DNA of 64,000 bases from an uncultured Chloroflexia bacterium (GTDB taxonomy: Bacteria; Chloroflexota; Limnocylindria; Limnocylindrales; CSP1-4), in the NCBI GenBank assembly GCA_963712745.1, contig CAVQJC010000017.1, positions 160,001-224,000 of the forward strand, in the 5' to 3' direction. The translations under genes were made by a program, and so were the position numbers. Positions 1 to 64,000 of the stretch are shown here, piece by piece. The notes beneath the pieces were generated by a model, which was given only the letters and a program-made list of their open reading frames with translations, made no database searches and had not been told where the DNA came from. Numbering within the stretch: the first letter of the stretch is position 1; the number at the start of each line of letters is the position of its first letter.

Positions 1-4
1 GCAC

Positions 5-442
5 ATGCGTGAAGAGGTACGAGTGGAGGCACCCGTCGAGCACGTCTGGAAGTTCTACTGCGACACATCGAACTGGCCTGACTTCATGCCACGGGCCAAG
101 TGTTCGGATTTCAGCGGGCCGCTGGACAAGGTCGGGACGACGTACGTCGGGGGCATGCGGCTGATGGGCTACGAGTTCAAGACGACCTACGAGATAGTCG
201 AGGTCGAGCCGCAGCGGCTCATCCACGAACACACCGACGACGGTCCCATGGACAACTACTGGCGGTTCGACTCCGACGGCGATGCGACCAAGGTCGTCAT
301 CGAGTCCGACTACGAGATGCCGGGCAAGGTGCCGGGCTTCATCAAGGACCTCATGAGCAAAGCCTGGATCGAGCGGAACATGCGCCAGTCGCTGGCCGAC
401 TTCAAGGCCCTCGCCGAGGCGAAGGTCCCGGCGCACGCCTAG
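5..442 (+). CDS. SRPBCC (polyketide cyclase/START-like) family protein
   Basis: 145 aa. Begins EEVRVEAPVEHVW..W and ends in helix SLADFKALAE, both typical of SRPBCC. Confidence 0.8.
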   Translation: MREEVRVEAPVEHVWKFYCDTSNWPDFMPRAKCSDFSGPLDKVGTTYVGGMRLMGYEFKTTYEIVEVEPQRLIHEHTDDGPMDNYWRFDSDGDATKVVIESDYEMPGKVPGFIKDLMSKAWIERNMRQSLADFKALAEAKVPAHA

Positions 443-556
443 CCTAGCCGCGGCTGCATGAGGCCCATCCATGAGGATGGGCCTCCCCTCGCACATGGGG
501 GCGCGCGAGCGCCCCCGCCGGGCTCAGTCTTCGAGGCCGGAGGCTCAGCGGCGATG

Positions 557-601
557 CCATGGCTGCGACGACCAGACATCGCCCTCAATGCGTGGCGGTT
601 C
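557..601 (+). repeat. Degenerate copy of cassette-boundary site R
   Basis: ccatggctgcgacgaccagacatcgccctcaatgcgtggcggttc aligns without gaps to the R consensus ccatggcggcgacgaccagacataacccgctattcatggcgattc. Confidence 0.7.
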
Positions 602-603
602 GG

Positions 604-765
604 CTACTCCTCCTCGAACAGGAACACGATCGTCTCGGCGATGGTCAGCCAGTCATCGGCGGGCGGGCCGCCTGTCGTGCTGCACCAGAGCCACGTCGAT
701 GACAGCACAGACGAAGTCGCCGTCGTACAGGTAGATCAGGGCGTCCGAAGTCGGCCCGCAGAGGG
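604..765 (-). pseudogene. 3' remnant of a family-A (PsbP-like) cassette gene
   Basis: Minus strand reads ..WLWCSTTGGPPADDWLTIAETIVFLFEEE*, matching the family C-terminus C..P.DDWLSIAETFEFLPAE. No start codon or N-terminus. Confidence 0.65.
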
Positions 766-770
766 TCTGG

Positions 771-1763
771 TCACTCGATCGGGATCGAGAGGGGGGCGCC
801 TTCCGCGTACAGCGTCGCCGCGAGGATCACCACCTCATCGTCGGTCGTGTTCGCCCCGAAGTGCTGAAGGTCTGGGTTCTCGACGATGCTGTCGCCGGTC
901 TTGAGCGTGTACGTGGCCGGGCCGACGGGTTCGCTGGAGCCATCTGCGTGGATGATCGTGCCCTCACCCGAGATGATCGTGTACTCGAGCGCTCCGCGGA
1001 CGATGCGTGCGATCTGCCAGCCGGCATGCGTGTGCGGGGCCAGCTCCGCGCCGGCAGGGATGCGGTACTGCCACAGCCCCAGCTCCTCACCCGGGGCCGA
1101 GCTCGGTCGTGCGAGTCCCAGATCGGTGCGGGTGATACCGACCTCCTCGATGGCGGGTCCACCGGTCTCCACGACGGCCACGCCGGGTTCCGCATCGGAT
1201 CTCTTGCTGCTCTTGTCCTTCGTGTCCTTCTTGTCGAGCTTGATCTTCTTGCCATCAGAGAAGTAGAGCGCGTGCACCCAACTGTCGTCTGCGAGGTGCT
1301 CTGTCACAGCCGAGCCCGTGGCGCCGTAGAACTTGCCCGATCCGCCCAGGATCGGCCGAGTCGTGACGTTGCCGGTGGCGATGGTGGGGCCCTGGGCCGG
1401 GTAGAGGGCGCTGCCACCGACCACGACCTGATCCACGTCGCCATCGCCGAACGAGAAGACGAGGGTGCTGATGCGGATCTCGTCGCCTTGCGCCGGCACA
1501 TCCACCGCGGTCGTCGTCAGTGTCGCGTCGAGGCGGCCGATCACCTGGCCGTCCTCAGCGGTCGTCTCGGTCGAGGTGACCCGGAGGTCCCCCAACTGGT
1601 GACCATCAGACGCGGCATTCGTGAGCGTGACGACGACCGCGTCGTGGTAGACAGAGAGCGATTCCTTCTCACGTGCCGCGCTCACCGGGGCGGCCAGGAC
1701 GACGAGCAGCAGTAGGCTGGTCAGGAGCGCGGTGAAGTACAGAGGCTGGAAACGGCTGTGCAC
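771..1763 (-). CDS. Secreted protein with dirigent/allene-oxide-cyclase-like beta-barrel and C-terminal cupin domain
   Basis: GTG start with GGAG upstream, signal peptide ending APVSA, RPILGGSGKFYGATG motif, cupin motifs PHTHAGWQ..G and ENPDLQHFGAN. Confidence 0.7.
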   Translation of the reverse strand: MHSRFQPLYFTALLTSLLLLVVLAAPVSAAREKESLSVYHDAVVVTLTNAASDGHQLGDLRVTSTETTAEDGQVIGRLDATLTTTAVDVPAQGDEIRISTLVFSFGDGDVDQVVVGGSALYPAQGPTIATGNVTTRPILGGSGKFYGATGSAVTEHLADDSWVHALYFSDGKKIKLDKKDTKDKSSKRSDAEPGVAVVETGGPAIEEVGITRTDLGLARPSSAPGEELGLWQYRIPAGAELAPHTHAGWQIARIVRGALEYTIISGEGTIIHADGSSEPVGPATYTLKTGDSIVENPDLQHFGANTTDDEVVILAATLYAEGAPLSIPIE

Positions 1764-1937
1764 TGGCTGATCTCCGAAGTCGGTTGGATGACGGAGTGGC
1801 AATCATCGGGCAGCGACGGCCAGCGGGCAAGTCGCCGGGATAGGCTCGGAGTCCCCCGACCCGATGCCTCCTCGGTCTTCACCCTCCTCTCACGACCCAG
1901 CGGGTCGAGTGCCCCGCACATCGCCGGGACCCGCCCC

Positions 1938-3617
1938 CTACGCCCTGGCCAGCTTCTTGTAGCGGATGCGGTGCGGCTGGTCGGCCGCTGTCCCCAACTC
2001 CTTGCGCCGGAAGGCCTCGTAGTCGCTCACGTTCCCCTCGAAGAAGCGCACTTGGGAATCGCCCTCGAAGGCGAGGATGTGGGTCGCGATCCGGTCGAGG
2101 AACCAGCGGTCGTGGGAGATGACCACGACGCAGCCCGGGAACGACTCCAGGCCGGCCTCGAGCGCTCGCAGCGTGTCCACGTCGAGGTCGTTGGTCGGTT
2201 CGTCGAGCAGCAGCACGTTGCCACCCGTCTGCAGCAGCTTGGCGAGGTGCACCCGGTTCCGCTCGCCACCCGACAGTTGGCCGACGAGCTTCTGCTGGTC
2301 GGTGCCACGGAAGTTGAACGATGAGACATAGGCGCGGGCCGGGACCTCGCGTGCCCCGGTCTTGATGAACTCGGCACCCTGGGTGATCTCCCCGAATACC
2401 GTCTTGTCGGCGGCCAGGTCGTCGCGCTCCTGGTCGACATAGCTCAGCGCGACGGTGTCACCGATCGCGATCGACCCGGCGTCGGGTGCCTCCTGCCCGA
2501 CGAGCATCCGGAACAGCGTCGTCTTGCCGGCGCCGTTGGGTCCGATGATCCCGACGATGCCGGCCCGCGGCAGCGAGAACGTCAGGTCCTCGATGAGCAG
2601 CTTCTCGCGGTAGCCCTTGCGCAGGCCGGCGACATCGATGACCTTGTCACCGAGCCGCGGCCCCGGGGGGATGGCGATCTCGAGCTCGCGGGCGCTGGCC
2701 TTGTCGTCGTTCGCCTCGGCCAGGAGTCGCTCGTAGGCTGACAGTCGAGCCTTGCCCTTGGCCTGACGCGCCTTCGCACCCATGCGCACCCATTCGAGCT
2801 CGCGCGCGAGCGTCCGCTGCCGGGCATCGACCTGCTTCTGCTCGGTCGCCAGCCGCGCGAGCTTCTGCTCGAGCCAGCTCGAGTAGTTGCCACTGAACGG
2901 GATGCCGCGGCCCCGGTCGAGCTCAAGGATCCACTTGGCCACGTTGTCGAGGAAGTATCGATCATGGGTGATGGCGACGACGGTACCGGCGTATTCGGAC
3001 AGGAAGCGCTCCAGCCATTCGACCGACTCGGCATCGAGGTGGTTCGTCGGTTCGTCGAGCAGCAGCAGGTCCGGGTGGCGCATGAGCAGTCGTGCGAGCG
3101 CCACGCGGCGCTTCTCGCCGCCGGAGAGCGTCCTGACGTCGGCGTCGTCGGGCGGGCAACGGAGCGCGTCCATCGCGATGTCGACGTTGCGCTCGAGGTT
3201 CCACGCGTCCGCGGCTTCGATGCGGTCCTCGAGGACCGCCTGCTCGGCGCCGATCGCGTCGTAGTCGGCGTCGGGATCGGACCAGCGGGCCATGACCGCG
3301 TTGTACTGGTCGATGAGCGACTGGACCTCGCGGACGCCGTCGAGCACGTTGCCCTTGACGTCCTTCGCGGAGTCGAGCCCGGGCTCCTGCTCGAGGTATC
3401 CGACGGTGAAGCCCGGGGTCAGCCGAGCCTCGCCGTTGTAGCCGTCGTCGAGCCCGGCCATGATCTTGAGCAGGCTCGACTTGCCGGCGCCGTTGGGCCC
3501 GATGACCCCGATCTTGGCGCCGGGATAGAAGGACAGCGAGATGTCCTCCAGCACGGTCCGGTCGGGCGGATAGTGCCGGGCGAGCTTGTACGCGGTGTAG
3601 ATGAATTCGGCTGGCAT
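1938..3617 (-). CDS. ettA: Energy-dependent translational throttle ABC-F protein
   Basis: 559 aa with two ABC domains. N-terminus DISLSFYPGAKIGVIG and C-terminus QPHRIRYKKL are characteristic. Confidence 0.95.
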   Translation of the reverse strand: MPAEFIYTAYKLARHYPPDRTVLEDISLSFYPGAKIGVIGPNGAGKSSLLKIMAGLDDGYNGEARLTPGFTVGYLEQEPGLDSAKDVKGNVLDGVREVQSLIDQYNAVMARWSDPDADYDAIGAEQAVLEDRIEAADAWNLERNVDIAMDALRCPPDDADVRTLSGGEKRRVALARLLMRHPDLLLLDEPTNHLDAESVEWLERFLSEYAGTVVAITHDRYFLDNVAKWILELDRGRGIPFSGNYSSWLEQKLARLATEQKQVDARQRTLARELEWVRMGAKARQAKGKARLSAYERLLAEANDDKASARELEIAIPPGPRLGDKVIDVAGLRKGYREKLLIEDLTFSLPRAGIVGIIGPNGAGKTTLFRMLVGQEAPDAGSIAIGDTVALSYVDQERDDLAADKTVFGEITQGAEFIKTGAREVPARAYVSSFNFRGTDQQKLVGQLSGGERNRVHLAKLLQTGGNVLLLDEPTNDLDVDTLRALEAGLESFPGCVVVISHDRWFLDRIATHILAFEGDSQVRFFEGNVSDYEAFRRKELGTAADQPHRIRYKKLARA

Positions 3618-3699
3618 GAGGCTAGGGTAGCGACCCTCCGCGGGGCAGCGCCTCGGGCTCGGTCGACACGGACCGTGCGCGTCCTCAGCCCGCCTGGCT

Positions 3700-3801
3700 C
3701 ATCCTCCGCGCCCCGGCCATCGGGTCAAGCGCCGGACGGACCTGGGTCCCGCCTGGCCATGGCGGCGACGACCAGACCAAACCCGCTATTCATTATGTTT
3801 G
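3700..3801 (+). repeat. L + R repeat (R right arm divergent: tcattatgttt)
   Basis: catcctccgcgccccggccatcgggtcaagcgccggacgg ... ccatggcggcgacgaccagaccaaacccgctattcat. Confidence 0.9.
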
Positions 3802-3840
3802 CTGAAGCCAGCCGACCCCTGTGCTAGTCCTCGCTCGCGC

Positions 3841-4500
3841 CTACCCCTCGACGGGCAGGAACTCGAAGGTCTCGGCGATGGAGAGCCAGTCGGGGTTGGG
3901 AGCCTCCTCGCCACCACACGTGATGCCGTAGATCGTCGAGTCGTCCTGCAGCAGGAACTGCGTGCCCGCGAACGGTGTGGGTCAGTCTGGATCGACGAAG
4001 GTGTGATCGATGCGAACCGCCTCGCCCGCTGGAAGCGTCACGACGGTAACCGTCGCGCCGCCAGGGTATCGATCGTCGGCCTGGAGGCGGGCGACGTGCT
4101 CTGCCACCAGTGAGTCGAGTGGGACGATCGCAGCCATGACCTCGACCCCGCAGTAGCCTGGGACTTCCTGGGGGCCCACGTACGGCATCGCCAGGACGGG
4201 TGACTCCTCGCTGACGGCCTCGTAGAGCCAGCTGAGATCAGCGGCATAGGTCGAGTCGGTCACGTTGCTGAGCATCTCGCCTAGCGAGCCGGCATCGAGC
4301 CCAGACCGGCGGACCCAAGCCCAATCATCGGGAAACGCCAGCGCGAAGCCAGCACCGGGCACCTCCACTCGACCACCCAGGCCAACCGGTCCGGGCGACG
4401 GTTCCCGTGCCACCACCCCAGTCCCTAGTACTAGGACCAGCAGCCCTGCCAGCAGTCCGACTCGCTTGCCCACCACGTCCCCCATCCTGCTTGTCGTCAC
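3841..4500 (-). pseudogene. Family-A secreted PsbP-like protein interrupted by an in-frame TGA at 3982-3984
   Basis: Frame continues past the TGA as PTPFAGTQFLLQDDSTIYGITCGGEEAPNPDWLSIAETFEFLPVEG*. Signal peptide and GFALAFPDDW motif present. Confidence 0.8.
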
Positions 4501-4548
4501 ATCCTCTGCACCCCGCTCAGCGGGTCAAGGGCCGGACGGCCCGGCGGC
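4500..4548 (+). repeat. L repeat only (minus-strand promoter)
   Basis: catcctctgcaccccgctcagcgggtcaagggccggacggcccggcggc. Confidence 0.9.
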
Positions 4549-4568
4549 GTGACGGAGCTGGAGCGCGA

Positions 4569-4866
4569 TCAGTCCGGATCGAACGAAGCGGCGAGCGTCT
4601 GGAGCGCGGTTACCGCATCAGGGGCGTTGGAGGCCCGCCGATCACCGGACGGCCCCGAGGCCACGGCCTGCCACTCGCCGGATGGACGATCTCCCGAGCC
4701 ATCGGACGAGACGTAGTGCACGCCGGAACAGCACCCACCCATCAGGCAGCCGGTCCTCTGTTGCCAGCCAGGCGCTCGTCAGCCGATCGGGAACGGTCCC
4801 GTCTCGTCGGACCGTGGTCTGGCCGAACGCCGTCGCGACCGTCGCCAACTTCGCCCATACCATCAC
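4569..4866 (-). pseudogene. Small hypothetical cassette gene with a 1-nt frameshift near 4726
   Basis: MVWAKLATV..AWLATEDRLPDGWVL joins in another frame to SGVHYVSSDG..GEWQAVASGPSG..ALQTLAASFDPD*. Lies downstream of an L promoter. Confidence 0.5.
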
Positions 4867-4908
4867 GTCACCCCTGCCCGAGCGACCGGCACTCCCGGTC
4901 AGTACTCC

Positions 4909-5010
4909 CATAGTCCGCGCCTCGGTCAGCGGGTCAAGGGCCGGACGGCCCGGCGGCATGCGTGGCCATGGCGGCGACGACGAGACCAAACCCGCTATAC
5001 ATGGCGATTC
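4909..5010 (+). repeat. L + R repeat
   Basis: ..tcagcgggtcaagggccggacggcccggcggc..ccatggcggcgacgacgagaccaaacccgctatacatggcgattc. Confidence 0.92.
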
Positions 5011-5058
5011 CGTGCGGCCCACTGGAGCTTCGTGGACGCCCGCGAGAGAATCGTCGTA

Positions 5059-5131
5059 GCGGGAGGCAATGACGCGCGGCCCCAGCCCTGGCCGCCTGGA
5101 CCGTGCCGAGTCACTGGCGGACCCGACCCGC
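5059..5131 (+). ncRNA. c-di-GMP-II-like riboswitch aptamer (copy 1)
   Basis: GCGGG-AGGCAATGA-CGCGCGG..TGGCCGCCTG-GACCGTGCC-GAG-TCACTGGCGG-ACCCGA-CCCGC follows the class II layout (GGAAACAAUGA..UGGGCACUUG..GAGUUAGUAGUGCAACCGACC). Pairings GCGGG/CCCGC, CCGCC/GGCGG and GCGCGG/CCGTGC. Lies just 5' of the GAGGGGG RBS. Confidence 0.72.
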
Positions 5132-5149
5132 GCTTGTGAGGGGGATGTC

Positions 5150-6031
5150 ATGCGTACGTTGCGGCTGTCCCTGGTCGGGACGGTCATCGTGATGCTGCTC
5201 GGCGGGCTGGGCAGCACGGTGCTCGCGCACGATGAGATGCCTGGCGTCGGCGTCGAGGTCTTGGGCGACCTCGGCGCCATCCCAGGCGAGGCCATCCCCG
5301 AGGACGCCGTCCGTGTCGCGTTCGCTCGGACTAGCATCGAGCCGGGCGTGACCGGCGAGGTCGGCTCGGCCCAGCCCCATGAATGGGCCAGCCTGGAATG
5401 CGTCCAGCACGGTTCGCTCACGTTCACGGACAGCGACCGGACAGTGATCTGGCGGGTGGGCGAAACGACCGAGGACCTCCCCGCTGGGACGACCGCCAGC
5501 GTGAACACCGGGGATCTCGTGCTCTTCTATGACGGCGGGGCCGGGAGGAGTTTCGCGAACGCGGGGCCCGAGACGTACGTGACGTACTCCGTGGCGGTCG
5601 GCGACAGTGATGACCCGGCGGAGCCACCGGTCCTGCCCCCCGGCGTCTCCTGGCGGCTCCTCGTCTTCGACGTGCTGGCACCCGAGACCGTGGATCTCTG
5701 GTTCACGACACCGGTCGCGGTGGCGTTCGAGCGACTCGCGTTCTACCCCGGCGGCCAGCTCGTGCTTGGGTCTGACGAGGCCGGGTTGCTGCGCCTCCTG
5801 GCGCTCGAAGAAGGTCGCCTGGAGAGCGGCTTCGCGGCCCCATCCGAGGTCGCCGGGGCGCTGACCGACTCGGTCAGGTTCATCGCGCCCGACGCCGACA
5901 TTCTCACGTCGGGATCATTCGCGGACGACACGGTCTACGTGATCCGAAACGAGTCGGACGAGCCTGCGATTGTCCTGAGCGCCACGCTGACGCATGTTGA
6001 TGGGACCACGGAGGCCAAGCCCGCCGAGTAA
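5150..6031 (+). CDS. Secreted tandem cupin-like protein (cassette)
   Basis: ATG after GAGGGGG, signal peptide MRTLRLSLVGTVIVMLLGGL, two degenerate cupin repeats (V.HGSLT..GD..FAN.G and LEEGRLE..IRNESDEPA). Ends in PAE*. Confidence 0.7.
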   Translation: MRTLRLSLVGTVIVMLLGGLGSTVLAHDEMPGVGVEVLGDLGAIPGEAIPEDAVRVAFARTSIEPGVTGEVGSAQPHEWASLECVQHGSLTFTDSDRTVIWRVGETTEDLPAGTTASVNTGDLVLFYDGGAGRSFANAGPETYVTYSVAVGDSDDPAEPPVLPPGVSWRLLVFDVLAPETVDLWFTTPVAVAFERLAFYPGGQLVLGSDEAGLLRLLALEEGRLESGFAAPSEVAGALTDSVRFIAPDADILTSGSFADDTVYVIRNESDEPAIVLSATLTHVDGTTEAKPAE

Positions 6032-6034
6032 CCC

Positions 6035-6106
6035 CATCGCGCCGCCTCGGCTGCCTGCCGCCCTGCCCCATCCTCCGCGCCCCGCTCAGCCGGTCAAGGG
6101 CCGGAC
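6035..6106 (+). repeat. L' tail followed directly by an orphan L repeat
   Basis: catcgcgccgcctcggctgcctgc (6035-6058), then catcctccgcgccccgctcagccggtcaagggccggac (6069-6106). Confidence 0.85.
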
Positions 6107-6201
6107 TGACTGGTGGCATGGGTGGCGGCAGGCTACCCGGCATCACGTGGTCCCTTCGGCACTGTCGGTCCGAGTGGACACCTCGGTATCGTCGAGCCGC
6201 C

Positions 6202-6516
6202 ATGGCGGACCCGCTGGAGCCTGACACGCGGCCGGACGAGCCGCACATCACAAACCCATCGATGCGCGAGGCGGAAGAGCCGGACCTAGCGCGCGTGGCC
6301 GAGGAGTGGAGGCGAGAGACACGCCAAGCGAAGGACCAGCGGAACGCCGAAACCGAGGAGTGGCTGAAGGCGTTCGAGGCCAAGCATGAGAACCCGAGGG
6401 ACACCTTCCTCGGGCTGCTACTGCATGGTTGCTGTTGGTGGTCCCTCATGAGAATGGCGTGCGCCACCCTGCTGGTCGTGTTCGTCGCAGCTTGGGCCCG
6501 GCGTGCGAGGGGGTAG
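6202..6516 (+). CDS. Hypothetical protein with C-terminal membrane anchor (cassette)
   Basis: ATG 9 nt after TATCGT. Acidic helical N-terminus and hydrophobic C-terminus, followed by L'+R. Confidence 0.55.
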   Translation: MADPLEPDTRPDEPHITNPSMREAEEPDLARVAEEWRRETRQAKDQRNAETEEWLKAFEAKHENPRDTFLGLLLHGCCWWSLMRMACATLLVVFVAAWARRARG

Positions 6517-6521
6517 CACCT

Positions 6522-6591
6522 CATCGCGCCGCCTCGGCTACCTGCGCCATGGCGGCGATGACCAGACATAACCCGCTATTCATGGCGATTC
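6522..6591 (+). repeat. L' + R repeat
   Basis: catcgcgccgcctcggctacctgcg-ccatggcggcgatgaccagacataacccgctattcatggcgattc. Confidence 0.92.
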
Positions 6592-6609
6592 TGGAGTAGT
6601 GGTCAGTGG

Positions 6610-7791
6610 CTAGCCCGCCTCGGCGGGCAGGAACTCGAACGAGTCGGCGATGGAGAGCCAGCGGTCGTCGAAGCCGTGGTAGCCAAAGCAGCCAATCAGA
6701 GCTTCGGGGCCGTCGGTAGCGAGAGCGGTCTCGAAATCGATCAAGAACGTCGAGTTGTACGTCGCCCTGCCGGTGTCCGCTCGGGTGACGTAGTCGATGC
6801 GGTGAGACGGGCCGGCCGGCAGCATCAGCTCCGACACGGTCGGCCCCTCGGCCAGCCCAGGGTCGCCTCTCGCGTGATCGAGTGCGCCGGCGAGGACGTC
6901 ATCGAGCGAGCTGCCGACGGGCAGATCCGTGGATTGGACCAGGCACGTCGTGGCCGGCCACCCATCGGGCTCGACCGGTCCGAACACCAGGGCGTGGAAC
7001 GCGTACCCCTGGTCCGACAGCGCGCTCAGTTGCTCCAGCATCGTCGCGGTCGTATCGACCCAGCGCGGATGTGTCTGACGGACGAGGTCAAGGTTCTCCT
7101 CCGCGCTTGCCTCGTTCGGGTCAAGGATGACCCAGTCGTCCGGAAAGGTCAGTGCAAATCCTGGAGCGATAGCCTCCAGGCGACCGCCCATGCCGGCCGT
7201 GTCGCGGGGGCGGAGCCACTCGAGTGACTCGGCGATAGCGCGCCACCTATCCGGGGTCGGATGCGGACCTTCACACGTGAGGATGACGCTCCAGGCATCA
7301 CCGCCGATCATGAAGCCCTCGCGGTAGAGCGCCACCTCGTCCGTGTCTGGCGGCACGACCTGCCATCGATAAGTGACGGCGGGGCCGGCCGGGAGCTCGG
7401 TCTGCGAAATGCCCTCGTACGCATGGACACTGGGCTCTGCCCTGATGGCCGCATCCAGCCCTCCGTAGAACCCCGGGTCGAGGACCTCTTCTCCGTCCCA
7501 CGGGACCACGTCCAGATCGCAAGCGTCGCCCGATGGCGACATCAGGAAGAGTTCTGACTCAGTCTCCTCATCGAGCAGGCCGACCTGCGCGCCGGCGGCC
7601 TGCAACTGGGCGTCGAGTTCCACGGTGAGGTCGAAGGCGATCCAATCGGTCGGGATCGATACGGCGATGCCGTGCCTGGGCATCTCCACGCGCCCACCGA
7701 ACCACGGTGGAGGCTGCGACTCTGACGCCACCACCCCAGACCCCAACGACAGAACCATCAGTAGCGCCAGCAACCCGACTCGCCTGCCCAT
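6610..7791 (-). CDS. Family-A secreted protein with two PsbP-like domains (cassette)
   Basis: Signal peptide, then twice GGR(V/L)E..G(I/F)A..P.DW..C..LPAGP..C..DRW.(A/S)IA.S.E.L. Confidence 0.8.
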   Translation of the reverse strand: MGRRVGLLALLMVLSLGSGVVASESQPPPWFGGRVEMPRHGIAVSIPTDWIAFDLTVELDAQLQAAGAQVGLLDEETESELFLMSPSGDACDLDVVPWDGEEVLDPGFYGGLDAAIRAEPSVHAYEGISQTELPAGPAVTYRWQVVPPDTDEVALYREGFMIGGDAWSVILTCEGPHPTPDRWRAIAESLEWLRPRDTAGMGGRLEAIAPGFALTFPDDWVILDPNEASAEENLDLVRQTHPRWVDTTATMLEQLSALSDQGYAFHALVFGPVEPDGWPATTCLVQSTDLPVGSSLDDVLAGALDHARGDPGLAEGPTVSELMLPAGPSHRIDYVTRADTGRATYNSTFLIDFETALATDGPEALIGCFGYHGFDDRWLSIADSFEFLPAEAG

Positions 7792-7799
7792 AACGTCTC

Positions 7800-7892
7800 C
7801 ATCCTCCGCGCCCCGCGCCGCGGGTCAAGGGCCGGACGGCCCGACGGCCATGGCGGCGACGACCAGACCAAACCCGCTATTCATGGCGATTT
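7800..7892 (+). repeat. L + R repeat
   Basis: catcctccgcgccccgcgccgcgggtcaagggccggacggcccgacgg-ccatggcggcgacgaccagaccaaacccgctattcatggcgattt. Confidence 0.92.
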
Positions 7893-7960
7893 CGGAGTCG
7901 CGTTCGCGCCAGCGTGCTGACTGCGTTGGTGACCCCTCACGCTTGGCCTGATGCCCGCGC

Positions 7961-8350
7961 TCAGCGGTAGCCGAGGACGAGCGTTAAGAACAACAACAGG
8001 ATGACGAAGAAGCTCACGGCGGCGAGGACGAAGCTCACGAGACCGACGATCAACCACGCCCCGAGGCCATGGAGCCCCATTCGACGACCGGTCCCGAGGA
8101 TCACCAGCGGGACCAGGATCAGCCCAAGTAGCCCCAACCCGAGCCCGAGGTCGATACCTGCCGCTGAGTCCACCACGGCACCGACTCCGGAGAGCAGGAA
8201 CCAGGCGCCGATGAGCGTAGCCGTGGCCAGGACAGTGGTCGCCGATGCTGCCTTGGAGCGGTCCCGGAGCGCGTTGTACAGCCCCTCGCCCACCCAGCCG
8301 TACAGCCTCAAGTCATCACTCACGGCACCGCTCCCCGCGATGGTCTGCAT
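7961..8350 (-). CDS. Small multi-pass membrane protein (cassette)
   Basis: Three hydrophobic segments, downstream of an L promoter. Start may be 8350 or 8323. Confidence 0.6.
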   Translation of the reverse strand: MQTIAGSGAVSDDLRLYGWVGEGLYNALRDRSKAASATTVLATATLIGAWFLLSGVGAVVDSAAGIDLGLGLGLLGLILVPLVILGTGRRMGLHGLGAWLIVGLVSFVLAAVSFFVILLLFLTLVLGYR

Positions 8351-8380
8351 CGCGATCAGGTTTGTGCCCGACCATCCGCC

Positions 8381-8474
8381 CATCCTCCGCGCACCGGCCA
8401 GTGGGTCAAGGGCCGGACGGCATGCATCGCCATGGCGGCGACGATCAGACATAATCAGCTGTACATGGCGATTC
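8381..8474 (+). repeat. L + R repeat (spacer variant tcagctgt)
   Basis: catcctccgcgcaccggccagtgggtcaagggccggacgg..ccatggcggcgacgatcagacataatcagctgtacatggcgattc. Confidence 0.9.
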
Positions 8475-8523
8475 TCGATTGGCGCTCGAGAGCCGATGGA
8501 CGCCCGCGAGAGAATCGCAGGTA

Positions 8524-8593
8524 GCGGGAGGCGATGAGACGCGGCCGAGCAATGTCCGCCTGGACCGCCCGAGCCACTGGCCAACCCGGCCCG
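8524..8593 (+). ncRNA. c-di-GMP-II-like riboswitch aptamer (copy 2, diverged)
   Basis: gcgggaggcgatgagacgcggcc..tgtccgcctggaccgcccgagccactggccaacccggcccg, homologous to 5059-5131. Confidence 0.6.
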
Positions 8594-8613
8594 AGGATGA
8601 GAGGGGGGACTTC

Positions 8614-9150
8614 ATGCGCACGTTGCGGCCGTCACTGGCGGCGATCATCATCTTGGTGCTGGCCATGACATCGGGCAGCGCGGTCTTGGCCCAGTCGGAC
8701 GACGCGCCTGCCGCCTGGGTCGAAGCGACGAGCATCGCGCATCCCTGCGTCGGACTCGGGGAACCCGAGGAGTACATCGAGGAGACGCACGTGACCCGTC
8801 TCCGAGGCTCGGCTCTCGACTGCAGCATGGACCTTGGCGACGCCCGCCTGAAGGGCACTGCGGATATGAGCTGGAACTACGACTGCTACGACGCGGTCGG
8901 GGCCGGCTGCGTGCGTTGGGGCTCCGTGGTGCTGACTGGGCCCGATGGCACATGGGAGGGTACGTTCAGCGGCGTAGAGAGCCCCGCAGGGTCCGGTGCT
9001 TCCTTCTCTGCTGAGTACATCGAGCTCGCGGGCAGGGGTGCCTACGATGGGCTTGCGTACGTGGGTCAGGCAGCCAACCAGTTCAGCACTTCTGGACGGT
9101 GGTTCGGCATCGTGTACGAAGGCGAGTTGCCGTCTCCGTCCGCCGAGTAG
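8614..9150 (+). CDS. Family-B secreted beta-rich protein (cassette)
   Basis: Signal peptide MRTLRPSL.. and motif C..DARLKG..N.DC..C..WG..GPDGTWEG..L.G.GAYDGL. Ends in SAE*. Confidence 0.75.
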   Translation: MRTLRPSLAAIIILVLAMTSGSAVLAQSDDAPAAWVEATSIAHPCVGLGEPEEYIEETHVTRLRGSALDCSMDLGDARLKGTADMSWNYDCYDAVGAGCVRWGSVVLTGPDGTWEGTFSGVESPAGSGASFSAEYIELAGRGAYDGLAYVGQAANQFSTSGRWFGIVYEGELPSPSAE

Positions 9151-9153
9151 TCG

Positions 9154-9244
9154 CATCGCGTCGCCTCGGCTGCTTGCGGCTCAGGATCGGCGTGCATAGC
9201 CACGGCGGCGACGACCAGACCAAACCCGCTATACATGGCGATTC
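9154..9244 (+). repeat. L' + R repeat
   Basis: catcgcgtcgcctcggctgcttgcg..ccacggcggcgacgaccagaccaaacccgctatacatggcgattc. Confidence 0.9.
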
Positions 9245-9260
9245 CTGTTAGCGAGTCGGG

Positions 9261-10394
9261 TCAGGTCGGCAGTTCGGCCAGCACGTCCTCGATGGCCATC
9301 CCACCGCTGCCACTGACGATGAACAGGACACCGCGAACGGTATACATGAACGACCACGTCGAACCGTCATCCGCCTCCTCCGCGTCATCCGTCCAGACGG
9401 TACGTTCACCGTAGGTCCGAGTCGGCCACTCCGAGAGCGGCGGGGTCACAGAGGTGCCCATCTCGCTGCGCATGATCTGTACCAGTTGCTCCATCACGAC
9501 TACGGGCGGGACTCCAGCAACTCGGATGGCCTCAACGACGTACTGCTCCGGCACCGACCGGTCAGCCGTACGCGCATGTGCCACCTGCAGGTCCCTGAAC
9601 TCCTGTCCGAGGTCGGAGATCAAGCGTCGGAACAACCGGCGAGCGTCTTCCTCGGTCAGCACCAGAGACGAGCTGCTCTCGACGGACAGCGGAGTATCGC
9701 CGATCACGTGCGGCAGCAGGGAGATCACCTGGTCGGACGGGAGCGGCAGGGTCTCGACGGTCTCGGCGATGGAGAGCCAGTCGTCGTCGGGGCGTTGGAA
9801 AGCTGAGCACGTCATCGTCAAGATGTCGCCGCCGACGTCGATCAGATACATCGTGACGGGGCCCCAGACGTCACGGTCGTAGGCATTCTGGGCGGTCGCT
9901 CGAAGTACCAGACCGGGACCGGTCGGCACGTCCACCGGCATCGGCGGGTCGGCATCCACCATCGACTCCGCGTCCACCATCGTCTGGTACAGACCTTCGG
10001 CGAAGGCATCGAGCCGCCAGCCTTCCCCGAGCCTTGGATAGAACAAGCAGCTCTCCGTCTCCGCGAGGGAGCACACTGAGGACGAGAGGTCCATACCCAA
10101 TAGCGGGAAGGATCCCTCAGCGGCCAAGAGCGAGAGGTTCATGTGCAGGCACGAGAGCCCAGCTGCAGTCAGTCCACCATCAGGCGAGTCCATGGCGCGG
10201 ACCTGTGAGTCGATGTCGGCGCCAGGGTCGAACGCCACCCAGCCCTCGGGGAGGGTGACCGCGAAGCCGTACTCAGCGATCTCCACGCGCCCGCCCATCC
10301 ACGGCGGAGGCGAGGCATCCTCCGCCCGCGCGGACCCGAATACAGTCGCCAGCAGACTGACCACAAGCAGCGCCACGCTCGCCAGCTGTCGCAT
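9261..10394 (-). CDS. Secreted fusion of a family-A PsbP-like domain and a family-C domain (cassette)
   Basis: GGRVEI..GFAVTLPEGW..DDDWLSIAETVE, then a domain ending IEDVLAELPT that resembles 11958-12557. Confidence 0.8.
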   Translation of the reverse strand: MRQLASVALLVVSLLATVFGSARAEDASPPPWMGGRVEIAEYGFAVTLPEGWVAFDPGADIDSQVRAMDSPDGGLTAAGLSCLHMNLSLLAAEGSFPLLGMDLSSSVCSLAETESCLFYPRLGEGWRLDAFAEGLYQTMVDAESMVDADPPMPVDVPTGPGLVLRATAQNAYDRDVWGPVTMYLIDVGGDILTMTCSAFQRPDDDWLSIAETVETLPLPSDQVISLLPHVIGDTPLSVESSSSLVLTEEDARRLFRRLISDLGQEFRDLQVAHARTADRSVPEQYVVEAIRVAGVPPVVVMEQLVQIMRSEMGTSVTPPLSEWPTRTYGERTVWTDDAEEADDGSTWSFMYTVRGVLFIVSGSGGMAIEDVLAELPT

Positions 10395-10417
10395 TCTCGT
10401 ACCTGTGCGGATGCCCT

Positions 10418-10510
10418 CATCCTCCGCGCCCCGCTCAGCGGGTCAAGGGCCGGACGGCCCGGCGTCCATGGCGGCGACGACCAGACATAACCCGCTATAC
10501 ATGGCGATTC
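10418..10510 (+). repeat. L + R repeat
   Basis: catcctccgcgccccgctcagcgggtcaagggccggacggcccggcgt-ccatggcggcgacgaccagacataacccgctatacatggcgattc. Confidence 0.93.
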
Positions 10511-10530
10511 GTACCGTCCGCTCGGCCGAG

Positions 10531-11136
10531 CTACGCTCCGGCGGGCAGGAACTCGAAGGTCGCGGCGATGGACAGCCAGTCATCCTCGGGTGCTCCTCGC
10601 GAACAGCCGAGGAAGTACCACCGGTGTCCATCACCGAAGAGGTACATAGCGTATCGGTCAGCGGTCTCCAGCGACGCCCAGTCGGGGTACCCGCCGGGCT
10701 CGCCCCAGAAGTTCGCGTCTGAGGGCACCAGGTCCATGGTGACCCGTCCGACGCGTCCAGCCGGCAGGTCGATGACCGCGCCGGTGACGTTCCTGGCGGC
10801 GAGACTGTCGTCCCATCGCGAGACCAACGCATCGAGCCAGTCGTCAATCGACTCGACCGGCAGGACCGGCTCAACGACGGACGAGTCAAAGACCTCACAG
10901 TAGCCACCCGGCCCCGAGGAGGTCAGGCCCGGCAAGTACGGGGGGTGATCCAGCATCCCAATGACCTCCCACCCGTCGGGGAAGGCGATGGCGATTCCCA
11001 GATCCGGGAAGGTCCGGATGGTGGCGGCAGGCTGCCCCGTCACCTCCGGGCTCGCCGACGGTGACTGCGCCGTGATGGCGCTCGACGTCGTGGCTAGGAG
11101 ACACGCCACCGCAACCGAGATGATGAGCCGTCGCAT
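10531..11136 (-). CDS. Family-A secreted single PsbP-like domain protein (cassette)
   Basis: Signal peptide and GIAIAFPDGW..C..LPAGR..C..EDDWLSIAATFEFLPAGA*. Confidence 0.8.
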   Translation of the reverse strand: MRRLIISVAVACLLATTSSAITAQSPSASPEVTGQPAATIRTFPDLGIAIAFPDGWEVIGMLDHPPYLPGLTSSGPGGYCEVFDSSVVEPVLPVESIDDWLDALVSRWDDSLAARNVTGAVIDLPAGRVGRVTMDLVPSDANFWGEPGGYPDWASLETADRYAMYLFGDGHRWYFLGCSRGAPEDDWLSIAATFEFLPAGA

Positions 11137-11161
11137 GATCGACTCCCGTGCGCGATGCCCC

Positions 11162-11266
11162 CATCCTCTCCGCCCCGCTCAGTGGGTCAAGGGCCGGACG
11201 GCCCGGCGGCGTGCCATCGCCATGTACGGGCGATGACCAGACCAAACCCGCTATTCATGGCGATTC
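11162..11266 (+). repeat. L + R repeat
   Basis: catcctctccgccccgctcagtgggtcaagggccggacggcccggcggc..gaccagaccaaacccgctattcatggcgattc. Confidence 0.92.
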
Positions 11267-11377
11267 TCGCTTGGGGCGGAGTTCGCAGCAACGGCTCGTG
11301 GGACGCCTGCGCCTCGAGAATCGTCTACCTGGTACAGGCGGGATCGACTCGTCAGCGTGAGAATCGAGGGAGAGACC

Positions 11378-11899
11378 ATGGGAACGATCAGGATCGGCAT
11401 CATCACGCTCCTCACCATCGGCCAGCTGGCGGGCTCAGCGGTCAGTGTCGCAGCGCAGGACGATGAAGCCGTCGTCGTGAGCGGGGGCATGAGTCCGATT
11501 GGCGGCGCGAGCGTGCCGTGCGAGCTGGAGGAGGATTTCACCGAACTCGACGACGGCACGGCCAGCTGGACCTGGTGCTTCGGTCTCGTGATGGACGATC
11601 CACGGCTCACCGGCGACGGCTCCGTCGTCATGGCTGAGCGGGCGTACGACGGCTTCGGCCTGATCTCCTCGAGGGTGGAGATAGCCAACGAAGGAGGGTC
11701 GTGGTCGGGCAACGGCACCAGGGTCTTCATCGACGGAGATCCGGGGATCGATATCGAGCAACTCGTACTCACCGGGGCCGGTGGATATGGCGGCCTGACG
11801 GCCATCCTCTATGCCGATCCGGAGTTCGGCTTCCGCGGATTGGACTCGTGGAACGGCGTCATCATCTCGGGCGAGATGCCAGGACTACCTGCCGAGTAG
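11378..11899 (+). CDS. Family-B secreted beta-rich protein (cassette)
   Basis: ATG after GAGGGAG, signal peptide, DDPRLTG..GGSWSG..VLTGAGGYGGLTAI. Ends in LPAE*. Confidence 0.75.
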   Translation: MGTIRIGIITLLTIGQLAGSAVSVAAQDDEAVVVSGGMSPIGGASVPCELEEDFTELDDGTASWTWCFGLVMDDPRLTGDGSVVMAERAYDGFGLISSRVEIANEGGSWSGNGTRVFIDGDPGIDIEQLVLTGAGGYGGLTAILYADPEFGFRGLDSWNGVIISGEMPGLPAE

Positions 11900-11957
11900 A
11901 CCCCTCGCGCCACCTCCGCCTCGGCGGGCAGGAACTCGAAGGTCTCGGCGATGGAGG

Positions 11958-12557
11958 CTATGGCAGTTCGGCCAGCACGTCCTCGATGGTCGGTTCGGTC
12001 GGTGCGTCGGGGTCAGAGCCAACGCGACCAAGCCGCACTCTGAACAGGACCTCGCCCTTCGGGTAGAGGTACTCGATGAAGCGGTCGTCGGCGCCATCGA
12101 AGGTAACGACCACGACGCGGCGGTCACCGATGTCCTGCCAGTCCATAGCGGCCACTGGCAGTTGGTCGGCGACAGCTTGGGACTCGCGTCGCAACCCCTC
12201 GAACACGCCTGCCCAGAAGTCTGCCGCCTGAGCACCCACGATGCGTGTCGCCTCGATACTCAGGAACCGGTCTCCTTCCGGGTGAACTCCATAGCCGCCT
12301 GCGGCTCTGACATCCTCCGGCTCCAGTCCGAGTGGCACCAAGACATCACGCCAGCCTGCGGTCCACTCCGCATCGGCGGAAGAGACAGCCGAGAAGTCCA
12401 GGATGGACAGGTCGATGTCCCCGACCTGTGACGGGATGATGGACGCCAAGTCATCGGGTGCGAACGGCGGCGTGGCCTCCGCTGACGGCGACTGAGCCAA
12501 CGCCCCAGACCCCAGCGACAGAACCATCAGCCCTGCCAATAGCCCGGCTCGCTTCAC
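11958..12557 (-). CDS. Family-C secreted protein (cassette)
   Basis: GTG after AGGAGG. Signal peptide KRAGLLAGLMVLSLGSGALA resembles that of 7791. Ends in IEDVLAELP*. Confidence 0.75.
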   Translation of the reverse strand: MKRAGLLAGLMVLSLGSGALAQSPSAEATPPFAPDDLASIIPSQVGDIDLSILDFSAVSSADAEWTAGWRDVLVPLGLEPEDVRAAGGYGVHPEGDRFLSIEATRIVGAQAADFWAGVFEGLRRESQAVADQLPVAAMDWQDIGDRRVVVVTFDGADDRFIEYLYPKGEVLFRVRLGRVGSDPDAPTEPTIEDVLAELP

Positions 12558-12584
12558 GGCTCCACCCCTCCTGCGGATGCCGCT

Positions 12585-12686
12585 CATCCTCCGCGCCCCG
12601 AGCCCCGGGTCAAGGGCCGGACGGCCCGGCGGCACGCTCAGCCCTGGCGGCGACGACCAGACATAACCCGGTATTCATGGCGATTC
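12585..12686 (+). repeat. L + R repeat
   Basis: catcctccgcgccccgagccccgggtcaagggccggacggcccggcggc..ccctggcggcgacgaccagacataacccggtattcatggcgattc. Confidence 0.92.
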
Positions 12687-12734
12687 CGTGCGGCCCACTG
12701 GAGCCTCGTGGACGCCCGCGAGAGAATCGTCGTA

Positions 12735-12807
12735 GCGGGAGGCAAAGACGCGCGGCCCCAGCCCTGGCCGCCTGGACCGTGCCGAGTCACTGGCGGACCC
12801 GACCCGC
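12735..12807 (+). ncRNA. c-di-GMP-II-like riboswitch aptamer (copy 3)
   Basis: Identical to 5059-5131 except caaTga becomes caaAga. Confidence 0.68.
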
Positions 12808-12825
12808 GCTTGTGAGGGGGATGTC

Positions 12826-13359
12826 ATGCGTACGTTGCGGCTGTCCCTGGTCGGGACGGTCATCGTGATGCTGCTCGGCGGGCTGGCTGGAGCGGTGCTT
12901 GGCGCAGGACGAGGAGGAAGCGCCCGTATGGGTGACCCTCCTCGCGCAGGAGAACTGCCGGATGGAGGCGGACCCCGGCACCTACGAGCCAGGCGCAGGA
13001 CGCGCCAAGAAGATCCGCGACCTGCCCCTCGCTTGCGACCTCACCTACAGCGATGCCCGCCTTAGCGGGCCGAGCCACATGCTCTACAACGAGGACTGCT
13101 TCGAGTCGGGCATCTGCGTCGGGTGGGGGACCATCGGATCGACGGCTCCGACGGATCGTGGACCGGGTGGTGGCACGAGATCGACGACGAGGACGACGAT
13201 ACGAGCTTCCACATCGTGCTGACCGGCGACGGCGGTTACGAGGGACTCACCGCCATCATCTACTCACTCGGGGTCTGGGAAACGTTCCCCGACGAGTACG
13301 GTGTCATCTACCGGGGCGATCCGCCGCCAGGTCCCGAGGTGCTGTTGACTGCTGAGTAG
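12826..13359 (+). pseudogene. Family-B secreted protein with two compensating frameshifts (about 12899 and 13134)
   Basis: Three ORF pieces join as MRTLRLSL..AVL / AQDEEEAPVW..DARLSG..NEDC..CVGWGT / RIDGSDGSWTG..LTGDGGYEGLTA..LTAE*. Confidence 0.75.
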
Positions 13360-13587
13360 CAGATCACCAGGCGACCGCGCCACGCTCACCGCCGCGAGCG
13401 AGATCCATACAGGGATAGACACCGATACGACGGTCATCTACCCCTGCTCGAGCTGAGCCGCACCGACATCGACCCCACGGCGCCCTGAGAACAGCACCGC
13501 CACCCTGGAGCAGCACTTCCCGCTGCCGCGTTCATGACCTCCGCCTCTTGAACCGAGCGGTACTGCTGTGGCCTCATACCCATCTGA

Positions 13588-13661
13588 GCGGGAGGCGATG
13601 AGGCACGGCCCACACCCTGGCCGCTGGGACCGCGTCCGAGCCACTGGCGAAACCGGCCCGC
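13588..13661 (+). ncRNA. c-di-GMP-II-like riboswitch aptamer (copy 4)
   Basis: gcgggaggcgatgaggcacggcc..tggccgctgggaccgcgtccgagccactggcgaaaccggcccgc retains the canonical AACCG junction. Confidence 0.68.
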
Positions 13662-13679
13662 GCAGCAAAGGGGGATGTC

Positions 13680-14579
13680 ATGCGGACGTTGCGACTGTCC
13701 CTGTCGGTGACGGTCATCTTGGCACTGCTGAGCGGACTGGGCAGTGCGGTCGTGGCTCAGTCGGAGGAGCCGAACCAACAGAGCGCGTGGCCGAGCCTCA
13801 CGACGTCCCTCGAGTACGGCGAAGACCCAAAGCAGGTTATCCATGCCTACGAGCCAGAGCCTCGGACCGCGCCACGGCCCGCCGTCGTCTTCTTCTCCGG
13901 CGGCGGATACGACATCGGGGATCCGCTGTGGGTCCTCGACTCTGCACGCCAGATGGCCGAGGCTGGCTACGTGGCCTTTGCGGCGGGCTACCGCCTCCAC
14001 GATCCGTCGACGGGCACGAACCCATGGCCGGCACAACTCGAGGATGCCCAGGCAGCGGTCCGCTGGATCCGCGCTCACGCGGCGGACTACGGCGTCGACC
14101 CCGACCGGATCTGCGCCCTCGGCCATTCCTCCGGTGGCCACCTCGCGTCGCTGGTCGGCATGACCGATGCCCGCGACACGAGTGACCCTGACATGGCGGG
14201 CATCTCGAGCCGCGTCACCTGCGTCGTCAGCGTCTCGGGCGACGTCGACCTCACGATCGGCAACCCGTACCCGGAGCAGACGGCGGTCTACGAGAGCCTG
14301 CTGGGCGCCAGCTACGAGGATGACCCCGCCGCGTGGCGTGCGGTCTCGCCCGCCTACCTCGTCGATGCGGAGACCGTGCCCATCCTCATCATCCACGGCA
14401 CCCGCGACACCAACGTCGACGTTCAGGCGTCCCGGAACCTGGCGGCAGCCCTCGCCGAGGTCGACCGGGAGTTCGTCTACGCCGAGATAGACGCCGACCA
14501 CTTCGACATCTTCGAGCAGCCCCCGACCCTGCCGCTCACCGAGACGTTCCTCGTCTACCAACTCCATCCAGAGGAGTGA
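13680..14579 (+). CDS. Secreted alpha/beta hydrolase (HSL/BD-FAE-like esterase) (cassette)
   Basis: Oxyanion motif FSGGG, nucleophile elbow GHSSGG, IHGTRD and ADH. Carries the shared MRTLRLSL signal peptide. Confidence 0.88.
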   Translation: MRTLRLSLSVTVILALLSGLGSAVVAQSEEPNQQSAWPSLTTSLEYGEDPKQVIHAYEPEPRTAPRPAVVFFSGGGYDIGDPLWVLDSARQMAEAGYVAFAAGYRLHDPSTGTNPWPAQLEDAQAAVRWIRAHAADYGVDPDRICALGHSSGGHLASLVGMTDARDTSDPDMAGISSRVTCVVSVSGDVDLTIGNPYPEQTAVYESLLGASYEDDPAAWRAVSPAYLVDAETVPILIIHGTRDTNVDVQASRNLAAALAEVDREFVYAEIDADHFDIFEQPPTLPLTETFLVYQLHPEE

Positions 14580-14739
14580 TGACCGACCGGTCGATGGCGG
14601 CTCGATGGACGGCGAACCCAGAGCGAGTTGAAGAGATACGCGGCGCCAGCGCAAGCGCACCCGGCTGGAGCGTGGGCCGAGACCAAGGAGTAGGCGAGAG
14701 CTAGGAGTCGGCGACCAGCCGTGCCCACCGGCTGATTCG

Positions 14740-14830
14740 CTCGCGCCGCCTCGGCTGCCTGCGCCATGGCGACGACGACCAGACGTCGTACGCGTGGCGA
14801 CCAGACCAAGCCCGCTATACATGGCGATAC
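14740..14830 (+). repeat. L' + composite R (short variant followed by full core)
   Basis: tcgcgccgcctcggctgcctgcg-ccatggcgacgacgaccagac-gtcgtacgcgtggcg-accagaccaagcccgctatacatggcgatac. Confidence 0.88.
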
Positions 14831-14865
14831 GCCGGGTCGGCAGGTCAAGCGCGATACGGCCGCGC

Positions 14866-15840
14866 CTACTCCTCGGCGGGTCGGAACTCGAACGTCTCGG
14901 CGATGGACTGCCAACGATCCTGAGGGGCTGCAACCCCGAAGCAAGTAAGGGAGTAGTAGGACGTCCCGTCGGTCACGAGGTAGGCGCTCCTCTCGAGGTT
15001 CGCGCCCTCATCCACGTCATCGATGCGGACAGCCGAACCGCTGGGCAACTCGATGGCGGTCGTGGCTAGCGTCGCAGGCGCCGACCGGAACATGGCGATG
15101 AACGCCTCCACGAAGCCCTCGAGGTCGCTCCACGCCACGTCGGCGTGGCGTCCGTGGGGCCAGTACCAAGCACGGCAGGTGTCCTCGCCCGGCATGAACG
15201 CCAGCATCACCATCTGGCCCGTGGTGGTCGGCCTGTCTTCCCGCGTGAATACGACTGACCAGTCCTCGGGGAGGGTGAGCGCGAAGCCCGCTTCGGGCAC
15301 CCAGCCTCGCAAGCGACGTTCCAGGTTCGTCGGCTGGTCCTGCCGAAGCGGGTCGATAGCGATCGAGTTCGCGATAGACAGCCAGCGATCGGTCGGCGGG
15401 TCGGTGCTGGTGCAGGTCAGCACGCGATAGGACGAGCCGACCTCCCAGTAGTAGCTCGTCACCAGGTACACACCATCGGGCCCATAGTCCTGCCACGCCT
15501 CGGTGCGAAGGGCCGCTCCCTGCGGGGTCGCGACTGTCACGGCGGAGGCGGCGGCAGGACCGCCTCCTTGCTCGACCAACGCGGCCAGGCAAAGGGTCTC
15601 ATCGGTGTCGTACAGCGTGAGCAATGGCGTCACATCGCCTCGCGTGGTCAACTCGTACGGATCGCCGGGCGTGGCCTCCCAGAGGTGCGGCGGGACGACC
15701 CAGAGCCCGGAGCCCAGGCTCTCGACACGACCTGCGGACCAGAACGTCGCTTCGGTCGTTGGTGTCGGCGACTGCGCGGCCACACCATTCGCAACCATCG
15801 CGAGGGTCAGCCCGGCCAGCATTCCAGATCGTCTGCGCAT
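14866..15840 (-). CDS. Family-A secreted protein with two PsbP-like domains (cassette)
   Basis: Signal peptide MRRRSGMLAGL.., then ..LTCTSTDPPTDRWLSIANSI.. and GFALTLPEDW..LTC..QDRWQSIAETFEFRPAEE*. Confidence 0.8.
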   Translation of the reverse strand: MRRRSGMLAGLTLAMVANGVAAQSPTPTTEATFWSAGRVESLGSGLWVVPPHLWEATPGDPYELTTRGDVTPLLTLYDTDETLCLAALVEQGGGPAAASAVTVATPQGAALRTEAWQDYGPDGVYLVTSYYWEVGSSYRVLTCTSTDPPTDRWLSIANSIAIDPLRQDQPTNLERRLRGWVPEAGFALTLPEDWSVVFTREDRPTTTGQMVMLAFMPGEDTCRAWYWPHGRHADVAWSDLEGFVEAFIAMFRSAPATLATTAIELPSGSAVRIDDVDEGANLERSAYLVTDGTSYYSLTCFGVAAPQDRWQSIAETFEFRPAEE

Positions 15841-15849
15841 CACTTGCCC

Positions 15850-15943
15850 CATCCTCGCCTGCCGGCTCAGTCGGTCAAGGGCCGGACAGCCCGGCGGCAT
15901 GCATCGCCATGGTGCCGACGACCAGACGGCGTACGCCTGGCGA
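15850..15943 (+). repeat. L + terminal short-variant R (right end of array)
   Basis: catcctcgcctgccggctcagtcggtcaagggccggacagcccggcggc..ccatggtgccgacgaccagac-ggcgtacgcc-tggcga. Confidence 0.85.
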
Positions 15944-16020
15944 GTGGAGGAGCTCGAGACGCGAAGACGCGGCACCCCTCCACGGAATGCCGCGCCGTCG
16001 TCCGCGAGTGACTGCCGGAA

Positions 16021-16998
16021 TCAGCCCATGGTCAGGGCCATCACCGCCTTCTGCGCGTGGAGCCGGTTCTCTGCCTCGTCGAAGGCCGCCGACTTGGGCC
16101 CGTCGATGACCGCGTCGGTCACCTCCACGCCACGGTCCGCCGGCAGCGGATGCATCCAGATGGCGTCGTCCGCGGTCATGGCCATGCGACGCTCGTCTGA
16201 GATCCAGTCGGTGTACTTGGACGCGATCTTGGCGCCCTCCTCGTCGGAGACTCCCAGCATGTGAGCACCCCACGACTTGGCGTACACGATGTCGGCGCCG
16301 TCGAAGCCGGCGTCGAAGTCGTCCAGCTTCTCGAACGCCCCGCCGGCCCGGGCCGCGTTGGCCTCGGCCTCAGCCATGATGTCCGGCATCAGCTCGAACT
16401 CGGGCGGATGCACGAGCTTGACGTCCATGCCGAAGCGGGTCGCGGCCAGCAACAGCGACTGCGGCACCGAGATGGGCTTCTGGTAGCTCGAGGCGTAGGC
16501 CCAACTGATGGTGATCGACTGGCCCTTGAGGCGGCCCTTCTTCTCGATGATGGTCATCAGGTCCGCGAGGATCTGGAAGGGGTGGTAGATCTCGCACTGC
16601 ATGTTGAGCACAGGCACGCGGGATGCCTCCGCCACGTCGCGGATGTACTGGTTGCCCTCACCGAAGGTGACGTGCCGGATGGCGATGCCGTCGTTGTAGC
16701 GGCCCAGGATCTCGCCGATCTCCGTGGCCGTGTCGCCGTGCGCGATCTGCGTGGTGCGGCTCTCCATGAACATGCCGTGCCCGCCGAGCTGGGCCATGCC
16801 CGCCTCGAACGAGGCACGCGTGCGTGTGCTGGAGAAGAAGAAGAGCATGGCCAGCGTCTTGTCCAGCAGGTAGGCGTGGCGCTCGCCCAGGGCACGCTTG
16901 CGCTTGAGCTCGAAGGCCACGTCCAGCGCGGTCTCGATCTCCTCGTTGGTCCAGTCCGACAGCGCGATGAGGTCGCGGCCACGGAGTCCGGTCTGCAT
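16021..16998 (-). CDS. Ornithine/YgeW-like carbamoyltransferase
   Basis: SSTRT, HPFQ and MHPLP motifs. The SYQKPISVPQS loop resembles knotted YgeW-type enzymes. Confidence 0.85.
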   Translation of the reverse strand: MQTGLRGRDLIALSDWTNEEIETALDVAFELKRKRALGERHAYLLDKTLAMLFFFSSTRTRASFEAGMAQLGGHGMFMESRTTQIAHGDTATEIGEILGRYNDGIAIRHVTFGEGNQYIRDVAEASRVPVLNMQCEIYHPFQILADLMTIIEKKGRLKGQSITISWAYASSYQKPISVPQSLLLAATRFGMDVKLVHPPEFELMPDIMAEAEANAARAGGAFEKLDDFDAGFDGADIVYAKSWGAHMLGVSDEEGAKIASKYTDWISDERRMAMTADDAIWMHPLPADRGVEVTDAVIDGPKSAAFDEAENRLHAQKAVMALTMG

Positions 16999-17008
16999 GA
17001 TGCGCCCC

Positions 17009-17965
17009 TTACTCGGCCTTGCCCAGGATGAGGGTCAGCAGCGCCATGCGCATGACCACGCCGTTGAAGGCCTCGACCCAGTAGCGGCCGAAACGCGTCT
17101 CGTCGACGTCGGGAGTCAGCTCGTCCATGCGCGGCAGGCTGTGCAGCACGAAGGCATCACGCTTGGCCTTCTCATGGAGCAGCTGCAAGTTGACGCGGTA
17201 CTCGACCGGCGTCAGGCCCTTCTCGACATCCTTCTCGTCCACGCGGCCCTTGGTGTAGTCGGCCTGCACCACCGGCTCCATGTAGATGACGTCGGCCTCG
17301 CCGATGACGTCGCGGATGTCGCCGACCTCACGGTAGTAGGTGGAGCGCTCGTCGAGCTCGGCCTTGAACTCGGGCAGCAGGCTCATCTCCTCTGGGCCGA
17401 TGATGATGGCTTCCATGTCGAATCGGGACATGGCGTAGAGGATCGAGTGCATGGTGCGCATGCGCATGTCGCCAACCAGGATGAGCTTGAGCCCGTCGAG
17501 CGTGCCCTTCTCCTTCCAGATGGTGTAGAGGTCGGTCAGCACCTGGGTGGGATGCTCGCCCCAGCCGTCGCCGCAGTTGATGACGGGCACTGACGACCAC
17601 TTGGCAGCCTCGTGCGGCGCACCCTGCATGTAGTGCCGGATGGCGATGACGTCGCCGTAGTACTCCAGCATGTGGAAGGTGTCCTTGATCGACTCCATGT
17701 AGAAGTCGCCGGCGCGGGTCATCTTGGCGTCACTGAAGCCGAGTACGTGGCCACCGAGCCGGTGCATGGCGGCCTCGGTCGAGAGGCGCGTGCGCGTGGA
17801 CGGCTGGTAGAAGGCGGTCAGCAGTGTCTTGTCGGAGAGCAGGTCGGTATTGCGGCGATCGCGCGCGATGGGAGCGAGGTCGTCACAGACCTGGAAGATG
17901 CGCAGATACTCGTCGCGGGTCATGTCCTTGAGCGACAGGATGTCGCGGCCCTTGAAGCTTCTCAT
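17009..17965 (-). CDS. Aspartate carbamoyltransferase-like protein
   Basis: FYQPSTRTRLS, GDGWGEHPTQ and LHSLPR motifs. Confidence 0.85.
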   Translation of the reverse strand: MRSFKGRDILSLKDMTRDEYLRIFQVCDDLAPIARDRRNTDLLSDKTLLTAFYQPSTRTRLSTEAAMHRLGGHVLGFSDAKMTRAGDFYMESIKDTFHMLEYYGDVIAIRHYMQGAPHEAAKWSSVPVINCGDGWGEHPTQVLTDLYTIWKEKGTLDGLKLILVGDMRMRTMHSILYAMSRFDMEAIIIGPEEMSLLPEFKAELDERSTYYREVGDIRDVIGEADVIYMEPVVQADYTKGRVDEKDVEKGLTPVEYRVNLQLLHEKAKRDAFVLHSLPRMDELTPDVDETRFGRYWVEAFNGVVMRMALLTLILGKAE

Positions 17966-17985
17966 CGGGGGTTCTCTTCCTCCTG

Positions 17986-19409
17986 CTAGTGGGGACTGGG
18001 GGCGTCAGCGTGCCGTCGGGCGCCGCTGAAGATCACTGCCACGGTCTCGTCAGGGCGGACGATCGCGTCGCGGGTGAGCTGGATGAGGCCGGCGAGGCCG
18101 GCGGTTCCGGTGTGGTCGGCGTCGATCCCGAGGTCGGGGCGAGCCAGGGCATTGGCAGCTTCGAGCGTAGCCTCGTCGACCACGACCGAGCGGCCGCCGG
18201 TCACGAGCATGGCCCGGACGACGGCCAGCCAATCGTACGTCTCATCGTCGAGGATGCCGTGGGCGACCGATACCGGCTCGGTCTCCCAGGCCCACATGAA
18301 GTCGGAGCGGTGCCGGGCGATGACCTCCAGGCCGTGCTCCGCGGCCTCGGCCGGGATGGGCACACCCTCGATGGCGCCGAGCTGGCCGAGCACGCGCTCG
18401 TAGGCACGCGCCAGCGGGTATCCACCCTCTGTCTGGACGGTGTCGATGACGGGCATGCGCTCGAGCTGGCCGAAGGCGACTGCCTCGTCGAGCGCCTGCG
18501 CTGTGGCGGAGGCGAAGGCCCCGCCCCCGACGTGGATGACCAGTCGGTCGAGCGCGGAGGCGTCGTCGGGCAGTTGGTCGATGAGCTCCCAGCCCAGGGT
18601 CTGACCGCCCTCGATGACGAGCCCGTTGAGATTGCCCTGCACGGTGAAGGGCACGGCTCCCGCACCGATGGCCTCCATCAGGCGATGCACGGTGGGGTCA
18701 CCCGGGTCCCCGGCCTGTCGCTGGCAGACCTCGATCTCGGCCTTGAGGGCGCGCAGACGATCGACCACGGCCGGCTCTGCCGATGTGGGTACGAACACCA
18801 GCAAGCGCCGCCGCGCGGCGCGGGCCACGACCGCCGCAGCCAGGGCGGCGTTGCCGCAGGAGGCGATGGCCAGCGGCGCGTCGGGATCGGCCTGCCCCAG
18901 TGCCTCGGCCACGTTGAGCGCAAGCATCACGCCCATGAGGTGGCGCGCCTTGTGCGATCCCGAGACATTGCCGGTCTCGTCCTTGACCCACACGCCAGCA
19001 CCGTGTGTGAAGCCGAGCTCCGTGTCCAGACTGGTCGAGCGCACGATGGGCGTGGCTCGGAAGCCGCGGCCGTCGACCTGCGCGATGGCCTCGTCGAGGC
19101 CGCACACGAGGTCGAGGTAGCGCCGGTCACTCCAGCCCGCGGCGCGGGCCACGTGGTAGCTGTGGAAGCGGCGCCGGTAGCGCACGAAGGGGTTGGCCGA
19201 TGGCTCCTCGTCGGGCTCCGCGGTCGCAGCGGCCACGGCGGCCGCATCGAGCACCCGTCGCAGGACGTGGTCGGTGTCATCGTCGGTCCCGGCCTTGGGG
19301 CAGACCCAGGCGACGGGTCGCTCGAGAGGCACCTGCGCCCCGCAGCCGGCACAGACGAGCCGGCTGGCGCCGAGCGTGGCTGCCTCCGCGGGCCGCGGAC
19401 CGGTCACCG

Positions 19410-19413
<4 letters not shown>
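17986..19413 (-). CDS. PLP-dependent threonine-synthase-like enzyme (fold type II)
   Basis: N-terminal CAGCG..CP, then KDETGNVSGSHKAR and ASCGN. GTGA overlap with the upstream gene. Confidence 0.8.
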
Positions 19414-20897
<1,484 letters not shown>

Positions 20898-21097
20898 CGT
20901 CGCCTCCGTTGTCTTCGTCTTCAGCCGTCGCCATAGAAGGCAGCTCGCCTCGTCTGTGCGACGGATGGCCGACCGTGGCCGTGCCTGCGGGATGGGCGGC
21001 ATCAGCTTGTCGGTTGCGCCTAGCCTAACGGTGTCTGTTGAAGGTAGGGTGGTGCTAGGGCCACATGGCCCCGCGTCACGCACGAATGGCAGGACAC

Positions 21098-23707
21098 GTG
21101 GACATCACCCTCAACGGCCGGCCCCGCTCGGTCGATCCCGCTCCCGGAACATCCCTCCTCCAGCTGCTTCGCGGCGACCTCGGGCTGCGCTCGATGAAGG
21201 ATGGCTGCGCGCCCGAAGGCTCCTGCGGCGCCTGCACCGTCATCGTCGACGGCCGTCCGGTCGTTTCCTGCGCCCAGCCGGCCGAGCGCTTCGAGGGCAA
21301 GGACATCGAGACGCTGGAGGGCCTGCCCGACGATTCCCGCGAGCTGTGGGCCGACGCCTTCAGTGCCACCGGTGCCTCCCAGTGCGGCTACTGCACGCCG
21401 GGCATCGTGATGAAGGCGGAAGCGCTGCTGCGGCGCGAGCCGGATCCGGGTCGGGAGGTCATCACCAAGGCGCTGGCGGGCAACCTCTGTCGTTGCACCG
21501 GCTATCTCTCCATCATCGATGCCATCGGGCAGGTGGCGGATGCTCGCAACGGCGGGCCCCGGCCGGTACCGCACCCCGGAGCTGCGATAGGCGACCCCGC
21601 GCCCAAGTACCGCTCGCGCGAGCAGGTGCTGGGCATGCAGGAGTACGTGGCCGACCATGTCGTGCCGGGCATGCTCCACGGCGCCCTGCGCTTCTCCGAC
21701 CATCCGCGGGCGGTGGTCAGGGCCATCGATACCTCCGCTGCCGAGGCCGCGCCCGGCGTGGTCGCCGTCATCACCGCCGCGGACGTTCCCGGCAAGCGCA
21801 ACCAGGGCCTCATCAAGGACGACTGGCGGCAGCTGGTCGCGGTCGGTGAGACCACGCGCTACGTGGGTGACGTGCTGGCTGCGGTCGCGGCCGAGACCCG
21901 GGCCCAGGCTCGCGCGGCGGCGGAGCTCATCGAGGTCGAGTACGAGGTGCTCACTCCTGTCACCGACCCCTTCGAGGCCATGGTCGAAGGAGCGCCTCAG
22001 GTCGCGCCCGGCGGCAACGTGCTCTCGAACTCGGCCTACACGCGTGGCGACGTGGAGGCTGCCTTCGCGGACTCGGCTCACGTCGTCTCCGAGTCGTTCA
22101 GGACCGCCGGCATCGAGCACGCCTATCTCGAGCCCGAGTCGAGCCTGGCCGTGCCGCAGACCGGCGAGGGGGCGCGCATGCTCGTGCTCTCGCAGGGCCA
22201 GGGCGCCTGGGAGGACCGACGCCAGATCGCCTCCCTGCTGGGCTGGGAACCGACCGACGTGCTGGTCACGCAAGTCGCCACCGGCGGCGCCTTCGGCGGC
22301 AAGGAGGACCTCAACGTGCAGGGCCACGCCGCGCTGCTCGCTCTCAAGACCGATCGGCCGGTGCTGCTGGCGCTGTCGCGCGCCGACTCCCTGCGTTTCT
22401 CCATCAAGCGCCACCGCTTCTGGATGGAGTACACGGTGGCCTGCGACGCCGAGGGCATCCTCACCGGCGTCAGGGCCCGCTTCATCGGCGACAACGGCGG
22501 TTACGCCAGCGTCGGGGCCAAGGTCCTCGAGCGCGCGGCCGGACATGCCTGCAGCGCCTACAAGGTGCCCAACGTCGACGTCCAGGCCAACGCCATCCTG
22601 ACCAACAACCCGCCCTGCGGTGCCATGCGCGGCTTTGGTGCCAACCAGGCCAACTTCGGCATGGAGACGCTGCTCGACCGGCTCGCGGAGCAGGTCGGCA
22701 TCGACGGCTGGGAGATCCGCTGGCGCAACGCGCTCGCGGAGGGCGACCGCTTCGGCACCGGCCAGAAGCTAGGCCCGGGTGTCGGGCTCAAGGACACGCT
22801 GCTGGCGGTCAAGGACCAGTACCGGAACGCCAGGTACGCGGGCATCGCCTGCGGCGCCAAGAACACCGGCATCGGCAACGGCATGAAGGAGTTCGGCCGG
22901 GCCGTGGTGCGGCCCGAGGGTGACGGCAGGCTCACCGTCTTCCACAGCTGGACCGAGATGGGCCAGGGCACCCATACGGTCATGCGCCAGATCGCCAGCG
23001 ACGAGCTGGACCTGGCGCCAGAGGTCATCAGCGTCGTGGTCGACACCAGCCACGAGCTCGACACCGGCATCACCACTGCCTCTCGCGCCACGATGCTCGG
23101 CGGGCGGGCCGTGCTGCAGGCCTGTCAGGACCTGCGCCGCGAGATGGTCAAGCGACGCTGCCGGCTCGACGACCTGGCCGGCGAGGAGTTCCCGGCCGAG
23201 ATCCTGGTCGACTGGACCACGCCGCTCGGCGCCGACGTGGAGGAGCCCATCACTCACTTCGGCTACGGCTGGGCGACCCAGGTCTGCATCCTCGACGACG
23301 AGGGCCGCATCGAGAAGTTCATCGCCGCCCATGACGTGGGCAAGGCTCTCGATCCACTGATGCTCGAAGGCCAGGTCGTAGGCGGCGTGCACATGGGCCT
23401 GGGCCACACGCTCAGCGAGACCTTCGAGACCGAGGGCGGCTTCCCGGTCACCGACACCATCAAGTCGCTCAACATCATCCCCGCTTCGGGCATGCCGCCG
23501 GTCGAGACCATCCTCATCGAGGAGCACCAGCCCGAGGGTCCGTACGGTGCCAAGGGCATGGGTGAGGCGGTGCTGGTGCCCACGGCTGCGGCGGTAGCCG
23601 GCGCGCTCTATGCCTTCGACGGCGTGCGGCGGACCGATCTGCCGATGCGCGACTCGCCGGCCGCACTGGCGGCCGTGCCCAAGCTGCGCCGGCGCAAGGG
23701 AGGTTGA
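21098..23707 (+). CDS. Molybdenum hydroxylase (selenium-dependent xanthine dehydrogenase-like), fused 2Fe-2S and Mo domains
   Basis: KDGC..GSCGACT, QCGYCTPG, NLCRCTGY, GGAFGGK, AMRGFG and YGAKGMGE motifs. Confidence 0.9.
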   Translation: MDITLNGRPRSVDPAPGTSLLQLLRGDLGLRSMKDGCAPEGSCGACTVIVDGRPVVSCAQPAERFEGKDIETLEGLPDDSRELWADAFSATGASQCGYCTPGIVMKAEALLRREPDPGREVITKALAGNLCRCTGYLSIIDAIGQVADARNGGPRPVPHPGAAIGDPAPKYRSREQVLGMQEYVADHVVPGMLHGALRFSDHPRAVVRAIDTSAAEAAPGVVAVITAADVPGKRNQGLIKDDWRQLVAVGETTRYVGDVLAAVAAETRAQARAAAELIEVEYEVLTPVTDPFEAMVEGAPQVAPGGNVLSNSAYTRGDVEAAFADSAHVVSESFRTAGIEHAYLEPESSLAVPQTGEGARMLVLSQGQGAWEDRRQIASLLGWEPTDVLVTQVATGGAFGGKEDLNVQGHAALLALKTDRPVLLALSRADSLRFSIKRHRFWMEYTVACDAEGILTGVRARFIGDNGGYASVGAKVLERAAGHACSAYKVPNVDVQANAILTNNPPCGAMRGFGANQANFGMETLLDRLAEQVGIDGWEIRWRNALAEGDRFGTGQKLGPGVGLKDTLLAVKDQYRNARYAGIACGAKNTGIGNGMKEFGRAVVRPEGDGRLTVFHSWTEMGQGTHTVMRQIASDELDLAPEVISVVVDTSHELDTGITTASRATMLGGRAVLQACQDLRREMVKRRCRLDDLAGEEFPAEILVDWTTPLGADVEEPITHFGYGWATQVCILDDEGRIEKFIAAHDVGKALDPLMLEGQVVGGVHMGLGHTLSETFETEGGFPVTDTIKSLNIIPASGMPPVETILIEEHQPEGPYGAKGMGEAVLVPTAAAVAGALYAFDGVRRTDLPMRDSPAALAAVPKLRRRKGG

Positions 23708-23709
23708 CC

Positions 23710-25062
23710 ATGAGCCTGCTCATCGCGAACGGAACCGTCGTCACCTCGCTCGACCCCATCGCGGTCGAGCAGGCGGACGTGCTCATCGGCGGTGGCCATA
23801 TCGTCGGGCTGGGGAGCCCCGAACAGGAGGAGCCGGCCGAACGCGTGGTGCAGGAGTGCATCGACGCCTCGGGCTGCCTGGTCATCCCCGGCAACGTCAA
23901 CGCTCACATGCACCTCTACTCGGCGCTGGCCCGGGGCATGCCCTATCACCTGGAGCCGCCGACCAACTTCCTGCAGATCCTGCAGCGCGTGTGGTGGCGC
24001 CTGGACCGTGCCCTCGATGACGAGTCGGTGCGGGCCTCGGTGCTGCTGGGCGGGATGGAGGCGCTGCTGGCAGGGACGACCACGCTCGTCGACCACCACG
24101 CCTCGCCCAACGCCATCGAGGGCACGCTCGACGTGGTGGCCGAGGCACTCTCGTCGCTCGGGCTGCGCTCGGTCTGCTGCTACGAGGTCTCTGACCGAGA
24201 TGGTCCCGAGCGGGCCCGGGCCGGCCTCGACGAGAGTCGCCGTTTCGCGGCCCGCTGTGCGACCGGCGAACTGCCGCTGGCGCGGGCCATGGTCGGCGCG
24301 CACGCGTCGTTCACGTTGTCCGACGGAACGCTGGACGAGTGTGTCGACATCGCGCAGGACGCGGGAGTGGGCATCCATATCCATGCCGCCGAGGACGCTG
24401 CCGACGAGGTCGATGCCGAGCGGCGCTACGGGAAGCGGGTGGCCGCGCGCCTGGCCGACGCGGGTGCTCTCGACGAGCGCACCCTGCTGGCCCACGGCGT
24501 CCATCTCGACGACGACGAGGTACGGCTGGTGCGGGCCGCGGGCTCGACGCTGGCGCACAACGCCCGCTCGAACATGAACAACAACGTGGGGCGCACGCCG
24601 CTGGCAGGTCTCGGCGAGCGCGTCGCACTGGGCACCGACGGCATCGGCTCGGATATGTTCACCGAGTCCCAGGCTGCCTTCTTCCGGCTGATGGAGGATG
24701 GCGGCGCCGGCTACGACTGGCCGCTGGCGCGGCTGTCGGTGAGCGCCTCGGTGGCGGGATCCGCCTTCGGCGAGCCGGCCCTCGGGCGCATCGAGCCGGG
24801 GGCTCCGGCCGACATCACCATCCTCGACTACGACGCGCCCACGCCCATGGACGCGGGCACGCTGGCCGGCCACTGGCTCTTCGGCCTGGGCTCGCGGCAC
24901 GTGCGCGACGTGGTCGTGGCCGGCCGCGCGGTCGTGCGCGACCGTCGCCTGACACTCGTCGACCAGGACGAGATCGTGGCCAGCGCCCGCAGCGAGGCAG
25001 CCAGGCTGTGGGGCATCCTCGATACCATCGATGCTCACCCGTACGACCCCGCGGAGGCGTGA
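23710..25062 (+). CDS. ssnA: SsnA-like aminohydrolase (amidohydrolase superfamily)
   Basis: NAHMHLYSALARG, FLQILQRVWWRLDRALD, DHHASP and HIHAAE motifs. Lies between xdh and ygfK. Confidence 0.85.
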   Translation: MSLLIANGTVVTSLDPIAVEQADVLIGGGHIVGLGSPEQEEPAERVVQECIDASGCLVIPGNVNAHMHLYSALARGMPYHLEPPTNFLQILQRVWWRLDRALDDESVRASVLLGGMEALLAGTTTLVDHHASPNAIEGTLDVVAEALSSLGLRSVCCYEVSDRDGPERARAGLDESRRFAARCATGELPLARAMVGAHASFTLSDGTLDECVDIAQDAGVGIHIHAAEDAADEVDAERRYGKRVAARLADAGALDERTLLAHGVHLDDDEVRLVRAAGSTLAHNARSNMNNNVGRTPLAGLGERVALGTDGIGSDMFTESQAAFFRLMEDGGAGYDWPLARLSVSASVAGSAFGEPALGRIEPGAPADITILDYDAPTPMDAGTLAGHWLFGLGSRHVRDVVVAGRAVVRDRRLTLVDQDEIVASARSEAARLWGILDTIDAHPYDPAEA

Positions 25063-25092
25063 GGCGGGCCGCGGACCAGGGGGAGACAGGGC

Positions 25093-28000
25093 ATGAGTGA
25101 CCGCTTCCATCCCATCTCGATGGAACAACTGACCGACTGGGTCTTCGACGAGCTGGAACTGAGGGACTCGCTCTTCGGCATACCTCGCTCGGCCTTCTTC
25201 GTGCCCGGCGAGGCCGACCGCTTGCGCGTGGCGGTCTACGGCCAGACGCTGGAGACGCCGTTCGGGGTAGCCGCCGGCCCGCACACCCAGATGGCCCAGA
25301 ACATCATCGTGTCCTGGCTGGTGGGGGCTCGCTTCATCGAGCTCAAGACGGTCCAGACGCTCGATGAGCTGGAGGTCGCCAAGCCCTGTATCGACGTCGA
25401 GGACGAGGGCTACAACGTCGAGTGGAGCCAGGAGCTCAAGATCTTCGAGTCGTTCGACGAGTACCTCCGCGCCTGGGTGCTCATCCACGCGCTGCACCAC
25501 CGGCTCGGCTTCCCCGGCGACCGGCCCGGGATGATCTTCAACATGAGCGTGGGCTACAACCTGGAGGGCATCCAGAAGCCCAACGTGCAGTGGTACCTGG
25601 ACACCATGGCCGACGCCTCGGCCTACCTGCCGGCCTACCTCGATATCGTCGCCCGCCGCTACCCACAGGTCCGCGAGCTGGAGATCCCGGCTTGCGTGTC
25701 TGACACCATGACGCTCTCCACCATGCACGGCTGTCCGCCCGAGGAGATCGAGCGCATCTCCCTCTACCTACTCGAGGAGCGGGGGCTGCACACGTCGGTC
25801 AAGTGCAACCCCACCCTGCTGGGAGCCGACCGCGTCCGCCGCATCATCAACGAGGATCTCGCCTTCGTCGACGTGCCCGTTCCGGACGAGGCCTTCGGCC
25901 ACGACCTCAAGTACGAGGACGCGGTGCCCATGTTCCACAACCTGCGCCGGGTCGCGGCGGCACAGGGGCTCGAGTTCGGGCTCAAGCTCTCGAACACGCT
26001 CGAGGTCGAGAACTGGCGCACCCGCTTCGACGGGGACGGGATGATGTACCTCTCCGGCCGGGCCCTGCACCCGGTGACCACCAACCTCGCGGCGCGCCTG
26101 TCGGAGGACTTCCGCGGCGGCCTGATGCTCTCGTACGCCGGTGGTGCCGACTGCTACAACGTGGCCGAGCTGCTGGCTGCCGGCATGAAGACCGTGACGG
26201 TCTGCTCCGACCTGCTCAAGACCGGCGGCTACCTGCGCATGTCGCAGTACACCGAGAACCTGGCCGCGGCCATGGCGGAGACCGGCGCGGTCGACCTGGC
26301 CGACCTGGTCGCCCGTCGGGCCATCGCGAGCGATGGTTTCGGGGAGTTCGTGCCGCTGCTGAAGTGGTCGGCGCTGTCCGACAGCGGCCTGGCCCTGGGT
26401 GACGACGACTGCGAAGCGTTGGCCGCCTCGCTCGCCGAGGGCGAGGAGCCGGTGGTCGACCGCGTGGCGGCCTGGGCCACCGGCATCGGTTTCGACGAGA
26501 CTCGTTCGGCCGCCTTGCGTGGCCTGGTGGCCAGGGTGCTGGCCCGCATCAACCTCCGCTCATATGCCCAGGCCGTGCGCTCGGACTGGCGCTATCACAA
26601 GCGGTCGCTCCGCACCGACCGCTCCAAGACGACGCGGGAACTGGGGCTCTTCGACTGCATCGAGGCGCCCTGCACCGACGAATGCCCGGTCGACCAGAAG
26701 GTGCCCCAGTACATGGACGCGGTGCGCCGGGGTGACTTCGCCCAGGCCGTGCGCATCACCCGCGAGGACAACCCGCTGCCCTCCATCCTGGGCCAGGTCT
26801 GCGACCACCTCTGCGAGAACACCTGCATCCGCACCCACCTCGACCAGCCGCTGGCCATCCGCCACATCAAGCGCTTCATCATGGAGCAGGAGCAGCCCAT
26901 CGAGCTGGGGCCCAAGCCGCGCAGCGGGCCCAGGGTGGCCATCATCGGTGCCGGCCCCGCGGGCCTGGCGGCCGCGCAGGAGCTGGGCTTCGCCGGCTTC
27001 GCGGTGACCATCTTCGAGTCCCACCCCTACGCCGGCGGCATGGTCGGCGGCGCCATCCCCGAGTACCGGCTGCCCCAGGCCAAGATCGACCAGGACCTGG
27101 CGTTGCTCGAGCGGCTGGGCGTGGAGATCAGCTACGGTCAGACGGCCGGGGTGGACGTCACCCTCGATGGCTTGCGCTCGGACGGGTTCGAGGCCATCTT
27201 CGTGGCCATCGGCGCGCAGCGGGCCAAGCACCTCGGCCTCGAAGGCGAGGATGCCGAGGGTGTGATGGACGCCCTGCACTTCCTGCGCAGCGTGCGCGAG
27301 GGTGATCCCGTGCCCATCGGGGCCCGGGTCGGCGTCATCGGGGCAGGGGACACGGCCATGGACGCGGTCCGCTCCGCGTTGCGGGTGGGCGCCCGGGAGG
27401 CCCTGCTCGTCTATCGCCGCACCGTCGACCAGATGCCGGCCGATCCCGAGGAGATCCACGCCTGTCGCGAGGAGGGCGTAGGGATCGTGGAGCTGGCCAA
27501 GCCTGCGTCTCTGCATGTCGAGGACGGCAAGCTGGTGGGGCTGATCTGCAGGCGCATGGAGTACCGGGGTGACCGCGACGCCGGAGGTCGGAAGGTCCCC
27601 CACGAGGTCCCGGGATCCGAGTTCGAGATCCCGCTCGACACGCTCATCCTGGCTATCAGCCAGCACTCGGAGCTGGACCTCTTCGGGGCCGAACAGCCGG
27701 CTCTGACCGAGCGCGGCTACATCGACGTCGATCCGTTCACGTTCGAGACCTCCATCCCCGGGGTCTACGCCGGCGGCGACGTGGCGGCAGACGGACCCTC
27801 GTCCATCGTCAAGGCGGCCGCGGAGGGCAAGGCCGTGGCGGCGGCCATCATGGCCGCGCAGGGTGGGGCGCCGGAGGCTGCGGAGGTCGCTGCCGAGCAG
27901 GTCGACCTCCACGAGATGATCGTTCGGCGTGCGCGCCGCGAGTACCGCACGCCCATCCGCTTCACTCCGCTCGAGGCACGCGGCGGGTTCGAGCAGACGG

Positions 28001-28656
28001 TCGTGGGCTATACGCCCCAGCAGGCCCAGGCGGAGGCGGGGCGCTGCCTCGACTGCCACGAGATGTGCAGCCTGTGCGTGGGCGTCTGCCCCAACATGGC
28101 GCTGATGACGTACGCGTCCGAGCCGTTCACCGCGGCGCTGCCGGAGCTGCGAGTGCAGGGTGGCGCAGTGGTAGCCGGAGAGCGGCACGCCTACCGCGCA
28201 CAGCAGACGCTCCAGATCGCGGTGCTGACCGACTTCTGCAACGAATGCGGCAACTGCACCACGGCCTGCCCCACGTCCGGCGATCCCTACCGCGACAAGC
28301 CGCGGCTCTACCTGGATCGGTCCGATTTCGAGGAGCAGGCGGACAATGCCTTCATGCTCCTGGACGACGGCACGATCGAGGCTCGCGTGGGCGGTCGGAC
28401 GCACCGGCTCACCATCAACGGCGCGATCGAGTACCACGCGCCGTCACTCGAGGCCCGACTCGACCCCGAGACTTTCGCGCTCCGGGAAGTCACCGCTCGT
28501 CCCACGGCGACCGAGGGTGAGGCGCTCTCGCTCGAGCCGGCCGCGGACATGTACGTCCTGCTGCGCGGGCTCCAGGGGTCGATGGCGCATCTGCCCACGG
28601 TAGCCGTCGGCGGCGAGGGGGGGACCCGCGTGGCGCACCCCGGCTACGCCGGCTAG
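25093..28656 (+). CDS. ygfK: YgfK-like Fe-S flavoprotein (putative selenate reductase subunit)
   Basis: GVAAGPHTQMAQNII, ELKTVQ, TLSTMHGCPPEEIE, GAGPAG and C-terminal CNECGNC motifs. Confidence 0.9.
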   Translation: MSDRFHPISMEQLTDWVFDELELRDSLFGIPRSAFFVPGEADRLRVAVYGQTLETPFGVAAGPHTQMAQNIIVSWLVGARFIELKTVQTLDELEVAKPCIDVEDEGYNVEWSQELKIFESFDEYLRAWVLIHALHHRLGFPGDRPGMIFNMSVGYNLEGIQKPNVQWYLDTMADASAYLPAYLDIVARRYPQVRELEIPACVSDTMTLSTMHGCPPEEIERISLYLLEERGLHTSVKCNPTLLGADRVRRIINEDLAFVDVPVPDEAFGHDLKYEDAVPMFHNLRRVAAAQGLEFGLKLSNTLEVENWRTRFDGDGMMYLSGRALHPVTTNLAARLSEDFRGGLMLSYAGGADCYNVAELLAAGMKTVTVCSDLLKTGGYLRMSQYTENLAAAMAETGAVDLADLVARRAIASDGFGEFVPLLKWSALSDSGLALGDDDCEALAASLAEGEEPVVDRVAAWATGIGFDETRSAALRGLVARVLARINLRSYAQAVRSDWRYHKRSLRTDRSKTTRELGLFDCIEAPCTDECPVDQKVPQYMDAVRRGDFAQAVRITREDNPLPSILGQVCDHLCENTCIRTHLDQPLAIRHIKRFIMEQEQPIELGPKPRSGPRVAIIGAGPAGLAAAQELGFAGFAVTIFESHPYAGGMVGGAIPEYRLPQAKIDQDLALLERLGVEISYGQTAGVDVTLDGLRSDGFEAIFVAIGAQRAKHLGLEGEDAEGVMDALHFLRSVREGDPVPIGARVGVIGAGDTAMDAVRSALRVGAREALLVYRRTVDQMPADPEEIHACREEGVGIVELAKPASLHVEDGKLVGLICRRMEYRGDRDAGGRKVPHEVPGSEFEIPLDTLILAISQHSELDLFGAEQPALTERGYIDVDPFTFETSIPGVYAGGDVAADGPSSIVKAAAEGKAVAAAIMAAQGGAPEAAEVAAEQVDLHEMIVRRARREYRTPIRFTPLEARGGFEQTVVGYTPQQAQAEAGRCLDCHEMCSLCVGVCPNMALMTYASEPFTAALPELRVQGGAVVAGERHAYRAQQTLQIAVLTDFCNECGNCTTACPTSGDPYRDKPRLYLDRSDFEEQADNAFMLLDDGTIEARVGGRTHRLTINGAIEYHAPSLEARLDPETFALREVTARPTATEGEALSLEPAADMYVLLRGLQGSMAHLPTVAVGGEGGTRVAHPGYAG

Positions 28657-28806
28657 CAGCGGAGTCTCGCCCTGGCCTTCACCGCTCGAAACTCACCCTT
28701 CGGTCGAGCCGCGCGTCGGGGGCGCGGCCGGCCTCCTGGCCAGCCGCACCGCGACCCGGAGGAGGACGCGTCTACGCAGGAGCGCGGATTCGCGCGCCTG
28801 ACTGGC

Positions 28807-30582
28807 GTGCCCTGGAGCCGACTGCTCGGCTACCTGCGGCCACAGCTGAAGCTCTTTGCGCTGGCGGTGGTGGCGCTGCTCATCTCCACCGGTTCAGGCC
28901 TGCTCCTTCCGCTCGTCATCGGTGGCCTCGTCAACGAGGTGGTTAGCGCCGGCGACGCGGCCGGCCTCGACCAGCTGCTGCTCGCACTGGTCGGCATCAC
29001 GCTCGTGCTGGCGGTGACCGGGTTCGTGCAGACATGGTCGCTGGGCGTCATCGGCGAGCGCATCGTGGCTCGTCTGCGGGCCCAGGTCTTCGACCGGCTG
29101 GTTACGCTGGAGCTCGACTTCTACGTGCGGCGCCGCGTAGGCGAGCTCATCTCGCGGCTCTCGAGCGACGTGACCCAGGTGCGCACGATGTTGACCCAGA
29201 CGCTGACCGCGCTGCTGTCGTCGCTGCTGGGGCTCATCGGTTCGATCGTGGTGCTCTTCCTGCTCAGTCCCGGCCTGCTCGTGGTGATCCTCGTGCTGGC
29301 GCCGGCTATCGTCATCATCGCCGTCGTCTTCGCCCGGCCGCTGCGCCAGCTATCGACCCGGGTGCAGGACGCTATCGCCGCTTCCACCACCACGGCCGAG
29401 GAGGCGCTGAGCGGGATCCGGGTGGTCAAGTCCTTTGGGCGCGAGGAGTGGGAGCGACATCGCTACGGCGAGGATCTGCGAGGTGTCGTGGGCATGGCCA
29501 CGCGGCTGGTGACCTGGCGCGGCCTCTTCGGCTCCATGATGACGGTGCTCGGCTTCGGCACGCTCATCATCCTGCTCTGGTTCACCGGACACCAGGTCAT
29601 CGAGGGCACCATCACCCTGGGCGCGCTCACGAGCTTCCTGCTCTACGGCATCACCATCGGCACCAGCCTCTCGTCGATCGCCGGCATCTACGGCCAATTC
29701 CAGGAGGGTGCCGGCGCCGTGGCCAGGGTCTTCGAGATCATCGACGAGCGCCCCACCATCCGTGAGGACGCTTCGGCCGCGCCCCTGGAGGCGGTATCGG
29801 GACGGGTCATCTTCGAGGGCGTCACCTTCGGCTACGGCGACGAACGCGCCGTGCTCCGTGACATCTCACTGGACATCGCGCCCGGCGAAGTGCTCGCGGT
29901 GGTCGGTCCGTCGGGCGCGGGCAAGACGACTTTCTGCAATCTCATCCCCCGGCTGTGGGACGTGTCGGAGGGCCGCGTGCTCGTCGACGGTCTTGATGTC
30001 CGCGATGTGCGTCTGCGCAGCCTGCGCGGTGCGGTCTCGCTGGTGCCCCAGGACGCGACCATCTTCGGCGGCACGGTCGAGGAGAACATCCGTTACGGCC
30101 GGCTGGACGCGACCGAAGAAGAGCTGGTGGCGGCGGCACAGGCGGCCAATGCCCACGACTTCATCAGCGCCCTGCCGCAGGGCTACGGGACGGTGGTGGG
30201 AGACCGTGGCACCAGGCTATCCGGCGGTCAGCGCCAGCGCGTGGCCATCGCCCGGGCCATCCTCAAGGACGCGCCCATCCTCATACTCGATGAGGCCACC
30301 TCCTCGCTGGACAATGAGTCCGAACGGTTGGTGCAGGAGGCGCTGGCGCGGCTCATGGTCGGGCGCACCACGGTGGTGGTGGCGCACCGGCTCTCCACTA
30401 TCCGGGCCGCCGATCGCATCGCGGTGCTCGACGATGGCTGGCTGCTGGAGCTAGGCACGCACGAAGAGCTGCTGGCGAAGGACGGGCTCTACGCTCACCT
30501 CTGGCGGCTGCAGGCGTCCGAGCGCCCGGCTACGTCGGAGGACGCCGGACTCACGGCGGAGGCAGCGACTCCGGCCGCGTGA
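28807..30582 (+). CDS. ABC exporter with fused permease and ATPase (MsbA-like)
   Basis: Transmembrane domain plus GPSGAGKT, LSGGQRQR and DEATSSLD. Confidence 0.92.
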   Translation: MPWSRLLGYLRPQLKLFALAVVALLISTGSGLLLPLVIGGLVNEVVSAGDAAGLDQLLLALVGITLVLAVTGFVQTWSLGVIGERIVARLRAQVFDRLVTLELDFYVRRRVGELISRLSSDVTQVRTMLTQTLTALLSSLLGLIGSIVVLFLLSPGLLVVILVLAPAIVIIAVVFARPLRQLSTRVQDAIAASTTTAEEALSGIRVVKSFGREEWERHRYGEDLRGVVGMATRLVTWRGLFGSMMTVLGFGTLIILLWFTGHQVIEGTITLGALTSFLLYGITIGTSLSSIAGIYGQFQEGAGAVARVFEIIDERPTIREDASAAPLEAVSGRVIFEGVTFGYGDERAVLRDISLDIAPGEVLAVVGPSGAGKTTFCNLIPRLWDVSEGRVLVDGLDVRDVRLRSLRGAVSLVPQDATIFGGTVEENIRYGRLDATEEELVAAAQAANAHDFISALPQGYGTVVGDRGTRLSGGQRQRVAIARAILKDAPILILDEATSSLDNESERLVQEALARLMVGRTTVVVAHRLSTIRAADRIAVLDDGWLLELGTHEELLAKDGLYAHLWRLQASERPATSEDAGLTAEAATPAA

Positions 30583-30997
30583 CGAACGGGTCGACGACCT
30601 CGACGCCGTCGAGATCTTGGCCATGCTGCAGATCCCCGGACAGCAGATACCGACAGCCTGCGGCGCGAGCCGCCGCCACGATCTGGGCGTCCCAGAAGTG
30701 CAGTCCGTAGCGGCCCTCGATGCGCCACGCGTCGTCCAACAGTGGCCCGTCCACGCGGACCGGCCGCCACGCCATCAGGTCGCGCACGTCGGCCTGGGCC
30801 GTGTCGCGGTCGAGCCCCGGAACGAGCTTGCGAGTCAGCCCGACGTAGTACTCGTGAAGCACCTGGAAGCTGAGCCGGGCTCTTCGCGTTTGCCACAGGC
30901 TGTCGACCCACGCCTGAGCCAGCGGTTGCCTGCGGGTCTCCGAGGCATCGCGGGCATAGAGCAGGACGTTGGTGTCAACGAAGACCGTCGCGGTCAT
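30551..30997 (-). CDS. vapC: PIN-domain VapC toxin
   Basis: VFVDTNVLLY..E..FWDA..SGDLQHG. Confidence 0.9.
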   Translation of the reverse strand: MTATVFVDTNVLLYARDASETRRQPLAQAWVDSLWQTRRARLSFQVLHEYYVGLTRKLVPGLDRDTAQADVRDLMAWRPVRVDGPLLDDAWRIEGRYGLHFWDAQIVAAARAAGCRYLLSGDLQHGQDLDGVEVVDPFVTRPESLPPP

Positions 30998-31214
30998 GGA
31001 GCTCCTCTCGCGACGGATATCGGCCAGATGTCTTCAGCACAGCTGTCGATCTTGCCTGGTAGCGAGCCATGGCCTCCGGGTATGACTCGTGTGCCGCCAT
31101 CGCACGCTCGAGCATCTCCCGCAGGAACGCGGACATGCTGACATCGTTTCGAGCAGCTTCGACACGAGCCCACCGTGCGGTCTTCTCGTCGAGTGTGACG
31201 GTCACGTTCTTCAT
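30975..31214 (-). CDS. Ribbon-helix-helix VapB-type antitoxin
   Basis: MKNVTVTLDEKTARWARVEAA..SMSAFLREML..SREELHDR. Overlaps vapC. Confidence 0.85.
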   Translation of the reverse strand: MKNVTVTLDEKTARWARVEAARNDVSMSAFLREMLERAMAAHESYPEAMARYQARSTAVLKTSGRYPSREELHDRDGLR

Positions 31215-31249
31215 GACACGAATCTCGTGGAACACGAAGATCGTGTCAA
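31215..31249 (-). promoter_or_regulatory. Leaderless sigma70 promoter with overlapping palindromic operators
   Basis: TTGACA-N17-GAGATT-N6-ATG, with two CACGA-N3-TCGTG palindromes. Confidence 0.75.
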
Positions 31250-31363
31250 GCCCCATCCGAGCGACGCCTCCTGGTTCCGATCTCGGCCTCCCTCGAGCTG
31301 GATCTCTTGCGCCGATCCCCCAGGGCGCGCCATGCCGCCCCGCCGCCGGTCTACGATGGAGAT

Positions 31364-32284
31364 GTGACCTCCCCGAGGACGATGCCGCGTTCATCCCTGC
31401 CTGCCACCGCGTCGGGCACGAATGTCCATGCCTACACGCCGGGCGACTGGGGTCTGCTGGTCGCCATCGCGCTCATCTGGGGCTCGTCGTTCCTGTTCAT
31501 GGAGATCGGCCTGCGCGCGTTCGAACCGGGAGTCATCACCCTCGCGCGTGTCGGGCTGGGAGCAGCCACGCTCGCGCTGTTCGCGAGGGCGAGGACGCCT
31601 GTCGAGCGGGCGGACTGGCCGCGGATCGCTGTCCTTGGGGTCGTCTGGATCGCGGTCCCCCTGACGATCTTTCCGCTCGCCCAGCAGTGGACGACCTCGA
31701 GCGTGGCCGGGATGATCAACGGGGCCATGCCGGTGTTCACCGTGCTGTGGGCCACCTACCTCATGCGCAGACTGCCCGGCTGGCGGCAGTTGCTGGGCAT
31801 CGGGCTGGGCTTCGTGGGCATGTTGCTGGTGTTCGTGCCCGAGCTGGAGGCCGGCCCGGACGAGATCCTGGGCGCACTGCTGGTCGTGGTGGCGGTCGCC
31901 TTCTACGGGCTGGCGGCCAACCTCTCGGTGCCGCTATCCCAGCGGTATGGCTCGCTGCCGGTGGTCTTCCGGGCGCAGCTCGTGGCGCTCGTCTTCGTGG
32001 CTCCGCTCGGGCTGCTGCAGCTGCCCGGCTCGTCGTGGGCGTGGGAGTCGGCGCTGGCGATGATGCCGCTGGGCGTCCTCGGCACCGGTGCCGCCTTCGC
32101 CTTCATGGCCACGCTGACTGGTCGCGTGGGTGGACCCAGGGCCTCGATCGCCATCTACTTCCTGCCCATCGTGGCCATCGTGCTCGGCGTCATCGTCCTC
32201 GAAGAGAGCGTCGCGCCGATCGCTCTGGCTGGCGTGCTGCTAGTCATGGCCGGCGCCTGGATCGCCTCGCGTCGCGAGGCCTAG
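31364..32284 (+). CDS. DMT/EamA family transporter
   Basis: LIWGSSFLF..R motif and about 10 TM segments. GTG lies 6 nt after TACGAT. Confidence 0.9.
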   Translation: MTSPRTMPRSSLPATASGTNVHAYTPGDWGLLVAIALIWGSSFLFMEIGLRAFEPGVITLARVGLGAATLALFARARTPVERADWPRIAVLGVVWIAVPLTIFPLAQQWTTSSVAGMINGAMPVFTVLWATYLMRRLPGWRQLLGIGLGFVGMLLVFVPELEAGPDEILGALLVVVAVAFYGLAANLSVPLSQRYGSLPVVFRAQLVALVFVAPLGLLQLPGSSWAWESALAMMPLGVLGTGAAFAFMATLTGRVGGPRASIAIYFLPIVAIVLGVIVLEESVAPIALAGVLLVMAGAWIASRREA

Positions 32285-32294
32285 CTTCCCCGAC

Positions 32295-32618
32295 CTACTT
32301 GGCTGCTGAGCCCTCCAGCGGATAACCCGCGGCCAGCCAGTCGGCCAGACCGCCAGGGTAGTGCCGCACGTCGGTGTACCCCGCGTCGGTGAGCTTCTGG
32401 GCCACGATTCGCGAGGCCGCGCACGATCGATCGGAGCAATACACGACGATGTGGTCGTCGTGGCTCAGCAGACCTGGCGCCTGCTCGAGCGCGAACAGCT
32501 GCACCGACCCGGGGATGTGGGCCTGCTCGAAGTGGGTCTCGTGCATGGCCATGACCAGCTTCAGGCCAGCCCCACCGTCTAGCGCCGACTTGAGCTCTTC
32601 GCGCTCGATCGTGTCCAT
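32295..32618 (-). CDS. Rhodanese-like domain protein
   Basis: HIPGS, IVVYC and YPGGLADW motifs. Confidence 0.88.
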   Translation of the reverse strand: MDTIEREELKSALDGGAGLKLVMAMHETHFEQAHIPGSVQLFALEQAPGLLSHDDHIVVYCSDRSCAASRIVAQKLTDAGYTDVRHYPGGLADWLAAGYPLEGSAAK

Positions 32619-32626
32619 AGGACAAC

Positions 32627-33463
32627 CTAGTGGAGCGCAGCGCGCTCGTCGTCGGTCGTCTCGCGCGGTGTCTTGCCCATGATGATCATGCCCAGCACGT
32701 CATCGGTGGTCACATCGTCCTTGTTCACCGTACCCACCAGGCGACCCTGCAGCATCACGCTGATGCGGTCCGAGAGGTCGAAGACATCGTGGATGTCGTG
32801 GCTGATGAGGAAGATACCGATGCCCTCTTCCTTCAGCTGCTTGACTAGGTCGCGCACCTGGGCGGTCTCGGCGGGGCCGAGTGCGGCGGTAGGCTCGTCC
32901 ATGATGAGGATCTTGGCGTTGAAGTGGACGGCGCGAGCGATGGCCACAGACTGCCGCTGTCCGCCCGATAGTGAGTGGACCGGCGACTTGAAGTTCTCGA
33001 AGCGTGGATTGAGTCGGCCCATGACCTCACGTGTCGCCGACTCCATCGCGGAGTCGTCGAGGGAACCAAGGCGTGTCACGATCTCGCGACCAAGGAAGAT
33101 GTTGGCTGCGGCATCCACGTTGTCCGCCAGCGCGAGCGTCTGGTAGATCGTCTCGATGCCGTACGCCTTCGCGTCGCGGGGGTTGGCGATGTGGGCCCGC
33201 TCTCCGTTCACGAGGATCTGGCCCGCGTCTGGCGGGCGGGCGCCGGAGAGGCTCTTCATGAGGGTCGACTTGCCGGCGCCGTTGCCCCCGACGAGGCCCA
33301 GGACCTCACCCGGGTTGAGCGTCACGCTCACGCCGTCGACGGCGTGGACGCCGCCGAATGACACACGGATGTCGCGCATCTCGACCAGTGGCGCACCACC
33401 CTCGGTCACGCCGGTGGCGGCCATATCGACCTTCGTCACGGTCGTCTCAGGTGCCTCGGTCAT
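32627..33463 (-). CDS. Sugar ABC transporter ATP-binding protein (XylG-like)
   Basis: [16 protein letters not shown] and MDEPTAALG motifs. Confidence 0.9.
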
Positions 33464-34773
33464 CGTGCTCTCCTTCTCACGACCTGGTCGATGCCGACAG
33501 CCACTACGAGCACGGCGCCGACAGCGATATCGATCATGGCGTTGTCAACGCGCATGAGCTGCAGGCCGGACACGAGGGACTGAACCACGAGTGCCCCGAG
33601 GATGGCGCCGGGGATGGTGCCGATGCCTCCGGCGAAGGAGGTGCCGCCGATGACGGCCGCTGCGATGACCGACAGCTCCGCCCCGAAGCCGAGGGTGGCT
33701 TCCGCGGCGTTCAGTCGGGCCGTCGCCACCACGGCCGCGACAGCCGCAAGGACGCCCATGATGACGAACGTGAGCGTGATGGTCCGATTGGTGTTGATGC
33801 CGGACAGCTCGGCAGCTTCGGGATTGCCGCCGATCGCGAAGACGTACCGCCCGAAGCGCCTGCGCGTGGCCAGGATGGTCATCACCAACGCCACACCGAG
33901 CATGATGAGCACGGGATTCGCCGATCCATGTCCGATGATGAGCCCACCTTCCGGTTCGACGACGCCGTTCGCCTCCGCCCAGCGACTGGCTACTCGCGAG
34001 GGCCAGGCGTAGCTGTTGGCGATGAAGACCGCTCCCATCACGACGACCACGCCGACGGTGCCGATGGCTACCTCAGCCCACATGGGGCGAACGGGAAATC
34101 CGTACTTCTGGCGACGGCGGCGAGCGGTGATAAGCGCATACACGATGCCGACGCAGACGAGGATGCCGATGACCAGGCTCATCGTCTCGCCGACCGAGCC
34201 CTCGGGCCCACCTCCCAGGAGCTTGAAAGTCGGGTCGAGTGGGGCGAGCGTGCGACCGCCGGCCATGGTCAGCATCATCCCCCGCCAGGCCAGCAGACCA
34301 CCGAGTGTGACGATGAAGGAAGGGATGCCGACGTACGCCACGAGCACGCCCTGGAGCGCTCCGATGCCGATGCCGATGGTGATGCCGACCGCGATGGCTG
34401 CGATCCACAGCCAGGAAAGGTCGACTCCGAGGCCCAGGTCGTTGGGGATCCACTGCGTCATCAGCAACGCCATCGACGTGCCGATGACCGCGACCATCGA
34501 GCCCACCGACAGGTCGATGTTGCGCGACACGATGACGAGCACCATGCCGGTGGCGAGGATGCCGACGAAGGCTGTCTGGACCGAGAGGTTCCAGAGGTTG
34601 CGTGGAGACAGGAAGAGACCGCCGGAGGCCACGTCGAAGGCGAACCAGATGACCACCAGGGCCACCAGCATGCCCACGAGGCGCGTATCGACCTCGAGCT
34701 TGCGAACGATGGTGGCGGCCGTCTGGGACGCGCTCTGGCCGCGTGAGGGCGGTTTGCCCGTTGCCTCGGTCAT
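33460..34773 (-). CDS. Sugar ABC transporter permease (XylH-like)
   Basis: [29 protein letters not shown] and [10 protein letters not shown] motifs. Confidence 0.9.
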
Positions 34774-34808
34774 CCAGTTCTTCTCCGCGCTGTGGCGCTA
34801 TGCATAAG

Positions 34809-34840
34809 GCCCCGTCCGGCGGTGGACCGCCGGACGGGGC
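34809..34840. terminator. Strong intergenic hairpin after the solute-binding gene
   Basis: GCCCCGTCCGGCGG-TGGA-CCGCCGGACGGGGC, a perfect 14-bp stem. Confidence 0.7.
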
Positions 34841-34871
34841 GCTTGATTGCTAGGTGGTGAGGCTCAAGCCT

Positions 34872-35987
34872 CTAGCAGCCCGGGACGGCTCCCGCCTCGA
34901 CGCCCTGACAGGCGACATCCTGCGGGATCCAACCTGAATCGATGGGGACGTTGAAGTTCTCCTGTGTCACGGGAAGCGGATTCAGCGTGATCGAACCCGG
35001 GAGCTCCACGCCGTTCGGCGTCGTGAACGACACGGCCTTGTCGCCGGCGGGCGGCTTGACGTAGTCGGGCAGGTCAGCCGGCGCTTCGATGTCGGTGATC
35101 GCCACGCCGTTGGCCATATCGACCGCGGCCTTGGCAGCGGTGCGGCCGAGGGCGAAGGCGTCCTTCCAGACCGAGACGGTCTGGTCGCCACGGGCGACAC
35201 GGTTGAGGGCGGCGAAGTCGCCGTCCTGGCCGGACAGCGGGATGCCCGTCAGGCCCTGTGCGTCGAGCGCGACGACGATGCCGGTGGCCATGCCGTCGTT
35301 CATCGACAGGACCGCATCGACCTCGTTGTTCGTCGCGGTCAGGCACTGCTCCATGTTGGTCGTGGCGTTGGCCGGTGCCCAGTCGTCGGTGAAAGTCTCA
35401 CAGACGATCTCGATGGCGCCCGAGTCGACCGCGTCCTTGATGACCTGGTCGTAGCCTTCCCGCAGGAAGAACTTGGCGTTGGCATCAGCCTCGTTGCCCT
35501 TGATGATGGCGTAGCGGCCCTCTGGCACGAGGCCGAAGATCTGCTCAGCTTGCATCCGGCCAACAGCGGTGTTGTCGAACGTGATGTAGAAGGCGCGTGG
35601 GTCCTCGATGAGGCGGTCGTAGGCGATGACTGGGACGCCCTCGTCGATGGCGGCCTGAACAGACGGGATGATGGCCGTACCGTCCTGGGCCAGGACGATG
35701 AGTGCGTCCACGCCCAGCGTCAGCAGCAGGTCGATATCGTCAGCCTGCTGCGCGGCCGAGGACTTCGCGTTGGTCGAAACGTAGCGGCCACCCAGCTCTT
35801 CGATGGTGTTCTTGATGGCGACCTCGTCGGCTCGCGCCCAGCGTTCCTCGTTGTAGTTGTTCCAGGAAACGCCCACGACCAGCTGATCGTCGTCCTGGGC
35901 GGCTACCGTGCCCATCGTGGCGACGGTACCTGCAGCCGCGACAGTCAGCGCCAGAAGCGCAGACACACCCTTATTGAAACTCCGCAT
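34872..35987 (-). CDS. D-xylose-type ABC solute-binding protein (XylF-like)
   Basis: Signal peptide, EERW..D, VIAYDRLI, FDN..VG, SGQDGD and QTVSVWK. Confidence 0.88.
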   Translation of the reverse strand: MRSFNKGVSALLALTVAAAGTVATMGTVAAQDDDQLVVGVSWNNYNEERWARADEVAIKNTIEELGGRYVSTNAKSSAAQQADDIDLLLTLGVDALIVLAQDGTAIIPSVQAAIDEGVPVIAYDRLIEDPRAFYITFDNTAVGRMQAEQIFGLVPEGRYAIIKGNEADANAKFFLREGYDQVIKDAVDSGAIEIVCETFTDDWAPANATTNMEQCLTATNNEVDAVLSMNDGMATGIVVALDAQGLTGIPLSGQDGDFAALNRVARGDQTVSVWKDAFALGRTAAKAAVDMANGVAITDIEAPADLPDYVKPPAGDKAVSFTTPNGVELPGSITLNPLPVTQENFNVPIDSGWIPQDVACQGVEAGAVPGC

Positions 35988-36175
35988 TCGCGGTCCTCCT
36001 ATACGTGGAACGTGGGGAAACGTCCCCGTTACTGTTGTGAATGCAGGCGTTCCCGCGGGAACGGCCTACTCCTCCACCGGTCATTACCGCACGTTCGGGA
36101 GTCGCGTGTCAAGGAACAGGCTCGAAGGCACGTTCAGAAGCGGCTCCATCGCCCGCCCCGCAGCTTCGCTGACAG

Positions 36176-37546
36176 CTACAGGACCATCGCTCGATCAGGT
36201 CGCAACAGGAACGGCGGCAGGTACGCGGGGAGGTTGGAGAACGGCAGCACGTCCGGGTGGAGATCGATGCCGAGGGCCTCGCGCATGAACGTCCGGCGTG
36301 CCTCGATGCGACCCCAAGCCTCTGGAAACCGCTGCGCGAACTCATCTCGCAGTGGTCGGTCGGCAAGCGCGACACCGCCCTCGATGTTGGTCGTGAAGTA
36401 GTCGCTCCCGGTGGCAGGGATGACATCGACCTGAATGGCCATGCCACTACGAAGTTCGACGCTCGATCCGGGCGCGACGGGAGAGCTGATCCACTCGTCG
36501 AGACCGATGAGGTGGCCGGGGTTCAGGAAGATGCCGAAGAACGGGTCGCCCAGGAGGCGATCGATGATTTCCTGGAGCGCCCCGCCCGTCTGTCCGATGT
36601 GCAACGCCTCGAGCCACTCGGCGATCGCTTCGAAGTACGGCGCCACTAGCCTGTCGACGTAATCGTGGATGTCGTGGGGCAGCTCGGTCGCGTCCTTGAC
36701 CACGAAGCCGGCGCGGCAGTCGAGGGCACCCCAGATGCCGAAGGCGGTCGTGAAAGGATCGCCTCGCCCGATGACCCGGTCGGTCGGGCTGTGGAGACCG
36801 AGCGACGCACGCGGGCCGCTTGAGAGCATGAGGTGACAGGAGAGGGGAGCGCCAGTCCACCGCAGGAGCTGGACAGCTTCCTGCTCGGTCATGCCTGGCC
36901 GCAGGCCTGTCAACAGCCGCTTGACCCCCTCCGAGGTGTGGCAGGCCGCGTACTCGAAGGCGGCCAGCTGCTCGACTTCATTGATGACGCGCAGGCCGCG
37001 TGCCGGGTCGATGAACAGGTCAGTCGCGTTCTCCACGACGCCGCTCGTGCCGACGGCTCCACGCAGCGCATCGACCAGGAAGGTAGGGATCTCCAGCCAG
37101 CCCCGGTCGGCAAAGGTCTTCCAGCCGACCACGCCGACCCGTGTGCCCGGCCCGATGCCCTCAGAAGCGAGGATCTCGTCCAGTGGTCGCGAGCGGTCTC
37201 GCGGCTGACCGCTCAAGCTCAGGTCCTGCCACAGCTCGATGCGCATCGGAAGCGGCGCTTCTGCTGCTATGGCCACGCATTCGTTGCCAGCGAGCAAGAG
37301 CGGCTCCGCTCGGCCGCTCAGGATGAGGACGGCCTCTTCGAACCGGGGGTCAAAGCCGCTCAGGTGGCTGAGGTTGGCGCTGTGCTCGCGATCGGCGTAT
37401 ACGACGAGGGCGTCGTAGCCACGCTCATGTGCCTCCGCTCTAGCTCGCTCGAGACGCGCGGCGTACAGCTTCGGTGGCAGCGTCGGCATGGCGCTGGGCA
37501 TCCCGAAATCGGGCAGCTCGACCTTCTCCAGCCGCGCTCGCGTCAC
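36176..37546 (-). CDS. M24/creatinase-fold (Xaa-Pro aminopeptidase-like) protein
   Basis: Creatinase-like N-terminus (YADREHSANL..GFDPRFEE), NPGHLIGLDEW and QVDVIP. Confidence 0.7.
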   Translation of the reverse strand: MTRARLEKVELPDFGMPSAMPTLPPKLYAARLERARAEAHERGYDALVVYADREHSANLSHLSGFDPRFEEAVLILSGRAEPLLLAGNECVAIAAEAPLPMRIELWQDLSLSGQPRDRSRPLDEILASEGIGPGTRVGVVGWKTFADRGWLEIPTFLVDALRGAVGTSGVVENATDLFIDPARGLRVINEVEQLAAFEYAACHTSEGVKRLLTGLRPGMTEQEAVQLLRWTGAPLSCHLMLSSGPRASLGLHSPTDRVIGRGDPFTTAFGIWGALDCRAGFVVKDATELPHDIHDYVDRLVAPYFEAIAEWLEALHIGQTGGALQEIIDRLLGDPFFGIFLNPGHLIGLDEWISSPVAPGSSVELRSGMAIQVDVIPATGSDYFTTNIEGGVALADRPLRDEFAQRFPEAWGRIEARRTFMREALGIDLHPDVLPFSNLPAYLPPFLLRPDRAMVL

Positions 37547-39186
37547 GGCGTTCCGTCGGGCGGCGCCAGCGGGAGGGGCGCGTCCTCGCTCCGCGCGATA
37601 CGGACACGTCGATCAGCCTCGACGGACATCCAGGGTCCAGTCTCGCCGTCGGGCCAGGTCACTCGAACCTCGGCGCTATCCGCGTCACCCAGGCCGAAGT
37701 GGATCGGTCCGAGCCCGCCGGAGGCATGTCCACCGCCGATGGTGACCTCACGCTCCATGGTGCCGCCGCCGGCGCGCACCTGGATCCAGGCACCGATGGC
37801 ATCGACGTTGGCATCATCCTGCTCCAGCTCGATCGCGAGCCAGTGACCCATCAGCTCGGGTTTGGCCGGCTTGCCGGCACCGATGTTGCGCCACAGCTTC
37901 ACCGGGACCGTGCGGTTCACCTCGACCAGGTCGAGCAAGCCGTCGAGGTTGAGATCCGCCAGGGCAGCGCCCCGGGTGCGCTCGTAGCTGAGGATGCCCG
38001 CGGTCTTGGCAGCCTCCTCGAACCGGCCCTTGGGGTTGCCCAGCAGCAGGTTGTTGGGATCGTTCTGCGCGTGCTCGGGCATGGCCTCGACGTTGCCCTT
38101 GGAGACGAAGAGATCGATGTTGCCGTCGTTGTTGACGTCGTCGAACTCGGCATGCCAGGCCGTCGATGGCAGGACCTCGCCGCCGGCGAAGGGGCGCGTG
38201 AGTGTCACATTGCGCTTCTGGGCGATGTCCCGGTATGAGGGGCGTGCCGGTCCATCAGCCAGTGTCTGAAGCTTGTTGTCGGCCATGCTCGAGACGAAGT
38301 ACTCGGGGTATCCGTCGCCGGTGAGATCATGGCTGGCGATGCCCATACCGAAGACCTGCAGTCGCTGCCAGCCTTCGTCACGCGTCCAGGCCGCCGGAGG
38401 CATATCAGGCTCGACCCGCCACAGCTGGTCCTCACCGTCGGTGTAGTACTGCTGGTCATTGGTGACACGCAGGTCCCGTCGCCCGCTGCGGTCCCAGTCG
38501 CTGAAGAGCAGTGAGAGCGGGCAGTAGGCCGGGCTCAGCTCCAGGGCGGGCCCGTAGAAGGCGGCCGCGGCAGGGCGGAACAGCGCGACCCCGTCGCAGG
38601 CCGGTACCTCACCAGGCTCCACGATGGTTTGATAGTCGCCCACGGCCAGCGTCGGAAGACCGGCTCCCGGTTCCCACTTGGCGCTGAAGGCCACGCTCCA
38701 GTCGTCATCGCCGTCGAAGCCCCAGGCCTCGTTGGCACGCTCGAAGCGGCACTCGCCGAGTCCTCGCAGGAGCACGTTCTCTCCACGCCGCAGGACCGCC
38801 AGGTCGACGGCGTTGTCGCCATCGATGTCGATGGCATAGGCGCCGGTGACGTCGGTCATGTCGGTCGAACCCTCATCGAGTCGGGTGAAGGCGAGTGCTC
38901 CGCCGACCGCACTCTCATTGTGATAGAGGCTGGCCGGTTCGGCACCGCCCGCGAAGAAGAGGTCAGGTCGGCCATCTGCATCACAGTCGAGCACAGCGAC
39001 GCCGCCCCCGACGTAGTACTGCCACGAACCGTCGTAGGTGTGCTCGATGCCGGCGGCCGCCGCCTCCTCGACGAACCTGGGCGCCTTCGGTGCGCTCTTG
39101 GCGCTCTTCGCCGCCAGGGTCGACGCCGGCGTTGCGAGGGCGATGATCAGGAGCGCCACGAAGATGGCGCGAAAGATGTGTCGCAT
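37543..39186 (-). CDS. CRTAC1/FG-GAP repeat protein with ASPIC/UnbV domain
   Basis: Repeated DxDGDxxxDL motifs, C-terminal HFGLG..V.VTWPDG, signal peptide. Confidence 0.88.
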   Translation of the reverse strand: MRHIFRAIFVALLIIALATPASTLAAKSAKSAPKAPRFVEEAAAAGIEHTYDGSWQYYVGGGVAVLDCDADGRPDLFFAGGAEPASLYHNESAVGGALAFTRLDEGSTDMTDVTGAYAIDIDGDNAVDLAVLRRGENVLLRGLGECRFERANEAWGFDGDDDWSVAFSAKWEPGAGLPTLAVGDYQTIVEPGEVPACDGVALFRPAAAAFYGPALELSPAYCPLSLLFSDWDRSGRRDLRVTNDQQYYTDGEDQLWRVEPDMPPAAWTRDEGWQRLQVFGMGIASHDLTGDGYPEYFVSSMADNKLQTLADGPARPSYRDIAQKRNVTLTRPFAGGEVLPSTAWHAEFDDVNNDGNIDLFVSKGNVEAMPEHAQNDPNNLLLGNPKGRFEEAAKTAGILSYERTRGAALADLNLDGLLDLVEVNRTVPVKLWRNIGAGKPAKPELMGHWLAIELEQDDANVDAIGAWIQVRAGGGTMEREVTIGGGHASGGLGPIHFGLGDADSAEVRVTWPDGETGPWMSVEADRRVRIARSEDAPLPLAPPDGTP

Positions 39187-39264
39187 GGTTCGGCCAGTCT
39201 ACGCGGGGCCGCGCCAAGGGCTGATTTCGGTAGTAGCATCTCGCTGGAGGATCACCCAGCAACG

Positions 39265-41127
39265 ATGAAGCGACGCCTCACAACGGCCCTCGTCCTGGCC
39301 GGCATCCTGGCCGGTCTGACCGCCTCCGCGGCCCCGGCCGGGGCCGCGGACAAGGACCTTTGCACCCGCACCGCCGATCCCGACAAGTCGGTGGCGCGCC
39401 TGTGGGACGAGGCCCTGCTCGACGCCATCCGCCGCGACTTCCCAGCGCCCACCGTGCATGCGCGCAACCTCTATCACCTCTCGGCTGCGATGTGGGATGC
39501 CTGGGCCGCCTACGACCCGGCCGCCGACGGTGTCTTCGTGACCGAGAAGCAGACGCGTGTCGATCCCCGAGCGGCGCGCGAGCGGGCCATCAGCTACGCC
39601 GCCTACGGCCTGCTCAGGCATCGCTACCGCGACGCCATCGGCGGTGCGGAGAGCCTGCAGCGGTTCGACGGGTTGATGGCGGCCCTGTGCTACCCCGTGG
39701 GGCGCACGCGCAGGACGGGCCAGACCCCCGCGGCGGTCGGTAACCGCATCGCTGCGCGCATCATCGAGCGCGGGCTCGAGGACGGCGCCCGCGAGCGCCA
39801 GGGCTACACCTATCCCAAGCGCGACTACCGGCCGGTCAACGAGCCCATGATCGTGGCGCTCCCCGGCACGGTCATGGTCGACCCCGATCGCTGGCAGCCG
39901 TTGGCGCTCAAGACGTCCATCGCCCAGAACGGCCAGCTCCTGCCCGATGGACCCCAGCACTTCGTGGGTCAGCACTGGGGCCGTGTCACCGCCTTCGCCC
40001 TGCCCGCCTCGGACATCGGTGTGCCCATCGACCCGGGCCCGCCGCCCTTGCTCGGCGATCCCCGGACCGAGGCGGCGTTCAAGGCGGCGGCCGAGGAGGT
40101 CATCGCCTTCAGCAGCCTGCTCGATCCGCGCGACGGGGTCAGGCAGGACATCTCACCCCGAGCCCTTGGTGGCAACACCCTCGGCACCAACGACGGCACC
40201 GGCCACGCGCGCAATCCGGTCACCGGCGAGCCGTACGAGTCGGTGGTGGTGCCGCGCGCCGACTTCGGTCGCGTGCTCGCCGAGTTCTGGGCCGACGGGC
40301 CCGACTCGGAGACGCCGCCCGGCCACTGGAACACGCTGGCCAACGCGGTCACCGACACACCCGGCTTCGAGCGCCGCCTGGGCGGCGACGGTCCCGAGCT
40401 CGATCCGCTCGAGTGGGACGTGAAGCTGTACCTCGCGCTCAACGGCGCGGTCCACGATGCCGCCGTCGCGGCCTGGGGTGCCAAGGGCTACTACGACTAC
40501 ACCCGGCCCATCGCCATGATCCGCTACCTGGGCGGTCTGGGCCAGTCGAGCGACCCGGCGCTGCCCTCGTACCACCCCCACGGCCTGCCCCTCGTCGCGG
40601 GCCAGGTCGAGCTCATCACCGCGGCCAGCTCGGCCCCCGGCGGGCGCCACGCCCACCTCGCCGACCATCTCGGCGAGATCGCCATCCGCGCCTGGACCGG
40701 TGGTCCGTACGATGCGGTCCACGACATCGGCGGCGTGGACTGGATCCGCGCGGTCGAGTGGGTGCCCTACCAGAAGGCGACCTTCGTGACGCCGGCCTTC
40801 GCCGGCTACGTCAGCGGCCACTCCACGTTCAGCCGCGCCGCGGCCGAGGTGCTCGCGGCCATGACCGGCTCCGAGTACTTCCCCGGCGGCCTGTCCAGCT
40901 GGACGGTCCCCGCCGGCTCGCTGCAGTTCGAGCGCGGGCCCGACGAGGATGTCGAGCTGCAGTGGGCGACCTACTACGACGCGGCCGACCAGGCCGGCAT
41001 CAGCCGCCTCTACGGCGGCATCCACATCAGCGCCGACGACCTGCGCGGCCGGGTCATGGGCTCGCTGTGCGGGAAGGATGCGTGGGCCCTGGCGCAGCGC
41101 TACTGGGACGGCACGGCCAGGGGCTGA
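39265..41127 (+). CDS. Secreted vanadium-dependent haloperoxidase (PAP2 superfamily)
   Basis: Vanadate-binding motifs KGYYDYTRP, YVSGHS and SRLYGGIH, plus a signal peptide. Confidence 0.85.
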   Translation: MKRRLTTALVLAGILAGLTASAAPAGAADKDLCTRTADPDKSVARLWDEALLDAIRRDFPAPTVHARNLYHLSAAMWDAWAAYDPAADGVFVTEKQTRVDPRAARERAISYAAYGLLRHRYRDAIGGAESLQRFDGLMAALCYPVGRTRRTGQTPAAVGNRIAARIIERGLEDGARERQGYTYPKRDYRPVNEPMIVALPGTVMVDPDRWQPLALKTSIAQNGQLLPDGPQHFVGQHWGRVTAFALPASDIGVPIDPGPPPLLGDPRTEAAFKAAAEEVIAFSSLLDPRDGVRQDISPRALGGNTLGTNDGTGHARNPVTGEPYESVVVPRADFGRVLAEFWADGPDSETPPGHWNTLANAVTDTPGFERRLGGDGPELDPLEWDVKLYLALNGAVHDAAVAAWGAKGYYDYTRPIAMIRYLGGLGQSSDPALPSYHPHGLPLVAGQVELITAASSAPGGRHAHLADHLGEIAIRAWTGGPYDAVHDIGGVDWIRAVEWVPYQKATFVTPAFAGYVSGHSTFSRAAAEVLAAMTGSEYFPGGLSSWTVPAGSLQFERGPDEDVELQWATYYDAADQAGISRLYGGIHISADDLRGRVMGSLCGKDAWALAQRYWDGTARG

Positions 41128-41183
41128 GGCGACGGCCGAGCGGCGGCGGGCACAACAGCGCCGGGCGTGGTCCTGACAGGCGC

Positions 41184-41603
41184 CTACGAGACCCGGCGCA
41201 GGCCGGCGATGTGGTCGAACCCTCGGTCAAAACTCATGATCTCGTTGATGCCGTGGCGTTGCATGATGGCCACGTGGATGGCGTCGCGTGCCGAGATGGA
41301 CCCCGTCGTCACCAGCAGGCGGCGCGCTCGTTCAGCGTCGATGCGCTCCACCGGCAGAACCTCATCGCTGATGCCCAGCAGCAGGGCAAACGCAGGGTCG
41401 ATGGCATCCCTGCGCCTGATCGATGCATACCGATGCATGATCTCCTGCAGGACCTCCGCGTCGGTCACGAGCGAGTGGCGGGCCAGCGCCGCTTCACTGA
41501 TCAGGCGCTGGGCCGCGACCTTGTTGGGGTGCACCTCGCCGATGACGTACATCGGGATGTTCGAGTCGACGAAGATGCGCTTGCTGGGCTCGGGCTCGGC
41601 CAT
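41184..41603 (-). CDS. vapC: PIN-domain VapC toxin
   Basis: IFVDSNIPMY..EVLQE..RDAIHVA..SFDRGFD. Confidence 0.9.
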   Translation of the reverse strand: MAEPEPSKRIFVDSNIPMYVIGEVHPNKVAAQRLISEAALARHSLVTDAEVLQEIMHRYASIRRRDAIDPAFALLLGISDEVLPVERIDAERARRLLVTTGSISARDAIHVAIMQRHGINEIMSFDRGFDHIAGLRRVS

Positions 41604-41857
41604 CAGGGCTCGGGCGGCACGTATCCGGTTTCGATCTCCGCGAGCATCTGGTCGATGTCCGCAGTCGGGAACGCGTGTCGAGACGCGATGGCGAGCGCTT
41701 CGAGCTTGACTGCGGGCTCGGCCAGGCGATCGTTCTCGAGCGAAGCGCGCAGCGAGAAGCGGACCCAGTCGGCCGTGGTCATGTTCCGAACGCGAGCGGC
41801 GGCCTGCACGCTCGCGAGCTCGTCCTCCTCGAGAAGGACTTGCAGGCGCTTACTCAT
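41603..41857 (-). CDS. VapB-type antitoxin
   Basis: MSKRLQVLL..WVR..FPTADIDQMLAEIE. TGATG coupling to vapC. Confidence 0.85.
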   Translation of the reverse strand: MSKRLQVLLEEDELASVQAAARVRNMTTADWVRFSLRASLENDRLAEPAVKLEALAIASRHAFPTADIDQMLAEIETGYVPPEP

Positions 41858-41893
41858 GGTGATGAGCCTAGATGACTCATCACCATGAGTCAA
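41852..41893 (-). promoter_or_regulatory. Leaderless promoter with a 15-bp inverted-repeat operator
   Basis: TTGACT-N17-TAGGCT-N7-ATG. Inverted repeat ACTCATGGTGATGAG (41852-66) / CTCATCACCATGAGT (41876-90). Confidence 0.8.
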
Positions 41894-41895
41894 CA

Positions 41896-44247
41896 CTACT
41901 GGCGAGCGAGGGCGATGCGGATCTCCGCCTCGTGGTCTTCCACCGGCTCTCCGCTGACGTCGTAAACGGCGCGGATGACGGTGCCGGTGAAGGCGAAGGG
42001 CGGAGCGTAGCGCTGCGTGACCGGCGCCCCTGCGTCAAGGCCTACCGATATGCCGCCAGCAAGCCCGATGGTGATGGGCATCGTCACCGGCAACTCGCCC
42101 GAGCCGATGGCCTCACCGTCGACGAAGAGGGTGATGGTCCCTGGCGTGCCCTTGCCCTTCATCGGCTCGGCCGGGCCGGTGGGCTGGAACTCGAAGCTGA
42201 GGATGTGCTTGCCGGACGGAACGTCTGAGCCCGAGACGATGTCGAACTCCTGGTCGGCGACGTAGTTGTAGGTGTAGTGCAGCTTGCCGTCCAAGACGTA
42301 GAGACTGAACCCGCCGTCGACGCCACCCTGGCTCAGCAGCACCCCCTCCGCCCCCTCGTCGGGGATGACCACGCCCACGTGGGCGCTGTGGGGTCGGTTG
42401 AGCCATTTGGGTGCGGCATTCGGTGGCACCTCCTGCGTGCCCGGGTAGTAGGTGTAGCGGGTACGGTCGGGCGCGATCTGGGGCCGCTCGTCGGCGAAGC
42501 GTTGCTGGCCGCGGCCGTCCACGGGCAGCACGTTGTACTTGCCTGCCTCCGAGTACCAGAGCGCGATCATCTCGATGAGCTTGCCCCGATGCTCGGCCGC
42601 TACGTCGTGGCTCTCGGTCCAGTCCTCGGCCACGTGGTACAGCTCCCAGCCGCCGGCGTCGAGCTCGGTCAGCTTCTCCGCGGGGATGGGGGTGCCAAAG
42701 GGCTGACCTTCGGCGAAGGAGGGACCAGGCCAGGGGCAGACCGCCTTCCAGCCGTCGTGATAGATGGAGCGATGCCCGAGCATCTCGAAGTACTGCGTCC
42801 TGCGCCGGGAGGGCGCCGAAGCGTCGGCGATGGCCTCGGCCATGCTCAGACCCTCGATAGGCGACTGCTGCACGCCGCGGATGGAGGCCGGTGGCTCGAT
42901 ATCCAGCAGGTCGAGCACGGTCGGGACCATGTCGATGGCGTGGCCGTACTGCGTGCGCACTTCACCCTTGGCTTCCATGCCGGCCGGCCAGTGGATGATG
43001 AAGGGGTCGCTGATGCCGCCACGATAGGTCTCGCGCTTCCAGCGGCGGAAGGGCGTGTTGCCGGCCCAGGTCCAGCCCCAGGGGTAGTGGTTGAAGTACT
43101 TCGGTCCACCGATGTCGTCGATGGCGGCGAGGTTCTGCTCGAGGTCATCGGTCACGAAGTTGAAGAACTTGTTCTCGTTGATCGAGCCGGTAGGCCCGCC
43201 CTCGGAGCTGGCGCCGTTGTCGCTGATGACCATGACCAGCGTGTTCTCGAGCTCGCCCATCTCCTCGAGGAAGTCGATGAGCCGGCCGATGTGATGGTCG
43301 GTGTGCTCGAGGAAACCGGCGAAGACCTCCATCATGCGCGCGTACAGCCGGCGCTCGTCGTCGGACAGGCTGTCCCAGTGGGCCACGTCCGGGTCGTGAC
43401 GTGAGAGTTCCGTCTCCGGCGGGACGACGCCCAGCTCCTTCTGGCGCGCCAGGACCTTCTCGCGATAGGCCTCCCAGCCGTCGTCGAAGGCGCCCCTGTA
43501 CTTGTCCGACCACTCCTTGGCCACGTGATGCGGCGCGTGCATGGCGCCGGTGGCGAAGTAGAGGAAGAAGGGCTTGTTGGGCGCGACCTGCTTGGAGTCG
43601 GCGAGGAAGCCGATGGCACGGTCGACGAGGTCCTCGGTCAGGTGGTAGCCCTCCTCGGGCGTCTTCTCAGGCTCGACGCGGTGGTTGTCGTAGGTCAGCT
43701 CGGGGTAGTACTGGTGCGTATCACCGCCCAGGAAGCCGTAGTAGCGCTCGAAGCCGCGACCCAGCGGCCAGCGCTCGTAGGGGCCGGCCGCGGAGATCTG
43801 GTCGGCCGGGGTCAGGTGCCACTTGCCCACCGCATAGGTGTTGTAGCCCGCGCCCTGCAAGATCTCACCGAGGAAGCCGTTATCGAAGGGGATGTAGCCG
43901 TCGTAGCCAGGGAAGCCGGTGCTGATCTCGGTGATTCCGGCCATGTGGTTCGAGTGGTGGTTGCGTCCGGTCAGGATGCACGAGCGGGTGGGCGAGCAGA
44001 GTGCCGTGGTGTGCATGTTGCTGAAGCGCAGGCCGCCATCCGCGAGCTTGTCGAGGTTGGGTGTGCGGATGGGGCTGCCGTAGCAGCCGAGCTGCCCGAA
44101 GCCCGTGTCGTCGAGGACGATGAAGAGGACGTTTGGCGCGCCCTCCTCCGCGCGGCGAGGCGCTGGCCAGGCCTGCTCCGATTCATCGAAGGTCCGTCCG
44201 ACCACGCCGGAGAATGCCGTGCCGGGCCGGTATTCTTTGAGACTCAC
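41896..44247 (-). CDS. Arylsulfatase (formylglycine-dependent)
   Basis: PNVLFIVLDDTG, CSPTR, GKWHL and SDNG motifs. GTG after GAGGAGG. Confidence 0.93.
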   Translation of the reverse strand: MSLKEYRPGTAFSGVVGRTFDESEQAWPAPRRAEEGAPNVLFIVLDDTGFGQLGCYGSPIRTPNLDKLADGGLRFSNMHTTALCSPTRSCILTGRNHHSNHMAGITEISTGFPGYDGYIPFDNGFLGEILQGAGYNTYAVGKWHLTPADQISAAGPYERWPLGRGFERYYGFLGGDTHQYYPELTYDNHRVEPEKTPEEGYHLTEDLVDRAIGFLADSKQVAPNKPFFLYFATGAMHAPHHVAKEWSDKYRGAFDDGWEAYREKVLARQKELGVVPPETELSRHDPDVAHWDSLSDDERRLYARMMEVFAGFLEHTDHHIGRLIDFLEEMGELENTLVMVISDNGASSEGGPTGSINENKFFNFVTDDLEQNLAAIDDIGGPKYFNHYPWGWTWAGNTPFRRWKRETYRGGISDPFIIHWPAGMEAKGEVRTQYGHAIDMVPTVLDLLDIEPPASIRGVQQSPIEGLSMAEAIADASAPSRRRTQYFEMLGHRSIYHDGWKAVCPWPGPSFAEGQPFGTPIPAEKLTELDAGGWELYHVAEDWTESHDVAAEHRGKLIEMIALWYSEAGKYNVLPVDGRGQQRFADERPQIAPDRTRYTYYPGTQEVPPNAAPKWLNRPHSAHVGVVIPDEGAEGVLLSQGGVDGGFSLYVLDGKLHYTYNYVADQEFDIVSGSDVPSGKHILSFEFQPTGPAEPMKGKGTPGTITLFVDGEAIGSGELPVTMPITIGLAGGISVGLDAGAPVTQRYAPPFAFTGTVIRAVYDVSGEPVEDHEAEIRIALARQ

Positions 44248-44466
44248 CGCTGCCTCCTCGATGGCTGAACGGATCAGGAACGTCCTATCCGCAAGTGCAT
44301 CAGGTCCGAGTGTTGTGAGCACGTTAGCAGGGGCCCGAGCCGAACGTGCGTCCGCCCGCGAATGGCGGCCCCGCCGGAGAGGCCAGGGGTCGGTTCGCGG
44401 AGGTCTACGGTCGAATCTGGCTGACCCGACGCACGACCAAGGCAGAGGCGCGGTAGCCTCGGGGCC

Positions 44467-45645
44467 GTGGGAGTGATCGGTTTCCTGCGTGCGCATGTCG
44501 ATGCCCTGGTCGCCATGGTGCTGGCGGCTGCCTTCCTGGCGGAGGTCTACCTGGCCCAGTCGCCCATCACCGGCCAGTCCTTCGTCGCCTCGCTCGACAT
44601 CGACGAGGCCGTGGCCATCGGAGTTGGCACGGGCTTCCTGCTCTCGCTGGCCGCCCGGACCACGTTGCCCCTGCTGTCCCTGGCCTTGGCTTTCGGTGCC
44701 TTTGCCCTGCTGGGGCAGGGTGAGTTCGACGCCATCGCCACGCTCATGCTCGGCGCCGCGCTGGCGACCTATTCGGTCGGCGCCTGGACCGGCGGCCGCA
44801 CCGCCCAGATCGGCGCGGTCGGCGTCGGTGCCCTGGTGGGCCTGGTGGTGATTCGGGCCACGAGCGGGCCGGTCGAGCCGCGCGACCTGGCCGGGCCCAT
44901 CTTCGTGCTCTTCGGGTCATGGCTCCTGGGCCTGGCCGTACGCAGCATCCGCGCGTCCCGCGACGACGAGCGCGTGACCGGCGGGCTGGACTGGGAGGCG
45001 GCCGCTTCGATCGCAGCGCCGGACTCGGCCGGCCGCGACGAGACGGTGCGCGAGCTGCGCGACGTCATCGAGCGAGCCATGAGCGCGGTCATCCTGCAGG
45101 CTCGCAACGCTCGCCGCGCGCTCGACACCGACCCAGGAGCTGCTCACAAGGCTCTGACTGTGGTCGAGGCCGCCGGTACCGAGGCGCTGGAAGAGACGCA
45201 GCGGCTCACGGGCCTGCTTCTCTCGCCCGACGGCGCGCCGCTGCCGGAGCCACAGCCGGGCCTGGCCGACGTCGACTTCCTCGCCGAGCAACTGATCAAC
45301 GCCGGCCTGCCGGTGGATACGCGTGTGGAGGGACGGCCGCTGCCGCTCACGCCCGACCTGGATGCCGTGGCCTATCGGGTCATCCACGAGTCTCTCATGG
45401 CCACCTTGGACGGCGCGCGCGACGCGTCCTCCAGCGTGGTCGTTCGCTATGAGCCTGACGAACTCCAGATCGAGGTCGTCGACGACGGCATCGCTGCCGA
45501 GGGCGATAGTGGCGGAGAGACCGCAGGTCTCGTCGCCGTCCGGGACGAGGTCGCTGCCCTCGGCGGCACACTCGATGCGGGGCCCGGCGAGGAGCGAGGC
45601 TATTGGGTCCTGGCCAGGCTGCCTTACGAGCCCGACTGGAGTTGA
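44467..45645 (+). CDS. Membrane sensor histidine-kinase-like protein (HisKA_3 type) with degenerate catalytic motifs
   Basis: TM domain, RELRDVIER where RELHD..H is expected, PQPGL, AYRVIHE, IEVVDDG and GGTLDAGP. Confidence 0.75.
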   Translation: MGVIGFLRAHVDALVAMVLAAAFLAEVYLAQSPITGQSFVASLDIDEAVAIGVGTGFLLSLAARTTLPLLSLALAFGAFALLGQGEFDAIATLMLGAALATYSVGAWTGGRTAQIGAVGVGALVGLVVIRATSGPVEPRDLAGPIFVLFGSWLLGLAVRSIRASRDDERVTGGLDWEAAASIAAPDSAGRDETVRELRDVIERAMSAVILQARNARRALDTDPGAAHKALTVVEAAGTEALEETQRLTGLLLSPDGAPLPEPQPGLADVDFLAEQLINAGLPVDTRVEGRPLPLTPDLDAVAYRVIHESLMATLDGARDASSSVVVRYEPDELQIEVVDDGIAAEGDSGGETAGLVAVRDEVAALGGTLDAGPGEERGYWVLARLPYEPDWS

Positions 45646-45695
45646 CCGCTCCGAGTCGCTAGGCTGTGGCGCCCACCCCCACAGGAGGATCCCCC

Positions 45696-46106
45696 ATGAG
45701 CGCACTGGGCAGTGGCACCAGGGATGACCCCTGGGTCTTGCAGACCCCGCCCGGCTCGTCCGAGTACACGATGTACCGCGACGAGGAAGCCGATCCGCCG
45801 GCGCTGATCTGCCAGGTCGGTTCGACGAAGCTCTCATACCAGCTGCGTTGCATCGAGGACCTGCACGCGATGCTCAAGGCGCACGGCGACTGGATGGACC
45901 TGGGCGCTGCGGACGAGAGCAAGGAGGCCAAGCCCGACACGGTCGAGGCCTGGGGGCGTGCGGCCGATAACCCGGTCGGCGGCTTCTATGGGCTGCGCAA
46001 GGGCTACCGCGGACGCTTCGGCATGTACGTTCCGCCGTTGCTGGAGGCGTTGGGCCTGGCCGAGCTCACCCACGAGAAGCGCAACAACCGTATGCGCGCG
46101 AGGTAG
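45696..46106 (+). CDS. Conserved hypothetical protein (DUF6855-like)
   Basis: ATG after AGGAGG. GTRDDPWVLQTPPG..GLRKGYRGRFGMY..NNRMRA; family name recalled from memory. Confidence 0.7.
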   Translation: MSALGSGTRDDPWVLQTPPGSSEYTMYRDEEADPPALICQVGSTKLSYQLRCIEDLHAMLKAHGDWMDLGAADESKEAKPDTVEAWGRAADNPVGGFYGLRKGYRGRFGMYVPPLLEALGLAELTHEKRNNRMRAR

Positions 46107-46127
46107 GCGCCACGGGCCACGAATCAG

Positions 46128-46159
46128 GAAGGCCGCCCGGGTTGCCCGGACGGCCTTCG
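46128..46159. terminator. Hairpin between convergent genes
   Basis: gaaggccgcccggg-ttg-cccggacggccttc. Confidence 0.65.
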
Positions 46160-46175
46160 TCTGAGTGTGGGGAGA

Positions 46176-46439
46176 CTAGCCGGCGTCCTCGACTTCGGCC
46201 GCCATCGACTCGACGGCCTCCGCGGCCATGGACTCGACGGCCTCCATCGTCTCTTCTGCCTCGGCGGCCATGGACTCGACGGCCGCCATCGTCTCCTCGG
46301 CCTCGGCGGCCATGGACTCGACGGCCTCGACGGCCGGCGCCTCGGAGGGCTCGGGCGTAGCGTCGTCGCCATTGTCACAAGCGACGGCCACCGCGCTCAG
46401 GCTCACGGCGAGCGCGGCAGCGATCAGGATCTTCTTCAC
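46176..46439 (-). CDS. Small acidic lipoprotein with tandem AVESMAAEAEETM repeats
   Basis: GTG start with GAGG upstream, lipobox AVA-C, 39-bp tandem repeats. Confidence 0.75.
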   Translation of the reverse strand: MKKILIAAALAVSLSAVAVACDNGDDATPEPSEAPAVEAVESMAAEAEETMAAVESMAAEAEETMEAVESMAAEAVESMAAEVEDAG

Positions 46440-46602
46440 GGTGTCGGAACCTCACGTATAGGGTTTGTGCCAGAACGCTTCGTATCGTATGCCAGATGGC
46501 GCTTGTACGTCCGACTCCCGCGCCGCCGCCGTCGTACCATCGCCCGGCGCGGCTTCACCAGGACCGCCGAGATCGCCAGGCCGAGAAAGGAGTCGCTCGG
46601 GC

Positions 46603-48831
46603 ATGCCCATCGAGTGGCGCCAGGACGGGCGCCAACTGCATCTCCACAACGACACCATCAGCTACGTCATGCGCGTGCTCCAGTCGGGCACCCTGGCTCA
46701 CCTCTACTTCGGCCCGCGCCTGGCGGTCGGACGTGACTACGGGCACTTCGTGCGAAGCTCATACGTCGCCCACTTCAACCAGGTGCTGGACCCGGTCCCG
46801 CTGGAGCTACCGACGGCCGGCAGCGGCGACTTTCGCGTCCCCGGCCTCACCGTCCGCCACGCGGACGGCAGCACCGTCCTGGACCTGGTCTATCGCGAGC
46901 ATGCGATCAGCGCGGGCAAGCCGCCGCTGGACGGCCTGCCCAGCACCTACGTCGACGACGACGCCGAGGCAGATACGGTCGAGATCTGCCTTGTCGACGG
47001 CAACTCGAGCATGCGCGTGCGCCTGTACACGACCATCTATGCCGAACGTCCGGTGGTCACGCGAAGCATGCGTGTCATCAACGAGGGCCCCGGCGACGTC
47101 AAGATCACGACCGCCATGAGTGCGGTCCTCGACCTGCCCGATCCCGACTGGCATCTCTTGCAGCTCACCGGCGAGTGGGCTCGCGAGACGCACATCACCG
47201 ACGCGCCTCTGGTCGCGGGCACGCGCGCTGTGCGCAGCCAGCGGGGCGCGTCAGGCCACCAGCAGAACCCGTTCATGCTGCTCCGCCGCCCGACCACGAC
47301 CGAGTCCGCGGGCGAGGCTATCGGCATGTCGCTCGTCTACTCGGGCAACTTCCTCGCCGAGGTCGAGCGCGACTCGACCGACAGCGTGCGGGCACGCATC
47401 GGCTTCGATCCCGAGACCATCCGCTGGCAGGTCAGCGCGGGCATGGACCTGCAGATCCCCGAGGCCGTGCTGGTCTGGTCCGACGAGGGCATGGGTGGTG
47501 TGTCCGACGCCTACCACCGGCTCTACCGCGAGCGGCTGGCCACAGGCGCCTGGCGGGACAGGCCTCGGCCGGTGCTACTCAACAGCTGGGAAGGCGTGTA
47601 CTACGACTTCGACGAGGACGCCCTGATCGAGATGGCCCAAGCAGCCAGGGAGCTGGGCGTGGAGCTCTTCGTGCTCGATGACGGGTGGTTCGGCCAGCGC
47701 GACGACGACAGCTCATCGCTCGGGGACTGGACGGTCGACCTGCGCAAGCTGCCCTCTGGCCTGCCCGAGCTCGTCGACCGCGTCAACGAGCTCGGCCTGC
47801 TCTTCGGTATCTGGATCGAGCCCGAGATGGTGAGCCCGCGCAGCCGATTGTTCGAGCTGCATCCCGACTGGGCCGTGGGCTTCCCCGGCCGCCCACGCTC
47901 CGAGCTGCGCAATCAGTATGTGCTCGACATGTCCAATCCCGAGGTCGTCGACTACCTCGAGCGCGTCGTCGGCAACGTCCTCGCCAGCGCGCCGATCGCC
48001 TACGTGAAGTGGGACATGAACCGGGTCATCACCGAGCCCTACGGCGCCTCGCTGCCGCCCGAGCGCCAGAACGAGTTCTTCCACCGTTACATGCTCGGTG
48101 TCTACGATCTCTACTCGCGCTTGACCGAGCGCTTCTCCGAGGTCCTCTTCGAGTCGTGCGCCGGCGGCGGAGGCCGAAACGACCCGGGCATGCTCGCCTT
48201 CGCGCCGCAAGCCTGGATCAGCGACGACACCGACGCGGTCGAGCGCCAGAAGATCCAATACGGCACCTCGCTGGTGTACCCGCTGGTGGCCATGGGCGCC
48301 CACGTCTCAGACGTCCCCAACCACCAGCTGGGCCGGGTCACACCGCTGGAGACACGGGCTGCGGTGGCCTTCTTCGGCAACCTCGGCTACGAGCTGGACC
48401 CCCGCCAGCTCGACGAGGTCGAGCTCGAGCGGGTCCAGGCGCAGATCGCCTGGTACAAGGAGCGCCGTGAGCTCATCCACGGTGGACGCTTCCACCGTCT
48501 CCGCAGCCCCTTCGAGGGCGACCGCAACGAGACCGCCTGGATGGTCGTCGCCGATGACGCGAGCCAGGCGCTGGTGGGCTGGTACCGGACGCTGTCGAAG
48601 CCGCTGCCGGGGCCGTCGCTGCTGCGTGTCCGGGGACTCGACCCCGGGCGCCGCTACCGCGTCACGGTATGGCCCGAAAGGGATGACTGGGTCAACCGCG
48701 CCAACGCGCTGGAGCGGGGTGGGGATGAACTCATGGCCCAGGGGCTCTTCCTTGACGACCATGCCTGGGAGTCGCAGGCGCGCGGCGACTTCCGGGCCCA
48801 CATCTTCGAACTGGAAGCGGTCGCCGGATGA
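46603..48831 (+). CDS. Alpha-galactosidase (GH36)
   Basis: NSWEG.YYDF, FVLDDGWFG, FGIWIEPEMV, YVKWDMNR, ESCAGGGGR and SDDTD motifs. Confidence 0.95.
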   Translation: MPIEWRQDGRQLHLHNDTISYVMRVLQSGTLAHLYFGPRLAVGRDYGHFVRSSYVAHFNQVLDPVPLELPTAGSGDFRVPGLTVRHADGSTVLDLVYREHAISAGKPPLDGLPSTYVDDDAEADTVEICLVDGNSSMRVRLYTTIYAERPVVTRSMRVINEGPGDVKITTAMSAVLDLPDPDWHLLQLTGEWARETHITDAPLVAGTRAVRSQRGASGHQQNPFMLLRRPTTTESAGEAIGMSLVYSGNFLAEVERDSTDSVRARIGFDPETIRWQVSAGMDLQIPEAVLVWSDEGMGGVSDAYHRLYRERLATGAWRDRPRPVLLNSWEGVYYDFDEDALIEMAQAARELGVELFVLDDGWFGQRDDDSSSLGDWTVDLRKLPSGLPELVDRVNELGLLFGIWIEPEMVSPRSRLFELHPDWAVGFPGRPRSELRNQYVLDMSNPEVVDYLERVVGNVLASAPIAYVKWDMNRVITEPYGASLPPERQNEFFHRYMLGVYDLYSRLTERFSEVLFESCAGGGGRNDPGMLAFAPQAWISDDTDAVERQKIQYGTSLVYPLVAMGAHVSDVPNHQLGRVTPLETRAAVAFFGNLGYELDPRQLDEVELERVQAQIAWYKERRELIHGGRFHRLRSPFEGDRNETAWMVVADDASQALVGWYRTLSKPLPGPSLLRVRGLDPGRRYRVTVWPERDDWVNRANALERGGDELMAQGLFLDDHAWESQARGDFRAHIFELEAVAG

Positions 48832-50102
48832 ATCTCGACGCGGCGGTGGATCTCGACGCGGCGGCTGGGGGCGCAGACGACATGGCGGTCGGACAGCCAT
48901 TCCCGGTCGGGGTCAACTACTGGCCGCGGCACAAGGCCATGTACTGGTGGAAGGACTTCGAGCGCGACGAGGTCGCTGCCGAGTTCGACGTCATCGCCGC
49001 CCTGGGCATGCGGCTCGTGCGCATCTTCCTGCTGTGGGAGGACTTCCAGCCCACGCCCGACGCTGTCTCGCCGACTGCCCTGGCCGACCTCGAGACGGTC
49101 TGCGACGTGGCTGCCGAGCGTGGCCTCGGCCTGGACGTGACCTTCTTCACCGGCCACATGAGCGGCCCCAACTGGGCGCCGTCGTGGATGCTCGGTGGCG
49201 AGCAGCCGGTGCCCGAGGGGCGGCAGGTCGTGAGCGGGTCAGACCGCGACGCCGGCCCGTATCGCAACCCCTTCGTCGACCCGGCGGTGCTCGACGCTGC
49301 CGAGCTGCAGCTGCGCGAGGTGGTGGGACGCCTGTCGGGTCACCGGGGCGTGTGGGCCTGGAACCTGGGCAACGAGCCCGACAACTTCGCCCTGCCCCCC
49401 TCCGACGGGGCCGGCGCTGCCTGGGCCGCGCGCATGTTCGATGTCATCTCCGAGCTCGACCCCGGGCGCCACCGCACGATAGGGCTGCATTCACCCTCAC
49501 TGATGTCGCTGAACCATCTGCGCGCCGACCAGGTCTTCGCACGGGCCGATTTCTCGGTCATGCACACCTATCCCATCTACGCGAACTTCGGCGACGACGC
49601 GCTCGATCCTGACATCGTGCCTTTCGCCACCGCGCTGACCGCCGCGCTCTCGGGCAAGCCCGCGATGATGGAGGAGTTCGGGGCCTGCACGGCGCCGCCG
49701 GGTTCGGACACCGTCACCTGGAGTTGGCAGGCACCGTACCGCTCTCACGACCAGATCATGCTCTCCGAGGAAGCGCTGGCCGACCACCTGGCCGAGGTGC
49801 TGCCGCGGCTGGTCGAGGTCGGCTCCACCGGCGCGCTGGTGTGGTGCTTCGCCGACTATCACCCGGATCTGTGGGACCGGCCACCCTGTGACCACCAGCG
49901 GCACGAGCGTCACTTCGGGCTGGTCCGGCCGGACGGGTCGCTCAAGCCGCACGCCCGCGTGATGGCTGACTTCGTCGCCTCGGGGCCCACCATCTCGGCA
50001 CCCTCGGCGCGGGCCCGTATCGAGGTCGATGCGCAGGCGTTCTACAAGGATCCGGCCGCGGCCCTGCCCGGCCTCTACGCTGCGTTCAAGGAGGGACGAT
50101 GA
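48828..50102 (+). CDS. GH5-like glycoside hydrolase (beta-mannanase/mannosidase-like)
   Basis: GVNYWPR, WNLGNEP acid/base, H.YP and MEEFG nucleophile. Confidence 0.85.
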   Translation: MNLDAAVDLDAAAGGADDMAVGQPFPVGVNYWPRHKAMYWWKDFERDEVAAEFDVIAALGMRLVRIFLLWEDFQPTPDAVSPTALADLETVCDVAAERGLGLDVTFFTGHMSGPNWAPSWMLGGEQPVPEGRQVVSGSDRDAGPYRNPFVDPAVLDAAELQLREVVGRLSGHRGVWAWNLGNEPDNFALPPSDGAGAAWAARMFDVISELDPGRHRTIGLHSPSLMSLNHLRADQVFARADFSVMHTYPIYANFGDDALDPDIVPFATALTAALSGKPAMMEEFGACTAPPGSDTVTWSWQAPYRSHDQIMLSEEALADHLAEVLPRLVEVGSTGALVWCFADYHPDLWDRPPCDHQRHERHFGLVRPDGSLKPHARVMADFVASGPTISAPSARARIEVDAQAFYKDPAAALPGLYAAFKEGR

Positions 50103-50458
50103 GCGAGCCGCAGCAGATGCACGTCGAGCGATCGCCGCTGCACGTGCGCGACGTACCCGGGCGGAGCCGGTACGAGGCCAGGCTGGGCGACGACGAGGAG
50201 ATCGCTGGCCTCCTCGACTATGCCCTGGGCAAGGGCTGGATCGCCCTGGTGCACACCGAGGTGCGGGATGGGTTCGAGGGTCAGGGCGTGGGCAGCCGGC
50301 TGGTTCGCGCGGTCCTGGCCGACCTGCGCGAGCGCGGCCTGCCGGTCATCCCCAAGTGCCCCTTCGTGGTCGGCTGGCTGCAGCGCCATCCCGAGCAGCA
50401 CGACGTTCTCTACCGCCCGCTCGAGGCGCCCGAGCCAGACGAGCCGGCACCCGCCTAG
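50099..50458 (+). CDS. GNAT family acetyltransferase (YjdJ-like)
   Basis: HTEV..FEGQGVG..L..VIPKCPFV. Confidence 0.88.
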   Translation: MSEPQQMHVERSPLHVRDVPGRSRYEARLGDDEEIAGLLDYALGKGWIALVHTEVRDGFEGQGVGSRLVRAVLADLRERGLPVIPKCPFVVGWLQRHPEQHDVLYRPLEAPEPDEPAPA

Positions 50459-50461
50459 CCT

Positions 50462-51136
50462 TCAACGAGTCGTGTCGGCGAGAGCCCGCACGTTGTCCGG
50501 TTCGTCGATGGCCGGCCCCATCCGTGGATCCGCCTGCGGCCGTCCGATGCTCGTTGACACCGGCAGCACGCCGGCCCAGACGGGCCAGTCATAGTCGTCT
50601 TCCTCGTCGACCGGTGGCCCGGTGCGGATCTTGGTGGAGGCGTGCTCGAGCGGCAGGCGCAGCACGGCGGTCTGCCTGATCTCCGCCTCGGTCGTGGGTC
50701 GCAGCTGTTCTCCACGCCCCGGCACCAGACGATCGACGAAGACCTCCAGCGCGCGTGCTCTCTCGAGTGCATCGGTTATGGCCTCGGCCACGCCGTGGAT
50801 CACCACCGAGCGGTAGTTCAGCGAGTGGTGGAAGGCGGACCGCGCCAGCACCAGGCCGTCGAGCAGGGTCATCTCGACGCAGACCGGCTGCCCGCGTCCG
50901 CGCCTCACGGTGCCGCTGGCCGACGCTCCGTGCAGCAGGAGATGATCCCCGTCGCGGATCGCGAGCATGGGGATGACCACGGGCTTGCCGTCTCGGATGG
51001 TGCCGACGTGCGCGATGAGGGCGGCATCGACGATCTGGTGGACGGTCGCGCGATCGTAGCCGGCGCGCGCGGCCACGCGGCGGACGCGCAGATCTTCGCT
51101 GGGTGGCCCCGGTGCGGAGGCGCGTTCGTTGGTCAT
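50462..51136 (-). CDS. Pyridoxamine 5'-phosphate oxidase family flavin-binding protein
   Basis: DGLVLARSAFHHSLNYRSV, KIRTGPP and WAGVLP motifs. Confidence 0.9.
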   Translation of the reverse strand: MTNERASAPGPPSEDLRVRRVAARAGYDRATVHQIVDAALIAHVGTIRDGKPVVIPMLAIRDGDHLLLHGASASGTVRRGRGQPVCVEMTLLDGLVLARSAFHHSLNYRSVVIHGVAEAITDALERARALEVFVDRLVPGRGEQLRPTTEAEIRQTAVLRLPLEHASTKIRTGPPVDEEDDYDWPVWAGVLPVSTSIGRPQADPRMGPAIDEPDNVRALADTTR

Positions 51137-51191
51137 GAGTGCTACAGCCTACGCGAGGTTCGCGACGCGGACGTGCGACCATCGAGCCCAC

Positions 51192-51956
51192 ATGCCATCG
51201 ATCATCACGGCCAACGGGCTCGACATCAGCTACACCGCCGAGGGCGAGGGCCCGCCGTTGCTGCTGCTGCACGCGGCGACCTCATCGGGGACCGAGGACT
51301 GGGCCGCCCAACGCCCGGTCCTACGGCGTCACTTCAGGCTCTACCTGCCCGATGCCCGCGGCCACGCCGCCACGCGCTGGGATCCCGAACAGGGCTGGAG
51401 TCACGAGATGCTGCTGGACGATGCCCTGGCCTTCGCCGACGCACTGGGTCTGGGGCGCTTGCGCGTGGGCGGGTTGTCGATGGGGGCGACGACGGCGCTG
51501 GCGCTGGCGATGACACATCCCGAGCGCATCATCTCCGCCGTCGTGGCAGCAGCGGGCGTGGAGCGGGAACCGCGTTCGAGCGTGGCCCGGCGGTTGATGG
51601 ATCCCGAGCGGATCGAGCGCGAGGATCCGGGCTGGGCGCGCCGGCAGGCGCGCCGGCACGACCCGGTCCAGGGAGCCGGCGCCTGGAGGCGGCTGATGGT
51701 GGCCATCCGCGAGGACATCCTCAGGCAGCGCCCGCCGACGCCCGAGGAGCTCCGGCGAGCGCGGCTGCCCATCCTGCTGGCCTACGGCGACCGGGACCCG
51801 TGGGTGCCTCTCGAGCAGGCTGTGGCCCTGCGACGACAGCTGCCCGACGCCCGCCTCTTCGTCGCGCCCGGTGTTGGCCATGTAGTCGTCGCCGAGCGAC
51901 CGTCTGCCTTCAACACGCTGGTGTCGCAGTTCCTGCGCTCGGCCGGGCCGGAGTAG
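51192..51956 (+). CDS. Alpha/beta fold hydrolase
   Basis: [25 protein letters not shown] and GH motifs. Confidence 0.9.
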
Positions 51957-51966
51957 CATCGGCCGC

Positions 51967-53202
51967 GTGACACGTGATCCGCAACGTCGGCTCCGGGAGG
52001 TTTGGATCGTCGACGCGCTCCGAACGCCCATCGGCCGTCGTGGTGGGGCGTTGAGTCGCGTCCGACCGGACGACCTGGCGGCGCTGGTCGTCGGCGCGGC
52101 CGTCGAGCGCAGCGGCGTCGACCCCTCGGCTGTCGATGACGTCGTCCTCGGCAACGCCAACGGGGCGGGCGAGGACAATCGCAACGTCGCGCGTATGGCT
52201 GTGCTCCTGGCAGGCTTGCCCGTGGAGGTCGCGGGTCAAACGGTCAACCGCCTCTGTGGTTCGGGTCTGCAAGCGGTCAACTCCGCAGCGCACGCCATCA
52301 TGGCCGGCGATGCCGAGGTCATGGTGGCCGGCGGCGTCGAGTCCATGAGCCGTGCCCCCATGGTCGAGCTGAAGCCGGGACCCGACGCTCCGGACGCCGG
52401 ACCGGAGCGAGCCGACTCCACCCTCGGCTGGCGGTTCGTCAATCCCCGCCTGGAGGAGCGCTACCCGGTCGTGACACTGGGGGAGACGGCCGAGATGGTG
52501 GCCGACCTCTGGGGCGTCAGCCGCGAGCAGCAGGACGCCTTCGCGCTCGAGAGCCAGAGACGGGTGGCCGCGGCTATCGAGGCGGGGCAATTCGACGACC
52601 AGATCGTGCCCGTGGCAGTGCCGGCGGCGGATGGGCGGCCCGGCCTCGTCGATCGGGATGAGCATCCACGCCCCGAAAGCAGCAGCGAGGCCCTGGCCGC
52701 GTTGGAACCGGTCTTCCGCGAGGGCGGCACCGTCACGGCCGGCAACGCCTCAGGCATCAACGACGGTGCAGCCGCACTCGTCCTTGTCGAGGCCGATCGC
52801 GCTCGAGCGCTCGGCCTGAGGCCGATGGCGCGCATCGTCAGTACCGCTGTCGCGGGCGTGGATCCATCGGTCATGGGCATGGGCCCCGTGCCGGCCACGC
52901 GCAAGGCCCTGGAGCGGGCTGGACTTTCGGTCGGCGACCTTGACCTCATCGAGCTCAACGAGGCTTTCGCCAGCCAGTCGGTCGCCTGCATCGCCGAGCT
53001 CGGGCTCGATCCCGGCAGGGTCAACGTCAACGGCGGCGCCATCGCCCTGGGACACCCGCTGGGCATGAGCGGCGCGCGGCTCATGGTCATGCTCGTGCAC
53101 GAGTTGAAGGCCCGCGATGCACGCTACGGGCTGGCCACCATGTGCATCGGCGTGGGCCAGGGTATCGCCACCGTCGTCGAGAACGTCGAGGTCGGTGACT
53201 AG
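51967..53202 (+). CDS. Acetyl-CoA C-acyltransferase (PcaF/PaaJ-like thiolase)
   Basis: NRLCGSG, NEAFA, GHPLG and CIGVGQG motifs. Confidence 0.95.
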
Positions 53203-53284
53203 CCGGGGCCAGCCGGATCGAGGCGGAGCGGGAACATCGCTACTGGACGGGTTGCGGCTGCGAGTGAGCCCGCGCGCTCGGGTG

Positions 53285-53866
53285 CTAGTACCGCTTGCCG
53301 TAGAAGTCGTAGACGACCATGACCACGCCGTGACGGTAGGCCACGCCCACGCCCACGCTCTTGTAGCCGCCATTCTTGATGTTGCGCCAGTGGCCACCGT
53401 TGACCGCGTGCTCAGCCTGGAACATGCGGTGCGTCTTGAGCACGACCTGCTTGGGTGAGCCAGAGCCCCAGCCGCAGCCGACGTTCTCGCCGTAGTAGCC
53501 GTAGCCGAAGCCCTTGGCCGCCAAGCGGACGCCCAGGTCCGGCTTGCCCGCGATGCTGTGACCGCAGACCTCGTACTGGACCATGTTCCGCGCCCACTTG
53601 AAGGCGACCTTCTTGCTGATGCCCGTGTGCCGGCGCAACGGCGCTCGATAGGTCGAGTGCTTGCCGCTACCACGACCGACGCAGGTGCCGTCGGACTTGA
53701 CCCAGCCGCCGGTGCGGGTGCAGTTCATGAGGCTGACGGCGTACTTCTCGGCGCCCCAATGGCGCTTGACGGTGTCGGCGGCGGACGCAGGTGCGGCCGT
53801 CGCGACGGCCATGGCCAGGCCCAGGCCGAGCGCGAGTGAAGTCGCGCGTCCAAGTCCGCGAGTCAT
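53285..53866 (-). CDS. Secreted CAP/SCP domain protein
   Basis: Signal peptide, N.TR, H, GENVG, GHWRNI and VGVGV. Confidence 0.8.
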   Translation of the reverse strand: MTRGLGRATSLALGLGLAMAVATAAPASAADTVKRHWGAEKYAVSLMNCTRTGGWVKSDGTCVGRGSGKHSTYRAPLRRHTGISKKVAFKWARNMVQYEVCGHSIAGKPDLGVRLAAKGFGYGYYGENVGCGWGSGSPKQVVLKTHRMFQAEHAVNGGHWRNIKNGGYKSVGVGVAYRHGVVMVVYDFYGKRY

Positions 53867-54104
53867 GTCCGCAGGTTGCCCGCGAGGACCGCCGTGGCCC
53901 ATCACCCGGGCGTACGGCTCGCCACCGCGGCAGACTGCCCCTCCACGCACAACCAGGCCCGCCGGCCCCCGGTATCAGCGCCTCCCCGAGGGTCCCCCAC
54001 GAACGAGCGCTTGCTCAATCCTTAGCGTCTGGGTAGGATTTAGACCGGCAGTCGGCGATCCAGCTGGCCGCCTCAGTCGATCCAGTCCCGGAGGTCCTCA
54101 CTCG

Positions 54105-54527
54105 ATGCTCGAGACGCAGCCCCAGACCCCACAGACCGTCCCGGCCGCCGAGCCCGAGGTCGCCCCCCTCGTCACACTCTCGGACGCAGCCGTGGCCAGG
54201 CTCACCGAGCTGACCAAGGACGAGGCCGACCCCAACGTCGGCTTGCGCGTCTACGTCTACAGCGGTGGCTGCAGCGGCTATCGCTACGGCATGATGCTCG
54301 AGGACCAGCCGGCCGAGGAGGACGTCAAGGTCACCTCCAAGGGCATCAATGTCTACGTCGATCCGCAGTCCACCAAGTTACTGCAGGGCTCGGAGATCGA
54401 CTACGTCGACACGCTCATGGGGGCCGGCTTCACGGTCAACAACCCCAACGCCGTCTCCGGCTGCGGCTGCGGTAGCAGCTTCCGCACCGAGGAATCGGCC
54501 GGGGCCCCGGGAGCCTGCGGCCACTGA
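54105..54527 (+). CDS. A-type Fe-S carrier (IscA/ErpA/HesB)
   Basis: LRVYV.GGCSG and NPNA..CGCGSSF motifs. Confidence 0.93.
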   Translation: MLETQPQTPQTVPAAEPEVAPLVTLSDAAVARLTELTKDEADPNVGLRVYVYSGGCSGYRYGMMLEDQPAEEDVKVTSKGINVYVDPQSTKLLQGSEIDYVDTLMGAGFTVNNPNAVSGCGCGSSFRTEESAGAPGACGH

Positions 54528-54605
54528 TCGGCTGACCGACCTCCGCTCCTGGGAGGGCGGGCCCGCCAGGGCTCGCCTTTCTGATTCCATGCGACGATTC
54601 GATTC

Positions 54606-55469
54606 GTGACCCAGATCCCGCTCTTCCCGCTGCGCTCCGTGCTCTGTCCGGGCGTGGCCTTGCCGCTGCACATCTTCGAGGAGCGCTATCGCCTCATGGT
54701 CAATCGCTGCATCGAGCGCGACGAGCCCTTCGGCGTGATCCTGCTGCGTGAAGGACATGAGGTCGGGCCCCTCCGCGGCGAGGTCGCCTCGGTGGGCACG
54801 ACCGCCGTCATCCGACGTGCAGGCACCTATCCCGACGGGCGACTCGACATCCTCACGGTGGGCCAGCAGCGCTTCCGCCTCGACGGCGTCGACAACGTCT
54901 CCCAGCCCTACCTCGTCGGCCGGGTGAGCCTGCTCGAGGAGCCGACCGGCCCGGAGCCGGAGCTCAGCGTCCGCGCCGAACGCGTCGGCCGCCGCTTCCT
55001 CGAGTATCTCGAGCTGCTGCAGCCCGAAGGCGTGTCCGACGGACCGGAGATCGAGATCGAGTTCGAGATCGACGTCGAGGGCGACGACGAGCCCGAGGGT
55101 CGCGGAAGTGCCGTCCCAGCAGAGGCCCCCGACGACCGCGCCGGCAGTGCCGAGGGCCCGGCCGACGCAGCCGAGCTCGTGGTGCAGGAGCTCGACGCGG
55201 CGGATCTGCCGCCCGAACAGCGGCGCGAGCTGCTCATGTCCGCGGCCCGACGCCTGACCGGTACCGACGACCATACGGCTCTCTCGTACGTGCTCACCGC
55301 GCTCATCCAGGTCGACCTGACGGCCCGCCAGGAGCTGCTCGAGATGCCCGATACGATCTCTCGGCTGGTCCGCCTCGAGGCCATGCTCTCGCGCGAGAGC
55401 TGGTTCCTCAGGCAGGGCCTGCGGCCCATCATCGTCGATCCGGGGCAGGGCCGCGGTCAACGCGGCTGA
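54606..55469 (+). CDS. LON peptidase substrate-binding domain protein with an acidic insertion
   Basis: IPLFPL..LPLHIFEERY..PFGV..VGT..G.QRF. Confidence 0.88.
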   Translation: MTQIPLFPLRSVLCPGVALPLHIFEERYRLMVNRCIERDEPFGVILLREGHEVGPLRGEVASVGTTAVIRRAGTYPDGRLDILTVGQQRFRLDGVDNVSQPYLVGRVSLLEEPTGPEPELSVRAERVGRRFLEYLELLQPEGVSDGPEIEIEFEIDVEGDDEPEGRGSAVPAEAPDDRAGSAEGPADAAELVVQELDAADLPPEQRRELLMSAARRLTGTDDHTALSYVLTALIQVDLTARQELLEMPDTISRLVRLEAMLSRESWFLRQGLRPIIVDPGQGRGQRG

Positions 55470-55561
55470 AGCCCGCTCCGGCACACCAAGAAGCCTCGCC
55501 CACACCAAGAAGCCCCGTCGCCGGTGCCTGCACCGAACGACGGGGCCTGGTAGGTGGGGCG

Positions 55562-56652
55562 CTAGCCCTGCGGCCAGCTGGCGGGTGGTTGTCCGTCCTG
55601 TGGTGGCCACTGACCCCCCTGGGCCGGTGGCGGCGCGTACGGTGGCGGCGCGTACGGCGGCGGCGCGTACGGTGGCGGCGCACCTGCATCGGCTGCCCGT
55701 AGGGCATGCCCCCGTAGCCCGGAGGCACGGGCGGAACGCCACCGCCGCGCAGGACGCGCCAGCCGGCCAGGGTCACCGCGCCGGTGCCGAAGATGCCTGC
55801 CAGCAGCGGGACCACGCCGGTCCAGGACAGCAGCATCAGGATGAGCACGCCCAGGAACGCCGCGCCGTAGGGCCGCCTGGCCGTGCGGGCGCGAGGCAGG
55901 ATGCGCTCGCCGATCCAGGTGCCTACCACGACCTGGCCGAGGAAGACCACCAGGCCCCAGACCACGAGCAGGCCGATGGCCAGCGGGATGCCCACGATGG
56001 TGGCAACAAGCAGCCCGAAGACGAGCGACGGGATGACCAGCATCAACAGGCCCACGACGATGGTCTTGAGCACGTCGTTGCTGATGGTGGCTCCAGCGCG
56101 GCGGGTCTGATCGGTGCCGAAGGCGATGACCAGCAGCGTCATCGCCAGCATCGCGATGAAGGCGCCGATGGCCACGAAGATGATGACCACGATGAGCAGC
56201 GCGACGACTGCCGCCAGGGCGCCCACGAGCTCGTCCTGGGCGTCGGCGACCTCACCGGTCACGGTCACGGTCGCTTCGTCGATGCTGACCTCGGTGCCGC
56301 TGTAGAAGGCATCACCGACCGTTGCGCCCTGGTCGATGGTGAGGCTGCCGGAGATGGTAAAGATCCTCTCGATGGCGGCGGTGGAGCCACGGACGGTGAC
56401 ATCCGCATCGACGGCTACGAGGCTCTCCACGTTGCCCTCGATGAGCGCGGCGCCGTCGACGATGACGATGCCGTCCGCCTGGTCGGTGGGTCCGACCGCG
56501 ACGTCGCGCTTGATGCTGACGACGACGCTGTCGTCCTCATTGGCCAGCAGCCAACCCTTGTTCTCTTCCTCGACCTGGGCGGCCGCCGGCAGTGCGCCGA
56601 TCAGCAGCACGGTCATCGCGAGCAGCAACGCTCGCAGCACGTTCCGTTGCAT
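55562..56652 (-). CDS. Membrane protein with bactofilin-like N-domain, multiple TM segments and Pro-rich tail; 1-nt frameshift near 55684
   Basis: Restoring one base gives ..MQGAPPPYAPPPYAPPPYAPPPAQGGQWPPQDGQPPASWPQG* (TAG at 55562). 15-bp tandem repeat at 55626-55681. Confidence 0.7.
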
Positions 56653-57004
56653 CTGGACCCCTCTCTGCTCTGGTTGTCATGCCAGCGTACCCGCGATGGG
56701 TGCAGTCGGCCAGCCGGGCAGCCCCCGTCCCCTGCTGGGGCTAGCCTCACTCTCCCGATTCCTGCTGGCCTCCACGCACCACCGGGCCCTGCAGCCAGGG
56801 TCGGCAGGGGCCGCTCGCCTCTCCAGGAGGTGACCGCTCACCCGCCCCACGGGGGGCCTAGTGGCCCTGCCGCTGACCCCGCATCAGCGGGCACACTATC
56901 CTCGACCCGCGGCCTCCCCCTTGGCCGCGGGACTGATCCCTGACCCGAGTCCACCCAACGGAGATCCGGGTGTCCAAAGCCCACGTATCAAGGAGGCCTG
57001 ACAC

Positions 57005-60636
<3,632 letters not shown>

Positions 60637-60640
<4 letters not shown>

Positions 60641-61665
60641 CCGTCGATCTCAGCACCCGCTACCTGGGGCTCGAGCTTCGCTCACCGCTCGTCGTCTCAG
60701 CCAACCCGCTGACCCGCGATCCAGTCGTGGTCGCCGAGTTCGAGGAAGCCGGCGCTGGTGCCATCGTCATGCCCTCGCTCTTCGAAGAGGAGATCGAGAA
60801 CGAAGAGATCGAGCTGGCGGCATCGCTCGACCAGGGGACCGAGGGTTTCGCCGAGGCGCTCGACTACTTCCCCGAGGTCGACACCTTCATCGGTGAGGGC
60901 GACCGCTACCTGCGCGCGCTCGACCGCATCAAGGGCCAGGCTTCGGTGCCCATCATCGCCAGCCTCAACGCCAACTCGGTGGGCGGCTGGGTCCGTTTCG
61001 CCAGGCTCATGGCCGATGCCGGCGCCGATGCCCTGGAGCTGAACCTCTACCGCATCACCGTCGACCGCACCAGGAGCGCGGCCGACGTGGAGGAGGAGGA
61101 CCTCGATCTCATCGCGGCCGTGCGGGCCGCGGTCAACCTGCCCCTGGCGGTCAAGCTGAGCCCGTACTACTCGGCGCTGGCGAACTTCGCCGGCAAGGTG
61201 GTGGAGGCCGGAGCCAACGGGCTCGTGCTCTTCAACCGCTTCTACCAGCCGGACATCGACCTCGACGAGCTGGCGGTGGTGCCGCGGGTGAGCCTGAGCC
61301 ACCCCTCGGAGTTGCGCCTGCCGATGCGCTGGACCGCCATCCTGCGTCCGCAGCTGGGTCCGGAGGTCGCCATCGCGGCCACGTCCGGCATCCACAGCGG
61401 CGCGGACGCGATCAAGGCCCTGATGGTCGGTGCCGACGTGGCCATGCTGGCCTCGGCCGTGCTGCGCGACGGACCCCGCAAGATCGCCGATATCGAGGAC
61501 GAGATGCGGACTTGGCTCGTGGAGAACGAGTACAGCTCTGTGACCCAGCTGCGCGGTTCGGCCAGCCAGGGCAGCGTCGAGGATCCGGGCACGTTCGAAC
61601 GCGCCCAGTACATCCGCACCCTGCACTCCTGGAGCGCCCCGGCGAACCTGACGGCCCGGGCGTAG
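60637..61665 (+). CDS. Dihydroorotate dehydrogenase-like flavoprotein
   Basis: LSTRYLGLEL.SP, SLFEE, ALELN, VKLSP and FNRFYQPD motifs. GTGA-coupled to nifJ. Confidence 0.88.
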
Positions 61666-61689
61666 ACGCTACCTCCTCCGCAGCCCATC

Positions 61690-61718
61690 AGAGCGCCCGG
61701 CAGCACGCCGGGCGCTCT
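61690..61718. terminator. Hairpin terminator
   Basis: agagcgcccggc-agcac-gccgggcgctct. Confidence 0.7.
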
Positions 61719-61813
61719 TCGAATCGGCCTACTCGCCGAGCAGGCGTGCGCACGGCGCGACCTGCTGAAGGGAGCAGGCCGCCTGGGGCCAGCTAGCTGT
61801 ACGTGCGGCCGTC

Positions 61814-62254
61814 TCAGTCGGTCGGGGAGAGAGCCGCGACCGAGCGCAGGACGAAGCGGGTCTCGGTCTCGGATACGAGGCCGTGGGCCTTGAGCTCGCC
61901 CAGGAGTCGGTCGACGGCAGCGAGGTCCTCGAAGTGGCCGGCCACGAGATAGTCGTGCTGACCGGTGACGTGGTGAGCCTCGGTGATCGCCTCGTGCAGC
62001 GCGAGCTCCGATTCGAAACGCTCACCGCGGACCCCCGGTGCGAGCTTGACGTCGATATACGCATGGATGGGGCGGCCAAGCGCAGCCCAGTCGCGGCGCA
62101 CCGCGAAGCCGGTGATGACACCAGCCCGTTGCAGGCGACGCACCCGTTCGGCCGCCGCGTTGGGGGAGAGGTGCACGGCCGCCGCCAGCTCGCCCCAGCG
62201 CATGCGGCCATTGGCATCCAGAGCACGGAGGATATCTCGGTCGATACGGTCCAT
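61814..62254 (-). CDS. Lrp/AsnC family transcriptional regulator
   Basis: MDRIDRDIL..R..LA..V.LS..RVRRL..GVI and TGQHDY. Divergent from lysE. Confidence 0.93.
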   Translation of the reverse strand: MDRIDRDILRALDANGRMRWGELAAAVHLSPNAAAERVRRLQRAGVITGFAVRRDWAALGRPIHAYIDVKLAPGVRGERFESELALHEAITEAHHVTGQHDYLVAGHFEDLAAVDRLLGELKAHGLVSETETRFVLRSVAALSPTD

Positions 62255-62335
62255 AGCTGAGATTATCTCAGCCTGTGCTCGAATCGTGTCGGTAGTCCGC
62301 GACTATTGCTGCGGGATGACCGTCAGGATGGGTAC

Positions 62336-62956
62336 ATGAGTCCGACCGCGGTCCTTGGCTTCGCCGCCGTGTCGGTGGCCATCATCGTGGTGCCCGGTCC
62401 CAGCGTCCTCTTCGCGGTCGGTCGCGCCATCGCCGTCGGCCAGCGGCGGGCGCTCTTGACGGTACTCGGCAACGCCATGGGGCTGTTCCTGCAGGTCGTG
62501 GTCGTGGCTCTTGGCCTCGGTGTCATCGTCACCGCCTCGGCCGGGGTCTACGCCCTGGTGAAGCTCTTGGGGGCGGCCTACCTCGTCTGGCTCGGTCTCA
62601 GCGCCATCCGCAACCGTGCCGAGGCCTCGTCGCCGTTCGACTCAGAGGCCAACAAGGACCCGTCGCGGCCGCTGCTCGACGGGCTGGTGGTCGGGGCAAG
62701 CAACCCCAAGTCCCTCGTCTTCCTGGCCGCACTGCTCCCCCAGTCGGTCGACCCCACAGCTGGCGCCGTGGCCGCCCAGATGATGCTGCTGGGGGCGGTC
62801 TTCTGCGCCATCGCCCTTGTCTGCGATGGCGCCTGGGCCCTGGCCGCGGCACGGGCCCGCTCGTGGTTTGCGACCGATCCCAGTCGGCTCGCAGGGCTGT
62901 CGCTGGCCGGAGGGCTGGTGATGGTGGGGCTGGGCCTGCTGCTGGCGGCGAGTTAG
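62336..62956 (+). CDS. LysE/RhtB family amino-acid exporter
   Basis: PGPS, GAAYLVWLG and NPK motifs. Confidence 0.93.
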   Translation: MSPTAVLGFAAVSVAIIVVPGPSVLFAVGRAIAVGQRRALLTVLGNAMGLFLQVVVVALGLGVIVTASAGVYALVKLLGAAYLVWLGLSAIRNRAEASSPFDSEANKDPSRPLLDGLVVGASNPKSLVFLAALLPQSVDPTAGAVAAQMMLLGAVFCAIALVCDGAWALAAARARSWFATDPSRLAGLSLAGGLVMVGLGLLLAAS

Positions 62957-63546
62957 CGCACGCCCTCGCGCGAGGTTCGTGCCTGCCACTCCGCGGCCAG
63001 GATGCCCATGGTCAGCTCATCCCAGCGCCGGCCGTCGCGCACGATGGCCTCGCGGTGGCGTCCCTCGACCGCGAACCCGGCCTTCTCGTAGCTGCGGACA
63101 GCGCGGACGTTGAAGTCGAAGACCGAGAGCGCCACCCGGTGCAGACCGATTCGCTCGAAGGCCAGCCACAACATCAGCTCGGTCGCCTCGGTGCCATAGC
63201 CCATGCCCCAGACGTCGGGTTCGCCGATGCTGATGTGGAACAGCGCTGAGCTGTTGTCGGGGTCCATGTTGCTGAAGGTCGTGGAGCCGATGAGCCGCCC
63301 GCCGTCGCGCACGGTGATGGCGTAGCCGACCTGTTCGGACGACATCAGGCGGCTGTGGAAGAAGCGGTCGATGTCATCGTCGCTCATCGGCCGCAGCGAG
63401 TAGCGGGTGAGGCGGGCCAGCTCGGGATCGCGGTACCAGCGCCGCACGGCCCCGAGGTCCTCGTGACGATGGTGGCGCAGCACTATGCCGGAGCCGGGGA
63501 TCGTGGCGGGATGCCAGACCTGCCGCTGCTGCTCGACTGTGACCAT
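62953..63546 (-). CDS. RimJ/RimL-type GNAT acetyltransferase
   Basis: WGMGYGTEA..LHRV.L.V..N.RA..YEKAGF..EG..R. Confidence 0.9.
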   Translation of the reverse strand: MVTVEQQRQVWHPATIPGSGIVLRHHRHEDLGAVRRWYRDPELARLTRYSLRPMSDDDIDRFFHSRLMSSEQVGYAITVRDGGRLIGSTTFSNMDPDNSSALFHISIGEPDVWGMGYGTEATELMLWLAFERIGLHRVALSVFDFNVRAVRSYEKAGFAVEGRHREAIVRDGRRWDELTMGILAAEWQARTSREGVR

Positions 63547-63611
63547 CGGCGCCGATGCTAACCCACCCACAGCGCCCCGGGGCGCTGCCCCCGCCGCTCT
63601 ACGATGTACCG

Positions 63612-64000
63612 ATGACCACGGTGGATGCAGGCGCGATGCACAGGTGGGCGGAGACGGCCGAGCGGATCGGCGCCACGCGCAAGACATCGGAGAAGGCGGA
63701 CACCGTGGCCGAGTACCTGCGCACGCTCGACGATGACGACCTGGCCACCGCCGTGGTGTTCCTCAGCGGCCGCCCGTTTCCCGAGCGAGATCAGCGCAGG
63801 ACCGGGCTCGGCTGGCGTGTGGTGAGTACGGTGGTGCAAGGCGTCGCCGGTGCGGACGACGGGGCCATGCGTCGGGCCTACGACCGCTCCTCCGACGTAG
63901 GCACGGCCGTTGCGGAACTCCTGGCCGAGGTCGGTCACCGACCGCCACCGGGGTCGGCGCCCCTGACCCTGGCCGATGTCGCCTCCGCCTATGACGCGCT
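63612..64000 (+). CDS. ATP-dependent DNA ligase, N-terminal part (runs off the window)
   Basis: Frame not in the ORF track: M..HRWAETAERIGATRKTSEK..AEYLRTL..AVVFLSGRPF..GLGW..YDRSSDVG..LTLADV. Confidence 0.8.
   Translation, partial: MTTVDAGAMHRWAETAERIGATRKTSEKADTVAEYLRTLDDDDLATAVVFLSGRPFPERDQRRTGLGWRVVSTVVQGVAGADDGAMRRAYDRSSDVGTAVAELLAEVGHRPPPGSAPLTLADVASAYDA

Follow-up and report, generated by a model that had tools for sequence, protein, structure and literature searches.

The attC sites of integrons differ in sequence between cassettes, pdif sites have two arms around a 6-bp centre and alternate in orientation around a module, and the tycheposons of Prochlorococcus are tandem island arrays, formed when integrating elements use a single attachment site repeatedly. 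The IntegronFinder papers define CALINs, attC clusters that have no integrase. The pdif modules of Acinetobacter plasmids are described as gene modules between 28-bp dif-like sites, with XerC/XerD encoded elsewhere. IS1111-attC and IS110 elements insert into repeated sites, according to two reports (PMC11208160, PMC11187229).

The window analyzed here, a stretch of 64,000 nt from contig C17 of the genome under study, that of a soil Chloroflexota bacterium (G000, which also comprises contigs C7, C10, and C1), contains an array bounded by a repeat, R. Like integrons and CALINs, R arrays are long series of co-oriented sites with one or two genes between sites, and they open at a fixed chromosomal anchor with a first site that differs from the rest; their cassette content is almost wholly different between related species, they decay at the distal end, and their sites are hit by IS110/IS1111-type elements. 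Of the features by which integrons and CALINs are recognized, co-oriented sites separating cassettes whose content varies among relatives are present. Unlike attC, however, R is one conserved sequence of ~47 bp rather than a folding, variable site, no IntI was found (genome 84.6% complete), the cassettes carry a promoter-like block or a riboswitch instead of depending on a common Pc, and both gene orientations are common. With pdif/Xer systems the arrays share modules between short conserved sites, and Xer-like genes occur in every searched genome of the R-bearing genus, whereas R is 47 bp long and always direct; a search of G000 for CATAA-N6-TTATG found no site, so R is without such a dif-like core. 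As in tycheposons, cargo piles up at a fixed site between direct att-type repeats and many units have no integrase of their own, but tycheposons have partial tRNA repeats, elements of several kb and recombinases nearby, while R units measure 0.6–2 kb, are separated by a repeat that is no tRNA fragment, and have no recombinase in their vicinity. The likeness to IS1111-attC/IS110, a DEDD-type IS110-family element at one exact position of R with AG flanks in two species, concerns the parasite of R and not R itself. The favored reading, with a probability of about 0.5, takes R as the site at which cassettes join and recombine in a polar, integron-like platform specific to this lineage.

The repeat R, its terminal variant R0 and their distribution

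Repeat family D2 and nhmmer located R at all 11 starts listed in an initial sequence-only reading, which had described 11 copies of a 45-bp repeat; the repeat is real and ~47 bp long, the copy at 15907 being only a half-match (R0) and that at 14764 a composite. R comprises a 22-bp half, conserved at 1.6–2.0 bits per position, and a 20-bp arm at 0.7–1.4 bits, separated by a variable triplet; its edges are sharp. All 11 copies lie on the minus strand and are followed by either a promoter-like block, L, or a tail, L'. The distal-most well-preserved copy (3757..3802, 55.9 bits) is followed by L and an ABC-F gene, and the next (4966..5011, 60.5 bits) lies between an L block (4907–4954) and a riboswitch unit. 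The copies at 7848..7893 (63.1 bits), 8430..8475 (55.9 bits), 10466..10511 (61.4 bits), 12642..12687 (59.2 bits), and 11220..11267 (47.3 bits, right end rearranged) are followed by L, while those at 6547..6592 (62.5 bits), where gene ends converge, and 9200..9245 (60.6 bits) are followed by L'. The composite site (14764..14831) consists of the R left arm, GTCTGG, the R0 left arm, GTCTGG and the shared right half, and then L'.

The left limit first proposed for the array, 3700, did not hold: a degenerate R (556..601, 25.1 bits) is located past ABC-F and cupin genes in a decayed distal stretch, and nhmmer detected three more copies left of the window (C17:157968, 158694, and 159816). To the right, the statement that R is absent past 16 kb proved accurate, as nhmmer found none right of 15952 in the window. 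A 20-nt core of R gave nine matches in the window with ≤3 mismatches, all nine on one strand, and none in 100 shuffles. R copies point the same way within each of the 16 array stretches (115 copies) and within each of the 26 metagenome contigs with multiple R copies, whereas the adjoining genes point both ways, just as initially described. Downstream of 108 R copies, L is present in 51 cases, L' in 23, and other sequence in 34.

The genome of G000 contains ~40 R copies, in arrays on C17, C7, and C10 and a mini-locus on C1. The left arm occurs 21 times inside arrays and never outside, and the right half 35 times inside and twice outside. R is thus confined to arrays, and a pattern of single copies scattered in both orientations was not seen. 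A scan of 150 genomes from other genera gave nothing but isolated half matches of a chance-like kind, and R is so far known in one Chloroflexota genus only.

Three assignments that the sequence-only reading had discarded were rejected by spacing, folding and distribution. CRISPR repeats of 24–48 bp require spacers of 26–72 bp, whereas R copies are 582–2144 bp apart with genes in the intervals. Against REP, BIME or MITE elements, which are palindromic or TIR-bounded and dispersed across the genome in either orientation, stand the 0 of 21 left arms outside arrays, the single orientation, and the lack of a significant fold; against attC, the missing hairpin and the one sequence conserved across copies. 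DNA folding of five R sequences compared with shuffles gave z = -0.81, -0.54, +0.25, -2.79, and +0.48, with no stable hairpin.

The terminal variant R0 (15907..15952, minus strand) adjoins a carbamoyltransferase gene and combines a left arm of its own with the right half common to R. Every array checked opens with it, irrespective of locus and species. In the G000–G005 and G021–G022 comparisons, flank homology stops ≤1 nt from the R0 site match or inside R0, and that to G009 stops at window position 15905, the edge of R0; synteny of the window with both G005 and G009 ends at R0. No R0 was found at the his and F38 loci of G001, G009, and G010, indicating that R0 does not predate the arrays as an attachment site. 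The farther a copy lies from R0, the lower its R score (pooled Spearman -0.38; six of eight arrays show a negative value).

Cassette units, their genes and regulatory modules

The R-bounded units are self-contained and of two types: L with a gene, or riboswitch, gene and L'. The ten R–R intervals hold one or two genes each, mostly with a signal-peptide-like N terminus by a crude heuristic, consistent with the earlier description of short, mostly secreted products. Most encode small secreted proteins of unknown family; others encode an esterase, an SRPBCC protein, an ECF sigma factor, and a SecDF-like protein. Since the cassette genes belong to unrelated families, this is not one paralogue array.

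The first cassette after R0 encodes an F1-family secreted protein (14866..15840, minus strand). The following plus-strand gene (13680..14579) codes for a secreted BD-FAE/alpha-beta-hydrolase esterase and shares 99% identity with the cassette that opens the C7 array. A secreted protein, F27, is encoded on the minus strand (11958..12557), and its gene is followed by an out-of-frame remnant of an F1 C terminus (11900–11957). The DNA of the F0-family gene at 11378..11899 (plus strand) is 98.4% identical to a C7-array cassette. Two minus-strand genes for F1-family secreted proteins follow, 10531..11136, with just four homologues in 5.8 billion clusters, and 9261..10394. The F0-family secreted protein encoded at 8614..9150 (plus strand) contains SDPRL, GxWxG, and GVIYEG motifs. 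The whole R-to-R unit of a small membrane protein gene (7961..8374, minus strand) is 85% identical in a metagenome contig. An F1-family secreted protein with the C-terminal sequence DRWLSIADSFEFLPAE (6610..7791, minus strand) and an F0-group secreted protein (5150..6031, plus strand) have no Pfam match, and the F1-family secreted-protein gene at 3843..4485 (minus strand) contains one in-frame TGA (3982–3984).

In the window, 8 of the 11 R copies have L on their left side and the remaining three have L'; which of them adjoins R is set by the orientation of the gene to the left, as had been claimed. One such L block (7798..7845, minus strand) belongs to repeat families D1 and D8, and further blocks are found at 3698, 4498, 4907, 6067, 8371, 10416, 11160, 12583, and 15848. 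The presence of TTGACC-N16-GAGGAT in L suggests that it may be a promoter for the minus-strand gene; a strict E. coli promoter scan did not call it. The tail L' (6524..6545, minus strand; family D11) directly connects the right half of R with the stop codon of a plus-strand gene, with further tails at 6037, 9156, and 14741.

Right of R, ahead of plus-strand genes, lies a conserved block (U) missed by the first reading. It corresponds to the c-di-GMP-II riboswitch variants RF03170/RF03169, and three of its four copies, all on the plus strand, pass the Rfam gathering threshold with the covariance model. GCG variants precede the gene 5150–6031 (5053..5137, 58.2 bits, gathering 47.9) and a disrupted F0-family gene (12729..12813, 57.0 bits, gathering 47.9), and a GAG variant precedes the esterase gene (13582..13667, 56.1 bits, gathering 40). 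The weaker GCG match ahead of gene 8614–9150 (8518..8600, 35.6 bits) is below gathering. In G000, L occurs 21 times inside arrays and 5 times outside, L' 11 and 7 times, respectively, and the ~48 riboswitch matches are mostly far from any R. All three modules are thus also found without R, which indicates that R belongs to the array and not to gene expression.

Turnover of cassettes and its possible mechanisms

Arrays occupy conserved loci in several congeneric species, beside the his genes, the F38 block, or a carbamoyltransferase pair. Of 142 array genes, only 13 are matched at ≥55% identity by a homologue in an array of another species, and shared cassettes occupy other ranks or other loci; a fixed gene order was not seen. 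Orthologous R copies diverge roughly as fast as their cassettes, according to the site listing. The uniform orientation of R, the turnover of content and the break of synteny at R0 together support the original description of a polar cassette array bounded by R.

The two youngest copy events are represented by the C17/C7 blocks with 98.4% and 99% identity. Their ends do not coincide at a single nucleotide: they fall in the R right half, in L', at R0, and 45 nt short of R, with the riboswitch flank also among the boundary regions, and homology to the C7 array breaks within the right half of the R copy 11220..11267. Such scattered boundaries are expected if conserved modules served as anchors for homologous recombination or gene conversion, and a dedicated site-specific mechanism is therefore put forward only as a proposal. 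Of the initial claim of site-specific cassette capture, the cassette-like behavior of R-bounded units stands, while site-specificity does not follow from these boundaries. Gene fragments and fused L–L' junctions represent rearrangements away from R. Block ends were found near R in 47 of 96 cases versus 13.2 expected, under a null that is weak because R sits in intergenic DNA. Public reads contained no usable joints.

According to the cassette-platform reading, arrays of units composed of the promoter-like L and a gene, or of a promoter with a cyclic-dinucleotide-type riboswitch, a gene and the tail L', would be anchored by R0 at a few fixed chromosomal places. Whole R-to-R units would be gained, lost and copied between arrays via recombination at or next to R, the newer ones lying nearer R0. 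We infer that a recombinase binds R and that crossover takes place there. More tentatively, R and R0 may be the substrates of a previously unrecognized cassette-capture system independent of integrons, with R0 as the docking site, R as the cassette site, and an enzyme that is either a recruited housekeeping protein or a member of an unrecognized family, possibly RNA-guided. If so, a soil bacterium would shuffle a signal-controlled secretome made of plug-and-play units, each with its own promoter or riboswitch.

It is possible, if somewhat doubtful, that array growth and shuffling come solely from general homologous recombination, unequal crossing-over and gene conversion, with the riboswitch leader, R, L, and L' as anchors, R being retained for a cis role such as regulator binding or insulation, and that no dedicated recombinase exists. 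The scattered C17/C7 block ends agree with this, as do a 300-bp block of 94% identity covering L, R, and riboswitch (family D4), the lack of any recombinase found, and the F0 and F1 families, which are true paralogues with conserved ends. However, numerous further clusters built of these promoter, riboswitch and gene units lack R, so a cis-regulatory need for it is not apparent, and it has no terminator-like fold. Its orientation is independent of that of the genes, the genes between its copies are unrelated, and one R0 left arm occurs at loci with unrelated outer flanks, beyond the reach of homology-driven seeding.

R might also be a selfish REP/MITE-like repeat, or a footprint left or a target used by an IS110-type element, that spread into intergenic spaces of islands already hypervariable and has no gene-moving role. 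The precise insertion of an IS110-family element into R in two species, the R-like stretch at its non-coding end, IS21 copies inside arrays, and long array stretches without detectable R (e.g., L037 9371–14692) speak for this. It is nevertheless improbable, given that R is not dispersed, is never inverted or palindromic, and has the distinct terminal variant R0 at array starts, and that the IS110 homologues of G000 have no R-like guide nearby.

An R-encoded peptide of ~19 residues (MNSGFGLVVAAMA...) or a small RNA is very unlikely. An ATG-initiated frame of 19–22 codons runs uninterrupted across R and on into L or L' in several copies, but a TGA at codon 4 of this would-be small ORF in copy 8430 argues against coding, many copies contain indels, and the conservation profile shows neither 3-nt periodicity nor third-position relaxation; folding was no better than in shuffles for four of five sequences, and Rfam gave no match on R. 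Least credible is the idea that a genuine integron has left a CALIN whose attC sites are unusual: the co-oriented sites, variable cassettes, distinct first site and lack of a nearby integrase recall one, but R shows one sequence in all copies where attC varies between cassettes, has no stable hairpin (z -2.8 to +0.5) or attC core motifs in its ~47 bp, bounds cassettes bringing their own promoter-like blocks or riboswitches, and is accompanied by no detected integron integrase.

Recombinases and the IS110-family element

No recombinase adjoins any array examined, and no integrase is located within or beside the array of the window, as the first reading had noted. The best match to the integron integrase profile (TIGR02249) in G000, itself 84.6% complete, reached 84.9 bits versus a cut-off of 265 bits and is a Xer-like gene. 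G000 encodes two Xer-like proteins, one integrase, one integrase fragment, and one truncated serine recombinase, and all PF00589 matches are far from arrays. The expected recombinase encoded elsewhere and tracking R did not emerge: the extra integrase is absent from 48 of 48 congeners, tyrosine-recombinase counts over 49 genomes show no clean pattern, and the Xer-like genes are the sole tyrosine recombinases present in every searched genome of the genus.

In two species (G022 and G013), an IS110-family element interrupts R at exactly the same point, with different neighbors and identical junctions, GAATCGCCATGAAT / AG / CGGGTT. Its assignment follows from DEDD transposase domains (PF01548 and PF02371 in L039, PF01548 only in L043), site-specific insertion, and the repeated core dinucleotide AG. 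The R-like stretch that it carries at its non-coding end could be an RNA guide. The IS110 homologues in G000 are only distant (~27% identity). Copies of IS21 are also present in the arrays.

Extent and structure of the R arrays

All eleven copies of the direct repeat R that the sequence-only reading had placed between gene cassettes were recovered by repeat search at the starts first given, on a single strand, and a 20-nt pattern of the R core with up to three mismatches matched nine times in the window versus none in 100 dinucleotide shuffles. An nhmmer profile built from eight copies and searched against the 4.2-Mb genome (20 contigs, 84.6% complete) revealed about 40 copies in total: 14–16 on contig C17, which carries the window (157968–175927 in contig numbering), 12 on C7 (67094–77013, running into the contig end), 11 or 12 on C10 (37575–52714) and a fourth mini-locus on C1 (113047–113330; locus L094). 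The mini-locus contains three tandem copies of a 22-nt unit, comprising the left arm of the variant site R0 plus GTCTGG, followed by the right half of R and the promoter-like block L, with a further R about 200 bp on. The observed array is thus confirmed and extended. Its right limit at 16 kb holds, nhmmer finding no R right of 15952 in the window, while its left limit does not: a degenerate copy is present at 556–601 and three more lie just before the window start. A secreted cupin gene (771–1802) and an ABC-F gene (1938–3617) separate the well-kept from the decayed stretch of the array. The ABC-F gene, of housekeeping type, is 94% identical to a copy in the congeneric genome G014 located just past the distal end of a different array, a placement that may reflect rearrangement between arrays. 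No usable polarity was apparent in the GC skew of the array surroundings.

Read on the minus strand, R spans about 47 bp and has sharp edges. In 108 anchored copies it comprises a left arm, AATCGCCATGAATAGCGGGT, with 0.7–1.4 bits per position, three variable bases and a conserved half, GTCTGGTCGTCGCCGCCATGGC, with 1.6–2.0 bits. The absence of 3-nt periodicity and a stop at codon 4 of the copy at 8430 indicate that R is not coding, ruling it out as a small open reading frame. Folded as single-stranded DNA, five sequences gave z-scores of −0.81, −0.54, +0.25, −2.79 and +0.48 relative to shuffles. Since four of the five fold no better than shuffles, R is no hairpin of the attC type and no REP palindrome, in agreement with the earlier view. 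None of the intrinsic terminators falls on R, and a reading as an ECF promoter was set aside, the GGAAT portion being the least conserved stretch of the repeat.

R is followed by L in 51 of the 108 copies, by the tail block L' in 23 and by something else in 34. The genes between R copies switch orientation while R does not, as first noticed from the sequence, and the orientation of R is independent of that of the genes. A single orientation was found in all 16 array stretches of this genome and six congeners (115 copies) and in all 26 contigs with multiple R copies among 52 from JGI metagenomes. Genome-wide, the left arm of R occurs 21 times inside arrays and never outside, the right half 35 times inside and twice outside, L 21 and 5 times, and L' 11 and 7 times, respectively. 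R is thus confined to arrays and is an array component rather than a part of the expression units.

The 20-nt pattern is present in 9 of 24 other sampled species of the genus and in none of 16 genomes of a neighbouring family. Among 150 further genomes of the same family, representing about 49 genera, the right half matched at most once per genome at two mismatches, versus 32 matches in G000, the genome studied here. Matching MAG records are mostly labelled as uncultured Chloroflexia or Chloroflexota, and one as Candidatus Limnocylindrales. Some MAGs of other phyla, bearing the labels Alphaproteobacteria, Solirubrobacteraceae, Actinomycetota and Streptomyces, gave exact 21-mer hits, which carried neither left arm and were attributed to chance. 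Plasmid and phage collections contained no match to L plus R.

The terminal site R0 and its flanks

The upstream end of every array examined is occupied by R0, in which GGCGTACGAY takes the place of the middle of the left arm and the right half is the same as in R. It opens the arrays on C7 and C10 as well as that of the window (15907), and it also occurs in the congeneric genomes G005, G013, G014 (twice), G021 and G022 and on another six contigs. Homology of the housekeeping flanks between species ends at R0. At the carbamoyltransferase flank, the match between G000 and G005 stops within 1 nt of the R0 hit of G005; at the his locus, the match between G021 and G022 stops inside the R0 hit in both; and the flank of G009 matches G000 up to 15905 in the window, the edge of R0. 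The left arm of R0 is the same across loci despite unrelated outer flanks.

R0 is not a pre-existing chromosomal site. In G001, G009 and G010, three congeners at least 90% complete that lack R arrays, it is absent within 1.5 kb beyond the his flank or the conserved F38 flank, and none is found beside the carbamoyltransferase genes of G001. At the carbamoyltransferase locus of G009, a relic R0 and the initial bases of L' precede NRPS-like genes. Such genes, encoding 787–1521 aa, adjoin the carbamoyltransferase genes in both G009 (contig C3, locus L088) and G001 (contig C2, locus L089). This place is a hotspot for variable DNA in general. In the window, the conserved flank at the R0 end (16021–19593) encodes two tandem aspartate/ornithine carbamoyltransferase paralogues and a PLP-dependent enzyme. 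The left arm of R0 is itself prone to duplication, as seen within the composite site at 14764, in two copies on C10 and in the tandem triplicate on C1.

Regulation and products of the cassettes

Two kinds of self-contained unit are found between R copies. The first comprises block L followed by a minus-strand gene that starts 10–40 nt beyond it. L includes TTGACC, 16 nt and GAGGAT, a layout read here as a putative sigma-70-type promoter; a strict scan for the E. coli consensus did not call it. The second has the opposite orientation, and the conserved block to the right of R was identified with Rfam as a riboswitch, the c-di-GMP-II-GCG/-GAG variant aptamer. Three copies score above the gathering score (5053–5137, 58.2 bits; 12729–12813, 57.0 bits; 13582–13667, 56.1 bits) and a weaker one is present at 8518–8600. 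Each riboswitch is followed by a plus-strand gene ending in the 24-nt block L', which abuts R. The 4.2-Mb genome contains about 48 matches to the riboswitch family, 32 of them above the gathering score of RF03170, and most are located in other clusters of small secreted-protein genes without R (for example, C5:76792–112590, C4:294836–297049, C10:168118–175432 and C20:4101–50890). This c-di-GMP-II-variant regulon is unusually large.

Most cassette products have no family in Pfam or NCBIfam. By a crude heuristic, signal-peptide-like N-termini are present in 80 of 130 array genes versus 70 of 180 flank genes. The dominant paralogous groups are F1, with the conserved C-terminus DWLSIAETFEFLP, and F0, with the motifs SDPRL, GxWxG and GVIYEG; sequence searches of Pfam, NCBIfam and PDB gave no name to either. 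Unrelated cassettes in the window encode a BD-FAE esterase, an SRPBCC protein, a cupin and a small membrane protein, and among those of other species are ECF sigma factors, a SecDF-P1-like lipoprotein and a beta-helix protein. The array also shows signs of decay: a TGA interrupts the frame of an F1 gene (3982–3984), an F0 gene is disrupted (12826–13362), a remnant of an F1 C-terminus lies out of frame (11900–11957), and L is fused directly to L' without R (6067–6146). Some of these could be assembly errors.

Cassette turnover and its possible mechanisms

Different species carry arrays at the same chromosomal places, and comparison of their contents bore out the proposed turnover: with genes delimited by our own caller, based on ORFs and GC3, only 13 of 142 array genes have a homologue at 55% identity or more in the array of another species. 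Shared cassettes differ in rank or locus between species. One is the first after R0 in G014 and about the eighth in G000, and the SRPBCC cassette belongs to the carbamoyltransferase-locus array in G000 and to the his-locus arrays in G005 and G021. The score of R drops away from R0 (pooled Spearman −0.38, p 0.0004, the copies being non-independent); the trend is negative in six of eight arrays, flat in one and reversed in one, a gradient that fits newer units near R0. Ends of homology blocks lie within 60 nt of R in 47 of 96 cases versus 13.2 expected under a null that is weak because R is intergenic. In G014 (contig C12, loci L041 and L042) two arrays of opposite orientation flank a conserved gene block of about 27 kb, each beginning with R0 at its edge, and share a 99.4% identical unit including two R copies.

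These data best support a reading in which autonomous units are exchanged at R or close to it, within polar arrays anchored by R0; we assign it a probability of about one half. The main rival, somewhat doubtful in our judgement, is homologous recombination, with R retained for a function in cis. It draws on the youngest events, blocks 98.4% and 99% identical between the C17 and C7 arrays, whose ends fall in the right half of R, within L', at R0 and at a point 45 nt away from an R, with no single common breakpoint. A further block of 94% identity covers L, R and the riboswitch, and the pattern of block ends looks like recombination anchored in conserved modules. In public reads, no more than 24% of the sampled words were present even in the best runs, which consist of short Logan contigs that break at repeated modules; the joints listed have sides under 40 nt and mostly connect paralogues of the riboswitch or of block L. 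The features tested exclude an integron, a CALIN, a pdif system, a CRISPR array and a REP family.

No candidate enzyme for R emerged. The recombinase genes of G000 (two Xer-like genes on C4, an integrase on C12, an integrase fragment and a truncated serine recombinase) are all distant from the arrays, and the C12 integrase was rejected, being missing in 48 of 48 congeners. In keeping with the reported lack of an integrase, G000 has no integron integrase (best score 84.9 bits versus a cut-off of 265 bits), and its genome contains no generic dif-like motif. Counts of tyrosine recombinases did not distinguish species with R from those lacking it.

To our knowledge, integrons are the only well-understood platform stockpiling and reshuffling single-gene cassettes. 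They depend on one integrase family and folded attC sites. If the R0-anchored array reading is true, R would represent a second, unrelated site architecture, implying more than one origin of cassette platforms, in this case within a soil phylum that is poorly known and with cassettes that bring their own regulation; R and R0 would then provide a concrete sequence signature for finding the enzyme. The finding further ties the large riboswitch regulon to fast turnover of secreted proteins. Under plain homologous recombination, the locus would still be a clear hypervariable secretome island with conserved junction modules. Our literature search found no description of an equivalent system, and the main text of a Limnocylindria genomics paper mentions no cassettes, integrons, riboswitches or recombinases.

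R is also the target of a mobile element. In G022 (L039:17268–18719, PF01548 and PF02371) and G013 (L043:11764–13015, PF01548), R is interrupted at the identical position by an IS110-family element. Both junctions read GAATCGCCATGAAT / AG / CGGGTT, with AG on each side, and the surrounding cassettes differ. About 70 nt inside its non-coding end the element carries the R-like sequence CATAGCGGGTCGCCGGTCTCC, which could be an RNA guide such as those described for IS110 and IS1111; no R-like guide was found near the distant IS110 homologues of G000. IS1111-type elements target integron attC sites, and the insertion in R parallels them. The insertion demonstrates that R is recognised as a repeated target; it does not indicate R's own role. 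Gene pairs of IS21 type, encoding an IstA-like protein with an rve domain and IstB, are located within arrays or at their edges in G022 (L039:14229–16495 and L039:1547–3954) and G014 (L041:3901–5699).

Follow-up and report, generated by a model that had tools for sequence, protein, structure and literature searches.

Four c-di-GMP-II-clan aptamers on a duplicated 5' module ahead of predicted secreted-protein genes in a Chloroflexota genome

The window, by which we mean the whole 64-kb stretch of DNA that was analysed, contains between 3700 and 16000 an array of about 12 small genes with 48–130 nt repeats in a single orientation between them, and four of these genes stand directly behind riboswitch-like leaders (Table 1). 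All four encode proteins with Sec-type signal peptides: a bicupin-like protein, two members of a 178-aa family and an esterase. Nine homologs of the 293-aa bicupin-like protein were found, every one unnamed or 'hypothetical'; its AlphaFold2 model (mean pLDDT 78.1) matched best by Foldseek to 1uik_A and 2vqa_A (MncA) (E 1.6e-08, TMq 0.37–0.40), and an ortholog with 56% identity in related loci (L031–L033) likewise sits behind an aptamer of the ACG type described below. The 178-aa protein gave no match in Pfam and NCBIfam searches and had five homologs counting itself, all hypothetical; its paralogs in the array are encoded at 11378–11899 (28.6% identity) and 12826–13359. The first of these genes has no aptamer, our lineage covariance model reaching only 13.5 bits at 11308–11358. 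The second is read in frames starting at 12826, 12899 and 13123, with both frame changes at runs of G, and may be either a pseudogene or the product of a homopolymer assembly error. The 299-aa product is a predicted secreted alpha/beta-hydrolase esterase, its NCBIfam matches all falling under the curated cut-offs.

Table 1. Coordinates of the aptamers, associated signals and downstream genes in the window
Feature	Position	Strand	Details
Module B	4954–5011	+	imperfect palindromic repeat, 48–58 nt; abuts copy 1 promoter block upstream
GAGAAT	5046–5051	+	-10-like hexamer, 7 nt upstream of copy 1 GCGGG
Aptamer copy 1	5053–5137	+	RF03170, 58.2 bits, E 5.1e-08, gathering score 47.9
Copy 1 P1	5059–5063 with 5127–5131	+	5/5 canonical pairs
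Shine-Dalgarno-like GAGGGGGA	5138–5145	+	6 nt past copy 1 P1, 4 nt upstream of ATG 5150
ORF, 293 aa	5150–6031	+	behind copy 1; signal peptide MRTLRLSLVGTV; predicted bicupin-like fold
Module B recurrences	8418–8475, 12630–12687	+	upstream of copies 2 and 3
GAGAAT	8510–8515	+	-10-like hexamer, 8 nt upstream of copy 2 GCGGG
Aptamer copy 2	8518–8600	+	RF03170, 35.6 bits, E 0.014, below gathering score 47.9
ORF, 178 aa	8614–9150	+	behind copy 2; signal peptide MRTLRPSL...; no known family
Paralog without aptamer	11316–11899	+	GAGAAT 11316–11321, 56-nt leader, ORF 11378–11899
GAGAAT	12722–12727	+	-10-like hexamer, 7 nt upstream of copy 3 GCGGG
Aptamer copy 3	12729–12813	+	RF03170, 57.0 bits, E 1e-07, above gathering score 47.9
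ORF, homolog of 8614 protein	12826–13359	+	behind copy 3; readable only in three frames
TTGAAC-N18-CCTCAT	13548–13577	+	putative promoter-like site, ends 10 nt upstream of copy 4 P1
Aptamer copy 4	13582–13667	+	RF03169, 56.1 bits, E 2.1e-08, gathering score 40
ORF, 299 aa	13680–14579	+	behind copy 4; signal peptide MRTLRLSLSV...; Pfam BD-FAE 1.4e-41, Abhydrolase_3 5.8e-16

An earlier sequence-only reading of this DNA had placed conserved leaders at 5059, 8524, 12735 and 13588 and had matched their block order with the class II c-di-GMP riboswitch. All four are present as placed: a pattern made from its blocks matched the window exactly four times (5061, 8526, 12737 and 13590, all on the + strand) and matched none of 100 dinucleotide-preserving shuffles of the window. 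An Rfam cmscan search, with clan comparison taken as the best-scoring clan member per place, matched each copy over model positions 1–85 or 1–86 and identified no fifth copy in the window at E ≤ 1. The covariance-model check which that reading had proposed against the Rfam c-di-GMP-II families upheld the block order, with copies 1, 3 and 4 above the curated thresholds for variant families and copy 2 below. The lineage model, run with filters off, scored the four copies at 84.7, 83.5, 79.2 and 60.3 bits (the last being copy 2) and detected no extra copy in the window, the next match having 19.7 bits. At the clan level, the four leaders are members of the class II c-di-GMP riboswitch clan (CL00127). 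Like the parent family (RF01786; structure 3Q3Z, PMC13715770), they have P1, P2, P3 and the pseudoknot in order and a 5' leader position ahead of extracellular-protein genes; unlike it, they have an adjacent ribosome-binding site without a terminator, a first P2 pair of G-C rather than A-U, and hosts that are Chloroflexota MAGs rather than Firmicutes, and the parent model was never the best clan member for the window copies or the tested relatives.

The helices of copy 1 are canonical in 5/5 pairs of P1, 3/3 of P2, 7/8 of P3 and 5/5 of the pseudoknot (P3 loop with the 3' strand UGGCG), those of copy 4 in 5/5, 3/3, 6/8 and 4/5, respectively; copy 3, with 5/5 canonical pseudoknot pairs, departs from copy 1 by a single U to A change at the P2–P3 junction. 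The GCGGG/CCCGC closing helix described earlier holds for these three copies, which keep every family-invariant position and look intact as far as their sequences tell, but not for copy 2, where it is CGGG/CCCG plus a G x A mismatch. The P1 of copy 2 is thus shortened, with G x A as its outermost pair; in addition, 2 nt are missing from the 3' strand of P3, and the pseudoknot has 3/5 canonical pairs with C45–G76 broken, the sole such case among 124 sampled instances of the family. Copy 2 is decaying, and its state, like the frameshifts in the gene that follows copy 3, indicates that some of the array may not be functional. The minimum-free-energy folds of the leaders were no better than those of shuffled sequence (z +0.14 to +1.5).

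A pattern scan of species-representative genomes identified at least 121 distinct relatives in at least 118 loci, nearly all, among the matches listed, in Limnocylindria-type MAGs of Chloroflexota. When 124 sampled instances were aligned, 78.7% of the cells were paired (vs 34.6–39.2% with slid partners), P3 had changes on both sides in 8/8 pairs, and 79–100% of the inner five P1 pairs and 98–100% of the pseudoknot pairs were canonical; compensatory changes support P3 and inner P1. One related MAG contig carries five aptamer matches over ~5.9 kb and shares its upstream module with the window. By a crude hydropathy rule, the products of 70 of the family's 107 downstream ORFs look secreted or membrane-bound. 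These data bear on the idea, highly improbable in our view, that the leaders no longer bind any ligand and are relics whose likeness is due to gene conversion: the degenerate copy 2, the aptamer-less paralog at 11378–11899, the out-of-frame ORF of copy 3 and a weak copy (34.5 bits) in a related array too would all fit it, whereas the preserved invariant positions of copies 1, 3 and 4 do not, and, as conservation with compensatory changes spans at least 78 assemblies, conversion inside one genome is no sufficient cause.

Upstream of the aptamers, GAGAAT hexamers had been described as -10-like and as lying 7 nt before three leaders; this spacing is found in copies 1 and 3, that of copy 2 being 8 nt. 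The -10-like character gains comparative backing, as a [T/G]AnnnT hexamer ends 8–13 nt upstream of the GGGA core in 68 of the 124 family members sampled, vs 6–13 of 124 in six control windows of equal width. GAGAAT is absent before copy 4, and a conserved block with GTGACCTCCGCCTCTTG from the promoter-like region of this copy is also present upstream of three relatives (L049, L095 and L096). A transcription start near the aptamer 5' end is probable on this arrangement. Module B belongs to a repeat family (D2) of 12 copies, every one in + orientation, and related loci from MAGs (L030–L033) have it ahead of their GAGAAT block and aptamer too.

The similarity between units extends from these upstream signals into the coding sequence. 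A pairwise alignment of 5000–5210 with 12676–12886 (both +; repeat D4) had 209 of 211 positions identical, over a tract that spans the promoter block, the aptamer, the ribosome-binding site and the first 20 codons; the likeness stops after codon 20, past the signal peptide, and across families the four downstream proteins have only their first 26–32 residues in common. The module that spreads, whether through duplication or gene conversion, comprises the promoter, the aptamer, the ribosome-binding site and the signal peptide (MRTLRLSL...), and we propose that gene conversion would have copied it onto differing gene bodies inside a chromosomal island of secreted-protein paralogs. The units had previously been called cassettes, and the array does resemble integron gene cassettes in its short genes with similar repeats between them in one orientation; moreover, the GC3 of the array genes (0.73–0.86) is below that of the flanks (0.90–0.93). 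Against these likenesses, no integrase, recombinase or transposase was found among the 60 ORFs (25 + 35) of the 64-kb window screened with Pfam, and no attC-like RYYYAAC...GTTRRRY pairs occur on either strand of 3600–16100, where the + strand has 0 GTTRRRY and 1 RYYYAAC. In addition, adjoining genes of the array are paralogs of one another, they lie on both strands with housekeeping genes as flanks, and the repeats, read on the minus strand, hold a promoter-like TTGACC-N16-GAGGAT right before minus-strand paralogs. That the units are integron-type or other mobile gene cassettes with their own riboswitch is therefore barely credible, and the earlier term does not stand; the boundaries of the module and the absence of integron features were observed directly, and the units are chromosomal paralogs with a duplicated 5' module.

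The leaders had been said to end about 18–20 nt before the ATG, in good agreement with the 18–19 nt that we measured from the P1 3' end (18 nt for copy 1, from the P1 end at 5131 to the ATG at 5150). The ribosome-binding site begins 6–9 nt past P1, and the Shine-Dalgarno-like GAGGGGGA of copy 1 is conserved among relatives with the MRT-type signal peptide. Terminator-like sites numbered 0 between each of the four aptamers and its ATG, and 3 across the array vs 2.3 expected. We think it reasonably probable that these are c-di-GMP-II-clan aptamers through which a cyclic dinucleotide controls translation initiation, on a duplicated module rather than on mobile cassettes. The four elements would then be clan aptamers on the high-G+C scaffold that Limnocylindria-type Chloroflexota typically have, each at the extreme 5' end of its mRNA with a -10-like hexamer 7–10 nt before P1, and each 6–9 nt upstream of the strong Shine-Dalgarno of a Sec-type secreted-protein gene; once bound, the cyclic dinucleotide would hold P1 and the pseudoknot in place and thereby, we propose, alter ribosome access to the adjacent start region. 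There is no room for a terminator between aptamer and gene, and none is seen. Translational control is the most likely mechanism. With P1 forced, the modelled unpaired probability of the Shine-Dalgarno rose from 0.45 to 0.59 in 13 relatives of the ACG type that carry the MRT signal peptide, and rose also in 4/4 window copies; this folding result is a weak hint of an ON switch, the shift being small and the nearest-neighbour model lacking the pseudoknot. In 15 relatives, RNAalifold showed no conserved helix by which the ribosome-binding site would be sequestered, and the first ~13 codons are conserved across species at the nucleotide level, rare codons included, so the coding start may belong to the regulatory RNA. 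Both observations would suit control of transcription by Rho-dependent termination, or of mRNA stability, in place of translation initiation; however, the short gap from P1 to the ATG, the closeness of the ribosome-binding site and the absence of an intrinsic terminator speak against this alternative, which we hold to be fairly unlikely.

The junction difference between AACCG and ACCCG that had been pointed out earlier is real (ACCCG in copies 1–3, AACCG in copy 4) and falls on ligand-pocket position 70, in a numbering that combines the residue names in PMC13715770 with the letters at positions 69, 70 and 73 of the RF03169 and RF03170 models. A12, A61 of the ceiling and G73, whose roles are set out in PMC13715770, are present in 4/4 copies as in the parent. 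Positions 69-70-73 read A-C-G in copies 1–3, in which C70 replaces the adenine that in the parent is stacked between both ligand bases (PMC13715770) while both base-reading residues, A69 and G73, are retained. None of the four copies has G69, which defines both the GAG and the GCG variants: copies 1–3, best matched by c-di-GMP-II-GCG (RF03170), have its C70 and G73 with A69 in place of G69, copy 2 being sub-threshold, and copy 4, best matched by c-di-GMP-II-GAG (RF03169), has its A70 and G73 with A69, so that its triad is the parental A-A-G (A69, A70, G73). Among the 124 sampled instances, 67 are GAG, 31 are ACG, a combination that is unnamed and has no separate Rfam family, and 14, copy 4 included, have the full parental AAG and keep A61 and A12 too. 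For copy 4 at least, which keeps A69, A70 and G73, the most likely ligand is c-di-GMP. The screen of 60 ORFs in the 64-kb window found no GGDEF, EAL or HD-GYP gene, which says little about the genome.

Following the earlier suggestion that ligand specificity may vary, the ACG copies and the AAG copy might sense different ligands, such that the array answers two second messengers. Position 70 is a pocket residue of the solved parent, and pocket types are mixed in 11 of the 24 assemblies that have more than one instance; the pocket positions are not free, 69 being limited to R and 70 to M (123/124 each), and G74 accompanies ACG in 21/31 instances vs GAG in 7/67. Nevertheless, of the 16 downstream protein clusters with more than one member, 9 occur under mixed pocket types, such as an SRPBCC cluster with 4 GAG, 2 GCG and 1 ACG members plus, by our reading, one more under AAG, and a cluster in the MRT-signal-peptide group with members under both ACG and AAG. 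On a tree that leaves out the pocket columns, and that is short and weak, pocket state also changes at least 33 times over the 124 aptamers. That downstream protein families are shared among several pocket types argues against separate regulons, and we find two ligands rather unlikely. The GAG and GCG variants have been proposed to have altered ligands, and to our knowledge they remain orphans. A tentative idea, which is unlikely yet deserves some weight, is that the whole Limnocylindria-type scaffold, in all its pocket types, has a ligand different from c-di-GMP and owes its likeness to the c-di-GMP-II fold to descent alone. Consistent with this, our literature search found no reported ligand for either variant, and 20/20 riboswitch matches (18 loci) and the four window copies scored best with RF03169 or RF03170, whatever their pocket. 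The G-C of the first P2 pair points the same way: in an engineered relative, G-C for A-U at this pair shifts selectivity among cGAMP isomers (PMC13715770). The 14 instances with A69, A70 and G73 plus A61 and A12 weigh against another ligand, as does the mostly secreted-protein regulon, which fits what is described for c-di-GMP-II, e.g., surface-anchor genes (PMC9481103).

We speculate, with considerable doubt, that A69-C70-G73 is a fourth natural c-di-GMP-II pocket type, with its own ligand or a shifted affinity, on a portable unit. Were this so, the unit would comprise promoter, aptamer, ribosome-binding site and a dedicated signal peptide, and gene conversion would set it before secreted proteins unrelated to each other; through its ACG and AAG copies a single array would respond to two signals, or to two thresholds, and control could be gained or lost gene by gene. 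A partial counterpart is Paraclostridium, in which tandem c-di-GMP-II riboswitches precede surface-anchor genes (PMC9481103): there too, same-clan aptamers lie close together with extracellular targets, but with several aptamers per leader, whereas the window has a separate promoter-like site and a separate gene for every aptamer.

Searches with the Rfam covariance models recovered all four leaders that the sequence-only reading had placed at 5059, 8524, 12735 and 13588 (copies 1–4, in that order), matching each of them (4/4) from end to end, and identified no further clan member in the window at E-values up to 1. The accompanying identification as class II c-di-GMP riboswitches holds at the level of the clan; however, the base that defines both of the best-scoring variant families, RF03170 and RF03169, is missing, and due to this we describe the set as the c-di-GMP-II fold with an A-C-G pocket, plus one parental A-A-G copy on a variant scaffold. 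As Rfam families exist for it, the kind is already known. A pattern derived from the conserved blocks had exactly four matches in the window, all on the plus strand, and matched none of 100 dinucleotide-preserving shuffles. Run unchanged on one genome per species (genome_contigs), the same pattern identified at least 118 loci holding at least 121 distinct instances, and Chloroflexota MAGs account for nearly all of those listed; because the pattern was fixed, these counts are lower bounds and skewed to sequences that fit it. Host titles among the matches listed included 'Chloroflexia', Candidatus Limnocylindria/Limnocylindrales, CSP1-4, RBG_16_72_14 and GWC2_73_18, and a few of the listed loci were in bins labelled Thermaceae, Isosphaeraceae, Cellulomonas, Dormibacterota and others. 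From the matches listed we aligned 124 instances (the four window copies and 120 instances from the loci, one further instance having been dropped for too short a flank) and built from them a lineage-specific covariance model, which was run with filters off. The window copies scored, from highest to lowest, 84.7, 83.5, 79.2 and (copy 2) 60.3 bits, values inflated by the inclusion of all four in that model, and there was no fifth copy in the window, the next-best score (19.7 bits, 51995–52076) being taken as a chance match inside a thiolase ORF.

Coordinates of the aptamers, the associated genes and the repeat modules in the window
Feature	Coordinates	Strand	Remarks
Aptamer, copy 1	5053-5137	+	RF03170 c-di-GMP-II-GCG, 58.2 bits (gathering score 47.9); canonical pairs: P1 5/5, P2 3/3, P3 7/8, pseudoknot 5/5
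Aptamer, copy 2	8518-8600	+	RF03170 c-di-GMP-II-GCG, 35.6 bits, E 0.014 (gathering score 47.9); canonical pairs: P1 4/5, P2 3/3, P3 5/8, pseudoknot 3/5
Aptamer, copy 3	12729-12813	+	RF03170 c-di-GMP-II-GCG, 57.0 bits (gathering score 47.9); canonical pairs: P1 5/5, P2 3/3, P3 7/8, pseudoknot 5/5
Aptamer, copy 4	13582-13667	+	RF03169 c-di-GMP-II-GAG, 56.1 bits (gathering score 40); canonical pairs: P1 5/5, P2 3/3, P3 6/8, pseudoknot 4/5
ORF, 293 aa	5150-6031	+	9 homologs, none named
ORF, 178 aa	8614-9150	+	5 homologs including itself
Homolog of the 8614 protein	12826-13359	+	two frame changes needed
BD-FAE/alpha-beta-hydrolase esterase ORF	13680-14579	+	Pfam
Further paralog	11378-11899	+	GAGAAT block kept at 11316-11321; no aptamer
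Minus-strand paralogs	3847-4473, 6610-7791, 9261-10394, 10531-11136, 11958-12635, 14866-15975	-	
Module A (10 copies)	3698-3750, 4498-4550, 4907-4960, 6067-6110, 7798-7850, 8380-8420, 10416-10465, 11160-11210, 12583-12635, 15848-15900		
Module B (examples)	4954-5011, 7836-7893, 10454-10511	+	also in related loci L030-L033
Module C (..CATCGCGCCGCCTCGGCTGCCTGC)	6014-6058, 6501-6545, 9133-9177, 14718-14762		

Across the 124 aligned sequences from the matches listed, the Rfam structure with its pseudoknot left 78.7% of cells paired, versus 34.6–39.2% with slid partners. Both-side changes were present in 8/8 P3 pairs of this listed set, its inner five P1 pairs were 79–100% canonical, and its four pseudoknot pairs were 98–100% canonical and nearly invariant; as the search pattern fixed many columns, invariance in those columns is ascertainment. 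In the same listed sequences the six outermost P1 pairs drawn by the Rfam model were only ~40% paired, with no excess above chance, and we do not accept them as genuine for this lineage. Folding the four leaders by minimum free energy was uninformative (z +0.14 to +1.5). Copy 2, which has a 2-nt deletion in P3 and is the only one of the 124 listed sequences with a broken pseudoknot pair C45-G76, can be read as decaying. A related array also holds decayed aptamers, in the relative loci L032 (~3600–3730, minus strand) and L033 (3777–3864), one of which opens GCGGGAGGC.. before an internal deletion interrupts it, the other scoring just 34.5 bits; aptamer loss seems to be recurrent.

The GAG and GCG variants were reportedly defined by Weinberg et al. 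2017 (PNAS). At positions 69, 70 and 73 the models read G-C-G in RF03170 and G-A-G in RF03169, and as these letters agree with the Rfam family names, the numbering of the c-di-GMP-II structure carries over. In that structure A69 reads one ligand guanine and G73 the other, A70 is stacked between both ligand bases, A61 is the ceiling of the pocket, and P2 is opened by an A-U pair (PMC13715770). The triad formed by these three positions is A-C-G in copies 1–3 and A-A-G, that of the parental family (RF01786), in copy 4; all four thus carry A69, and none (0/4) has the G69 that defines both Rfam variants. The A-C-G combination is unnamed in Rfam; the supplements of Weinberg 2017 may include such sequences. 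Among the matches listed (n = 124) the triads were GAG in 67, ACG in 31, AAG in 14, GCG in 10, and AGG and TAG in one each. AAG and ACG sequences were assigned to RF03169 or RF03170 irrespective of triad, and the parent model was the best clan member in 0/20 riboswitch matches (18 loci among the matches listed, only the best clan member being shown per site), so the variant models follow the high-G+C scaffold of this lineage and not the pocket. For annotation, this means that the Rfam variant names are no guide to the actual pocket bases. To our knowledge the GAG and GCG variants are orphans; the literature searched reported no ligand for them and contained no description of either in Chloroflexota or Limnocylindria. 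In passages of PMC9943018, PMC12452182, PMC10043782, PMC9481103 and PMC7266159, the models are only listed or other classes are discussed.

In favour of different ligands for the pocket types, mixed types are present in 11 of the 24 multi-instance assemblies, and position 69 is restricted to a purine in 123/124 and position 70 to A or C in 123/124 sequences (all among the matches listed). However, when we clustered the downstream ORFs of 70 aa or longer (107 among the matches listed), mixed pocket types extended over 9 of the 16 multi-member clusters, e.g., the listed SRPBCC cluster is found under GAG (4), GCG (2) and ACG (1) aptamers, and by our reading an additional SRPBCC ortholog lies under AAG (L053:2694–2778). 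Pocket state also changed at least 33 times over the 124 listed sequences on a tree built free of the pocket columns (shuffled mean 51.7, minimum 46), a tree that is weak because the alignment has only ~80 nt. On balance, the regulon data somewhat favour a single signal, or signals that are closely related. Between them, the window and its relatives have all four purine/(A or C) combinations of positions 69 and 70 on one scaffold, often in one genome and in front of genes of the same families; this offers a natural series of mutants, already at hand, with which to ask what these two pocket positions do.

All four ORFs behind the aptamers open with the same signal peptide, MRTLRLSL.... Among the matches listed, where our rule called no ORF for 10 of 125 instances, ORF starts of the form MRT[LVMA][RAV] were found behind A69 aptamers in 16/16 cases (13 ACG, 3 AAG) and behind 0/60 GAG and 0/10 GCG aptamers with an ORF. 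This association is clean, though not independent; it reflects aptamer and signal peptide being co-inherited as one unit. By a crude hydropathy rule, 70 of the 107 downstream ORFs among the matches listed are secreted- or membrane-like. Except for the esterase, the regulated proteins of the window matched no Pfam or NCBIfam family; the protein of 5150–6031 has a predicted bicupin fold (mean pLDDT 78.1), the best PDB matches of the model being 1uik_A and 2vqa_A (MncA) (E 1.6e-08, TMq 0.37–0.40). The frame changes in 12826–13359 fall at 12885–12900 and 13118–13128, at GG and GGGGG runs. Such runs are typical sites of error in long-read assemblies, and this gene is a pseudogene unless its frame changes are themselves assembly errors. 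An SRPBCC (polyketide-cyclase-like) ORF at 5–442 (plus strand) begins 4 nt into the window, and its orthologs (58–68% identity) in L003, L036, L053 and L081 each immediately follow an aptamer of this family, so that a fifth aptamer is probably located just outside the window, upstream of position 1. The orphan variants are also tied to a concrete regulon of secreted proteins, SRPBCC proteins and esterases in Limnocylindria-type Chloroflexota, which are abundant, uncultured bacteria of soil and freshwater.

The GAGAAT hexamer had been described as lying 7 nt before GCGGG in three copies; this spacing is correct for copies 1 and 3, but in copy 2 it is 8 nt. Copy 4 carries TTGAAC-N18-CCTCAT instead, which stops 10 nt short of P1 and lies within a block that it has in common with L049, L095 and L096. 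Among the matches listed, 68/124 have a [T/G]AnnnT hexamer ending 8–13 nt before the GGGA core, versus 6–13/124 in six control windows, which supports a putative -10 element in a fixed position and, with it, a predicted transcript starting at the aptamer; a sigma-70 consensus scan of the array gave one site against 1.1 expected, not located at the aptamers. Past P1, a Shine-Dalgarno-like GAGGGGGA starts after 6–9 nt and the ATG follows at 18–19 nt, in line with the 18–20 nt originally given for the gap. Between P1 and ATG there were no terminator-like sites, and RNAalifold on 15 relatives identified no conserved helix sequestering the ribosome-binding site. In constraint folding without the pseudoknot, the ribosome-binding site was unpaired with a mean probability of 0.45 in 13 ACG relatives, which rose to 0.59 once P1 was forced; 4/4 window copies showed a rise as well. 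This faintly suggests an ON switch that would act on translation. The first ~13 codons are kept at the nucleotide level between species, and the coding start may therefore belong to the platform. The P3 loops of the ACG relatives L031 (1992–2078), L049, L065, L095, L096 and L115 carry GUACGU, which includes a palindrome found also in codons 2–4 of their own ORFs (AUG CGU ACG UUG), so that pairing between loop and start region is possible; the window copies have no GUACGU in this loop.

The riboswitches had also been placed inside cassettes, a proposal we do not uphold: an integrase, recombinase or transposase was found among 0 of 60 screened window ORFs, and there were no attC-like core pairs on either strand of 3600–16100 (0), and on these grounds the integron reading was rejected. 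The array (~3700–16000), whose small genes lie on both strands, is bounded by an ABC-F ATPase gene (1938–3617) on one side and two carbamoyltransferase genes (16021–17965) on the other; its genes are separated by repeats all in plus orientation, namely module B (12 copies), A (10) and C (4). Between copies 1 and 3, 209 of 211 positions are identical over 5000–5210, a tract covering promoter block, aptamer, ribosome-binding site and 20 codons, past which the two units are unrelated. From this we conclude that the units are paralogs, between which duplication or gene conversion passes a 5' module, and not mobile cassettes. Such a promoter–aptamer–signal peptide unit shows how genes of one genome can come under riboswitch control without help from mobile elements, and we regard this common unit and the fourfold pocket series as useful leads. 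A related MAG contig repeats the design, with five aptamer matches in ~5.9 kb, one of only 34.5 bits; there, module C, module B and the GAGAAT block follow one another between the stop codon and the aptamer.

The ~48-nt module B is imperfectly palindromic, with arms GCCATGG...CATGGC, its copies lying within 545–15952; here and in related MAGs it is intergenic, ~35–45 nt upstream of the GAGAAT block of the riboswitch genes. It had no Rfam family and no fold signal, and may be a regulator binding site. The idea that modules A and B are another structured leader RNA, read from the minus strand, was rejected: their sole Rfam match was a chance-level microRNA (20.4 bits vs a gathering score of 100), six usable rows gave no compensatory pairs, and folding showed no gain over shuffles (z = -0.56). 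Read on the minus strand, module A gives TTGACC-N16-GAGGAT directly before the starts of the minus-strand paralogs, and looks like their promoter. These genes form one divergent paralog family (25–45% identity, with an internal repeat of ~190 aa), share an N-terminal hydrophobic segment and a C-terminal motif ..SIAETFEFLPAE, and had no Pfam or NCBIfam matches. Module C begins at the stop codon of plus-strand genes ending ..PAE or ..SAE, and could fold with the start of module B into a G+C-rich hairpin that has no U tract.

Elsewhere in the window, 46186–46352 holds a 59-nt unit in six overlapping copies, whose spacing alternates between 24 and 18 nt, inside a small ORF without a Pfam family (46176–46439, minus strand). 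PIN-domain (VapC-like) genes are present at 30551–30997 and 41184–41603 (both minus strand), the latter adjoined upstream by a small ORF (41603–41896, minus strand) that could be an antitoxin. The cluster at 16021–28656 encodes two carbamoyltransferase paralogs, two PLP-dependent enzymes, a molybdopterin xanthine-dehydrogenase-type enzyme, an amidohydrolase and a dihydropyrimidine-dehydrogenase-like protein, and looks like a nucleobase catabolism locus.

Follow-up and report, generated by a model that had tools for sequence, protein, structure and literature searches.

The 30-bp motif ACCAGACATAACCCGCTATTCATGGCGATT at positions 6561–6590 on the plus strand is the core of a repeat, hereafter R, that punctuates arrays of small gene cassettes, and we see about an even chance that R is the attachment (junction) site between neighboring cassettes of a polar array. 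The window, i.e., the whole stretch of 64,000 nucleotides analyzed here, corresponds to G000:C17:160001–224000 in an assembly of 4.2 Mb (20 contigs, 84.5% complete, 68% G+C). Arrays of this type share a common anatomy, run in a single direction, and differ between species with breakpoints at their sites; beyond these observations, we infer site-specific strand exchange, circular intermediates, and an enzyme that catalyzes the reaction.

Each R is a hybrid, its left half (GCCATGGCGGCGACG plus ACCAGAC) belonging to the left-hand cassette and its right half (NNN-ACCCGCTAT-N-CATGGCGATTC) to the right-hand one. An array is a series of the form (R-cassette)n, closed by a related terminal site, T, that abuts conserved chromosome. 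In the mechanism that we propose, cassettes would enter, leave, and be swapped through recombination, with strands exchanged within the invariant ACCAGAC (7 bp) or directly beside it and the recombinase acting in trans, and successive insertions would leave T at the far end.

Anatomy of the repeat and its sites

At ≤3 mismatches, six copies of the R core were detected in the window and none in 100 shuffles. At ≤8 substitutions the number of copies rises to 11, all of them on the plus strand between 571 and 14829 (core starts at 571, 3771, 4980, 6561, 7862, 8444, 9214, 10480, 11236, 12656, and 14800), where none are expected by chance, so that the 30-bp motif singled out in the initial annotation is real. 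The conserved unit is larger than first described: across 83 copies from nine arrays it measures ~46 nt, extending from 15 nt left of the core through 1 nt to its right, with the consensus GCCATGGCGGCGACG-ACCAGAC-NNN-ACCCGCTAT-N-CATGGCGATTC. Since copies were retrieved via core positions 1–30, the left arm alone provides an unbiased measure of conservation.

Two parts of this block are variable. The triplet at core positions 8–10 is hypervariable (CAA in 38 of the 83 copies, ATA in 14, ATC in 10, ATG in 9, ACC in 4, and 8 singletons), and core position 20 takes all four bases (T 50, A 14, C 11, G 8). The two arm states noted at the outset, ACATAA/ACCAAA and TCATGG/ACATGG, do alternate within the window, but give way to multiple states once the 83 copies are pooled. 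Variant "spacers" had been reported as well, and these were confirmed as TCAGCTGT in the copy starting at 8444 and CCCGGTAT in the copy at 12656, the coordinates 8430 and 12642 originally attached to them marking the start of the 15-nt left arm in these two copies. R also contains two CATGGCG direct repeats 33 nt apart, i.e., about three helical turns. The 11-8-11 dyad fared less well: the given copy does match at 6/11 positions, but this is not clearly above chance, as ≥6/11 is reached by 6.3% of random 30-mers from the window, and among the 83 copies the number of matches varies between 1 and 8, most often being 4. No inverted copy of the left arm is present in the right half of R, and the only dyad-like member of the family is T, which we count against the cassette-site reading.

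The sequences around R fall into a small number of types. To the left of the core, a type I flank of ~60 nt includes GGGTCAAGGGCCGGACGG, a Shine-Dalgarno sequence, and the start of a minus-strand gene, while a type II flank of ~25 nt (CATCGCGCCGCCTCGGCTGCCTGC) follows the stop of a plus-strand gene. On the right, the core is followed by one of two arrangements: a minus-strand gene whose stop lies ~20 nt away, or a promoter-like stretch with a variant c-di-GMP-II riboswitch and a plus-strand gene behind it. All combinations of left and right flanks were seen, and in the window R occupies every type of gene junction (divergent at 4980, 8444, and 12656; convergent at 6561, 9214, and 14800; tandem at 7862, 10480, and 11236). 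Among 91 R sites, 44 carry a type I leader, 30 have a riboswitch on the right, and 18 lie after the end of a plus-strand gene. R is conserved regardless of this context, with a mean of 4.2 mismatches for type I (n = 44) and 3.6 for type II (n = 18), and of 3.9 with a riboswitch on the right (n = 30) vs 4.9 without (n = 61).

R sites between 571 and 15943, all on the plus strand, divide about eleven units in the window. The leftmost two are eroded: the site at 556..601 is degenerate, with 7 core substitutions, and the one at 3756..3801 has a decayed right end (..CATTATGTTT), its type I flank (3698–3755) leading to an ABC-F gene on the minus strand (1938–3617). The site at 4965..5010 is a divergent junction with a type I leader on the left and a riboswitch-led plus-strand gene on the right; the riboswitch, a c-di-GMP-II-GCG variant on the plus strand (5053..5137) ahead of a secreted-protein gene, is a signal of the cassette cargo that lies outside R. 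Next, between convergent gene ends, comes the site from which the motif was first described (6546..6591), composed of the left arm GCCATGGCGGCGATG (6546–6560), ACCAGAC (6561–6567), the triplet ATA, and the right half ACCCGCTATTCATGGCGATTC. It is followed by the sites at 7847..7892, where a type I leader (7798–7846) stands ahead of the minus-strand secreted-protein gene 6610–7791; at 8429..8474, with the variant "spacer" ATAATCAGCTGT; at 9199..9244, a convergent junction where a type II flank follows the plus-strand gene 8614–9150 and a minus-strand gene stops at 9261; and at 10465..10510, between tandem minus-strand genes. The site at 11221..11266 has an atypical outer left arm; this site and its right-hand cassette recur in the array on contig C7 with 98.4% identity across 691 bp. 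The site at 12641..12686, with the variant CCCGGTAT, is again a divergent junction. On the right side of the array, an internal T site at 14763..14799 (left arm, ACCAGAC, and GTC-GTACGCGTGGCG) is directly followed by an R core fused onto it without a left arm of its own (ACCAGACCAAGCCCGCTATACATGGCGATA, 14800..14830). A terminal T site (GCCATGGTGCCGACG-ACCAGAC-GGC-GTACGCCTGGCGA) then occupies 15906..15943, and just downstream of it lie the terminator hairpin of an OTCase gene and the gene itself (16021–16998, minus strand).

The riboswitches in the cassettes stand ahead of plus-strand genes for secreted proteins and belong to the Rfam families RF03170 ("GCG") and RF03169 ("GAG"), with those at 5053–5137, 12729–12813, and 13582–13667 scoring above the gathering score and one at 8518–8600 below it. 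No Rfam family matches R itself, the only matches being these neighboring riboswitches, and a literature search on the names of the riboswitch variants returned nothing related. Cargo across arrays includes esterase, Kelch, SRPBCC, ECF sigma, GNAT, VanZ/RDD, META, GYD, and glycosyltransferase genes, along with many secreted proteins that have no Pfam match. In the window, it consists mostly of signal-peptide proteins with no Pfam match, plus one BD-FAE esterase. One family of the former kind, encoded on the minus strand at 6610–7791, 9261–10394, 10531–11136, and 14866–15975, contains one or two copies of the module GGRVE..P..GFA...DRWLSIAETFEFLP and represents the commonest minus-strand cargo across all arrays.

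Some cassettes contain debris. Frameshifted or truncated copies of two secreted-protein families were observed at 3841–4500, 12826–13355, 11914–11977, and 604–700, and isolated remnants of type I flanks inside cassettes at 4498–4577 and 6067–6146, which suggests that old cassettes decayed and fused. Separately, some arrays contain IS21-type (istA/istB) and rve-type DDE transposase genes or have them at their 5′ edge (L006:5705–7698 in G014; L007:3546–5953 and L007:16207–18494 in G022; L075:7358–8437; L056:75–1154), the rve calls coming from Pfam and the IS21 label from inspection of the translations by eye. IS110-family elements, also assigned by eye from their translations, interrupt the R core at one and the same point, between ACCCGCT and ATTCATGG, in two species (L007:19251 with L008:704 in G022, and L009:15030 in G013), indicating that R is a specific target for that element. 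IS1111-type elements of the IS110 family target the attC sites of integrons in a similar way.

Polarity, terminal site, and turnover of the arrays

We next consider the arrays as wholes. G000 contains three main arrays (C17:158.7–175.9 kb; C7:68.3–77.0 kb, which reaches the contig end; and C10:39.5–50.9 kb) and a fourth, small array on C1. Among 49 genomes of the genus, R was found at ≤3 mismatches in 17 and T outside the helicase gene described below in 16, the two occurring together in 14. R was also found on 29 metagenome contigs, and in 0 of 16 searched genomes, all small, of one sister family (f2). The arrays are strictly polar: in each of nine arrays every site is on one and the same strand (21/21, 9/9, 7/7, 9/9, 5/5, 3/3, 13/13, 8/8, and 8/8). 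Identical 30-mers recur across species in which the syntenic flanks are 80–90% identical. At a locus between an EF-G-like gene and hisA that is syntenic in four species, the arrays harbor 8 R sites in G000 (on C10), 21 in G021, 9 in G005, and 9 in G022, with wholly different cassettes.

T consists of the R left arm and ACCAGAC followed by [A/G]TC-GTACGC[C/G]TGGCG, which makes it five bases shorter than R on the right, and it forms an imperfect dyad (GGCGACGA-CCAGAC[G/A]-TCGTACGCC). Wherever R and T were found together on one contig, T lies 3′ of the last R and on the same strand (22/22 arrays, i.e., four in G000, seventeen in congeners, and one on a metagenome contig), while some other arrays have no T at ≤3 mismatches or extend past the end of the contig. 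In a hand count, orthologous T sites deviate at ~1.7 of 22 nt from the consensus, about the same as their flanks, and so give no sign of selection on T, a second point that we count against the cassette-site reading. On the small array of G000, at C1:113276–113357, a single left arm is followed by three head-to-tail T units of 22 nt (ACCAGACGTCGTACGCGTGGCG), with a weak R ~220 nt upstream.

The sequence of T has a close counterpart in a housekeeping gene. A UvrD-like helicase of 575 aa is encoded beside uvrC (copies from congeners, L017–L022), and T with its left arm (compared at 14763–14799 and 15906–15943 of the window) shows ~94% identity to the coding DNA for motif III (FLVGDDDQTIYAWR) of this protein: in a hand count from the alignment, 33 of 35 positions match, with two compensating 1-nt indels, and the local alignment score of 27 compares with 13.3 ± 2.1 for shuffles. 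Two T sites, read in frame, translate as HGDDDQTSYAWR. Across the genus, the T pattern was found in 47 of 49 genomes, mostly at the helicase gene and usually once per genome (two in G052), and the arrays lie outside this gene. In G000, the assembly of which is 84.5% complete, a tblastn search found no orthologue of the 575-aa helicase, the best matches being paralogues at 32–44% identity. Judged by this resemblance, an ancestral target in the UvrD-like helicase gene may have given rise to T, or may be imitated by it.

Homology between species breaks off near the sites at several kinds of boundaries. On the hisA side of the locus shared by G000 (C10), G021, G005, and G022, it starts 14–20 nt left of ACCAGAC in T. 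At the OTCase locus, T lies ~12–15 nt from the terminator in seven species and is absent from six others, and in six of the seven T-bearing loci pairwise homology of 87–92% ends 5–24 nt left of ACCAGAC in T, with the exception of G053 (L044), where an insert separates T from the gene and the homologous stretch begins with the stop of OTCase. A single replaced cassette distinguishes G048 from G013: between flanks with identities of 94.7% over 3385 bp and 93.5% over 1113 bp, the unit between the last R and T measures 793 bp in one and 1232 bp in the other. A three-gene ECF-sigma cassette is likewise shared at 96.3% identity over 2140 bp by two metagenome contigs with unrelated left neighbors. 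Its homology begins 15 nt left of ACCAGAC, an odd right-half ending, GGCGACCC, travels along with it, and the far-end site has ATG/A in one contig but CAA/T in the other at the triplet and position 20.

Junctions internal to the arrays were also informative. Homology to R begins abruptly at ACCAGAC at 14800 of the window and at region coordinates 13679 and 15212 of C10, and the same kind of joint links the three tandem T units at C1:113291. Beside hisA on C10, the right half of T stands alone and is followed by an MBL-fold gene, then by the left arm and ACCAGAC with a T-like right half. The borders of this gene fall between ...ACCAGAC and AGAGCACGCCTGGCGA on one side and between GGGCGAC and TCGTACGCGTGGCGG, next to hisA, on the other, so that from its sequence the gene appears to have inserted into T immediately behind ACCAGAC.

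Overall, 42 of 111 internal ends of homology blocks fell within −30 to +45 of a site, compared to 3.4 ± 1.8 (maximum 8) for random positions, the ends being drawn from 39 inter-array blocks of ≥85% identity and ≥300 bp and being non-independent, as many come from the same flanks. These ends peak at −20 to −1, the outer edge of the generic left arm. Linkage between the triplet and the right-hand cassette has slender support, the triplet being shared in 3/3 recent pairs homologous on the right vs 0/2 homologous on the left, and in 91 of 404 site pairs vs a background of 998 of 4095, a comparison made uninformative by the generic riboswitch paralogy of right flanks. No excision or circle junction was found in four public runs searched with window positions 1–17000 at 90% likeness, where contigs are short, which speaks neither for nor against excision; the joints present in these runs connect paralogous riboswitch or ABC regions.

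Taken together, polarity, synteny, and breakpoints support in substance the initial proposal that same-orientation sites bound cassettes that are gained, lost, or exchanged, which is the reading with the best support. Breakpoints fall within the site, in the left arm and ACCAGAC rather than in the 8-bp "spacer".

Recombinase search and alternative readings

No recombinase was identified in or beside any examined array in a Pfam search of 21, 122, and 26 ORFs from the window, arrays, and flanks, and no integrase-bearing module was found in the scanned arrays, which contain only IS-type DDE (IS21, rve) and IS110-family genes. In G000 (84.5% complete) and five congeners, matches to PF00589 are located far from the arrays and include no integron integrase. 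Apart from two Xer-like proteins encoded at a distance from the arrays, the genomes checked have no tyrosine recombinase in common, and other, scattered ones are distant too; a phage-type integrase on C12 is found in G000 only among the 49 genomes. Serine recombinases (PF00239, five genomes) are sporadic, and none occurs in G056, which has 14 R sites.

The initial annotation had interpreted R as a Xer/cer-type site and, alternatively, as the left half of an attC, and neither label is supported. A dif candidate, ACTTCCGATAA-TGCAAG-TTATGTAACAT at G000:C10:83909–83936, is unique in the genome and lies where gene orientation converges, at an extreme of the cumulative GC skew; 32 of 49 congeners carry it once, and among them the arms are kept and only the central hexamer varies. 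Its own dyad reaches 6/11 as well. The replication terminus usually coincides with the maximum of the cumulative GC skew. The extreme at the dif candidate is a minimum, of opposite sign to that of a usual terminus, and dnaA is on another contig. Against this chromosomal site, the bottom strand of R matches the arms at 6/11 and 7/11 positions, and at 5/11 in the majority CAA state, and does not resemble it. We consider it very improbable that R is a dif- or cer-like site for the host XerC/XerD. Such a role would fit with XerC/XerD-like genes being the only tyrosine recombinases in common among the genomes checked, with the bottom strand of the ATA state reading TTATGT as in the host dif, and with the hisA-locus arrays lying 26–58 kb from dif in three species (G000, G005, and G021). 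However, TTATGT occurs in only 14 of 83 copies and is composed from the hypervariable triplet, the strong arm conservation that characterizes dif in 32 genomes is absent from both R and T, and T, although the dyad-like member, bears no likeness to dif. The attC alternative relied on ACATAAC, which uses the same triplet, and R displays no fold signal, no covariation, and no associated integron integrase. Folding z-scores of −1.0, −0.24, +0.24, +0.07, and −0.06 were no better than shuffles, and the predicted stem gave 4 compensatory vs 155 broken cells (11 pairs × 83 copies). The core sites of attC are RYYYAAC ... GTTRRRY, and GTTRRRY does not occur in the R consensus. An RNA or single-stranded DNA hairpin found support neither in energy nor in covariation, and where AGCGGGT in the type I flank could pair with ACCCGCT in the core, most changes went uncompensated, compensation being seen once among 42 copies. 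Least credible of all, in our view, is that R encodes a small minus-strand peptide, M-[N/Y]-S-G-[F/L]-[G/C]-L-V-V-A-A-M-A..GPSGP-stop. Its frame is open over 19–22 codons in several type I copies, with length differences in multiples of three; still, the copy at 8444 has an in-frame stop, ATC-triplet copies read M-x-S-G-stop, variation affects codon positions 1 and 2 rather than the wobble position, and the frame is lost in type II copies.

Two further readings deserve more weight. R could be a selfish or neutral dispersed repeat without a dedicated enzyme, shaped by RecA-dependent recombination and gene conversion between R copies of 46–100 nt and kept uniform by concerted evolution and by the transfer of R-flanked DNA among relatives, which we regard as unlikely but well worth considering. 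This would be in line with the failure to find a recombinase and with the uniform orientation, same-orientation repeats being the survivors under homologous recombination, and breakpoints within a conserved repeat fit homologous and site-specific exchange alike. In addition, the 99% and 98% identical blocks shared by the arrays on C17 and C7 are not both bounded by R, and the 99% block starts inside a riboswitch, away from R, which indicates that homologous recombination or gene conversion also shapes the arrays. A dispersed repeat would, however, predict neither a T variant at the 3′ end in 22/22 arrays at several loci, nor R homology that starts abruptly at ACCAGAC without a left arm, nor a hypervariable triplet amid near-invariant flanks, and it sits uneasily with 30-mers that are identical across species while the flanking genes are just 80–90% identical. 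Alternatively, R may be mainly regulatory, i.e., an operator or alternative-sigma promoter of a secreted-protein regulon that drives the type I leader and minus-strand genes. We find this distinctly unlikely, even though the minus strand of R contains TGAAT-N17-CGTC, a putative ECF-like −35/−10 pair, and ECF sigma genes are themselves cassettes. The spacing of features around R would also suit such a function: leader, Shine-Dalgarno sequence, and minus-strand gene are found at a fixed distance from 44 of 91 sites, the promoter region of a riboswitch lies ~45 nt after 30 of 91, and the CATGGCG direct repeats are about three helical turns apart. Yet the putative −35 includes the variable position 20, a scan of R for sigma-70-type promoter and terminator signals gave nothing above shuffles, 18 of the 91 sites come after the end of a plus-strand gene, and the three window copies at convergent gene ends are conserved at least as well as the others. 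Uniform orientation, the terminal T, and breakpoints at cassette borders would all be left unexplained. A regulatory role for R could possibly coexist with one in recombination.

Returning to R as the junction site between cassettes, a more specific proposal can be made, to which we give somewhat less than an even chance. The arrays may represent a new cassette-integration system of soil Limnocylindria-type Chloroflexota, with small, mostly secreted-protein modules, several of them under variant c-di-GMP-II-like riboswitches. Its trans-acting recombinase would be neither IntI nor, judging by the site, Xer, and would use double-stranded att sites with a 7-bp ACCAGAC crossover, building polar arrays against a T that copies or mimics the helicase motif III DNA of a housekeeping UvrD-like gene.

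Relation to known systems

Integrons, defined by IntI and folded attC sites, are the textbook route by which single-gene cassettes are stockpiled and shuffled. A literature search returned no work joining "Limnocylindria" and "integron", and searches combining integron, CALIN, and Chloroflexi gave general integron papers only. R arrays present an integron-like architecture and between-species turnover on an unrelated, unstructured site, in a soil phylum that has received little study. Should a dedicated enzyme exist, the arrays would amount to a new recombination system, and gene flow in soil Chloroflexota would have a new route; if there is none, they show how closely an integron can be imitated by homologous recombination acting on a conserved repeat. 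The close match between T and the helicase gene provides a concrete handle on the origin of the sites.

Integron arrays and CALINs (clusters of attC sites without an integrase; PMC4889954) resemble R arrays in that individual cassettes are delimited by sites of one orientation, every site combines parts of two cassettes, and the cargo is diverse and often of unknown function. They also share fixed chromosomal loci whose content differs between relatives, as well as a distinct terminal site, attI vs attC, comparable to T vs R. Unlike integrons, R arrays have no attC hairpin, covariation, RYYYAAC/GTTRRRY motif, or IntI, their genes are found in either orientation with leaders or riboswitches of their own, and their special terminal site abuts conserved chromosome instead of an integrase gene. 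What R arrays have of a functional cassette array is direct sites at every boundary, variable content, and breakpoints at the sites.

IMEX arrays at dif are islands that result from successive integration at one att site. R arrays share with such islands a distinct, complete target-type site at one array end (T, 22/22). The Prochlorococcus tycheposons (10.1101/2020.12.28.424599) are similar in that elements are flanked by copies of an attachment motif, newcomers push older elements along while the complete target remains at one end, and many modules lack an integrase of their own. In contrast to tycheposons and IMEX, the att copy of R arrays is neither a tRNA fragment nor dif, no integrase-bearing module was found, modules mostly comprise one to three genes, and T resembles part of a helicase gene while the arrays are located elsewhere. 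Xer sites such as dif, plasmid cer, and the pdif sites of Acinetobacter are, like R, short and asymmetric, and flank modules with no dedicated recombinase gene nearby. The pdif sites of Acinetobacter alternate in orientation, whereas R sites are all direct, and neither R nor T resembles the host dif. The closest analogues of R arrays are integron and CALIN arrays on the one hand and islands of serial integration at a single att site on the other, with R itself belonging to neither family.
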